From a virus: a DNA stretch of 37,650 bases. The notes below the pieces were generated by a model. It did not search any database and was not told where the DNA came from. It was given only the letters and a program-made list of their open reading frames with translations. This document shows positions 1 to 37,650 of the stretch, piece after piece (within the stretch, counting starts at the first letter, position 1; every line of letters starts with the position of its first letter). A program made the translations under genes and the position numbers. The stretch lies in the IMG/VR virus record IMGVR_UViG_3300045988_143600, one strand, 5' to 3'.

Positions 1-55
1 TATATATTGGGGGTGTTACAGATGAAGCATTTCAGCGAGTTTCTGCAATTATATT
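1..55. repeat. 55-bp terminal overlap, identical to 37596..37650 (circular-assembly signature)
   Basis: TATATATTGGGGGTGTTACAGATGAAGCATTTCAGCGAGTTTCTGCAATTATATT occurs at both ends of the window. The Mor-like ORF reads across the junction region without disruption. Confidence 0.9.
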
Positions 56-363
56 TCATCAAAGGTAATCTGACCCTCGATATGAGCGTTTTGCTTTTCC
101 TGCCTTATCTCAGCCGTTATGCTGCGGATCGTGCGCTCAGACAGATTATATTTATTGACAAGAAACTTGAAGTTATATCCGTTAAAATCCCTGCGTATCT
201 TTTCGTCACGTGCCGATCGGATAACAGAATCAGCTTTTGCAATGTAAATTGACAAACCACCGTAACGCTGCACAAGCTTTTCGTATGCCTGTGAGCCGAT
301 GCAGTCGTAAATATCCCGCTGCTCTGGAGTAAGGGCTTCTTCGTATATATCAAGTTCCGGCAT
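49..363 (-). CDS. mor: Mor-family transcriptional activator (Mu middle operon regulator-like)
   Basis: Shows the C-terminal HTH pattern typical of Mor/C: ...GGLSIYIAKADSVIRSARDEKIRRDFNGYNFKFLVNKYNLSERTIRSI.... ATG at 363 is preceded by AAGGTGAG; the upstream ATG at 408 is an alternative start. Confidence 0.7.
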   Translation of the reverse strand: MPELDIYEEALTPEQRDIYDCIGSQAYEKLVQRYGGLSIYIAKADSVIRSARDEKIRRDFNGYNFKFLVNKYNLSERTIRSITAEIRQEKQNAHIEGQITFDEI

Positions 364-877
364 ATTTCTCACCTTGCCTTTTCGCCCGCCGCTCTGCCGA
401 ATTAACATAACGCTTGAGCTGTTCGATAAGCTTAGAACACTGTTCCTGATCTATCCACCGAAACGGCTGCTTTTTTGATGCCGTAACGCCCAGTACTTTG
501 CCTATCACGCCAATTAGCCTGTCTCCAACGTCAGCTGACTCTGGATTAGTGTCAAGTTCCTTGAGCCTGTAGCAGTATCTCCAGCACAGCCGCTGCTGTT
601 CAGGCGTAGCCATACCGTTGCAGCCGATCTCTTCAGCTTCTTTCTTTTTGTTTCTAGATTTGGTATTATGCAGCAGATGGTTTGGATCGGCAAGCTTCAT
701 GCGATTGATAAGTTCCGCCTGAACAGCCTTGAATTCGCTATCGTCAAGCTGTTTTACCGAATCTTTACCGGTAATGCTAAAGATCAATTCGTGCAGCATA
801 TCATCTTTATCTTTGCCGACAATACCAAGACCTGCTCCCAGACCGTAAATTCTTTTAATCTGCTCCTTTGTTGCCAT
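350..877 (-). CDS. GemA / Mu gp16-like regulatory protein (DUF1018-like)
   Basis: The N-terminus KEQIKRIYGLGAGLGI...LHELIFSITGKDSVKQLDDSEFKAVQAEL matches the GemA family pattern. It lies directly upstream of mor, as in Mu-like phages. AGGAGGA RBS precedes the ATG at 877. Confidence 0.55.
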   Translation of the reverse strand: MATKEQIKRIYGLGAGLGIVGKDKDDMLHELIFSITGKDSVKQLDDSEFKAVQAELINRMKLADPNHLLHNTKSRNKKKEAEEIGCNGMATPEQQRLCWRYCYRLKELDTNPESADVGDRLIGVIGKVLGVTASKKQPFRWIDQEQCSKLIEQLKRYVNSAERRAKRQGEKYAGT

Positions 878-895
878 ATCCAAATCCTCCTGTCC

Positions 896-1546
896 TTATT
901 TTTTAGCCGTGAATTTCGTTTTCGGCGTTCTTTCAACTACAACCGCGCTGTCAATCATATCCACAGCACGCTCCACAATCTCATCGGTAAGCTGTTCGTT
1001 ATTAATCATAAGCAGATGTTTAAGATTCTGCCAAGCGACGGCTTCGGATACCAGATAAGCGTTCTCCTGCGCCGCCTTTTCATCCAGACCGCCAAGCTGC
1101 ATAAGATTTTTTACGTCGGTCTCATATTTCGCACCCTTAAGCTTTTTCTCCAGAACTTTGCGGCTCTTATCGTCAAGCCCAAGCCCATCCAGTATCTTAG
1201 CAACGCTGCCGTCCTTTATGTACTCCTTGTTGTAAACGGCGGAAAGCAAGCGTTTTGCAGATTCTGACAAGGTGTAGGTTACGTCCTCTTTTACAACGTC
1301 GCCGTACGCTTTACCAAAGATCTCCTTAAGCATTGTTGGGTACACAAGCTTAACGTTGTCGGCGTTGGTGACTGTGATTGCATTGCCAGCATTGTCGCTG
1401 TAGACAGCAGATTTAAACTTTGTATCCTGCAGGTCGGCTTCCGAAGCCTTAAGGATATCAGCCTCGATGCCGTCTGCCTCTGATTTAAGCTCCGAAATTT
1501 CCGCCTTGATCTCAGCATAACGTTTTACCTTTTCAGACAGATCCAT
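896..1546 (-). CDS. Hypothetical early protein with N-terminal coiled coil
   Basis: 216-aa ORF with a GGAGG RBS, in the semi-essential early region between the MuB-like gene and the GemA-like gene. The function is not recognisable. Confidence 0.6.
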   Translation of the reverse strand: MDLSEKVKRYAEIKAEISELKSEADGIEADILKASEADLQDTKFKSAVYSDNAGNAITVTNADNVKLVYPTMLKEIFGKAYGDVVKEDVTYTLSESAKRLLSAVYNKEYIKDGSVAKILDGLGLDDKSRKVLEKKLKGAKYETDVKNLMQLGGLDEKAAQENAYLVSEAVAWQNLKHLLMINNEQLTDEIVERAVDMIDSAVVVERTPKTKFTAKK

Positions 1547-1793
1547 AAGCCGTCTTTACCTCCTCTATGATTTCTTCGGCGCAGTTTCTGCAGGTATCAC
1601 GTCCCTTGATAGAGCGCACATTATCAACACTGCCACAATAGCAACAGGTAGGTCTGTGCTTGCGAATCATGATACCGTCCGCTGTCTTCTCGATGTCAAC
1701 AGCCATGCCTCCCGCAAAGCCCGCTGCAAGTCTGATGTCCTTCGGGATCGTCAATCCAGCTTTGCTTGTAAGCTTTTTATGTTTTGTTTCCAT
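1533..1793 (-). CDS. AbrB/SpoVT/MazE-type DNA-binding domain protein with C-terminal Cys4 ribbon
   Basis: LTIPKDIRLAAGFAGGMAVDIEKTADGIMIRK is a swapped-hairpin AbrB-like motif, followed by CCYCGS...CRNC. A strong AAGGAGG RBS precedes the ATG at 1793. Confidence 0.6.
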   Translation of the reverse strand: METKHKKLTSKAGLTIPKDIRLAAGFAGGMAVDIEKTADGIMIRKHRPTCCYCGSVDNVRSIKGRDTCRNCAEEIIEEVKTAYGSV

Positions 1794-1899
1794 AGCGTTT
1801 TTACCTCCTTGTTTTTCTGCACTCTGCATTTATCAGGGCTTGTGACCTGCGCCGATCGGCGGCTGCATTACAGGAGGGGCACAGCCCCTCTGATACTTA

Positions 1900-2064
1900 T
1901 TATTTCTTGTCTACAATTGAGCATTCATTGCATTCTCCGTTACTGTTGCAAATATTATCACAATAGCCGCATTTATCGCAGTACGGACAGTCATCACAAC
2001 TCATTTTCATAAAAAAGGCACATTCTGCGCTGCCTTTCATAAAACATTCAAAATTATTATGCAT
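1900..2064 (-). CDS. Cys-rich small protein (54 aa), below the ORF-track cut-off
   Basis: Hand translation gives MHNNFECFMKGSAECAFFMKMSCDDCPYCDKCGYCDNICNSNGECNECSIVDKK. The start overlaps the stop of the upstream ORF (ATGCATAA). It resembles the ORF at 9778..9948. Confidence 0.45.
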   Translation of the reverse strand: MHNNFECFMKGSAECAFFMKMSCDDCPYCDKCGYCDNICNSNGECNECSIVDKK

Positions 2065-2275
2065 ATTTAGTCGCCTTTACTTTCCTCGGCTCCTCGATGC
2101 GTACCATGTCTATCCAGCGTATCTTATCAGTATATCTATGTACAAGGCAAAGCTGCTTGTCCGTCGCCTTCGAAACCATCCAGTCCGCAGGATCAAGCTT
2201 GTAATACGCTATTATTCGTTTCTGAGCTTTGGTGGGATTTTTTCCGTGCTTCATTCTTTTTGTCCTCCGTTTCAC
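2057..2275 (-). CDS. Small basic hypothetical protein
   Basis: 72-aa ORF immediately downstream of the MuB-like gene, with a Lys/Arg-rich N-terminus. Confidence 0.5.
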   Translation of the reverse strand: MKRRTKRMKHGKNPTKAQKRIIAYYKLDPADWMVSKATDKQLCLVHRYTDKIRWIDMVRIEEPRKVKATKYA

Positions 2276-2278
2276 TTT

Positions 2279-3202
2279 TTATACCGCCATATCCATATAT
2301 TTAGCGATTGCAGACAATCCCTTGGCGGTCACATTGCCGTTATCGAGGGCGTTGGAGTATAGATTGACCGCTCCTCTGATAGCCTGTGGACTTTGAGCGA
2401 TACACAGTAAAAATTCAACAGCAGCAGTGTCCTCTCTGATATCCGGAAAGAGCATTTCGATGTCGCTCTTCTTTATCTGCTTAACGCTGTAAAACCGGGT
2501 ATTCTTCGTCCTGTTGCGTATCTGTGCAAACTCCGCTTTCTGCTTTCCGCCAAGTCTGCTTACCGTGGTTTCGTTGCCGACAAAGCATATTCCAAGGGTC
2601 TGTCCCTTTTCGTCAAAGCAGTCGCAAAGGCTTCGGAGAGTATCAATGGCATTTCTGGTGAGATGCTGGGCTTCGTCCACGATTATCACCATGCCGTCCG
2701 AAAGCTTTGACGAGATTTCCAGCCAGAGTCTGCTCACAGAGCCGGAGGATACGTTCAGCTTAGAACCGATAAGCTCCAGCACGGATTTTGATGACTTGAT
2801 GCACGGATTTACCGTTATGTATATACAGTTTGTGCCGTGCTCACGGTAATACTGCCTGCAAGCCTGTGTTTTGCCTATACCTGCGTCACCGCAGGCTATG
2901 GCAAGACCGCCCTGAAGCTGACAGTTGCGTATGATCTTGTACACGTTAGACGATATTGACGTTTCCTTATAGTCTGTGCCGACATAGATTTCAGCTGCAG
3001 CCTGCTTGGTTACAAAGTATTCAATTACTTTTTTCATCTGCTTATCTACATCGCCGTTGTAGGTACCTGACTTAATTGCAGAGTATGAGCTATCGGATAT
3101 ACCAATCTTTTTGCAGACTGCAGCCGCAGATAGATTTTCCGAGTACTGCAGCTGTTTTATCTGTTCCAATGCCCACTCCTGTTTAGCTGTTAGCTTTTTC
3201 AT
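2279..3202 (-). CDS. MuB-like AAA+ ATPase (transposition target-capture protein)
   Basis: N-terminal HTH-like region, Walker A GDAGIGKT and Walker B IIVDEAQHL. It sits immediately downstream of the DDE transposase. Confidence 0.8.
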   Translation of the reverse strand: MKKLTAKQEWALEQIKQLQYSENLSAAAVCKKIGISDSSYSAIKSGTYNGDVDKQMKKVIEYFVTKQAAAEIYVGTDYKETSISSNVYKIIRNCQLQGGLAIACGDAGIGKTQACRQYYREHGTNCIYITVNPCIKSSKSVLELIGSKLNVSSGSVSRLWLEISSKLSDGMVIIVDEAQHLTRNAIDTLRSLCDCFDEKGQTLGICFVGNETTVSRLGGKQKAEFAQIRNRTKNTRFYSVKQIKKSDIEMLFPDIREDTAAVEFLLCIAQSPQAIRGAVNLYSNALDNGNVTAKGLSAIAKYMDMAV

Positions 3203-3205
3203 TTA

Positions 3206-5224
3206 TTAATCACTCCTCCATTTATTCTTCCGCCTCTCGGCGTTTTCGTTCATTTTATCTATATTGACCACAATATCGTCTCCGGAAGCCTTTGATATAC
3301 TTTCCGGTTCATTATCAGCTCTTATCATAATCACATTGGACGGCATAACGATCTTAAAGCTCTGCTTACCATGTGCTGCCTTGAGAGCGGCAGCCTCCAT
3401 AAGGTCGATCTTATGCTCTGAGTTTAAGCCATCTGTGATATTCTGGGCCTCGGCTTTAATAAACCGTTGTACTCTGCGCTGTAAAGCCATTGCATCGGAA
3501 ATCTCTTCCTTGCTTTCGGTGATGTAATCTATAAGCAGCTTGTCTGCACATTCCCAAGTCCAAAGGTAACGGTCCGATTTATCGTAAACCCTTACGCTTC
3601 TAAGATCGGCGGGATCGTATCTTACATAGACCTCCTCGCCCAGGTGACGGTAAGTGTTTTCATAGTCCATAAACCAGACCTTTTCGCCGGATATTTCAAC
3701 AAATACGCCGTTGCGCTTGATCTTTTGTACCCTTGTTGATCTCATAAGCATAAGATTAAGTTCGGCTTCCGGAGCTTTGCGTATTCCTACAGACTTTATA
3801 TCCATATTCCATACGTCGATACGACTCATTCCTTTGTACTTTGTCTCAGCTCCGCCATATTCCTGCATATTAAAATCACCGTCAATATACATATCAATAT
3901 ATTCTCTAATCTCAAAGTCGCAGGGAATCTTGCCTTCTTTAATTCTACGCTTAAGGCTCTCAGGTCGCTGCATAATAGTGCCGCCGCAGTAACCTTCAAA
4001 CATTCTTGCAAACTGCATTGTGACCGTGCTAAATGTACGCTCAATAGGCTTTGCTTTAGCGTTACGGACGATTGCGTTATGCATCGTGATTCCAAGCCTT
4101 TGGAGTATTGTCGGTGGTTCGATCTCAGGGTTATCGGTTTTCCTGCTTCGATGACCTTTTCCGCCAACGTCATGGGTCATAAACTCTCGACCGTTATCAA
4201 AATATACGGCTTTCGGAATGCCAAATCGCATAATTCCATGCCTTAATGCGATGATTGTTGACTGGGAGTTCGGACTGTCGCATATATTCCAGCCGACCAG
4301 CACTCCGCTTTTGGCATCCAAAAAGGCTGTAAGGTACAGCCTGTGGATCGTGCCGTTATTTTCATCGTAGGACTGTATATCGAACGTGTGGTTATCTGCG
4401 ATCCAGACGTCGTTAGCGTGGAGACCGTCGTACATACGGCTGATATATGGCAGGCATTTATCTTTCATAGCCTTATCGCCGTCGCGCATATATGTAAGCA
4501 CGGCTTGTGGTATTTCCGACTTTATATGCCGCCTGAAAGTATTGTCTGACGGGAAGTTTGATACCATTGACGGATACCACTCTTTTGCACATTCAAGCGT
4601 TAGGTCGTAACAACGCGAAACGGTAGGTTTGTTTTCGGAAAGATAGAAATAGCAAAACTGCTCCCACAGCTCCGGTGGGATACTGCTCTTACCCTTATTG
4701 GCTCCGCCTCGATTTTCACAAAGCCCCTGCAGATTATTATTTCTGTAGGCTGCATACTTGCGGTATAGTATATCCACCGACACTTTGATATCATTATGCT
4801 CGAGCTGACACTTGCCGACGTAAAGCTTATCCACTTCGGTTTTCTTTCCGGGGTATTGATCCCGGTAACGCTGCCAGTCTCTGAGGATATCTACCCAGAG
4901 TGCGATTTCATCACGCTCATCTTCGGAAAACTCTTCGATTGACGTTTTCACAGGCTTTGACGTTTTCACAGGCTTTTTGGGCTGTTTTAATGCATTTTTA
5001 ACAGGCTGTGCAACAAGTTCTAAGCCCGCTTCCGCTCTTTTCTGAGCATAGTATTTTGCCTGCAGGCCTTCGGGGAGTGATGATATTGGGATCATATATT
5101 TAGGACGGTTCCTGTCGTTGATTTCGATATTGCATGACAATTTTCCGTCCTTGCACAGTTTCTTTATATATCGTTCACTGCAGCCTTTAAGATCAGCAGT
5201 TTTGGCAACCGTCAAATATTCCAC
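3206..5224 (-). CDS. MuA-like DDE transposase (rve/integrase core with N-terminal DNA-binding domains)
   Basis: 672 aa. N-terminal HTH (LTVAKTADLKGCSERYIKKLCKDGKL). Catalytic-core motifs VWIADNHTFD and VYFDNGREF. Has the size and MuB-adjacent position typical of Mu A. Confidence 0.85.
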   Translation of the reverse strand: MEYLTVAKTADLKGCSERYIKKLCKDGKLSCNIEINDRNRPKYMIPISSLPEGLQAKYYAQKRAEAGLELVAQPVKNALKQPKKPVKTSKPVKTSIEEFSEDERDEIALWVDILRDWQRYRDQYPGKKTEVDKLYVGKCQLEHNDIKVSVDILYRKYAAYRNNNLQGLCENRGGANKGKSSIPPELWEQFCYFYLSENKPTVSRCYDLTLECAKEWYPSMVSNFPSDNTFRRHIKSEIPQAVLTYMRDGDKAMKDKCLPYISRMYDGLHANDVWIADNHTFDIQSYDENNGTIHRLYLTAFLDAKSGVLVGWNICDSPNSQSTIIALRHGIMRFGIPKAVYFDNGREFMTHDVGGKGHRSRKTDNPEIEPPTILQRLGITMHNAIVRNAKAKPIERTFSTVTMQFARMFEGYCGGTIMQRPESLKRRIKEGKIPCDFEIREYIDMYIDGDFNMQEYGGAETKYKGMSRIDVWNMDIKSVGIRKAPEAELNLMLMRSTRVQKIKRNGVFVEISGEKVWFMDYENTYRHLGEEVYVRYDPADLRSVRVYDKSDRYLWTWECADKLLIDYITESKEEISDAMALQRRVQRFIKAEAQNITDGLNSEHKIDLMEAAALKAAHGKQSFKIVMPSNVIMIRADNEPESISKASGDDIVVNIDKMNENAERRKNKWRSD

Positions 5225-5272
5225 ATCATCACCTCCCGAAGTTACTTGACAAAACTAATGTTTTCTGATATA

Positions 5273-5476
5273 CTAAGTATCAGAGCCAGAACGGTTGTTT
5301 ACGAGGTCGGACAGAAAATCTTCTGTTTCGGTCAATACTGCAAGAATGGTCGCAACATTCCTGCGGAGCTGTTCAGGCTCTATTTTTATGTCCTCAAGGC
5401 AGCTTGCCTGAGCCAGAAGCCGGGCTTGTCCCACCGCATGAGACAGTACTTGTGTTTTAAATTCCTTGTATTTCAT
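5273..5476 (-). CDS. Hypothetical early protein (67 aa)
   Basis: ORF with an AAAGGAAG RBS, directly upstream of the transposase gene. Confidence 0.5.
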   Translation of the reverse strand: MKYKEFKTQVLSHAVGQARLLAQASCLEDIKIEPEQLRRNVATILAVLTETEDFLSDLVNNRSGSDT

Positions 5477-5495
5477 TGGTTACACTTCCTTTCTC

Positions 5496-5536
5496 GGTCT
5501 GCCATCATCAGTACCGGGAGACCGTCCCCGGCAGAC
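5496..5536. repeat. 41-bp direct repeat, copy 1
   Basis: GGTCTGCCATCATCAGTACCGGGAGACCGTCCCCGGCAGAC is identical to 6152..6192. Confidence 0.95.
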
Positions 5537-6151
5537 CGAACCGCCTGTTGCGGCTCGGTTTCGGCTAGAAAAATCGGAATGTATAAGTCTACTCCTTCCG
5601 AAAGAGTACCCTGCGCACTTATACTGCGTTGCACAACCTTGTCGACTAGGTTGATTGAGTTGGCTTTCACATCAGGACTTGCACCTGATAGGCTTACGCT
5701 TGCGAACCTAGCACTATGCGTGAACATTTAGCCGCCCCGATTATTACCGAAACGGCAAGGTAGATAGGATAAAAAGTTATCCTAAGTGGGTCTGATACGC
5801 TCAGACGGGCGGTATCTTTATGTTGTCTTTAGACTGTGTTATAAAAATACAAAAGACGTTCCAGCTGGTGCAAACATTAAGCTCATGCGCTCTCAGCTTG
5901 CATTTACGAGTTCGCACCTTAAGGAAAGTCGGAACCCTTATAACAAAACCTGTACCTCGGCTAATTCAACCCGACGACACGTAGCCAGAACACGTGGTTT
6001 TTAAGTCATACGCTACCGATATTTTATGTCCTCGGTCTACAGACTGTATGACAGGCTTGGTTCAAGATCTAAGTCGTTACCTCTGAGCTTGCAAGCTGCA
6101 GGTGATTCACTATATCCCCTATGGCGGGCAAGCACGGCACCTGCATATTTT

Positions 6152-6192
6152 GGTCTGCCATCATCAGTACCGGGAGACCGTCCCCGGCAGAC
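6152..6192. repeat. 41-bp direct repeat, copy 2
   Basis: Identical to 5496..5536. It abuts the stop codon of the Ner-like gene. Confidence 0.95.
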
Positions 6193-6199
6193 AGCCGAG

Positions 6200-6427
6200 T
6201 TACTGTCGGCTGTTCCGGCTGTTTCGTGATCTGCCGCACAAATCGTCAAGACTGCATTGCAGCACATTGGCTATCCTGATCGTAGTCTTAAGAGAGGGCG
6301 TCAAAACGCCCTGCTCTATCTTGCACACGGTCACATTGCTGATCCCCGCATACTTAGCAAGCTCTCTCTGATTAAGATCACGCTGCTCTCTAATCTGCTT
6401 TATGCTTTTCCCAATATCTGCGCTCAT
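6200..6427 (-). CDS. Ner/Cro-like XRE-family HTH regulator
   Basis: IKQIREQRDLNQRELAKYAGISNVTVCKIEQG is an HTH_3 motif. AAAGGAGGGA RBS precedes the ATG at 6427. It lies in the early operon, divergent from the repressor. Confidence 0.75.
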   Translation of the reverse strand: MSADIGKSIKQIREQRDLNQRELAKYAGISNVTVCKIEQGVLTPSLKTTIRIANVLQCSLDDLCGRSRNSRNSRQ

Positions 6428-6623
6428 AAAGGCGTTCCCTCCTTTTAGCAAAGTATATATCTCTGATAAGAGAGAGGATAAGGTGCATACAGATCAATCC
6501 GGATAGTGTAAGCAACGGTATGATCCAGAACTCGGAATGTCCGCTAAGACTTGTTATGGCACACCATAGCATGATAATGGCAAACATGGTAAGCACCTTT
6601 CCCTCGTCCGTAAGTTTTTTCAT
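6390..6623 (-). CDS. Small membrane protein (2 predicted TM segments)
   Basis: Hydrophobic stretches MFAIIMLWCAITSL and IIPLLTLSGLICMHLILSL. GGAGG-like RBS. The 3' end overlaps the Ner-like start. Confidence 0.5.
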   Translation of the reverse strand: MKKLTDEGKVLTMFAIIMLWCAITSLSGHSEFWIIPLLTLSGLICMHLILSLIRDIYFAKRRERLYERRYWEKHKAD

Positions 6624-6635
6624 AATAAACCCTCC

Positions 6636-7088
6636 TTACTTATACATCATAACGGTGATAACGTCTTTAGCGGCAGCAAGCGGACTGTCTCCTGTGATGC
6701 CTATATCATACACATGACCGTTCTTCATGGTTACAAGCACCCACTCTTCTCCGTTGTCTTCGCAGTAAGTTATATCATCAACATCATCATTGGCGGCATG
6801 GAGCAGGAAGTAGAGCTCTTTTTCTACGAATAAAGCTTTATTCATTATATATCCTCTTATTGCCGGAGTTTGTTCCGCCCTTGTTTGTTGCTCGCCGTAT
6901 TTTTCAGCTATGCAATCAAGATCATCATCTATTGCTGCCTTAGCATCCTCGATTGTATTATAAGCCTTTGGCGAGAAAGCCCCGTAAGGTGATATGCAAA
7001 CATAGCCTATCCTATCGTTACCTGATATCGTATAGCCTCTGTACTCATACATATTCACATCGGTTTCCTTAATCTTATACTTATTCAT
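6636..7088 (-). CDS. Hypothetical protein, first gene of the early operon
   Basis: 150-aa acidic ORF with an AAGGAGGAA RBS, immediately downstream of the predicted early promoter. Confidence 0.55.
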   Translation of the reverse strand: MNKYKIKETDVNMYEYRGYTISGNDRIGYVCISPYGAFSPKAYNTIEDAKAAIDDDLDCIAEKYGEQQTRAEQTPAIRGYIMNKALFVEKELYFLLHAANDDVDDITYCEDNGEEWVLVTMKNGHVYDIGITGDSPLAAAKDVITVMMYK

Positions 7089-7113
7089 TAAAATTCCTCC
7101 TTTTTCGATTGAC

Positions 7114-7175
7114 GTTTAACGCTTTTTGTGTTAAACTTAATTTATCATGGGGTAACTATGCCCTAGAGGTTACCC
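7114..7175. promoter_or_regulatory. Operator-like inverted repeats in the repressor/early switch region
   Basis: GTTTAAC(N9)GTTAAAC at 7114-7136 and GGGTAAC(N12)GTTACCC at 7150-7175, between the early promoter and the first early gene. TTCTAA(T/C)T half-sites are repeated at 7199-7245. Confidence 0.5.
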
Positions 7176-7183
7176 TATAGTAA

Positions 7184-7212
7184 ATTATAACTAGATTTTT
7201 TCTAATTGTCAA
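7184..7212 (-). promoter_or_regulatory. Early promoter (consensus sigma-A type), minus strand
   Basis: The minus strand reads TTGACA-(17 nt)-TATAAT exactly, with the -35 at 7207-7212 and the -10 at 7184-7189. It faces the early operon. Confidence 0.65.
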
Positions 7213-7280
7213 GTGAAATTCTAACTCGAAATTAGAAAAATGCTAATTTCGTGATAAGTAACAAAGGAGATGATTGAATT

Positions 7281-7982
7281 TTGGATATTTTGGATAGAAT
7301 AACTATGCTTTTAGGCAATCGAGAGCAAAAAGAATTGACTAATTACCTGAAATTAAATAATGTTGCTTTTTCAGAATGGAAGTCTGGGAAAAGCAAATCA
7401 TATAGAAAATATCTAATTGAAATTGCTGAATTTTTTGATGTTTCAATAGATTACCTTGTTTACGGCAAAGAAAAAAGCTCACCAGCGGAACAGTTGACCG
7501 ATGATGAGCAAGAGTTACTTACATATTATAAGGAATTAGATTTAATGAAAAAGGGTCAAGTCCTCGAACGTGCCAAGGTCCTTTTTGAGCAGTCAAAAAT
7601 ACCATTAAAAGAGCTTGAAAACAGTGTTTTCATAGAGTACTATTCGTTGCCTGTCAGTGCCGGAACTGGCGTTGATCTGGATGGCTGCGAAAAAGGTATG
7701 TTGGAGGTTAAGAAAACGCAGCTCACTCTTGAGGCTAATTTTGCTCTAAGAGTGTCTGGCAACAGCATGGAGCCTGTATTCCACGACGGAGACGTAGTTC
7801 TGATAGCCTCGCAGCCATCTGTTGAGATCGGCGAGATAGGCATTTTTATACTTAACGGGGAAGGATTTATAAAGAAGTTCGGCGGAGATCGCTTGATTTC
7901 CCTTAACCCGGATTATGATGATATTCCGCTGCATGATTATGATAGTATCTATTGCCGGGGAAAGGTTATTGGAACTGTATGA
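7281..7982 (+). CDS. CI/LexA-type repressor (N-terminal HTH, C-terminal S24 peptidase)
   Basis: HTH region at the N-terminus. The C-terminus LRVSGNSMEPVFHDGDVVLIA...GEGFIKKF carries the Ser/Lys dyad context of S24 autopeptidases. Transcribed divergently from the early operon. The TTG start at 7281 is uncertain; ATG at 7305 is an alternative. Confidence 0.8.
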   Translation: MDILDRITMLLGNREQKELTNYLKLNNVAFSEWKSGKSKSYRKYLIEIAEFFDVSIDYLVYGKEKSSPAEQLTDDEQELLTYYKELDLMKKGQVLERAKVLFEQSKIPLKELENSVFIEYYSLPVSAGTGVDLDGCEKGMLEVKKTQLTLEANFALRVSGNSMEPVFHDGDVVLIASQPSVEIGEIGIFILNGEGFIKKFGGDRLISLNPDYDDIPLHDYDSIYCRGKVIGTV

Positions 7983-8065
7983 TATAAAAATATGAAACTA
8001 AGCAACTTGTGCTTGATCTTCCGACTGTAGTGATTGTTCGAGCCGCACAGTGGGACATTGATAAG

Positions 8066-8089
8066 TTAATGGGAACTAGTTCCCATTAA
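8066..8089. repeat. Perfect 24-bp palindrome downstream of the repressor gene
   Basis: TTAATGGGAACTAGTTCCCATTAA. Followed by TAGTTCC repeats and a tandem ATTTTTCAAT(N3)ATTTTTCAAT at about 8128-8153. Confidence 0.7.
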
Positions 8090-8267
8090 TCGAATTTTTA
8101 GTTCCTATATTCCCGTATAAAATATGGAAATTTTTCAATGAGATTTTTCAATTGAACATTCAAACTATTTTATAAACGTTATAGCTTTAAAATGCGTAAA
8201 TACGCTGTTTTGTGACAATTTTAAAATTTGAAAACAGTTCTAAAACGTTCTAAAAAGGTAAAATTTA

Positions 8268-8316
8268 AAGGTCTTAAAATGCTTTTAAAATTGCATTTTA
8301 AGACCTTATTTTTTTG
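8268..8316 (+). terminator. Rho-independent terminator-like hairpin inside the phage left arm
   Basis: 15-bp perfect stem AAGGTCTTAAAATGC / GCATTTTAAGACCTT with a 10-nt loop, followed by ATTTTTTT. Confidence 0.6.
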
Positions 8317-8420
8317 ACATTCAATTTTCTTATCCGCAAAGCACGTCAACTTTTTGCATATTCAAACCGCCGCATTTGCGCCACTTTCGTGGGTTTTCTA
8401 TGCTAATTCCGAGTTATTCC

Positions 8421-8459
8421 GCATTTTTGCGTTTTTCGGATTTTGCGTGGCGAGCAACA
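8421..8459. repeat. Mu-like left terminal inverted repeat with sub-terminal TTTTGCG motifs
   Basis: The reverse complement reads TGTTGCTCGCCACGCAAAATCCGAAAAACGCAAAAATGC, which matches the right end at 23 of the first 29 positions. It ends in CA on the plus strand. Confidence 0.75.
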
Positions 8460-8667
8460 TCCTCGTGCCTTTAAATTTGTGATAATAAACATAAGATAAA
8501 CAGATACTTACCCGGTGGCTTCTTTAGTGCCAAAACTCTAAGAAAGTTTCATAGAGTGCTACCTATTATGCACACGTTCACGGCTACTACCTACCATTCG
8601 AGACTTTTCCGTTTCAGGCTGTCGTCATTCACCGATTTAATCGTAGTTATCTTTATGTTCGAGGACT

Positions 8668-8747
8668 TAGTACAATAATGTACTACCGACATATATAATA
8701 TACCCCATTTTTGTACTATTGTCAATAGAACAATTATGTACTATGAT
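8668..8747 (+). promoter_or_regulatory. Promoter/operator region of the XRE repressor gene
   Basis: Palindrome TAGTACAATAATGTACTA at 8668-8685. Near-palindrome TTGTACTATTG-T-CAATAGAACAA at 8711-8733, overlapping a TTGTCA -35 (8719-8724). After a 17-nt spacer comes TATGAT (8742-8747). A further TGTACTA lies at 8737-8743. Confidence 0.55.
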
Positions 8748-8777
8748 ATAATTTGTATAAATAAACAAATAAGTGAG

Positions 8778-9083
8778 GTGATTTTTATTAATTATTATCA
8801 AAGACTTAGAGATTTAAGAGAGGATATGGAACTAAATCAAAGCATGATAGCGAAAATTCTTGACACTTCTCAAAAGCAATATAGTAGGTGGGAAACAGGT
8901 GAATATCCTATCCCATTTGAAAAAGTTATACAGTTAGCAAAATTTTATAAAGTGAGTATTGATTATATAGCAGGACTGACGAATGACAAAAGGGGAATAG
9001 GCTACAAAGCAGACAGTAACAGCAAATACAACATAACACAGCAGAATAATAATAGCGCTGTTGTAAAAATTAAGGAGAAATAA
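8778..9083 (+). CDS. XRE-family HTH repressor of the inovirus-like element
   Basis: NYYQRLRDLREDMELNQSMIAKILDTSQKQYSRWETGEYPIPFEKVIQLAKFYKVSIDYI is a canonical HTH_3 domain. The start is uncertain. The ATG at 8736 lies upstream of the predicted -10. GTG at 8778 or ATT at 8787, after a GTGAGGTGA RBS, is more plausible. Confidence 0.7.
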   Translation: MIFINYYQRLRDLREDMELNQSMIAKILDTSQKQYSRWETGEYPIPFEKVIQLAKFYKVSIDYIAGLTNDKRGIGYKADSNSKYNITQQNNNSAVVKIKEK

Positions 9084-9317
9084 ATGTTTGGTTTAGACAA
9101 GACTTTAGCATATATACTTATAGGACGAATTATCATAGATGCGTTAATCTTTTTGCTTATTATTTATCTAATCTGCAAATTTCTTGACCTTTGCAAAACT
9201 GTTAATGATCTTTCAAAGAGGAACAAGGAGCAAACGGAACTATTGAAACAGCAGAATGAAACGCTTGTGAAACTAGGGCAAATCATCATAAAGATAAACC
9301 AAGACAAAGACGGATAA
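9084..9317 (+). CDS. Small membrane protein with C-terminal coiled coil
   Basis: TM segment LAYILIGRIIIDALIFLLIIYLI. Translationally coupled to the XRE gene (TAAATG). Confidence 0.55.
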   Translation: MFGLDKTLAYILIGRIIIDALIFLLIIYLICKFLDLCKTVNDLSKRNKEQTELLKQQNETLVKLGQIIIKINQDKDG

Positions 9318-9329
9318 CAAATCACAATC

Positions 9330-9698
9330 CACACTTCAAGCCGTCGCCTAAACGGCGAGGATACAAAGTGCTGACCACTACGGATTAAAGTTGAGAAGCG
9401 GTGCTTGTTTGTAGCTCCGATATGACACAATCAGAACAAAGGGAACGCACAGCCTTGCGACAGTGTGCAGACCTGCACCCCAGAGGTGGGCGCGTGGCGA
9501 TGTCACACAAAGTTTTTCACTGCGTTCAAAACTTTGGCGACCGCCACTCAGGCAGGGGGCAGGCAAGGCGCACAGCACAGCTTTGTGCGCCCTGCACCCT
9601 CAACATTTAATGCTTCGGACATAAAAAACGCCCTGCGCACTTCGTGCGTGGGCTTGGGGTGGTAGAGGTCGTCGGTTCAAATCCGGTCACTCCGACCA
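9330..9698 (+). ncRNA. GC-rich structured non-coding island (candidate ncRNA or host-derived att arm)
   Basis: Nested perfect helices at 9494-9499/9542-9547, 9508-9516/9528-9536 and 9567-9574/9584-9591. A UUCG-type capped stem at 9632-9652 has G-U pairs valid only on the plus strand. CTGCACCC is repeated at 9473-9480 and 9592-9599. No convincing ORF is present. Confidence 0.3.
9655..9698 (+). other. tRNA-like 3' fragment / minihelix (T-arm, acceptor 3' strand, discriminator, CCA)
   Basis: GTCGG-TTCAAAT-CCGGT (T-arm) followed by CACTCCG-A-CCA. TGGGGTG at 9655-9661 can pair with the acceptor 3' strand. No D arm or anticodon arm is present, so this is not an intact tRNA. Confidence 0.45.
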
Positions 9699-9707
9699 AT
9701 ATGTAAA

Positions 9708-9742
9708 AACGGCTTTCCGCTATTGTGGAGAGCCGTTTTTTT
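9708..9742 (+). terminator. Rho-independent terminator directly after the tRNA-like CCA end
   Basis: 11-bp stem AACGGCTTTCC / GGAGAGCCGTT (one G-U pair) with an 8-nt loop, followed by a T-run. Confidence 0.75.
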
Positions 9743-9777
9743 AGTTGAATAGTGCTAAAGATTTTCACAAGTAAATA

Positions 9778-9948
9778 TTAATCATCATAACAAGGTACAG
9801 AGCAATTCTCACAAGCAGGAGAATCTGTAAGATAAAATATACATTCCTCACAGTGGGCATAACAACAACAGTTATCATAATCGCATACCTTATCGGCACA
9901 TTCGCCATGGTCAGTATTTTCTTTACACCAAAAATTAAACTCTTTCAT
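9778..9948 (-). CDS. Cys-rich small protein (56 aa)
   Basis: MKEFNFWCKENTDHGECADKVCDYDNCCCYAHCEECIFYLTDSPACENCSVPCYDD. AAAGGAG RBS precedes the ATG at 9948. It resembles the ORF at 1900..2064. Confidence 0.5.
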   Translation of the reverse strand: MKEFNFWCKENTDHGECADKVCDYDNCCCYAHCEECIFYLTDSPACENCSVPCYDD

Positions 9949-10000
9949 TTTAAAAGCTCCTTTATTATTCAAATTTGAGATTATTCACAGCTTTGCACAT
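9943..10000. repeat. 58-bp direct repeat, copy A (partner at 10202..10259, 2 mismatches)
   Basis: TTTCATTTTAAAAGCTCCTTTATTATTCAAATTTGAGATTATTCACAGCTTTGCACAT. It duplicates the last codons of the integrase gene plus the RBS and start of the next ORF. Confidence 0.9.
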
Positions 10001-10207
10001 TCAGAAATCATTTTGAGAAAAACGCTCCTTGAGTTTTTTACGATTGACGATATACAACTCAGACAGGCTACACATTGAATTCATCAGAAGTCGACGTAAT
10101 TCATCCATATCAGCAGTAACGCACATACGATTTATAGAACCTTCGAGCAAATCAGCGAGATTCATAGTTTCTTTATGTTTTTGCTCCGTATAAAATTTAC
10201 TTTTCAT
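10001..10207 (-). CDS. Hypothetical small protein (68 aa)
   Basis: This ORF lies between the two 58-bp repeats. It has the same RBS and MK start context as 9778..9948. Confidence 0.45.
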   Translation of the reverse strand: MKSKFYTEQKHKETMNLADLLEGSINRMCVTADMDELRRLLMNSMCSLSELYIVNRKKLKERFSQNDF

Positions 10208-10259
10208 TTTAAAAACTCCTTTATTATTCAAATTTGAGATTATTCACAGCCTTGCACAT
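10202..10259. repeat. 58-bp direct repeat, copy B
   Basis: Partner of 9943..10000. Covers the integrase 3' end (…CKAVNNLKFE stop). Confidence 0.9.
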
Positions 10260-11114
10260 CTGATTAAAATTGCTATGTACATAACGCTGGGTAGTTGTTA
10301 TATCAACGTGTCCGAGCAATGCTCTAAGGGTTTCAATATCTGCACCGCACTGAATAAGATACGTAGCATAGCTATGTCTAAGCTTGTGCGGGGTGAGATA
10401 CTGTAAATCAGGATACTTTGTTTTTTGTTGCTCATAGAACGTTCTATAGAGCCTGTTATAACGTCTAAGAGATATTACTGTATGCGTTATAGGTGAAACG
10501 AACAGAAAGCCGTCTGAAACGTCCTGAGAGCGTATCTGATGAAGAATAGCTATTGCATTACTATGCAAGGGGATAAGCCTATCACGGCGAGATTTTGTGG
10601 TCTGTACAATCCTATCACCGCATGAAGTATGTACGAGTGTCTGACAAACTTTAAGATATCTGTTATCAAGGTCAATGTTATCCCAACTAAGAGCGAGAAG
10701 TTCACCACGGCGGAGACCTGTCTACAAGTCAAGCTGAAACATTCTGCAAACTCTACTATCATCATCAAAGAGATGTACGAGATTATCGGGGCTAAAATAT
10801 TCAGCTTCTTTTTTTATACGTTTTGGAGGTTTAATATAGTCGCAAGGGTTTTTGTCACAATAACCATTAACTATAGCTTCACGGAATACACGTTTAAGTA
10901 AGAAATATGAACGTCTTTGGCGGTCATTACTGTAAGATAGGGTGGATTTAAGACAATTCTGAATATCAATAGGCTTTACGCTCAGAAGCTCCATATCGGC
11001 TATATAACCGAAGTGTTTTTGATTTATATAGTAATAGTCCTTATAGCAATCATAGGCTATCACATCAACGCAGTATGCGTTATAGAACATCTCAAACCAT
11101 TCTTTAAAAATCAT
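10224..11114 (-). pseudogene. int: Tyrosine recombinase/integrase interrupted by a single in-frame TAG (10719..10721)
   Basis: The two track ORFs, 10722..11114 and 10224..10568, are in the same frame. Reading through gives ...MFQLDL*TGLRRGELLALSWDNIDL...HKLRHSYATYLIQCGADIETLRALLGHVDITTTQRYVH, which contains the R...HxxR...Y catalytic signature. Confidence 0.75.
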
Positions 11115-12112
11115 AGGACATCATCATTTCCATTCTCTTTAAGATATTGAAGTATATCATTGCAGTTCTTTTCGACTTGACTTGAAAAGGTGAAACTACT
11201 TTCATACTGATAACAGACATTAGCACGAGGGGGAGAAACTATCGGCAAATCGTCTTTAAAGTCTGAATTGCAAAAGATCTCTTTAGTTTTGCGGACAATG
11301 TTCTTGCTACTCCAGAAGAATTTGCCGAATATCTTCTTTACGTCCTTTGTTATGTACTTAGTGACATAGAAAGCTAAATTAGACATTTGTCCGTAAGTCT
11401 GAATAGCGGTTGAGAAACCATAACGCCAATCAGACACGTTATACACAACAGGCAAATCAGATATATCACAGCCGAGTTTATCACATATATGCAGGCGCTT
11501 TATAGTATCTATTTTAAGGGGCTTGTCATGACCCTTAACAAGACGTGTACCACTATCAACGAACTTAAAGTCACAATCGTTTATAAGGGCGTGGCAATGT
11601 ATACCGCCTTTTTTGTGATACTCAGGAACTAAGATATATTTAAGCCCTTTTCTACTAACTGCATTTTCAAGCCATTTTTTCAAAGGCTTTATGACTTCTT
11701 TAGGGTTTGTGCGGTCAAGGTTATCGCCATTAAAGGTAATAGTAAGGAAGTATTTCCAATCATTTTGATAAACTATATCAAAGATACTTTGCTTTGCTCT
11801 TTGAACACTATCGGAACGAACTTCACCGCTTTGTGACTGCTTATCTTTAAACTTACGAGTATCAAGCATATCAAGCATTATGTTTCCGTTTTCGTCCTCA
11901 TACTCAAAATAACATATGTAATTTTCACGAGCCGTTTTAAGTTGCTCTTGTCTTGAACGTTCGTCAATACTATGCTCATGCTTGCAGTGATACTCAAATG
12001 CAGGGTCTTTAAATATGTGTCGATCAGAACGTGTTATAGTGTAACTGCCGTCACGATATTCCTTTATCTTTGTATTGCACTTGACCTCTTTAGAAGACAT
12101 TTTTAGGGACAT
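11111..12112 (-). CDS. HUH rolling-circle replication initiator (Rep)
   Basis: Motif 1 is FLTITF, motif 2 (HUH) is GGIHCHALI and motif 3 is YVTKYITK. GGGAG RBS. Confidence 0.75.
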   Translation of the reverse strand: MSLKMSSKEVKCNTKIKEYRDGSYTITRSDRHIFKDPAFEYHCKHEHSIDERSRQEQLKTARENYICYFEYEDENGNIMLDMLDTRKFKDKQSQSGEVRSDSVQRAKQSIFDIVYQNDWKYFLTITFNGDNLDRTNPKEVIKPLKKWLENAVSRKGLKYILVPEYHKKGGIHCHALINDCDFKFVDSGTRLVKGHDKPLKIDTIKRLHICDKLGCDISDLPVVYNVSDWRYGFSTAIQTYGQMSNLAFYVTKYITKDVKKIFGKFFWSSKNIVRKTKEIFCNSDFKDDLPIVSPPRANVCYQYESSFTFSSQVEKNCNDILQYLKENGNDDVL

Positions 12113-12148
12113 TTATATCAACTCCCATTTATTAGGTGAGTGCTTTTT

Positions 12149-12223
12149 GTGGCTAATATCAAGTAATAGCCACACGCACCGCAGGGCGGCGCAAGCGCTC
12201 GCCCCTGCGGTCGCTCGTGGCTA
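12149..12223. promoter_or_regulatory. GC-rich hairpin cluster, candidate rolling-circle origin or packaging hairpin
   Basis: Alternative stems TGTGGCTA (12149-12156) / TAGCCACA (12167-12174) and TAGCCAC (12167-12173) / GTGGCTA (12217-12223). The second pair encloses CCGCAGGG (12179-12186) / CCCTGCGG (12203-12210). This is the only GC-rich stretch in an AT-rich element, and it lies between the Zot-like stop and the Rep start. Confidence 0.5.
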
Positions 12224-13015
12224 TACGCCACGCCTTTTTCGCAGGTTTCTGCTTGTCTTTCTATCGTGCATGATGTCACTTGTGACATCTACTCCACGAT
12301 TGGCAAGTATTTCCGTGTCGCTGATGTACTCCTTATCAAGCATATTATCTACAAGCTGAGAAGTATCATATAGCTGTCGACTCTGATTAGTCTGCAAATA
12401 CAAACGGCTGTAAAGCTTTTTCGGCATATATGACTTATTCTCCGTATACGCTTCATACTCGTCTATATCATAGGTTTTAACCTTAATAAGACGTGTATAA
12501 GGGTGATGGAATGTAGCACGGCACGTTGACACTGTAGCCGTTATATCTCGTATCTGTTTATCAAGTAGATTAAATCGTTGCACTGTAGCAAGTATCATCA
12601 TTTTGCGCTTTCTACATTGACAAAGGTGCTGAAAAAGCGGTTTAGAGACGGCTCTTTTACCACCTGAGAAATCTCGTGAATTGAAGATAGTGCCTATCTC
12701 ATCAATTACGACTATACAATTCTTAGGAGCGTGCAGGATATCTTGTGCGGAATTAAGCTTATAAATATTCGTCCACTCAGGGAAGTTTTGAAGATTGATA
12801 TTTGTAAGTATAGACAACTGAGGATAACGCACGCAATAGTTATATGCTATCTGAGCAAGGGTTGAGGTTTTACCTGTTCCGAATTTACCGGTATAAAGAT
12901 GTATGCCCCAACCTTGAAAGATAGCGGAATTATTGAAGTATGCACCAAAAAGGTGGTCATATACCTCATAGGTGATAAAGGGCGGTATTTGTTTTATGTA
13001 GTCAAATATAATCAT
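12221..13015 (-). CDS. pI/Zot-like P-loop morphogenesis ATPase
   Basis: Walker A is GKFGTGKTS and Walker B is CIVVIDEIG. Size and position after the small TM genes are as in inoviruses. No clear C-terminal TM segment was seen, so the assignment is by family resemblance and context. Confidence 0.6.
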   Translation of the reverse strand: MIIFDYIKQIPPFITYEVYDHLFGAYFNNSAIFQGWGIHLYTGKFGTGKTSTLAQIAYNYCVRYPQLSILTNINLQNFPEWTNIYKLNSAQDILHAPKNCIVVIDEIGTIFNSRDFSGGKRAVSKPLFQHLCQCRKRKMMILATVQRFNLLDKQIRDITATVSTCRATFHHPYTRLIKVKTYDIDEYEAYTENKSYMPKKLYSRLYLQTNQSRQLYDTSQLVDNMLDKEYISDTEILANRGVDVTSDIMHDRKTSRNLRKRRGV

Positions 13016-13025
13016 AACAAATCAC

Positions 13026-13235
13026 CTACACAGCACTTGCACAACGTGTCATGCGTATCATCACATTATAAAAGAACTTGCAGAAGATACAAAGCATAAC
13101 CACAGCGAATATAAATGCCATGCCGAGGAGCAAAGCGTCATATCTATTCATGACTTCTTGCGAGAGATCACAGCCCATTGACTTCAAAAGCTGAAAAAAT
13201 GGGTTATTTTCATCAAACACTATGTGTACTTTCAT
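13026..13235 (-). CDS. Small membrane protein
   Basis: 69 aa, with the TM segment ALLLGMAFIFAVVMLCIFCKFF. Confidence 0.45.
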   Translation of the reverse strand: MKVHIVFDENNPFFQLLKSMGCDLSQEVMNRYDALLLGMAFIFAVVMLCIFCKFFYNVMIRMTRCASAV

Positions 13236-13449
13236 TATCGTTCACCTCACAATCATCAGTTTCAACCGCAGGAACGGCTTTTATTTCAACATCTTCACCG
13301 AACATAAGAAACTCTATAAGCTGTTTTCTGTTTCCGCTGAACTCATGTTCAGCTTTAAAGTTTCTAAGGTCAGTGAAGAAACCTATAACACCGCTTATAG
13401 TACAAACCATAAAGCAGACAACGAGTATAAACAAAACCAAGTTAAGCAT
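13213..13449 (-). CDS. Small membrane protein (78 aa from ATG 13449)
   Basis: A strong AGGAGG RBS precedes MLNLVLFILVVCFMVCTISGVIGFF. Confidence 0.5.
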   Translation of the reverse strand: MLNLVLFILVVCFMVCTISGVIGFFTDLRNFKAEHEFSGNRKQLIEFLMFGEDVEIKAVPAVETDDCEVNDNESTHSV

Positions 13450-13453
13450 TTTT

Positions 13454-13528
13454 CTACCTCCTAACGAGCCATACAAGAGAAAGGACCATAAGAGCAACGA
13501 GGACAAATAAAACAATATTTACTAACAT
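13454..13528 (-). CDS. Tiny hydrophobic peptide (24 aa), pVII/pIX-like by size only
   Basis: Hand translation gives MLVNIVLFVLVALMVLSLVWLVRR. It is tightly packed between neighbouring ORFs and is too short for confident calling. Confidence 0.3.
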   Translation of the reverse strand: MLVNIVLFVLVALMVLSLVWLVRR

Positions 13529-13535
13529 AATAAAC

Positions 13536-13700
13536 CTACTTTCTAAGCATAAAATATAATAAAGTCAAGCTGATTGATAAAAGCATACCGCCTATAATAG
13601 CCGAACCGAGAGTAAAACTGTATTTGCCAAATGGAAACGTATAAGACATACAGTTCATCAGGAATTTAAAAACTAATTCAATACCATGTATTATATCCAT
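13536..13700 (-). CDS. Small membrane protein (54 aa), pVI-like position
   Basis: Hand translation gives MDIIHGIELVFKFLMNCMSYTFPFGKYSFTLGSAIIGGMLLSISLTLLYFMLRK. The GAGGTGA RBS overlaps the stop of the pIII-like gene. Confidence 0.45.
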   Translation of the reverse strand: MDIIHGIELVFKFLMNCMSYTFPFGKYSFTLGSAIIGGMLLSISLTLLYFMLRK

Positions 13701-13708
13701 AATTCACC

Positions 13709-15463
13709 TCACGTAGGTAAAACAAGCTTGATAAGCGCAATAGCTAAGAACAGCACAAACCATGCAGAGAACACAGCATAAAACCATGACGGCAAACAAG
13801 AAAGAGCGGCGGTGAGAAAATCCCAATATGTACCCGTTGTACTGAATATAGATTTTATATCCGTGAAATCAACAGAGCCGAAATTTGCATTAATTTTTTT
13901 CTTATCAAGATATTTGTTATAATCATCAGGTTGCATATATGAACCATCATTTATAACACCATCTGAACCCTTAGCAAGGTCAACGTCAGTGACCTTTGAC
14001 GGCGGTATATTACACAAGTCTTTAAGCTTTGTAGTCGAGGGATTATAAGTATTTCCGTCCTTGTCTTTATATACTTTAGGTACATAATCAGGAAACTTCT
14101 CATAAGAGAAAGGGTCTGAAATAACAGAATAAACACGATAAGCCTTGAATGTTTCAGGCTTGCCTGTTTCTTCATCAACGGACTTTACAAAATCATCAAT
14201 CTTCTCACACGTCTTAAGGTTTGTAAAATCTTCTTGATAGGCATACGAGCCGAGCCACGTTGAAGAATTTGTATCTTCTGTTTTTTCACCATTCTGAGGA
14301 GTAACATGACCGTTATTCTTTACAAATACACCGATAACATTAACATAAAGCTTGCTATCATCAGTAAGACCATGTGTTTTATAATCAATAGAAGTGAGAT
14401 CAAAAGATACAGTAATCTTGCCGTCACGAGGAATAGTATAAATAGGCGTTCGACCTTGATATAATGTTAAATACGGCTCAAAAGTATCAACAGTATCATT
14501 ACTATTCAAATCGTCAGAAGAAGAGCCGTCAGACTTAATTTTTTCATCATCTTGACCCTTGTAGTAATTGCCGTCATGGTTCATTGCATAAAGCACAACA
14601 TCTTCATCAAAGAAACGTTGTAGATCATCACCAGCGTTAAGAAGATTTTTTGAAAGACAACATAAAACGGCATAAGTGCCAGAGCCGTAAGCTTTTCCTA
14701 AGTCTTTTTCATTGAACGTTTTTAAAAACTCAGGTGAAAGCTTTATATCAAGGTTTATATTATTATTTTCAGCTGCTACAAGTCCATTTTCATCAGCATT
14801 AGCACCACCCTTTGACGGATAGTAAATTTTATTTTGCATATTCAATGAAAGTTCAGGTGTATATGTAACAGTAAACGGAGCAGGAACAACGGTGGGGTCT
14901 GTAGGGGTTACATCTTTATCAGGGTTAGACCAATCATAAACCTTAGCATTATGATAATAAACATAGGTATCAGCACCATTATCAGAATCGACACCAACGT
15001 GCATAGCAACACCGCAACTAACACTGGATATATCACCTATATTGGCAGAAAATTCAAAAAGACTAGATTGAGCTTTAAATACAAGTTGATTTTTATCATT
15101 ATAGCGATAAACATACCGATATGTTTTGTTGTCATCAGAATGACGATGATAATTTGAAATATAAAATTGTGATTGATTCAAAGTATCTATATCACCGCCG
15201 CTCAAATTAAGGTAAAATTTTTGAACAGTGTCAGGAACAAGATATATAAGAGAGTACTCTTTGCGGTTAGGCGAATAAAAGGCTATATATGAATCGGGTG
15301 TAAAACCCAAGTCAGAATTTATTTTTTTCAACGCCATATCAATAAAAAGTTTCATACCACCAGAACCATCAGACTGCTTTAAAGCGAATGCAGGAACAGC
15401 ACAACATATCATCACAACAAGTGCAGAGATCATACACAACACTTGCTTAATCTTTTTTCTCAA
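13709..15463 (-). CDS. pIII-like minor coat/adsorption protein (signal peptide plus C-terminal membrane anchor)
   Basis: The N-terminus MRKKIKQVLCMISALVVMICCAVPAFA is signal-like. The C-terminus WFYAVFSAWFVLFLAIALIKLVLPT is a membrane anchor. It is the largest ORF and follows the coat gene, as gene III does in Ff-type phages. TTG start. Confidence 0.55.
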   Translation of the reverse strand: MRKKIKQVLCMISALVVMICCAVPAFALKQSDGSGGMKLFIDMALKKINSDLGFTPDSYIAFYSPNRKEYSLIYLVPDTVQKFYLNLSGGDIDTLNQSQFYISNYHRHSDDNKTYRYVYRYNDKNQLVFKAQSSLFEFSANIGDISSVSCGVAMHVGVDSDNGADTYVYYHNAKVYDWSNPDKDVTPTDPTVVPAPFTVTYTPELSLNMQNKIYYPSKGGANADENGLVAAENNNINLDIKLSPEFLKTFNEKDLGKAYGSGTYAVLCCLSKNLLNAGDDLQRFFDEDVVLYAMNHDGNYYKGQDDEKIKSDGSSSDDLNSNDTVDTFEPYLTLYQGRTPIYTIPRDGKITVSFDLTSIDYKTHGLTDDSKLYVNVIGVFVKNNGHVTPQNGEKTEDTNSSTWLGSYAYQEDFTNLKTCEKIDDFVKSVDEETGKPETFKAYRVYSVISDPFSYEKFPDYVPKVYKDKDGNTYNPSTTKLKDLCNIPPSKVTDVDLAKGSDGVINDGSYMQPDDYNKYLDKKKINANFGSVDFTDIKSIFSTTGTYWDFLTAALSCLPSWFYAVFSAWFVLFLAIALIKLVLPT

Positions 15464-15480
15464 TTTATCAACTTCCTTTC

Positions 15481-15517
15481 AAAAAAATTAAGCGGAGCAA
15501 TTTGAATTACTCCGCTT
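15481..15517 (-). terminator. Rho-independent terminator between the coat gene and the pIII-like gene
   Basis: The minus strand reads AAGCGGAG-(12 nt)-CTCCGCTT followed by AATTTTTTT. The placement is analogous to the terminator after gene VIII in Ff phages. Confidence 0.65.
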
Positions 15518-15533
15518 ATGTAAATGGTTTTGC

Positions 15534-15689
15534 TTATACAGCGTGTCTGAACTTTGCGAAAAGTCCTGCACCAGAGCCGAGAAGAGACAGACCTACAAGA
15601 ATTGCAATAGGTACGTTGCTTGTCATAGCGTCCCAACAAGAACCAAAAACAGTAACGGCATTACTAAGCATTGTTGTTACAGCTTCCAT
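15534..15689 (-). CDS. pVIII-like major coat protein (51 aa), below the ORF-track cut-off
   Basis: Hand translation gives MEAVTTMLSNAVTVFGSCWDAMTSNVPIAILVGLSLLGSGAGLFAKFRHAV. It has an acidic N-terminal part, a single TM helix and a basic C-terminus (K, R, H). AAAGGAG RBS. Confidence 0.6.
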   Translation of the reverse strand: MEAVTTMLSNAVTVFGSCWDAMTSNVPIAILVGLSLLGSGAGLFAKFRHAV

Positions 15690-15743
15690 TATTAGCAAAA
15701 CTCCTTTCTTATTAAATTTTTATAACAGCGGTTTCACCGCTAA

Positions 15744-16061
15744 TTATTTTGTGTTGCGGTGAAGTGTTCCGTCTGCATTGATTACGGTGATATCAACAAG
15801 CTGAGAACGTCCGTTAAAAATCTGATAGTTCAGCATTACATCACAGCCGAGAAGCTTATTGAAATCCTCAGAATTTCCGTTAAGTCTGATTGCATTTTCG
15901 GTCGGTATTTTCAGTGTATCGACCATTTTTCCATGACAGTCGGGGTTATCAACTTCCTGCAGAAGCTGAAAGACGACCTTTTCAGGGCTGTTTATCTGCT
16001 TGCCCTCTATAACTCCGTTAAATGCTTTCTTTTTTGTCCAGCCTACGATAGTTGTTTTCAT
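15744..16061 (-). CDS. First gene of the structural operon; possible gene V-like ssDNA-binding protein (by position and size only)
   Basis: 105 aa from the ATG at 16061 (MKTTIVGWTKKKAFNG...). It lies upstream of the coat gene, as gene V does. No motif-level support is available. Confidence 0.35.
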   Translation of the reverse strand: MKTTIVGWTKKKAFNGVIEGKQINSPEKVVFQLLQEVDNPDCHGKMVDTLKIPTENAIRLNGNSEDFNKLLGCDVMLNYQIFNGRSQLVDITVINADGTLHRNTK

Positions 16062-16097
16062 GTTTTTTTCCTTTCTGAGGTTTTTCGGCTTTTCCTC

Positions 16098-16150
16098 TGA
16101 TGTTTGACAAGCAAAATCCAAAAAACTGACAAGCAAAACGCAAAAAAGTG
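16098..16150. repeat. Mu-like right terminal inverted repeat with tandem TGACAAGCAAAA sites
   Basis: TGATGTTTGACAAGCAAAATCCAAAAAAC starts with TG. TGACAAGCAAAA occurs at 16105-16116 and 16127-16138. ACGCAAAAA (16139-16147) is mirrored by TTTTTGCGT near the left end. Confidence 0.75.
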
Positions 16151-16191
16151 ATGAAATGTTTCAACAAAACGAAACACTCATCACTTTTTTT
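16142..16191. terminator. Bidirectional terminator-like hairpin just inside the phage right end
   Basis: 13-bp perfect outer stem AAAAAAGTGATGA / TCATCACTTTTTT with inner stem GTTTC/GAAAC. Flanked by A- and T-runs. Confidence 0.7.
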
Positions 16192-16221
16192 GAATTATCG
16201 AGAATTTTTGAAACGTATTTT

Positions 16222-16413
16222 TTACAGCTCTAAAATGTCATTTAAATCGCATTTTAAAAATCTGCAAATCAGCTCAAGATGTGAAAATTTGAAACCGACA
16301 GCGATGTTATTGCAAAGCTGTGAGATTGTGGACGGTCTGATGCCTGTCGCCTGCGCAAGTTCAGCCTGAGTAATGCCCCTGGAATTAAGCAAAGCCCTTA
16401 ATTTTACTCTCAT
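16222..16413 (-). CDS. Small XRE/Cro-type HTH protein (last gene at the phage right end)
   Basis: LRALLNSRGITQAELAQATGIRPSTISQLCNN is an HTH motif. GGAGG RBS. Confidence 0.65.
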   Translation of the reverse strand: MRVKLRALLNSRGITQAELAQATGIRPSTISQLCNNIAVGFKFSHLELICRFLKCDLNDILEL

Positions 16414-16440
16414 GATTACCTCCGGTATGTTTTTTACAAC

Positions 16441-16465
16441 ATAAATAACGAAATCCGTTATTTAT
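16441..16465. promoter_or_regulatory. Perfect 10-bp inverted repeat upstream of the small HTH gene (operator-like)
   Basis: ATAAATAACG-AAATC-CGTTATTTAT, located between the Dam stop and the HTH start. Confidence 0.45.
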
Positions 16466-16480
16466 TCTCTAAAAAAAATA

Positions 16481-17218
16481 CTAGAAATTTGTGATTATTA
16501 CCTCTTTGAAATCACCTGATGAAAGACTGTTATTGCGGGTGACCGCCTGAATATTGTAGTCTTTATACAGGTCTCTCACATACTTGTCATCGTTGTACGA
16601 CAGTACAAATCTGCCCTTGATCTGGTGAAGAACTCTGCAGAGCCGCTCATGGTCATCCTCGGTAAATTTAACAGTGTAATGCCGCTCTGTCTTGTGGTAT
16701 GGAGGGTCGCAGTAGAATAAAGCTTTCTCACGGTCGTATACCTTGATAAGATCCTCAAAATCTTTGTTTTCGATCACTACTCCATCCAGTCTTGCCTCGA
16801 TATCTGCGAAATTATCTGTGTTAAGCCGCTTTTTGTTGCAGCCGAACGTTCTCAGACTTGCTCCGAAGCCTGTCTTGACAAGCACATAGAACATAGCAGC
16901 CCGCTGAATGTCTGTAAATCCGGTTACAGATATGCGCTCACGGCAGTCAAGGAACATTTCCCGGCTGTTTAAATAGTATTTTATCTCCTTTTTAAGCTCA
17001 TCAGAATGATATTTTAAGCATCTGAAAAAGTTGACCAAATCACTGTTGGCGTCATTATAGATCTCTAGATCAGCGTGTTTGCCTTTTGCAAAAAGTATAG
17101 ACCCGCCTCCGCCGAATACATCGATAAATCTGTTGTAGCTTTCAGTAGGCGGGAAAGACTTGATGATCTTACTTTTAAGCTGGCTCTTTCCACCAATCCA
17201 TGGTATTGGACTTTTCAT
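16481..17218 (-). CDS. dam: Dam-type N6-adenine DNA methyltransferase (D12 class)
   Basis: N-terminal PIPWIGGKSQL, FGGGGS (AdoMet binding) and the catalytic DPPY (FYCDPPYHKT). Confidence 0.85.
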   Translation of the reverse strand: MKSPIPWIGGKSQLKSKIIKSFPPTESYNRFIDVFGGGGSILFAKGKHADLEIYNDANSDLVNFFRCLKYHSDELKKEIKYYLNSREMFLDCRERISVTGFTDIQRAAMFYVLVKTGFGASLRTFGCNKKRLNTDNFADIEARLDGVVIENKDFEDLIKVYDREKALFYCDPPYHKTERHYTVKFTEDDHERLCRVLHQIKGRFVLSYNDDKYVRDLYKDYNIQAVTRNNSLSSGDFKEVIITNF

Positions 17219-17279
17219 AAATATGACCTCCTTTTAATATAGTATACAGCTCCGAGCGGATTGCCCGGAGCTGTTACTT

Positions 17280-17507
17280 TTAAATCTTTTTAAGCCAATC
17301 AGCAACAACATAATAATGCTTGCGACCAAGCTTGATTTTTCTCCAGTAGTGACTGTGATGAAATTCATAAAAATCATCAGCGACTTTTACCGGAGTATTA
17401 TCTTCGAGAACGCCAACGATCGTTCCGGCGGTGAAGTTGCAATCGCTCCTGTAATTAAGCCTAGTGACTGTCACCATTTGGCTGTATGATGTTTCTTTTG
17501 TATCCAT
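17280..17507 (-). CDS. Stand-alone SH3b-like domain protein
   Basis: 75 aa. VTRLNYRSDCNFTAGTIVGVLEDNTPVKV...WRKIKLGRKHYYVVADWL fits a bacterial SH3 pattern. It lies downstream of the endolysin. Confidence 0.45.
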   Translation of the reverse strand: MDTKETSYSQMVTVTRLNYRSDCNFTAGTIVGVLEDNTPVKVADDFYEFHHSHYWRKIKLGRKHYYVVADWLKKI

Positions 17508-17518
17508 AAGCTACTCCT

Positions 17519-18394
17519 TTACTTTATCGTTGCAGACAGCTTTTTAATAAATTTAGTCCCCGCAATACCGTTCTGAGTATAGCCCCACTTTTTCAACAGA
17601 GCATTGACCGCCTTTAGGGTACCGTCTCCGAACGTGCCGTTGTTGTCAAGTTTGTACCCTGCCAGCATAAGGAGCTGTTTCAGTGCAAGAACTCCATCGG
17701 ATTTATCACCTTTCTTAAAGCCCGAACTGTCAAGTACCTTAGACGTGCTTGTGTTAGTAGCCTTAAACCCGTTAAGCCCCTTAGCCTTTATCACAGATGG
17801 GTAATCCACATAGCAGTAATCCATGTCTACCGGCACGGAAACACCGCTGACCTTGCCCGTTGAACTGTACTGCCACATACCGTATGTGCCGCCGTAGTTG
17901 CACTTGCTGTTGTATTCTGCAATCCACAGTGCATAGCGTCTTGCGACATCATTTGTTATGTAAGTCTGGAGCGGACTGCGGCTGATATACAGACCTGCGA
18001 AGTAGCCTGCTTCCTCCAGCGCAGTGCAAAAAGTTTTTACCATGTCGGAGCATACCGTTTTACCGCGTGCAAAAGCTTTCTGCCACTCCAGATCAAAGTA
18101 AATCGGGTATTCAAAAGTTTTGCCCTTGATGTAATCGAGACAAAGAACTGCGTCCTGTTTCGCACCGGATACCGTTGTCTGCCATGTATAGTAATATGCA
18201 CCGACGTCAAGCCCAGCTGCCTTTGCATTTTTGTAATGCGTTTCAAAAAGCGGGTCTTTTACTACACAGTTCTTCGTGTGATCCCAGTTATTGCATCTGA
18301 TAATAACAAAACTGTAGCCCGCCGCTTTGACCTTTGCGAAATCTACGTTTGTCTGATACATAGAAACATCAATGCCTTTAATTGTCGCTGCCAT
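17519..18394 (-). CDS. Endolysin: GH25 muramidase with C-terminal peptidoglycan-binding domain
   Basis: The N-terminal KGIDVSMYQTNVDFAKVKAAGYSFVIIR is characteristic of GH25. The C-terminal GDKSDGVLALKQLLMLAGYKLDNNGTFGDGTLKAVNALLKKWG is PG_binding_1-like. Confidence 0.85.
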   Translation of the reverse strand: MAATIKGIDVSMYQTNVDFAKVKAAGYSFVIIRCNNWDHTKNCVVKDPLFETHYKNAKAAGLDVGAYYYTWQTTVSGAKQDAVLCLDYIKGKTFEYPIYFDLEWQKAFARGKTVCSDMVKTFCTALEEAGYFAGLYISRSPLQTYITNDVARRYALWIAEYNSKCNYGGTYGMWQYSSTGKVSGVSVPVDMDYCYVDYPSVIKAKGLNGFKATNTSTSKVLDSSGFKKGDKSDGVLALKQLLMLAGYKLDNNGTFGDGTLKAVNALLKKWGYTQNGIAGTKFIKKLSATIK

Positions 18395-18590
18395 GATAAT
18401 TATCCTCCTTGTTATTTTTATAGTTTTTCTGATACTGCGTGCCGAAATAGAACGATATCACCACAGTAAACACCGTGATGAACTGCTCTGCTGAAATCGT
18501 GCGGCGCAGTGCCAGCACGCAAAACACCGCTGTCAACAATATCGTCACGATAGACTTGACGTCTATAAGCTTTGCAAATTTCTGTTTCAT
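18378..18590 (-). CDS. Holin (two TM segments)
   Basis: 70 aa, with TM segments IVTILLTAVFCVLAL and FITVFTVVISFYFG and a charged C-terminus. It lies immediately upstream of the endolysin and overlaps it. Confidence 0.7.
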   Translation of the reverse strand: MKQKFAKLIDVKSIVTILLTAVFCVLALRRTISAEQFITVFTVVISFYFGTQYQKNYKNNKEDNYHGSDN

Positions 18591-18597
18591 ATCTTGC

Positions 18598-19284
18598 TCA
18601 CTCCTTTATCTCAAAAGCAAATCTGCTTAACAGATATTTCTTGCCGTTAAGCAGCACTGTCTGCGTGGGCACTGCATAATCAGGATAGTAGTCGCTGTCA
18701 TTCTGCCCCGATGTGTGTGAAAGAATGTGATAAAGGTTTGTAAAGCCTTTGTTCAAAGTCGACGATGTCACAGGTGTGAAAGAGGTCAGCCACTTGCGCC
18801 GACACACAGGTCTGACAGGCACAGACTTTATCGTCATTCCGTCAGTAAATACAGAACATAACCGTATGTTGTTGTCTGCACAGCTTGTTGCCAAGCCGTA
18901 CCCCTTTTCCTGCGTTTCATAGTCTGTTACCTCGCCGATAACGATGTTAATGCCTGGGCGGTCATTCTGATTGCCGTCAATGCCTATGGCTGCCAAGCCG
19001 TCCTGTTTGTATATGACCCAACGCCTTTTTGGAGAGATGTTGCTATAAGTTCCAACACATGGACAAGTCAAATCTTCCGTTCGCAGGTCAATCCAGCCGT
19101 TTGTTCCCGTGTCGCTGAATTGACCACGCAGAAACACCTCATCAGTGACCCACAGATTGAATACAACATCATTCGTGCTGAGTGTTGCACCCTCGCCCTC
19201 ATAGACTATCTTTTTAAAGTCCCACACCTCGATAAGCTTTGTTATCAGCCCTCTCAGTCCGTCTGTGCCCTCATATATTTTCAT
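18598..19284 (-). CDS. Tail-tip / putative receptor-binding protein
   Basis: 228-aa ORF, the last of the tail module before the lysis cassette. The function is inferred from position only. Confidence 0.4.
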   Translation of the reverse strand: MKIYEGTDGLRGLITKLIEVWDFKKIVYEGEGATLSTNDVVFNLWVTDEVFLRGQFSDTGTNGWIDLRTEDLTCPCVGTYSNISPKRRWVIYKQDGLAAIGIDGNQNDRPGINIVIGEVTDYETQEKGYGLATSCADNNIRLCSVFTDGMTIKSVPVRPVCRRKWLTSFTPVTSSTLNKGFTNLYHILSHTSGQNDSDYYPDYAVPTQTVLLNGKKYLLSRFAFEIKE

Positions 19285-19480
19285 CTTCGACCGCCTCCGC
19301 TATGCCTGTTATACCTATATTTCCGTACGCTTCTCCCACTGACACTCCCACAAGGCTCTGTCCGCTCGCCATATCGGGTATAGTGTCGATAATATCCATA
19401 TTGCCGTTGAAGTCCTCGATGCTGAACCTGTCCGACCTGTCGGGCTTTTTAAGTCCGAGATTTTCCGTGAAACTAGCCAA
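19271..19480 (-). CDS. Small tail fibre-associated protein
   Basis: The N-terminal FTENLGLKKPDRSDRFSIEDFNGNMDIID pattern is common at tail-fibre N-termini. Confidence 0.45.
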   Translation of the reverse strand: MASFTENLGLKKPDRSDRFSIEDFNGNMDIIDTIPDMASGQSLVGVSVGEAYGNIGITGIAEAVEDENI

Positions 19481-20054
19481 CTATACTTCCCCCTTCCGCA
19501 TTTTTGCCGACTATGAGATAGTACACCTTGAAAGCGTATGTGCCGCCCTGGTCTGAGGTGTGCTCAAGGTATGCCTCCCAGTCGATGTCCCTGCTGTTGC
19601 TTGCGACTTTGTATTGAAAACTCTGCGACTTGAAGTGCTTTTTGCCCCAGTCGCACACCATAAACACCGCAGGGTTAGTGACCCCCGAGGGTATCATGCC
19701 TGTGCGTGTATTGTAAGTCCATTGTGAGCCGTTGTCGGCGTTGACCTTCATATTCACCGTGAAAGACCCCCACCGCATATACAGTGGGTAGAGCCTGTTC
19801 ACAAGACTTACTATCTGCGCCGCTGTCTTTGCACGAAACACCGCTGTACCGCCGTCTAAAAGCTCGTCCGTCTGTTCGCCCGAGTACCGCAGCTCATACT
19901 CCTCCTCGCCGACTATTTCTTCAAGTGCCGCCACTCTCGCCGTAAGCTGCTGGATAAGCTCCTCGGTGGTGGGCGTTGTCTGACCTGTGTCTGCTGTATC
20001 GGCAGTTTTCTCCGCCTGCGTATCAGCTACAGTTGTTATCTCGTTCTCGTCCAT
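19473..20054 (-). CDS. Tail fibre / tip protein with coiled-coil segment
   Basis: Low-complexity T/A/D-rich N-terminus, then EELIQQLTARVAALEEIV. Located in the tail module. Confidence 0.45.
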   Translation of the reverse strand: MDENEITTVADTQAEKTADTADTGQTTPTTEELIQQLTARVAALEEIVGEEEYELRYSGEQTDELLDGGTAVFRAKTAAQIVSLVNRLYPLYMRWGSFTVNMKVNADNGSQWTYNTRTGMIPSGVTNPAVFMVCDWGKKHFKSQSFQYKVASNSRDIDWEAYLEHTSDQGGTYAFKVYYLIVGKNAEGGSIVG

Positions 20055-20065
20055 AATCTCGCCTC

Positions 20066-21226
20066 CTAAAGCTGTTCTTCCACAGACAGACCCACCGCAG
20101 AAATATCGGCTGAAAGTCCGCCGTCAAAATTGAATCCTATGTTAGTTATTGGTATATCGTAGCTTTCGCCGCTTTCGCTGACGTATGTTATCACGTCCCC
20201 GACGTCAAATCGTGGGTCGCCAAGGCGGTGAAAAAGCTCCGTTGTATACCACGAAAAGCCGCCTATCCTATGCCACAATGACCGCAGCAGCGACATTGTC
20301 ATATATGGATTTTCAAACTCCAGCACACGCCCTGCCGAGCCTGTGGTATTGCCCAGCCGCAGAGTTTCGCTGTCGCTGACCTTACAGACAATGCCTGCCA
20401 AAACATTCGGACGTTCTCCCAGTGTTGGCAGGTCGATAGTGTTGTTGTCCAGTATCTTCACGCTCGAGCCGTACCATTTGCGGACGTATCTGCCGTATCG
20501 GTCAACAAAACTGAACTCGCCTTGTGCCGAAGCTATGTAACTGAGCATCTGCCGCATTGTGGTGTCTTTGGGTATAGAGCTTATTTTGAAGTCGAAGTTT
20601 GCAGTTTTCAGCCTTATGTGACCCTTGCCGTAAAGCCTTGCACCGCCCTTTACACGGAGCTTTGCAGGGATGGTGTAGTCGTTGCCGTTTTGCAGTCCAA
20701 GCTGCTTGCATATGTCGTCCTCGACAGCCTTTGACCACGCAGGTAGCTTGACCTTTGGCACATAGGTCTTGTCGGAGAAGTAAAGCCTATCCGCAAAAGT
20801 GACCTCAGTATTTCCGCCCGACTTTTTCGATTTCACGCAGGTGAACCGCCCCAGAGGTATTCTCTCTCCGTCAAGCACCTCTCCAAGCTTGCTTATCTGC
20901 TCCACTGTCAGCTTTGAAAGTTCTGCGTAGGTGTAGGCTTCTAGGGTGGAGTAGGTGGTCACGCCTGTGAGGTCTGCAAGGTACAGGGACAGGTCATACT
21001 CTTTGCCGAGGAAACGTGTTTCAGCATCGTTTATCTGTAATGCCCAAGACTGTGAGCACACTGCACCAAGCTCTATGTCGTCACTGAGGCTCGTTGACTG
21101 CACGTCACTGGTAGCGGACATTATGTTGTCCCCCATTATTACGCTCTCGTCGTTTTCAAGCCACATACGCCATGTGCGGCAGTAGCTTTCGATGCGTGAG
21201 GAGACGGTTGTACTTGTTGTATACAT
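20066..21226 (-). CDS. Tail-associated protein (Tal position)
   Basis: 386-aa ORF, the second gene after the tape measure. Assigned by synteny only. Confidence 0.5.
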   Translation of the reverse strand: MYTTSTTVSSRIESYCRTWRMWLENDESVIMGDNIMSATSDVQSTSLSDDIELGAVCSQSWALQINDAETRFLGKEYDLSLYLADLTGVTTYSTLEAYTYAELSKLTVEQISKLGEVLDGERIPLGRFTCVKSKKSGGNTEVTFADRLYFSDKTYVPKVKLPAWSKAVEDDICKQLGLQNGNDYTIPAKLRVKGGARLYGKGHIRLKTANFDFKISSIPKDTTMRQMLSYIASAQGEFSFVDRYGRYVRKWYGSSVKILDNNTIDLPTLGERPNVLAGIVCKVSDSETLRLGNTTGSAGRVLEFENPYMTMSLLRSLWHRIGGFSWYTTELFHRLGDPRFDVGDVITYVSESGESYDIPITNIGFNFDGGLSADISAVGLSVEEQL

Positions 21227-21237
21227 ATATCCGCCTC

Positions 21238-21606
21238 CTACTGCATGATAAGGTCAACAGCAACGCCTTTGCAAAACTGCCGCTTTTCGTCCCAGCCGAA
21301 TATTTCATAGCTTGGATCTCCTGCATAGACCCTTATTTTGATTTCATTAAAAGTCTCGTCCAAAAGTGTGGCGTTAAAAAATGGGCTATCAACATTTGAG
21401 ATATACTTATTTATCTGTGCAGTCTGCTCGCCTGTGAGATGATACCATTTAATAGTGACCGTTTTCTTTATAGCCCTGATGTCTCCGACCATAAGACAAT
21501 TAGCGGTGCGCCCTGCATTGCCCGACCAGATTTTATTGTTACAAAAAGTAATTTCAGCAGGAGTGGCTACCGTTTCTTCTTCAAATTTCAATCCATTTGA
21601 TTTCAT
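21238..21606 (-). CDS. Small tail component (distal tail protein position)
   Basis: 122-aa ORF immediately after the tape measure gene. It is shorter than a canonical Dit. Confidence 0.45.
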   Translation of the reverse strand: MKSNGLKFEEETVATPAEITFCNNKIWSGNAGRTANCLMVGDIRAIKKTVTIKWYHLTGEQTAQINKYISNVDSPFFNATLLDETFNEIKIRVYAGDPSYEIFGWDEKRQFCKGVAVDLIMQ

Positions 21607-21616
21607 AGTATCCCTC

Positions 21617-24580
21617 CTATACTTTTATCGGCGATTTGCCGTTGCGCTTGATAAAATCATTTATATCGTCAATAACGATCTGTGACAGCACTCTGCCCTT
21701 TACTTCGATTGGTATCGTTACGCTTATTTTCTGATTGCCTACAGCTCCGCCGTAAACAGCAAGCGCCTCAAACAAAGCCTGCTTGATCGTATCCAGCGGA
21801 GCTTCGATGTTTGTGCCGCGTTTCTGGTCGCCGAGAACCGCAAGAAACTCGGAGTTCGGCGGAATTACCGCGCCGGTGGCGAGCATTGGAATCTGAGGAA
21901 CTGGTATAGGGTCATAGTCCCAAAACTCATCAAATGGTGTAAAGCCTGCTATTTCAATATCACGAATATCATTAAGTATGCCATTAAGAAAATCCAGTGG
22001 AGTAGAAATAACTTTATTTATTCCGCCAATTATGCCGTTTACAACCGTTGTGAATACTCCTGTTATACCCTCTTTGATACCGTCAAAAATTTTGCCACCA
22101 GTCGAAAATACGTCCTTAACTGCTTGCCAAGCCTTTGAAAATATATCTTTAAACCAATCAGCTACCTTAATAAACGGTGATTTTATTGCAGTCCACAAAT
22201 CCCTGAAAAATTGTGCTGTAGCCGAAAACGCCGATTTTATATTTGTCCACGCAGTTGTAAATATATCTCCAAACCAACTTCCTACTGCAGAAAAAATGTC
22301 TTTGATTCCTGTCCACAGATTTGAGAACCAACCTATAACGGCATTCCAGACAGACAAAATACCGTCCCAAGCTGCTTGGAAAATTCCCGTAAACCATTCT
22401 GCCACGACGGCAAATACATCTTTTATGCCTTGCCATATTCCGGCGAAAAAGTCTTTAATTGATGTCCAGACCTCTGTTACCCAGTCTACAAATTGCTGTA
22501 TGGTCATTTTAAAGCTGTCCCACAAATCAATAAAAAACTGTTTTACTGTTTCCCAATTTTTGTACAGCAATACGCCGATAGCGATAAGCGCACCGATTCC
22601 TAGACATACAAGTGTGATTGGACTCGTCAAAAAATTAACTGCTACACCAAGTGCAGTAATTAACGGTGTCAATACACTTGTTCCTGCCGCCAATGCGGCA
22701 AATGCACTTACTACGCCTTGAATTATTCCGGATATTGCAAATGCCGATCCCAAAGTCCCAACTACAACAGCAAAATTTTCGACAGCAGTCTGATGATTCT
22801 TTATCCAGTCACTAACCCCATTTAAGGCTGATGTAATACCTTTCAACGCGCCTACTATAATACCTCCGGTCCATGTTGCAATAGGCTTCAAAAATTTATC
22901 CCACAGCCATTTACCCATAGGTTTTAACGCTGAAATTGCTGAATCAAGAACTTTTATAGCTGCCGCCAGCAAATTAAGAAATGTTGGTATCAAAGTACTT
23001 ATAGTCCATGATGCCATAGGGAGCAAAATATTATCCCAGAACCATTCGATACCGTCAAATATGTCGGCAGTTAAAGGCTTTAATGCGGATGTTACATTTT
23101 CAAATGATGTAATGAGAGGTGAGAAGTCAATGTTCTGCGCCCATTCAACAGTGTCTGCCGTTATGTTTTCAATTGTGTCGAGTATATCATTAAAAATATC
23201 AAGAATGTCCTGAATAATTTTTGTACCACTGCTATCAGACCAAGCGGAGGAAAAATTGCGTGACACATATCCGATTGTATTATTAATGTTTGTCCATATA
23301 CCGAGTAAATGTTCAGAAATTTGTTCGCCCGTTCCGTTACTCCAAACATCGGTGAATGATCCGCCTATGCTTTTGATAACACTCCATACACCCTCGAAAG
23401 CAAATCTCATACTATCTGTTACCTTGACTCCATTTTTATCCCAAGCTTGTTTAAATGGCGTAAAAATAGTATTAAAAGATGATTTTACCCAATAAAAAAA
23501 ATCTTTAAGCTTTTTATCGGCATCAGATGTATCAACATCTACAGTAGTGGAGATCGTATTGCCGCTTAGAGTACCGACCACTGGCGATGCATTTGTATCA
23601 GATGAGGAACTGTTGTCCGCCAGCTTATTTATCTGATCAAAGCTTGCAAGTGCATTTTCTTGAGCCTCGACAGTAGCTTCAGCCGATGTTGCCATATCGG
23701 AATAATTTTCCACCGCCTGCGAAGAACTTTCAGCAACTCCATCTGTTGTATTCATCAGTTTAATTCCAAACACCTCAGAAAGTGCTTTAACTGCTGAATT
23801 AGCAACAGCTGTCAAACTTTGCAATTCCGCTGTTATGTTTTTTACAACTGTTACAGCACCAGAAAGAACAGGCTGTCCTATTACAGCAAGCAACTGTTTC
23901 CAAGACTCTTTCAGATTACCGATGACATTTTCCCAGCCGTCTGCTTCTCGCGCGGCTTGTCCCTCCGCTCCAGAAAGAGCATTTGCATCCTTGACCATTT
24001 GCAATAGTGTAAGTTGCTTCTGAGCTTCGGATAATTCCATAAATGATTTTCCATAGAGTTTATTAGCCGCTGTGTTTCGCGTAGTTTCTGTACAACTCAA
24101 ACCCAAAGCAGCATCGTTTTCAAAGTTGCCTTTCAAGAACGATTTTAGGCTTTCTGCAGTATCTTCAAGGCTTCGATCGTAATATGCCGCACTGTCTGCT
24201 GTTACCTGCAACGCTTCTTCCATCATTTTTAGAGCACTAACTGAATCCATACCCGTAGTTTTAGCAAAAGCATAAATAGATGTGCCTACATTTTGAAGTC
24301 TTGTCTGAAGAATGCTACTGTTATCAGCTACACTTTTCATAGCATTATCTGCAGCAGATTTTAAAGTTCCAAAAGTCTGTTGCATTTGAGAATTTGCAGC
24401 ATTTATATCTGCAGCAGCTTCAAGAGCTTCTTTTCCACTGAACACAGTACCAAGTGCTGCACCCATTTTTAAAACTATATTTCGGAGATTATTAAGCTGG
24501 TTACCTAAACTGTTTATACCTTTGGAAAATCCTTTTGTATCTATTTTTGTATCGAAATTAAGTCTGCCGTCAATTGCCAA
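21617..24580 (-). CDS. Tape measure protein
   Basis: 987 aa. N-terminal helical region, central glycine/hydrophobic TM-like block (…GALIAIGVLLY…) and repeated W/F-x-D/N-I-F motifs. It is the largest gene in the tail module. Confidence 0.9.
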   Translation of the reverse strand: MAIDGRLNFDTKIDTKGFSKGINSLGNQLNNLRNIVLKMGAALGTVFSGKEALEAAADINAANSQMQQTFGTLKSAADNAMKSVADNSSILQTRLQNVGTSIYAFAKTTGMDSVSALKMMEEALQVTADSAAYYDRSLEDTAESLKSFLKGNFENDAALGLSCTETTRNTAANKLYGKSFMELSEAQKQLTLLQMVKDANALSGAEGQAAREADGWENVIGNLKESWKQLLAVIGQPVLSGAVTVVKNITAELQSLTAVANSAVKALSEVFGIKLMNTTDGVAESSSQAVENYSDMATSAEATVEAQENALASFDQINKLADNSSSSDTNASPVVGTLSGNTISTTVDVDTSDADKKLKDFFYWVKSSFNTIFTPFKQAWDKNGVKVTDSMRFAFEGVWSVIKSIGGSFTDVWSNGTGEQISEHLLGIWTNINNTIGYVSRNFSSAWSDSSGTKIIQDILDIFNDILDTIENITADTVEWAQNIDFSPLITSFENVTSALKPLTADIFDGIEWFWDNILLPMASWTISTLIPTFLNLLAAAIKVLDSAISALKPMGKWLWDKFLKPIATWTGGIIVGALKGITSALNGVSDWIKNHQTAVENFAVVVGTLGSAFAISGIIQGVVSAFAALAAGTSVLTPLITALGVAVNFLTSPITLVCLGIGALIAIGVLLYKNWETVKQFFIDLWDSFKMTIQQFVDWVTEVWTSIKDFFAGIWQGIKDVFAVVAEWFTGIFQAAWDGILSVWNAVIGWFSNLWTGIKDIFSAVGSWFGDIFTTAWTNIKSAFSATAQFFRDLWTAIKSPFIKVADWFKDIFSKAWQAVKDVFSTGGKIFDGIKEGITGVFTTVVNGIIGGINKVISTPLDFLNGILNDIRDIEIAGFTPFDEFWDYDPIPVPQIPMLATGAVIPPNSEFLAVLGDQKRGTNIEAPLDTIKQALFEALAVYGGAVGNQKISVTIPIEVKGRVLSQIVIDDINDFIKRNGKSPIKV

Positions 24581-24598
24581 TTATATCAGCCTCCTTTC

Positions 24599-24627
24599 TT
24601 GACAAAATCCTCCATACGCTGTATAAT
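24599..24627 (+). promoter_or_regulatory. Consensus sigma-A promoter driving the plus-strand moron
   Basis: TTGACA (24599-24604), a 17-nt spacer, then TATAAT (24622-24627). It overlaps the RBS region of the divergent tape measure gene. Confidence 0.7.
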
Positions 24628-24656
24628 GAAAAAAATACATAATGGGAGGAAATGTT

Positions 24657-25334
24657 ATGTTTTGCTTTAAATGCGGCGCAGAAATATCCGATGAATCAGA
24701 TTTCTGCATGATATGTGGAACTGAAATTCTGCATCACAATAAAACCGAAATTGAAGAAGTCAACTCGATTTCAACTATACCTATGAATGCCACAATAAAA
24801 TCGGCTTTTGTGTCAACTATAATAGTTTCGGAAACGGAGATCTCATACAAAAGTGGGCTCAAAAGCGAAACTATAAAAGTATCCGACATATCAGATATTA
24901 GATATACAGCCGGAACTCCTTCCGAGAACGGTCGCTTGTTTATAACAGCAAACGGAAAATCATATAACGTAATGTTTTTCTTTAACAATAATAAAAAAAT
25001 TGCTGAGTTATGTGGTTACTTCTCCGCACTTAGCAATAATACTTTTATACCGATGGAAGTAACCACATCAACTTCATCACAAACAGGCGAAACACAACAT
25101 GAAGAAAAAACGTTATCAAAACGTCAGCGTATAAAGGAAAACAAGAAAAACGGTATTGCTTGCTGTCCTAAATGTGGAAGTACTTCGCTTACGGCAAACA
25201 AAAAAGGCTTTGGAGTCGGAAAAGCAGTCATAGGAACTGCTGTTGCCGGTCCAATAGGTCTTGTTGCCGGAAACAAAGGAGCAAAAAAAGTTCGTATAAC
25301 TTGCCTTAACTGCGGTAATCAGTGGTGGGCGTAA
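24657..25334 (+). CDS. Double zinc-ribbon protein with a glycine-zipper segment (moron)
   Basis: The GGAGG RBS lies inside the track ORF, so the start is taken as ATG 24657 (MFCFKCGAEISDESDFCMICGTEI). The C-terminus reads CCPKCGS...GVGKAVIGTAVAGPIGLVAGNKG...CLNCGNQWW. It is the only plus-strand gene in the late region. Confidence 0.65.
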   Translation: MFCFKCGAEISDESDFCMICGTEILHHNKTEIEEVNSISTIPMNATIKSAFVSTIIVSETEISYKSGLKSETIKVSDISDIRYTAGTPSENGRLFITANGKSYNVMFFFNNNKKIAELCGYFSALSNNTFIPMEVTTSTSSQTGETQHEEKTLSKRQRIKENKKNGIACCPKCGSTSLTANKKGFGVGKAVIGTAVAGPIGLVAGNKGAKKVRITCLNCGNQWWA

Positions 25335-25335
25335 T

Positions 25336-25368
25336 AAAAAAGTCAGTCCAAACGGGCTGACTTTTTTT
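25336..25368. terminator. Bidirectional rho-independent terminator
   Basis: AAAAAGTCAGTCC-AAAC-GGGCTGACTTTTTTT. It serves both the moron (plus strand) and the Gp15-like gene (minus strand). Confidence 0.8.
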
Positions 25369-25924
25369 ATAACAGATTATTTATAAAATCAAGTTCATCC
25401 TGTTCCTCTGCTGTAAGCTTCACCTTAATATCAATAAGTTCTTTGTTGTTCCGGTAAAAGTCCTGTTCTCCTTTACTAAGTTTTTTATTGTGTGCAAGCT
25501 TATAGCGTATATTTATAACATTACTGTATAAACCCTCACCAATCTCATTAAAAAGGCCTAAAACCGTCCACCAATGCATATAATCAATTTCACGAATTTC
25601 CTTTCCTGCTACCTTATTGAGAGCTGGAAAAATAATCCCTTCATCCTGATCCCAGTTTATCAACGGTTTAGGTTGACGTTTAGATTTTGGCATATCTCCG
25701 CCGTCAAGAAACCATTTGGCTTGTTCTGCCGCTTCGTAAAGATCCGAGTTAGGTATCTGATCGTGATGCTTGTACAACAGTTGTATACATCCATATGTTT
25801 TGGCTTTGTCATTAAGCGTATCGTCATTGCACATAGAAAAAATCAGCAAAGCTACGCGATAATCACTATATATTGAATATATTTTACCGTTGACTGTCAA
25901 AGCTTTAGGCAATGCACCTATCAT
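25367..25924 (-). CDS. Gp15-family tail protein (A118-type phage Gp15-like)
   Basis: ALTVNGKIYSIYSDYRVALLIF...LLYKH pattern. It lies between the tail chaperone and the tape measure. Confidence 0.55.
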   Translation of the reverse strand: MIGALPKALTVNGKIYSIYSDYRVALLIFSMCNDDTLNDKAKTYGCIQLLYKHHDQIPNSDLYEAAEQAKWFLDGGDMPKSKRQPKPLINWDQDEGIIFPALNKVAGKEIREIDYMHWWTVLGLFNEIGEGLYSNVINIRYKLAHNKKLSKGEQDFYRNNKELIDIKVKLTAEEQDELDFINNLL

Positions 25925-26415
25925 TTTGTTTCACCAACAATGGTATTGCGCTGTGCCGCATAGGAATTAAGTTTCTCCTGTGATTTCTTTCTTTCCTCCA
26001 CAGAACATTCATTTATGTACGCGAAGATGCACTGCATAAAATTCATAAATACTGGTTGACCTCCGGCAGGCGAAAGACATGAATCAGTTCCGAATACTAT
26101 TAATGAAATATCATAACCAAAGATCTCATTTATAAGATCCTTCACCGCCATATCAAGTTTGTCCACACTATCAGCGGCAAGTTTCAGCTTTTCAAAGTCC
26201 GGATTATTCTCATCAAGATTCTGCAGATCATTGATAGAGTTCATATCGATATCTCCGTATCTACTGCGTATATTCTCATATTTCTCATCAAAGCCTGAAA
26301 TTCGGTTAATAAACTGAGTATCTGTTGGATTAATACGGATTATTTTATCCGGATTCCCATTTAATTCGATATTTTTGTATCCGTCGTCAAAACTAAGCTT
26401 AATTGTTTCTGACAT
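25921..26415 (-). CDS. Tail assembly chaperone
   Basis: Acidic, roughly 165-aa ORF directly after the major tail gene. AAGGAG RBS precedes the ATG at 26415. Confidence 0.55.
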   Translation of the reverse strand: MSETIKLSFDDGYKNIELNGNPDKIIRINPTDTQFINRISGFDEKYENIRSRYGDIDMNSINDLQNLDENNPDFEKLKLAADSVDKLDMAVKDLINEIFGYDISLIVFGTDSCLSPAGGQPVFMNFMQCIFAYINECSVEERKKSQEKLNSYAAQRNTIVGETK

Positions 26416-26430
26416 AAAAAACACTCCTTA

Positions 26431-26455
26431 GAAAAGAGGGGCTTAGTCGCCCCTC
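26431..26455 (-). terminator. Hairpin terminator/attenuator after the major tail protein gene
   Basis: The minus strand reads GAGGGGC-GACTAA-GCCCCTC followed by TTTTC. Confidence 0.6.
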
Positions 26456-26458
26456 AAA

Positions 26459-26962
26459 TTATCCTTCAGCCAGCGGCGTAAATGTCACCACTTTATTTGC
26501 GATTGTTACAGTACCCTTAATACGATTGCCGCAGGGTTGGATATTAAACGGTATGTTGACACCGCCCTGCGGTCCGCCATATGACTGCGGCTTAACGATG
26601 CAATCTTCCATCCATGCATCGTAAGGACCTTCGGTCTTATCGATAAGCACCTCAAGATATTTGCTCTTGCAGTCGTCGCCAACAAGACGATCCAACGCAA
26701 TAGATTTGATCTTTTCGTAAATCGCATCTTCTGTATTTGCGTAGTAGGTTTCAACAGACAAACTAGGTTCGTAACCGTTGTCATTTACATCTGTTTCATC
26801 AAGGATATTCTTAACAGTCGCGGTATCCGGTCCCAAATCCATAGACATATCCTCAATGTTTTTGCCGATCAGGAACCATGACGGAGTTTCTCCGCCAAAA
26901 GTGGAATCCAACAAATGCATAAGATGACTTCTTTTAAGCTTTTTTATTCCTGTAGCTGCCAT
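26459..26962 (-). CDS. Major tail protein (siphovirus type)
   Basis: 167 aa. It follows the head-tail joining genes and precedes the chaperones. AGGAGGAA RBS. Confidence 0.7.
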   Translation of the reverse strand: MAATGIKKLKRSHLMHLLDSTFGGETPSWFLIGKNIEDMSMDLGPDTATVKNILDETDVNDNGYEPSLSVETYYANTEDAIYEKIKSIALDRLVGDDCKSKYLEVLIDKTEGPYDAWMEDCIVKPQSYGGPQGGVNIPFNIQPCGNRIKGTVTIANKVVTFTPLAEG

Positions 26963-27394
26963 TTATATTTCCTCCTCAAATGTAAAATGTATCTGTATCT
27001 GATACAATCCTCTGTCTCCGTCCTCATCCAGAGCAAGCAGTATGCCATTATCAGCGGATATACTGATAGGTTCAAAATTTCCTGCAAGTTCTGGATAATT
27101 CCGGCTACTGTTCTGTTTTTCAATCCAGAAGATAAAATCCTCCGTAAAAGCTGATGCATTGAGCCTTGACAGATCATCGGCTGTGTACTCTCTGCTCTGG
27201 AGCAAAGCATTGTACTGCCATGTCTGATTTCCGCACACGTCCTCACTGAGTTTTACAAGACCTGATGTCTGTATACTGTAATTAACAGGTTCAGACTCAG
27301 TCTGGTCTATGTGCAGATCAATATCTCCAAGATTGGGATACTGTAACACATATTCTTTCATAGCCTCCAAAAGGCTTTTATTTTGCTCCGGCAA
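26963..27394 (-). CDS. Tail terminator / minor capsid-family protein
   Basis: 143-aa ORF in the head-tail joining cluster. Assigned by synteny. Confidence 0.45.
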   Translation of the reverse strand: MPEQNKSLLEAMKEYVLQYPNLGDIDLHIDQTESEPVNYSIQTSGLVKLSEDVCGNQTWQYNALLQSREYTADDLSRLNASAFTEDFIFWIEKQNSSRNYPELAGNFEPISISADNGILLALDEDGDRGLYQIQIHFTFEEEI

Positions 27395-27749
27395 TTCGTT
27401 TCACTCCTTTGATTATTCCGGACAGATGATCGGGTTTCATACGCTCGAACCATAGTCTGCCTCGCTTGCCCCCAAGGTTAAGCCCCTGCTTGCCCATACC
27501 TTTGTTATCGTAATAATTTTTGCGGGCGTATGGTGTGTTGTAATGCACCATGCCTGATCCAACTACCGTTGATGTAATACCTGACTGTTTAAGCTTACCG
27601 GTAAGCATTGGCACATAACTATCACAGCAACGTAATACTTCGCTGTCGATATACTTCTGTACTCGGCCGCCTTTTTGCAGACCACGCCTCGCAAACAGTT
27701 CATTTTCGGGAGCGACCGTGAGAGTTACTTTAATACTGTTATTACTCAT
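27378..27749 (-). CDS. HK97 gp10-like / minor capsid family head-tail joining protein
   Basis: Carries VHYNTPYARKNYYDN and KRGRLWFERMK motifs, which are typical of this family. Confidence 0.5.
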   Translation of the reverse strand: MSNNSIKVTLTVAPENELFARRGLQKGGRVQKYIDSEVLRCCDSYVPMLTGKLKQSGITSTVVGSGMVHYNTPYARKNYYDNKGMGKQGLNLGGKRGRLWFERMKPDHLSGIIKGVKRIAGAK

Positions 27750-28072
27750 TTAGCCGTCACCTCCGTGTGCCACATTATGGGACTGCCGTAATCCTTGCGC
27801 TCTACAGTACTGATTTTGAGCGGGCTTACAGCCTTAAGCAACTCTGCCACAGAGGCTGTCACGTCAAAATCAATATCGCCCTTTGCAATATAGTCGGACT
27901 TATCGACTACAGCCAACAACGGCAGATGTATCAACGCCCGGTCAACATCGGTCTTGCCCGTCTTTGCAATGTTTTCGGCTTCGGTGTCCTGCCACCAGCA
28001 CGGATAATGCTGTGTAATAAATGCACCGTCGGGCTGTTTGTGCCAGACGGTGCATTTTGTATTATATCTCAT
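27746..28072 (-). CDS. Head closure / head-tail adaptor protein
   Basis: 108-aa ORF, translationally coupled within the connector cluster. Confidence 0.45.
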   Translation of the reverse strand: MRYNTKCTVWHKQPDGAFITQHYPCWWQDTEAENIAKTGKTDVDRALIHLPLLAVVDKSDYIAKGDIDFDVTASVAELLKAVSPLKISTVERKDYGSPIMWHTEVTAK

Positions 28073-28393
28073 TTATATCCACCCCACAGACCTGAGATTA
28101 AGGTATCTGGAGGCGGTCTTGATCAGCTCATCGGCGACAGCAGTCTGAGTGGTCGAATAACTTATCGAATAATCTCCGACCTTTTCGGAGGCTATCTGTT
28201 TATCCGGCTGTGCGGAGTACATGATCTCTGCACAAGCACAGCAGGCTTTGGCAAGGCTGATCTCGTCGGTCTCGGCAAAGCTCAGACTGTCGAGATATTC
28301 CGATGCACGCTCCGCAAAATAAGGATAATCCGTTTCGGAAATCTTATTGCCATGAAAATCAGCAGTGTAAAACGTGTAATCAGCATAAGCCAT
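28073..28393 (-). CDS. Head-tail connector (gp6-like) protein
   Basis: 106-aa ORF with the N-terminus MAYADYTFYTADFHGNKISETDYPYFAERASEYLDSLS, in the usual position after the capsid genes. Confidence 0.5.
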   Translation of the reverse strand: MAYADYTFYTADFHGNKISETDYPYFAERASEYLDSLSFAETDEISLAKACCACAEIMYSAQPDKQIASEKVGDYSISYSTTQTAVADELIKTASRYLNLRSVGWI

Positions 28394-28396
28394 AGC

Positions 28397-28633
28397 CTAC
28401 ACCTCCGTTTCGCTTGTCGTATCCTCTACCGCAACTGCATCGACGATTTCCTGAATGATTGCGTCCTTCTTGCTTGCCGACCCGAGGTCAATGCCAAGTT
28501 CGGCGGCATAAGCTTTTAGTTCAGGGACTGTCATGCTCTTATAATCAATGACATTTTCATTTTCGCAATAGTCGGCAGGCGGTTCTATTGTTATTGGCTT
28601 CTCGTTAAAAGTCAATCCTACTGTCTTTGCCAT
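28397..28633 (-). CDS. Small protein with Rho-N/SAP (HeH)-like motif
   Basis: MTVPELKAYAAELGIDLGSASKKDAIIQEI is a helix-extension-helix motif. It lies downstream of the capsid gene. Confidence 0.5.
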   Translation of the reverse strand: MAKTVGLTFNEKPITIEPPADYCENENVIDYKSMTVPELKAYAAELGIDLGSASKKDAIIQEIVDAVAVEDTTSETEV

Positions 28634-28644
28634 AACGACACCTC

Positions 28645-29532
28645 CTATGCCTTGTGGTGCAGATAAATACCTGCCGCCTTGTTTTCGTACACATCAGCCA
28701 GACCATAAGCACGGAAGAAGAACAGCCAGCTGTCATCCGTCTGATTTTCCTCCGGCGTAACGACCTTGTTTACCGTGTGCTTAGGATACTGGATAACCGC
28801 CGACTTCTGGATTATCATAAAGTTTATATCCTTTGCGGTTGTCGCCTTAGCAAAACCGCCTGCCGTTTCATCGACGCCCTCTGATTTTGTCGTGCCGTCC
28901 TTAAGATCGATCGCAGTGTAAAATCTGCTCTGAGGCACTTTTACGATCTTAGCAAAGCCGTCAAGTACAGCCTTTGACTTTGTGGTGTCCACATTGATAG
29001 CAAGGTTATACAGAGTAGGAGTGATGTACAGAATACGGTTTTCCGGCGATACTTCGTCTTCGTCCATTTTGTTCTGTGCAGTGATCAGAGCGGTAAGGAC
29101 ATCATTACCCGATGAAAGTGTTGCTCCTGCAGAAACCTTAGATATGCCTGTTGTACCTGCATAGGTCGCGAACCTGAATGCGTCCTGTTCGGGAGCAACC
29201 TTGACGCGGATAAACTCTGAGGACAGTCTGCCGAAAGCAAGTCCTGCAGTCTCCTCATTGTCCATATTGTCAACGCTGAATTTACGACCTCTGTCGTAAT
29301 TAAAGGTAACAGTCTCGTTTGTAAGAGTAACGTCGCCCTTTACATAGCCACTGTTTCTGGAGTAGTCCGCCAGACCGTCCATAGAGATCTTAGGGATTAT
29401 GATCTCATTTGCGTTTGCGCCCGCTTTAACAAGAGTAGGATCGCTGTCGAGATCGGCGGTCAAAGATGCCTGCTTGTAAACCTCGTCAAGCAGTGCGATG
29501 TAGGTTTTAAATTTTGTAATTGCGTTTGCCAT
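28645..29532 (-). CDS. Major capsid protein
   Basis: 295 aa, directly after the scaffold gene, with a strong RBS. Composition and size are typical of Firmicutes siphophage capsid proteins. Confidence 0.75.
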   Translation of the reverse strand: MANAITKFKTYIALLDEVYKQASLTADLDSDPTLVKAGANANEIIIPKISMDGLADYSRNSGYVKGDVTLTNETVTFNYDRGRKFSVDNMDNEETAGLAFGRLSSEFIRVKVAPEQDAFRFATYAGTTGISKVSAGATLSSGNDVLTALITAQNKMDEDEVSPENRILYITPTLYNLAINVDTTKSKAVLDGFAKIVKVPQSRFYTAIDLKDGTTKSEGVDETAGGFAKATTAKDINFMIIQKSAVIQYPKHTVNKVVTPEENQTDDSWLFFFRAYGLADVYENKAAGIYLHHKA

Positions 29533-29552
29533 AATATTTTACCTCCGTAAAA

Positions 29553-30089
29553 TTACTTAGTCGCAGGCAGACCCATTACGGCTCTTGCCTGTGCGTCTGA
29601 TGTTGTTTCTGTTGCCGAACCGTGGTCAAGACCGGTGTCTATCCTTGCGGTAGGCTCATCACCATCCGCAAAGAGAAATGCTTTGTCGGCCTTAAGCTTG
29701 TCAAGCTGTTCGGTAAGACCTGTGATCTTGCCGTCATCGTCAAGCTTGAGGAGCGACGAGTCAAGCTGAGACTTGACAATGTCCACATCTCTTGCTTTTG
29801 CTCCGGCAAGGGACAGTTCCAGAGCCTTGTCAAGCTTAAGTGCGGCAATATCTGCATTGTACTTGCTTTCCCAGTCGGACGCCGCTTTCTTAAGTCCTTC
29901 AATGTCCTCGCCGTCAAATGCTTTGACCTTATCAGTAAGCTCTGAGATCGTGCCTTTTGCCGTTTCCAGTTCTGCGTTAAGGTCTGTGTACTTCTGCTGT
30001 TCTGCGGTCAGCTCCGCTGTGTGCTGTTCAAGCACCTTGTTTGCCTGCTCCTCGGTAATACCGAGAGCTGTTAAATCTTTCAGTTCCAT
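29553..30089 (-). CDS. Scaffolding protein
   Basis: 178 aa, highly charged and coiled-coil (ELTAEQQKYTDLNAELETAKGTISELTDKVKA...). It lies upstream of the capsid gene. Confidence 0.75.
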   Translation of the reverse strand: MELKDLTALGITEEQANKVLEQHTAELTAEQQKYTDLNAELETAKGTISELTDKVKAFDGEDIEGLKKAASDWESKYNADIAALKLDKALELSLAGAKARDVDIVKSQLDSSLLKLDDDGKITGLTEQLDKLKADKAFLFADGDEPTARIDTGLDHGSATETTSDAQARAVMGLPATK

Positions 30090-30219
30090 AGGGATTTTTC
30101 CTCCTTAATTTTGAGTATAAAATTTATCTCCTCGCAAGCGGCTCGGATTTTTGCTCCGCAAAAACGAGGATAAATAAAACGCCCTTGAAAGAGCGTTTTA
30201 CTATCGTTAAAATGCAGTT

Positions 30220-30360
30220 TTAATCATCTGATAAATCTACAAGGCATTTAATAACCAAACAAATACCTTTTATTATTGTGAAGACCCATGCGGCTACATA
30301 ACAGCCAACGGGGATTTGCCCTGTATCGAGGGCGTAAAGCAATATAAGGGTTGAAAGCAT
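30220..30360 (-). CDS. Small hydrophobic protein (46 aa), below the ORF-track cut-off
   Basis: Hand translation gives MLSTLILLYALDTGQIPVGCYVAAWVFTIIKGICLVIKCLVDLSDD. AAAGGAG RBS. It is followed by hairpins at 30120-30200. Confidence 0.4.
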   Translation of the reverse strand: MLSTLILLYALDTGQIPVGCYVAAWVFTIIKGICLVIKCLVDLSDD

Positions 30361-30410
30361 AAATTATCAGCTCCTTTTTGCAAAATTAAAAGCCCCCAGT
30401 AGCTGGGAGC

Positions 30411-30671
30411 TTATTCATTATGAATTTGAAAATAAACCTTATCATAAATATCCAATGCTTTATATCCGAAATCTGTCATATTATTCTGATTTTCGTCCAT
30501 GCCATAAACAACTGATATGTTGCTAATTATGCATTGAAACATAGAAACATCTTTATTATTTATTTCTATCTGACTTGTTTCGGGGAAGAGCTTGTATGGG
30601 TATTCCAAATCTTCAAAATCGCCATATTTGACAAGCATTTCATATTCATCTTTTTTGAAATTGAATATCAT
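30411..30671 (-). CDS. Small acidic protein, candidate immunity partner of the MuF C-terminal domain
   Basis: 86 aa from the ATG at 30671. The GAGGTG RBS overlaps the MuF stop codon, which implies translational coupling. No recognisable motif. Confidence 0.5.
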   Translation of the reverse strand: MIFNFKKDEYEMLVKYGDFEDLEYPYKLFPETSQIEINNKDVSMFQCIISNISVVYGMDENQNNMTDFGYKALDIYDKVYFQIHNE

Positions 30672-30682
30672 AATAATACACC

Positions 30683-32353
30683 TCACTTTGGATTACATTG
30701 AATAAGCACGCCCGTTTCAGGATTTATGGATACTGCACATTTATCTGTAACAAATAGCTGAGATATTTTAGGTTTACCATCTTCATCATATAAAATGTTA
30801 CCGTTTTTATCCCTGCTAATTTTGGGTTTCATTGCTTTACCATTGGTCAAAGCATCCTGAATATCTTGAAGTTCAACGCCAAGACGTTTCTTACCCGTAT
30901 CAGGATCTTTGATTACACCAATAACACGTTCAATGAAATGATCCGATTGCCCAGTTATTTCAATACCGTTAGTTGTAGTTAAACCAACAAGACTGTTGTT
31001 AATCTCATTGTGCAACTTCTTATAATGATCGTAACCTACAAGCGGAGAAAATTTTCCCTTTTTTACAGAAGTAATATATGCATTCATCAATTTGCACTCA
31101 GGAGAGTTATTATACTTCATATTTTCAAAAATGTCAAGGCTTTTCGGCGGATTTTCTATGCCGTAGCTTTTCATTTGCTTAACAAAGTAACGATTATTCC
31201 CATATACCGCTTTCTGCGAAACACTCTTGTTAAATCCAACAACCCGAACTCTGTCCTTTTCGGAATAAAGATCGTTCGTATCGCAAAACTCAGACAGCCG
31301 TTTTTCCTTAGTTTTCAGTATAGCCGAGTGGCGTTCAAACTGATTTTGCAGTCTCCGTTTAAGCACCTCGTCTTCCGTCTCAGAGATAGCACCGTCATAT
31401 GCAGCTAAACGTCTTTTTGTAGCTCGTATAGACCGCTCCATAGCACGCTGTTTCTGCGATAATTCATACTGTCTGTTGTTTTCGGTCACGTCAACAGGGA
31501 GATTAGCACGTTCGGAAATTCCCTCGAAAAACGGATAAAAATCATGTCGGCAGTTCCAGCCTTTCAAGCCGTCACCCGTTCCGTAGCCTGTGGCGGTGCT
31601 GAGTTTAGGGTATTTTTTAGATTTGCCCGAAATGCTGTAAACCTTGCCTTGCCATAAAGCGTGTGAGGGACGCGCGCCCATGTGTGCGGTGACCTCAACC
31701 AGATCGCAGTCCATTTCTGCGGCAAGATCAAGCTGCATCTGACCTGCGGTCTGACTTATGCCCGTCATTACCGCACGCCGCACTGCAACGTCTGCCCAGT
31801 CGGTCTTACCCGATGGATAAGTTACAGTCGCAATACCTTGTTTAGCAAGCTCGACAACTGCGTCGTAAATAGCATCCTGATATGTAAAAGCACCGCTTTG
31901 TACCTTTAACCATGCCTTGTCCATAAGATGAGTAACAGTTGCCTGCGAGGACTCTACCATGGACTTACACAGATTTTTTGTCATACCATTTGCATTTTTA
32001 ACGCCTGCCTTAAGCGTGTTGGATAATGCCACCGACCTCAGAGCGGCGGAGCAGTCCTTGCCGTAAGTTCTGTATATCTTGGCGTCGTTGTTGATTGCCT
32101 CCTTACAGGCATCGGTGTACAGCTTTGATATCTGCCGCTTTGATTTGCCTGTAAATTCTGCAAGCATAGCAGTGATCTCTTTTGTAGACATCTTCAACTG
32201 GCTTGCTTTGTACAACTGCCATTCTGCCGAGGGAGTAAGATAGTCCGCTTTAACAAGCTTTTTGGCAATAGACTTGATTATATCAGTCTGTACCTCGCTT
32301 ACAAGATCAATCAAGTCATCTGGCAGTTTTTGTAACGTCTGAGGGGTAAGCAT
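30683..32353 (-). CDS. MuF / SPP1 gp7-type head morphogenesis protein with a roughly 170-aa C-terminal extension (toxin-like)
   Basis: The core carries GWNCRHDFYPF, typical of the minor capsid protein 2/MuF family. The extension ends ...GQSDHFIERVIGV...CAVSINPETGVLIQCNPK, resembling small RelE/BECR-fold nuclease domains. Confidence 0.75.
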   Translation of the reverse strand: MLTPQTLQKLPDDLIDLVSEVQTDIIKSIAKKLVKADYLTPSAEWQLYKASQLKMSTKEITAMLAEFTGKSKRQISKLYTDACKEAINNDAKIYRTYGKDCSAALRSVALSNTLKAGVKNANGMTKNLCKSMVESSQATVTHLMDKAWLKVQSGAFTYQDAIYDAVVELAKQGIATVTYPSGKTDWADVAVRRAVMTGISQTAGQMQLDLAAEMDCDLVEVTAHMGARPSHALWQGKVYSISGKSKKYPKLSTATGYGTGDGLKGWNCRHDFYPFFEGISERANLPVDVTENNRQYELSQKQRAMERSIRATKRRLAAYDGAISETEDEVLKRRLQNQFERHSAILKTKEKRLSEFCDTNDLYSEKDRVRVVGFNKSVSQKAVYGNNRYFVKQMKSYGIENPPKSLDIFENMKYNNSPECKLMNAYITSVKKGKFSPLVGYDHYKKLHNEINNSLVGLTTTNGIEITGQSDHFIERVIGVIKDPDTGKKRLGVELQDIQDALTNGKAMKPKISRDKNGNILYDEDGKPKISQLFVTDKCAVSINPETGVLIQCNPK

Positions 32354-33813
32354 TACTCCTCACCGTCCTCAAAGCCCATAAGCTCATCGTCGGTAGGTTC
32401 ACCGTCTGCAAGACGTGCCTTTGCCTCCTCTTCCGATTCGCCGTACCATTTAACACGGTATTCCCACTTCTGCATTAAACCTGCTGTGACATCATCTTTG
32501 TCACGTTGTCGCTCGGCATTTTCGTCTACCAGTGGACTTTGGTCAAAGACTATGGATATATGTGCGTCCTCCTTGACCTGTGCGTCGATAAAGCTGTGGC
32601 CTATCCAGAGGAGCGTTTTAACAAGACCATGCAAAAAGCTCTCAACTTTTATAAAATGCTTGTGTGCGTTTTGGATCAAGTCCTGCTTGTCGCCTGTGTA
32701 CTGGGTAGCAGTTACTATAGAGCCTGCATTAAACTGATAATGCTTAGTACCAAATCCCACCTTAAAGCTGAGATAATCAAGCTGTGCCTGTATACCCGCC
32801 GTATTGTCTGCAACTCTCAGATCGGGATTATGCTCCTGCACCATACTCTTACCCGTGCCATCGTCCATAGTCTCGCCGATATAATAAAACAGTTGTTGAT
32901 TTACCTCATCGGGAGCAACCTTTTTATCTCCAGACATATCTTCAAGCATATTTTTGTTTAAAAACACTTTTTTCTGTCCCAACCAAAAATCAGAGTTAAG
33001 ATTATTATATGCAAGATCAACTCCCTTCAAGTTGTCAATCGCTCCGGCAAAAACCGCACAGCCCATCCCATTATTGCCGTTAATGGGATTAACGATAGCA
33101 GGTTTGCATATGGTAAACCAAGACTTGTCTGATCCTGTATGCATTATTCTTGCAACACCGTCCGGCAGAGGTTCTTCGCTCAACAGCGATTTATCTTTTA
33201 TTCCAAAGATGTGATTTTCTATGACATATTCGCCTTTTTCCAGACGGTGTATCTCAAGATACAGCTTGTTGCTGCCTTTTGTACAGATATCGGAGCAAAA
33301 CGCTGCTTCGGTGATAATGCCGTTGTCCGATGATAGGACTATTATCCTATCCGCCTCAAGGTAATTTAGATCTATCCATGCGTCCGGTGACGGCAGAAGT
33401 CTGCCGTCTGAGCTTACCACAGCATTTTTAAGACGTATCACAACGGCACAAGTGCCGGAATACATCATTTTTTCCATGAGGTCGTTAGCCTGATCCCAGA
33501 AGTTGTTGCTGCCGAACACTCCGCCGTTGTCGGTATCGCCAACGATGAACTTTTCCGAGTATTCATCATCTACTTTTACAAACGTTTTGTCGTTTATTAA
33601 TATGCTTGCCCAGTCCTCGCACACCTTTTTGGCCATTTTCATGGTATACATATCACGACTCTTGCGTTTTTCTCCGTTTTCAAAAGTTATCCTATGAAAT
33701 GGTTCATGAAAACCCTTCCACCAGTCTTTCCATACGGATATATTATTATAATAGTTGGTCGAAATGTTATAGCCGAAGTTATTATTCAGCCAGTTTATTA
33801 TCTCACTGTTCAA
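32353..33813 (-). CDS. Portal protein (SPP1 gp6-type)
   Basis: 486 aa, between TerL and MuF, with overlapping start and stop codons on both sides. Confidence 0.8.
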   Translation of the reverse strand: MNSEIINWLNNNFGYNISTNYYNNISVWKDWWKGFHEPFHRITFENGEKRKSRDMYTMKMAKKVCEDWASILINDKTFVKVDDEYSEKFIVGDTDNGGVFGSNNFWDQANDLMEKMMYSGTCAVVIRLKNAVVSSDGRLLPSPDAWIDLNYLEADRIIVLSSDNGIITEAAFCSDICTKGSNKLYLEIHRLEKGEYVIENHIFGIKDKSLLSEEPLPDGVARIMHTGSDKSWFTICKPAIVNPINGNNGMGCAVFAGAIDNLKGVDLAYNNLNSDFWLGQKKVFLNKNMLEDMSGDKKVAPDEVNQQLFYYIGETMDDGTGKSMVQEHNPDLRVADNTAGIQAQLDYLSFKVGFGTKHYQFNAGSIVTATQYTGDKQDLIQNAHKHFIKVESFLHGLVKTLLWIGHSFIDAQVKEDAHISIVFDQSPLVDENAERQRDKDDVTAGLMQKWEYRVKWYGESEEEAKARLADGEPTDDELMGFEDGEE

Positions 33814-35186
33814 ATGTTTTCACCTCCTGCCAGCGTTAGCGGCTTGATAAATTTGCTAAAGCTGTACTCCAGAGCGTCAGCGGTATCTATATCGCAAGTA
33901 CCGTCGTCAAGACGCTCGTCTCTGTCCGGAATTTTAGGATCCCATATCTGCTCCGACAAGCTTCCGATAACATTTTTGCAAATGTCAAGCACCCAAAATC
34001 TGCCCTGAGCCATCAAAGACGTAAGCATAGATATTCTGTCGTTTCGTGGAGCTTTGTAGCAGTCCACGATCTTGACCATCAGTCTTGCTCTGGCACAGGC
34101 TACTCTCAGACCGTTTATTACCGCTTGGTTTTCGTTGTCCGCCCATGCAAATTTAATTAAAAGCGGATTAAAACGCATATATAACGTCTTTACAAACTTT
34201 ATAAAAGCAGTGTAAATAGTATCGGGACCGACCTCGCCCTTGCCGCCGTCTATTTTGTGATCTGCAATAACGACAAGCTTTTTAAAGCCCTCAATAAAAG
34301 CCGTAGCCACGAATGTGGTCTTTGACTTGTTGCCGCCGAAGTCGATACCTATCTGTATTGATGTGATCTTGCTTTTGTCAAGCTGTGATTCGGGTATTAT
34401 ATACTTTTCGGGGTCGTTGGCAAAGCTCTGGAAGATAAGACCCTCTGCCGCTATCCTTAACCCCAGTATATCTCGCTTGTACCAGATAGATGTCGGATCG
34501 TACTGAGATTTTACCTCAGCCTTACGCTGATCTGAGATATTTATGTTATCGTCAATAGTAAAATGTGCGTAGTTGTATCCACCGAGGAATTTGCAATCGG
34601 CGGCGTCCTGCTGGTACTTGTCAATGTACTCGGTGTATATCCAGCTTTTTGGATTGTCCGGGTTAAGATCCCACCATATCTTACGCTTATCTGCGGCGAT
34701 AGATCTGTTAAAAGCCTCCTGCACAAATGATTTGTGATGCAGATTGATCTCAGTACCTATCCACATACCATAAGAGTTGCCTCGTATGGACTTATAACTG
34801 CTGGCAAGCATAGCGCCGGAAAAGATGACGATCCTTGTTTTAAATCCTGTATCCTTGCCCTTTATGATAAGAGCCTCATTGCCCTTGTACTTACCCCAGC
34901 GGCATTGACCTCGAAAGAAATGCTCAATACCAAAGCCGTTACAGTCGCCAAGAATGATTTTCGCATTGCCGAGTGTTGACGCCGATGCAAGATGTATCTT
35001 GTCTTTAGTAGTCTTAAGCTCGTGACAAAAAGCAAGAACGTTGTCCACTGTCTTTCCGGCTCTTACCGCTCCCTCGGCAACGTTTATCATGCAGTCCTGT
35101 GACTTTCGGATATATGCCTTATGCTTATCGCCAAAATTGTAGGGTATGGTCTTTTTGCGTTTCTCAGGCTTAGTTGTCCTTGCCAT
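33810..35186 (-). CDS. terL: Terminase large subunit (PBSX/Terminase_3-like)
   Basis: Walker A-like GAVRAGKT near the N-terminus. GAGGAGGA RBS precedes the ATG at 35186. It lies upstream of the portal gene. Confidence 0.85.
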   Translation of the reverse strand: MARTTKPEKRKKTIPYNFGDKHKAYIRKSQDCMINVAEGAVRAGKTVDNVLAFCHELKTTKDKIHLASASTLGNAKIILGDCNGFGIEHFFRGQCRWGKYKGNEALIIKGKDTGFKTRIVIFSGAMLASSYKSIRGNSYGMWIGTEINLHHKSFVQEAFNRSIAADKRKIWWDLNPDNPKSWIYTEYIDKYQQDAADCKFLGGYNYAHFTIDDNINISDQRKAEVKSQYDPTSIWYKRDILGLRIAAEGLIFQSFANDPEKYIIPESQLDKSKITSIQIGIDFGGNKSKTTFVATAFIEGFKKLVVIADHKIDGGKGEVGPDTIYTAFIKFVKTLYMRFNPLLIKFAWADNENQAVINGLRVACARARLMVKIVDCYKAPRNDRISMLTSLMAQGRFWVLDICKNVIGSLSEQIWDPKIPDRDERLDDGTCDIDTADALEYSFSKFIKPLTLAGGENI

Positions 35187-35637
35187 AGATATCCTCCTCA
35201 ATTTCCGACGTGTCCTCCAGCTCAGGATCAGCCTTGGGATTCGGTGACCAGTTTTCTTTGTCTTTATTCTGCAAATAGCTCAGAGCGGCGGACGGATTGG
35301 GAGCGACTTTTTTTACCCTGCGCCTGATCGTTTTGCGCCCTCTGGCGTCAACTCTAACTTCTTCCTCTGCATATTCGCCGCCCAGGGCCGCCGCAAGCAA
35401 AGCTCTCTCCACTTCGGAGTTTACAAGTTCAGGATTGTCGTCCAAAAAATCCTGAAGTTCCTTGTGCCGCTTTTTATAATCTGTGGCAAGCTTTTTCCGT
35501 TCTGCCTTGTCGGAGGTATTAATAAAAGCCTCCGACAGCTCGCCGAGGCTTTGTATATCCGTCTGTATTTTTACATCATTAATGTTGCTTACAGCTGCCG
35601 ACAGCGTGTCGATAGCCTGTTTTCTCTTTACATTCAC
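35170..35637 (-). CDS. terS: Terminase small subunit-like protein
   Basis: The C-terminal half ALLAAALGGEYAEEEV...RRRVKKVAPNPSAALSYLQNKDKENW matches the conserved TerS pattern of Firmicutes phages. It overlaps the terL start. Confidence 0.55.
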   Translation of the reverse strand: MNVKRKQAIDTLSAAVSNINDVKIQTDIQSLGELSEAFINTSDKAERKKLATDYKKRHKELQDFLDDNPELVNSEVERALLAAALGGEYAEEEVRVDARGRKTIRRRVKKVAPNPSAALSYLQNKDKENWSPNPKADPELEDTSEIEEDIYGKDN

Positions 35638-35878
35638 ATTAACACCTCCGTTCGCTCAAACTCAAACTACACGCCCGTTTTAAGGGCTTTCTCTTTCAAG
35701 TGTGAAATTATCCTAAGAATTATTTCAAAACGTGCTATAACGCCGTTAAACGCCGCTAAAATGAAATCAAATAGCAATGCTTCGCCATTCGGATATTTTT
35801 GTTTCAAAATTCCGTTGATGTCCGGCGCTATGTAATCTGAGCTTAAGCGCAGGGGACGAATCAACCTTACGCTTATGA

Positions 35879-36361
35879 TCAGATCTTTTCCAGTTCTGCA
35901 GCAACGTCAAAGTAATGACGCCTGCCGTTTATCTCACAGTACAGCGTACAGCGTTTACGCCGCCTGCTGTATTTAACAATGCAGTGTTCTCTGCCTTTGA
36001 GCAGTCCCTCTGTGATAGTCACCTTTCCGCTGTTTATGTAACCACGGCTGACGGTAAGATTTTCGACATCAAGTATCCACCGAAGTCTGACTTCCTCGCT
36101 CATCGGCAGCGGAGTGGGCGGTCTGCCCAAAAATCTCAATACGCCGACAGTATTTTTCACGGTGTAGTAAAGCTCGTCTGTGATGCCTTCACTGTTAACA
36201 AAAACATATGTGGGAAATATCATCCGGCGTACCATGCGCCACACGCCGCCTTTACGTTCCAACAGGTCGTGAGCAGGCGCATAGGCGTTAATATTTTTAT
36301 CTCTGAGAGTGGCAACAACGTCATGCTCTCTGCCGCTCTGAACATAAATAACGTAGATCAT
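35879..36361 (-). CDS. NusG/RfaH/LoaP-like transcription elongation (antitermination) factor
   Basis: NGN-domain pattern YVIYVQSGREHDVVATL...MIFPTYVFV...VGVLRFLGRPPTPLPMSEEV, followed by the KOW-like GKVTITEGLLKGREHCIV. Confidence 0.7.
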   Translation of the reverse strand: MIYVIYVQSGREHDVVATLRDKNINAYAPAHDLLERKGGVWRMVRRMIFPTYVFVNSEGITDELYYTVKNTVGVLRFLGRPPTPLPMSEEVRLRWILDVENLTVSRGYINSGKVTITEGLLKGREHCIVKYSRRRKRCTLYCEINGRRHYFDVAAELEKI

Positions 36362-36906
36362 ATATCGCTCCTTTTCTCCTCAAGGAACTTAGCCACATCC
36401 TTGTAAAGATCGGGACGTTCCCTTGCCATTGCCTCGAACACCATTGACTTGACCTGTTCAAAGCCCGCGTTAAGGATATCCTCGTTTTTCAGATCCATAT
36501 TCTTTTTATACGCCGCAGCCTTTACAAGGCTGGTAGCCTGTTTGAGCAAGGCTTCCGGGTCTATGTTCTTCCATTTTTCTTCGGGAGTGTTCTGTATAGA
36601 TTCCAACACGTTATGCGACAGCAGCCTGATTATTCCCTCGCTGGTATCGAGAGCCGGATACTTGTTTATCTCCTCCATTATGACCCTGAAATTCTCCTGA
36701 GCCATTCTGAGGGTCTCAACAGATTCATTCAGATTTGCGGCGTATCTGCAAACCGAGGATATTGATATGGGCTGATCGGTCTGATCCTTTATATAGTCTG
36801 CGATCTCCGCATATGTAAAATCGGCTTTCATCATATCTTCGACCGTTGCTTTAAGTTCCGGCGACAGCTTGTCTATTTTAGAGTGCTTTCTGCGCTTTCT
36901 TGCCAT
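36358..36906 (-). CDS. Mu gp27-like protein (DUF3486-like; proposed small terminase/DNA-recognition subunit in Mu)
   Basis: The N-terminus ARKRRKHSKIDKLSPELKATVEDMMKADFTYAEIADYIKD matches the gp27 family opening. The ATG at 36906 follows GGGGGTG. Confidence 0.55.
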   Translation of the reverse strand: MARKRRKHSKIDKLSPELKATVEDMMKADFTYAEIADYIKDQTDQPISISSVCRYAANLNESVETLRMAQENFRVIMEEINKYPALDTSEGIIRLLSHNVLESIQNTPEEKWKNIDPEALLKQATSLVKAAAYKKNMDLKNEDILNAGFEQVKSMVFEAMARERPDLYKDVAKFLEEKRSDI

Positions 36907-36918
36907 TATCCGCACCCC

Positions 36919-37245
36919 CTACAGCTTTATGCAGGGGTCGTTGATACCTCCGGCAAGCAGGCTGATCCCCTTTGCCGTAAGCTTTGCCTCGAGATCGTCA
37001 AAATCGCTGTCTGCCAGCGTAGACGGCTCTTTGGACAACACCGTCCTCAGATGTATGTATCCGGCTTCATAAAGATAGTTCACGCTGTCGGTAATTTCGC
37101 CCTTTGTTATATCGGGAAGAGCATACTCAACGCTCTTAAGCTTATGATACTGATATCTGAGCATATTTATAGTGCGCATAACAGAGCCGTTATTTTCTTT
37201 AAAATTGCCTGCTCTGATAAGCTGCATCTGCTTTTCCATATCCAT
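36919..37245 (-). CDS. Hypothetical protein
   Basis: 108-aa ORF coupled to its neighbours. No recognisable motif. Confidence 0.5.
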   Translation of the reverse strand: MDMEKQMQLIRAGNFKENNGSVMRTINMLRYQYHKLKSVEYALPDITKGEITDSVNYLYEAGYIHLRTVLSKEPSTLADSDFDDLEAKLTAKGISLLAGGINDPCIKL

Positions 37246-37246
37246 G

Positions 37247-37543
37247 CTATTTTTCTCCCTTCATTTCCATCAAGATATCCATGATCTTGTCCAGCTTCTG
37301 TTCAGTCTTAAGCTGTTCTCTGTAAAAATCCTCTTTGGTAAGATAGTTCTGCTTGACGTCGGTAATATCGGTCTTGCACTTGTCAAACTCGTCTTTAGAG
37401 ACGTAATTTTCTCTGACCTTATCCAGACCGCTTTTGCATTTATCGATGTCGTCCATAGTCCGCTTTAAAAAGTAGGTTATAATACCTATACCGCCTGTAA
37501 GAACGAGCTGAAATACTATCGTAAATATCTGCTGACTTGTCAT
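37247..37543 (-). CDS. Membrane-anchored coiled-coil protein
   Basis: N-terminal TM segment IFTIVFQLVLTGGIGIITYFL, followed by a charged coiled coil. It is the first gene after mor. Confidence 0.55.
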   Translation of the reverse strand: MTSQQIFTIVFQLVLTGGIGIITYFLKRTMDDIDKCKSGLDKVRENYVSKDEFDKCKTDITDVKQNYLTKEDFYREQLKTEQKLDKIMDILMEMKGEK

Positions 37544-37546
37544 AAA

Positions 37547-37612
37547 AACACCCCCAATATATTTAGTACCGTTATCCGTTATAATAACTGTACCATATAT
37601 ATTGGGGGTGTT
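37547..37612 (-). promoter_or_regulatory. 16-bp perfect inverted repeat spanning the mor-to-late intergenic region; the 3' arm contains the SD of the next gene
   Basis: AACACCCCCAATATAT (37547-37562) pairs with ATATATTGGGGGTGTT (37597-37612). The loop contains a tandem CCGTTAT CCGTTAT and two GTACC motifs. Confidence 0.5.
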
Positions 37613-37650
37613 ACAGATGAAGCATTTCAGCGAGTTTCTGCAATTATATT
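37596..37650. repeat. 55-bp terminal overlap, identical to 1..55
   Basis: Exact repeat of the window start. Confidence 0.9.

Follow-up and report, generated by a model that had tools for sequence, protein, structure and literature searches.

A MuF-type polymorphic toxin-immunity cassette is probably present in the head-morphogenesis operon of the temperate Mu-like phage IMG/VR record IMGVR_UViG_3300045988_143600, of which the whole stretch of 37,650 nucleotides was analysed and is referred to as the window. The C-terminal residues ~388-556 of the MuF protein and the 86-aa ORF that follows them form a single exchangeable unit, in which the first element is a predicted RNase toxin and the second its predicted immunity protein. 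The carrier is a temperate, Mu-like gut phage of Bacillota. It was considered temperate because a CI-like repressor with an S24 domain is encoded in the window together with a MuA-like transposase and a MuB-like protein, and relatives were found within bacterial chromosomes.

The MuF-superfamily gene (30683..32353, minus strand) encodes a protein of 556 aa containing GLKGWNCRHDFYPFFEG. It lies directly downstream of the portal gene, with the scaffold and capsid genes further downstream (Table 1). Residues 2-357 matched the Pfam family PF06152 (Phage_min_cap2) with an E-value of 3.2e-105, and the core also matched the minor head protein family phrog_581. The first-pass annotation of this DNA had proposed a MuF core of the SPP1-gp7 type. 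The superfamily assignment stood, but the core belongs to the PF06152 ("MuF2") branch and not to the SPP1-gp7/PF04233 branch, and its end, previously placed near residue 380, was relocated to a modular junction at residue ~387/388 (window position ~31194).

Table 1. Features of the cassette and of the surrounding head-morphogenesis operon, in the order of transcription (window coordinates).
Feature	Coordinates	Strand	Basis or remark
Terminase	33810..35201	-	Head/packaging module
Portal	32353..33813	-	phrog_533
MuF core, residues 1-~387, minor head protein, conserved backbone	31194..32353	-	Pfam, phrog_581; homology to L053/L066 ends at 31194
Helical pre-toxin region, residues ~388-457, 5' part of cassette	30983..31193	-	Motif PKSLDxFxxMKYNNS; travels with toxin domain
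Perfect sigma-70-type match TTGACA-17-TATAAT, inside coding sequence for L-D-I-F-E-N-M-K-Y-N	31109..31137	-	Sequence, 12/12 consensus
Predicted BECR-like (colicin-E5/DUF4258-like) RNase toxin core, residues ~458-556	30686..30982	-	Alignment, AF2, Foldseek
Invariant H472	30938..30940	-	Domain alignment
Invariant R476	30926..30928	-	Domain alignment
Near-invariant R490	30884..30886	-	Domain alignment
MuF stop TGA (30685..30683) overlapped by GAGG ribosome-binding site (30684..30681) of small ORF	30681..30685	-	Sequence
86-aa acidic protein, predicted cognate immunity protein, 3' part of cassette	30411..30671	-	Stop TAA 30411..30413
G+C-rich hairpin and T-run, terminator-like, directly after small ORF	30390..30412	-	10-bp stem, 6 G-C pairs
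46-aa hydrophobic ORF between cassette and scaffold gene, backbone, outside swapped cassette	30220..30360	-	Kept in L001-L005, and in L053 despite other cassette
Scaffold	29553..30089	-	Downstream of MuF gene
Major head protein	28645..29532	-	Downstream of MuF gene

The limits of the variable cassette were mapped independently at 30414..31193, comprising MuF residues ~388-556 and the 86-aa ORF, and the interval first noticed (30411-31201) nearly coincided with them. The related loci L053 and L066 share 87-89% nucleotide identity with the window over 33900..31194 and again over 30413..28607, with different sequence in between, and in L053, L061, L062 and L066 the blastn homology resumed at 30413/30412. 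The hairpin following the small ORF is a conserved 3' anchor at which homology between phages with different cassettes resumes. Between the junction at ~31200 and ~30100, a stretch that spans the cassette and the 46-aa backbone ORF, the GC content is 0.30-0.38, down from 0.45-0.54; in the pre-toxin region it falls from ~0.5 to ~0.33.

Unrelated C-termini were found on cores 93%, 84% and 69% identical to the MuF core of the window, the first two of these (L053 and L055) each having a different small ORF after the replaced domain. Backbones with 84-94% identity carry unrelated C-terminal domains, certified toxins included. The cassette slot is occupied by Ntox50 in L055 (65 bits) and L087 (46.8 bits), both above the curated cut-off, and by CdiA_C in L079 (28 bits). 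Only 10 of the 231 phage records with a relative covered at least 80% of the MuF protein, most matches ending at ~385; among 48 relatives of the core, three had practically no extension, and of the others roughly half had unrelated ones. The extension of about 170-200 aa beyond the MuF core, correctly recognised at the outset, is thus absent or unrelated in many MuF relatives, which removes the objection that it might be conserved in all of them.

The strings TNGIEITGQSDHFIERVIGVIKDP and LFVTDKCAVSINPETGVLIQCNPK were confirmed as the true C-terminus, and the S470-x-H472-x-x-x-R476 motif is present. The exchangeable unit starts earlier than residues 440-556, to which the toxin part had been assigned, as it begins at ~388 with a helical pre-domain. 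This pre-toxin region, modelled as helices with a pLDDT of 87-90, is kept in all members of the family, including those with a PF04233 core. The family of the C-terminal domain comprises at least 828 clusters at 50% identity (E ≤ 1e-3), and the domain is fused to both types of core, PF06152 (47) and PF04233 (31). Its position is C-terminal in 149/149 proteins, lying no more than 18 aa from the C-terminus in 148 of them. Among 41 diverse domain sequences, H472 and R476 were the only invariant columns; N544 and Q552 are near-invariant in the family, as is R490. In most members, 10-20 aa (VIKDPDTGKKRL) are inserted after the H-x3-R helix and before the second conserved R. The toxin core of the window (residues 458-556) has a pI of 6.8 and is not basic.

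The C-terminal 115-199 aa returned only noise from Pfam, NCBIfam, PHROG and PDB sequences, and a profile of 41 domain sequences found only spurious histone H2B matches among PDB sequences (E 0.3). A word-index search with the domain profile brought in few further relatives and no informative names. The first-pass annotation had named the RelE, Ntox50, PBECR and DUF4258 models for comparison, and the window protein was a direct member of none of these. It had no match to the Ntox50 (PF15542) or PBECR1-5 Pfam models; the Ntox50 model is able to detect true members, since it matched L055 and L087. The window domain did not match DUF4258 (PF14076) even at E ≤ 10, the family consensus reached only 12.7 bits against this model in Pfam, and none of 134 members scanned one by one had DUF4258 or any BECR family (Barnase-EndoU-ColicinE5/D-RelE nucleases) among its listed Pfam hits at E ≤ 0.1. 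No RelE/ParE model was matched by the C-terminal domain or by the 41 relatives. One of these relatives matched PBECR3 (E 0.026), and two matched the colicin E5 RNase model PF12106 (E ~0.025). The family HMM gave a robust match to the C-terminus of the MuF protein of Streptococcus pyogenes phage 315.4 (E 1.3e-6 for a library size Z = 1.8e9), which in turn aligned over its full length with Pfam DUF4258 at an E-value of 2.6e-4 and 21.7 bits, below the curated cut-off of 25. The link between the window domain and DUF4258 is a remote, transitive one, with its last step under that cut-off.

The C-terminal domain was modelled by AF2 with a pLDDT of 89. Its best Foldseek matches in the PDB were BECR tRNases, namely CdiA-CT NC101 and the colicin E5 RNase domain, with weak E-values of 0.09-0.9. 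These weak matches (5i4r, probability 0.77; 3ao9; 2djh; 2fhz) extended over ~60 aligned columns with a target-normalised TM-score of 0.36-0.44 and an identity of 16-21%. In BFVD, a phage DUF4258 protein (probability 0.87, E 0.16) and the C-terminus of a mimivirus "hemagglutinin" (E 0.009) were matched. The C-terminal core most likely adopts a colicin-E5/DUF4258-like BECR RNase fold, a prediction with moderate support from the fold matches, the HMM link, the invariant H and R and the Ntox50 or CdiA_C domains that occupy the slot in sibling phages. The earlier idea of a nuclease-like C-terminus of the BECR type is retained to this extent, with the colicin-E5-like branch favoured over RelE proper. 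[quoted passage not shown] According to PMC11980606, none of the DUF4258 members has a demonstrated activity.

The small ORF starts with an ATG at 30671, 11 nt past the MuF stop, with a spacer of 9 nt between GAGG and ATG. The overlap of its ribosome-binding site with the MuF stop, already pointed out in the first reading, was seen again, and the translation of the small protein is probably coupled to that of the MuF gene. In related loci, the gap between the toxin gene and the small ORF ranges from -35 to +20 nt. A related small ORF directly follows the toxin domain in 56 of 57 loci, and the AF2 model of the small protein, built on a shallower alignment than that of the broad family, has a pLDDT of 96.2; for these two reasons the ORF was considered real and not a chance occurrence. 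The protein has a pI of 4.3 and a net charge of -9, in line with the median pI of 4.4 of the small ORFs following the domain, compared with 9.0 for the toxin domain.

In L053 and L055, the small ORF is exchanged along with the C-terminal domain. Furthermore, the identity of the domain was closely correlated with that of the small protein (Mantel r 0.89) and less so with that of the MuF core (r 0.56), the partial correlation of domain and small protein being 0.84. Co-replacement, co-occurrence and a co-divergence independent of the MuF core agree with the proposal made at first sight that this is a cognate immunity protein, and such a partnership of the 86-aa protein with the C-terminal domain is strongly supported at the level of sequence. 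The small protein had no Pfam family, and neither a DNA-binding domain nor a match to an antitoxin family was detected in it. Its best match to PDB folds had an E-value of 0.68, with no tie to ImmE5, CdiI, Imm22 or other known immunity folds.

The sigma-70-type match within the pre-toxin coding sequence might serve the immunity gene as an internal promoter, and many loci have it at the homologous position. Tyr-Asn codon pairs are written as TATAAT in 20 of 21 cases. A synonymous-recoding null model applied to 15 non-redundant loci gave a Fisher p of 0.10 and a median p of 0.47, with no selection detected at the DNA level. The conserved amino-acid motif and the AT-rich codon usage explain the likeness, and a selected internal promoter is not claimed. 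A more far-reaching reading is unlikely, in which the two proteins are an undescribed MuF-restricted pair, abundant in the phages of gut Bacillota, with a new RNase specificity and a small-protein fold that lacks a solved relative, and in which the promoter, embedded in the conserved L-D...K-Y-N-N coding motif, and the hairpin delimit a transcription unit of its own that expresses immunity in lysogens. If true, prophages would confer immunity against the toxin injected by related virions while their late genes are silent.

The mechanism that would best account for the cassette is as follows. The MuF core (residues 1-387), which is the conserved portal-associated minor head protein, would serve as the carrier, and residues ~388-556, consisting of the helical pre-domain and the ~100-aa alpha/beta core, would be the payload. 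SPP1 gp7, a MuF protein, is ejected with the DNA, and MuF proteins bind DNA; a MuF toxin has reportedly been detected in the virions of StB12. By analogy with these two phages, a few copies of the toxin would travel inside the capsid and reach the next cell along with the DNA. Once injected, the domain would act by cleaving a cellular RNA (tRNA, rRNA or mRNA) and so arresting translation; H472 and R476 are the putative catalytic or RNA-binding residues, with R490 in a supporting role. In the producing cell, the 86-aa protein would bind and neutralise the domain, and lysogens would be protected as well if the small protein is also expressed from the prophage.

The cassette might instead encode an injected effector that serves the cycle of the phage itself, through host shut-off, counter-defence or a bias in the lysis-lysogeny decision brought about by cleavage of host RNA on entry, and not a weapon against competing bacteria; the small protein would guard the producer only late in infection. 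This is unlikely, but it is in keeping with the fusion of the toxin to a protein whose SPP1 counterpart leaves the capsid with the DNA, and with the influence on the lysogeny decision that Jamet et al. propose (PMC5576092). In addition, as the gene lies in the late operon, neither toxin nor immunity need be made in a lysogen, and the recoding test gave no sign of selection for an internal promoter ahead of the immunity gene. The biochemistry of such an effector would be the same as that of an antagonistic toxin, and only its biological role would differ. Against it, the fast turnover of cassettes on near-identical backbones, in a slot that is shared with Ntox50 and CdiA_C, both domains used in inter-bacterial competition, is the signature of antagonistic diversification with specificity of immunity. 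There is also a perfect sigma-70 consensus upstream of the immunity gene, with the terminator-like hairpin after it.

It is improbable that the C-terminus serves the head as an accessory domain without toxicity, for example one that binds nucleic acid or the portal during packaging or ejection, with the small protein as an assembly chaperone or nucleic-acid mimic that prevents premature binding. The fold matches give weak evidence of a nuclease, there was no match to a curated family, the domain of the window phage is neutral and not basic, MuF proteins such as SPP1 gp7 bind DNA, and two thirds of the MuF extensions in Jamet et al. are without a known toxin domain, all of which would suit a structural function. 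Nevertheless, the wholesale replacement of the extension by unrelated domains, certified toxins among them, on backbones that are 84-94% identical is hard to reconcile with it; an accessory domain would have no need for a partner that is co-replaced and co-diverges, and an enzyme is what the matches to BECR RNase folds fit, as does the pair of invariant H and R residues in the first helix. A RelE-type type II toxin-antitoxin system acting in the lysogen by addiction or abortive infection, whether stabilising the prophage or excluding other phages, is very improbable despite the RelE-like features noted in the first reading and the grouping of DUF4258 with the RelE/ParE toxin-antitoxin superfamily (PMC11980606). 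The toxin is covalently joined to a late structural protein, invariably at its C-terminus, and is encoded ahead of its partner. No DNA-binding domain, antitoxin family or fold match was detected for the 86-aa protein; the fold matches favour the colicin-like branch, and the cassette occupies a polymorphic-toxin slot.

The toxin-immunity cassette has most in common with the MuF polymorphic toxins (Zhang et al. 2012, PMC3482391; Jamet et al. 2017, PMC5576092), with which it shares the MuF domain, the position of the gene after the portal gene, the variable C-terminus, the small downstream ORF and the residence in a temperate Bacillota phage of the human gut. It differs in that the C-terminal domain and the small protein have no family in the 2025 copy of Pfam-A or in NCBIfam, and in that the carrier phage is Mu-like and transposable. 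A survey based on Pfam, like that of Jamet et al., would probably class the extension as an "unknown domain". Among individual toxin families, Ntox49/DUF4258 resembles the C-terminal core in size, in the helix-helix-strand-strand-strand order and in the conserved H and R/K that open the first helix; Ntox49, which is listed on MuF proteins, has the signature "H, [KR]" (PMC3482391), and H472/R476 of the window fit it. The differences are, in most members, an insertion of 10-20 aa, a longer beta region, an obligatory helical pre-domain of ~70 aa and an immunity protein that is not Imm22.

Colicin E5/ImmE5 and CdiA-CT/CdiI NC101 (2dfx, 2fhz, 3ao9, 5i4r) are the best, though weak, structural matches. 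In these systems too, a small RNase toxin is found at the C-terminus of a delivery protein and an acidic neutraliser is encoded directly downstream, as is predicted here. However, the colicin E5 signature (K, W, Y, Y, Q, [RK], W; PMC3482391) differs from the residues conserved in the present family, and the small protein had no fold match to ImmE5 or CdiI. Delivery would be by the phage capsid in the present case, in contrast to receptor-mediated import or contact-dependent inhibition. The minor capsid protein of the S. pyogenes 315.4, phiNIH1.1 and Javan phages has a PF06152 core and a homologous C-terminus (BLASTP E 1e-8), and in these prophages the MuF protein is followed by an acidic ORF of 70-79 aa, which jackhmmer did not recruit to the small-protein family. 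The streptococcal domain is without the helical pre-domain and the insertion, and is closer to DUF4258 (21.7 bits). SF370.1, according to Jamet et al. a MuF2 toxin with a putative nuclease, resembles the 315.4-type proteins by description only.

The arrangement is already known as the MuF polymorphic toxin, and the current picture of these systems is unchanged by the locus, but neither of the two protein families is contained in the domain databases searched. MuF toxins are thought to be common in the temperate phages of the human gut, but experimental studies exist for only a few. In the 2017 survey (PMC5576092), no recognised domain was assigned to about two thirds of the C-terminal extensions of MuF proteins. 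The present locus sharply delimits a large unannotated toxin/immunity family pair, and H472, R476 and R490 are testable candidates for catalytic residues. L053 and L055 provide natural comparison phages that differ from the window essentially only in the cassette. The locus may thus be a convenient system for studying the delivery of packaged toxins, the RNA that they would cut and the immunity given by prophages in competition among gut Bacillota.

The locus consists of a conserved MuF carrier and an exchangeable cassette, the latter made up of a helical pre-domain, an alpha/beta domain bearing an H/R pair, and an acidic partner protein. The MuF core, the C-terminal extension, the adjoining small acidic ORF and the ribosome-binding site over the MuF stop codon, as described in the first-pass annotation, were all borne out in the sequence. 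PF06152 (Phage_min_cap2), the branch of the MuF superfamily that Jamet et al. (PMC5576092) name MuF2, covered residues 2-357 of the MuF protein (Pfam, E 3.2e-105). The motif GWNCRHDFYPF was found in this protein, and its final ~200 residues had no match in Pfam, NCBIfam or the PDB sequence set. The MuF stop codon TGA (30685..30683) was overlapped by GAGG (30684..30681), and the ATG of the small ORF was located at 30671, 11 nt past this stop. This ATG is the likely start, rather than the upstream GTG at 30686, because the homologues begin with M-x-F-x-F.

Features of the window relevant to the head operon and to phage lifestyle
Feature	Coordinates	Strand	Remark
Terminase large subunit	33810..35201	-	head-morphogenesis operon
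Portal	32353..33813	-	phrog_533, E 7e-87
MuF protein ORF, 556 aa	30683..32353	-	Pfam PF06152
Small ORF, 86 aa	30411..30671	-	after MuF ORF
Hydrophobic ORF, 46 aa, own AAGGAG ribosome-binding site	30220..30360	-	between cassette and scaffold gene
Scaffold	29553..30089	-	head-morphogenesis operon
Major head protein	28645..29532	-	head-morphogenesis operon
MuA-like transposase, 672 aa	3206..5224	-	phrog_310, E 2e-113
MuB-like transposition protein, 307 aa	2279..3202	-	window ORF
CI-like repressor with S24 domain	7281..7982	+	window ORF

As a MuA-like transposase, a MuB-like protein and a CI-like/S24 repressor are encoded together, the phage is classed as temperate and Mu-like transposable, and the window looks like a near-complete genome of such a phage from a gut Bacillota host. 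A human faecal virome contig (MT835795.1) carried a MuF protein 99.6% identical to that of the window; the nearest bacterial record was a Ruminococcus MAG, and many gut Bacillota carried relatives in their chromosomes. A long low-GC stretch (~7000-17000; 0.33-0.41 vs 0.44-0.51 elsewhere) included a 584-aa ORF without a PHROG match (13709..15463) and a 333-aa ORF with a rolling-circle replication initiator-like match (11111..12112), and possibly represents accessory or acquired genes.

Phage homologues of the MuF protein mostly ended near residue 385, and coverage of at least 80% was reached in only 10 of 231 matching phage records. [quoted passage not shown] Different C-termini were found even on close cores, in the related phage loci L053 and L066 (93-94% amino acid identity), L055 (84%) and L061 (69%). 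Over two stretches, 33900 down to 31194 and 30413 to 28607, the DNA of L053 and L066 aligned with the window at 87-89% identity; homology was absent between 31194 and 30413. What is replaced (30414..31193) is exactly the MuF segment ~388-556 together with the 86-aa ORF. The 5' break falls within a conserved ...SVSQKAV, and the 3' break at the small-ORF stop codon, where a G+C-rich terminator-like hairpin (30412..30390) starts; L061 and L062, whose cassettes differ, have nonetheless retained this hairpin. GC content was 0.45-0.54 in the core vs 0.30-0.38 from the junction (~31200) down to ~30100, a region covering the cassette plus the backbone 46-aa ORF. This strongly hydrophobic ORF, possibly encoding a small membrane protein, was kept in sibling phages whatever toxin cassette was present (L001-L005, L053).

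The alternative C-termini were followed by unrelated ORFs of 82 aa in L053 and 75 aa (acidic) in L055. Some are certified polymorphic-toxin domains, namely Ntox50 in L055 (65 bits) and L087 (46.8 bits; cut-off 22.2) and CdiA_C in L079 (28 bits; cut-off 26.6), and HExxH-type motifs were present in others. Such exchange of cassettes is what defines a polymorphic toxin locus. The alternative raised in the first-pass annotation, that all MuF homologues share the extension as a structural component, is therefore ruled out, as C-termini are exchanged between close cores of related phages.

A word-index search retrieved only 11 relatives of the C-terminal domain; with an exhaustive HMM search, 828 cluster representatives reached E<=1e-3, and 535 reached E<=1e-10. 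The domain ended within 18 residues of the protein C-terminus in 148 of 149 full-length matches, and in the sole exception the reading frame ran on into a small-protein copy. Passage of the frame from toxin domain into such a copy was noted in family proteins P0102 and P0197, apparently toxin-immunity fusions that are either natural or due to a frameshift. The domain was fused to PF06152 cores (47/134) and PF04233 cores (31/134), and HPYCRS, a motif of Mu F/SPP1 gp7-type proteins, was present in family protein P0011, for example. Intein splicing domains were seen in 2 of 30 long members. The conserved unit begins at ~residue 400; its first, helical region (PKSLDxFxxMKYNNS...) is followed by GLTTxNGIxIxGQSxHFxERVxG, a loop, RxGVxxxDIxDAL ... 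CxVSxNPxTGxLIQxNP. The loop, VIKDPDTGKKRL, was exchanged for a short GSVEQRR in some members. Across 41 diverse aligned sequences H472 and R476 were the only invariant positions, with R490, N544 and Q552 near-invariant.

The confident AlphaFold2 model of residues 378-556 (pLDDT 89, pTM 0.79) showed helices, a beta-hairpin, a helix at 471-478 carrying H472 and R476, a second helix and a beta-sheet. For the RelE/BECR-type RNase fold proposed at first pass, support was moderate: no PDB match with Foldseek was significant, and the best local matches, mutually consistent though below significance, were CdiA-CT of E. coli NC101 (5i4r, E 0.09, probability 0.77), several colicin E5 C-terminal RNase domain entries and a Serratia CdiA-CT. 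In BFVD, matches were obtained to the C-terminus of a mimivirus 'hemagglutinin' (E 0.009) and to a DUF4258 protein of Microbacterium phage Honk (probability 0.87). The DUF4258, Ntox50 and PBECR models suggested for comparison, and Colicin_E5, failed to detect the window domain, the family consensus or 134 members, and membership of PF14076 (DUF4258) as now defined was rejected on this result.

A family HMM built from 149 domains, none of them streptococcal, matched the MuF protein of S. pyogenes prophage 315.4 at its C-terminal domain (44.5 bits, E 1.3e-6, library size 1.8e9; pairwise BLASTP E 1e-8). That domain aligned to the whole DUF4258 model at 21.7 bits (E 2.6e-4), just below the 25-bit cut-off, so that the sequence link from the window family to DUF4258 is a two-step one. 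Ntox49 is a predicted BECR-fold RNase with a conserved 'H, [KR]' found on MuF proteins (Zhang et al., PMC3482391), and according to a 2026 preprint (10.64898/2026.08.28.747851) DUF4258 overlaps Ntox49 and falls in the colicin-like BECR branch; DUF4258 activity is given as unknown in Gerdes 2025 (PMC11980606). We read the family as a divergent, putative relative of DUF4258/Ntox49 that additionally has a pre-domain and an insertion. The domain is probably a metal-independent RNase acting through H472 and R476; taken jointly, this assignment of fold and chemistry is considered fairly probable.

The small protein (86 aa, pI 4.3) had close homologues, and a family member lay downstream in 56 of 57 loci, that is, all fetched loci with the domain and a complete downstream ORF. 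Distant toxin-domain copies were followed by distant small-protein copies (L006, 85 aa; L008, 81 aa; 28 of 29 genome loci), at -35 to +20 nt from the MuF stop. The small proteins were all acidic (median pI 4.4) and the toxin domains mostly basic (median 9.0). Toxin domain and small protein co-diverge: their pairwise identities correlated at r 0.89 (Mantel p<=5e-4), or 0.84 when controlling for the core, and the correlation of domain with core was only 0.56. Between L018 and L020 the cores were 17% identical, the domains 77% and the small proteins 60%. The very confident small-protein model (pLDDT 96.2; strand-helix-strand-strand-helix-helix) had no PDB fold match and no Pfam family was found. 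These properties are as expected for a predicted cognate immunity protein.

A perfect sigma-70 consensus (12/12; TTGACA-17-TATAAT, 31137..31109, minus strand) was found within the MuF reading frame, upstream of both toxin core and immunity gene, and in many loci similar sites occupied the corresponding position. Selection for an internal promoter was not supported by a synonymous-recoding null model (Fisher p 0.10), under which the match is expected from a conserved L-D...K-Y-N-N motif and AT-rich codons. The site may nevertheless be able to fire.

Interrupted MuF genes were observed in relatives. In L006 (2111-4663; also L007) the gene was split at a point equivalent to residues ~305-310 in the window's MuF protein: an HNH/NUMOD homing-endonuclease ORF of 197 aa (3196-3789) lay between a core ORF of 305 aa and an ORF of 220 aa that comprises the end of the core and the toxin domain. 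This layout points to an intron or to a homing endonuclease inserted as a free-standing gene. In L008 (3152-4788; also L009, L010) the MuF gene was called as two ORFs of 294 and 264 aa with a 43-nt overlap, suggesting that a frameshift, be it programmed or an artefact of assembly, separates the toxin-bearing part from the core.

The reading of the locus as a MuF polymorphic toxin-immunity cassette appears essentially right. The tight or overlapping gene junctions are compatible with translational coupling. By analogy with SPP1 gp7 and with StB12, in whose virions a MuF toxin was detected (PMC5576092), the full-length toxin would be incorporated at the portal and would enter the next host with the DNA, where the C-terminal domain would cleave RNA; in the producer cell, and possibly also in lysogens, the acidic protein would block this domain. 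Systems of this kind were already described in 2012 and 2017; the toxin-domain and small-protein families were both absent from the Pfam and NCBIfam copies searched. The cassette may have a role in competition between bacteria, host take-over or lysogeny control.
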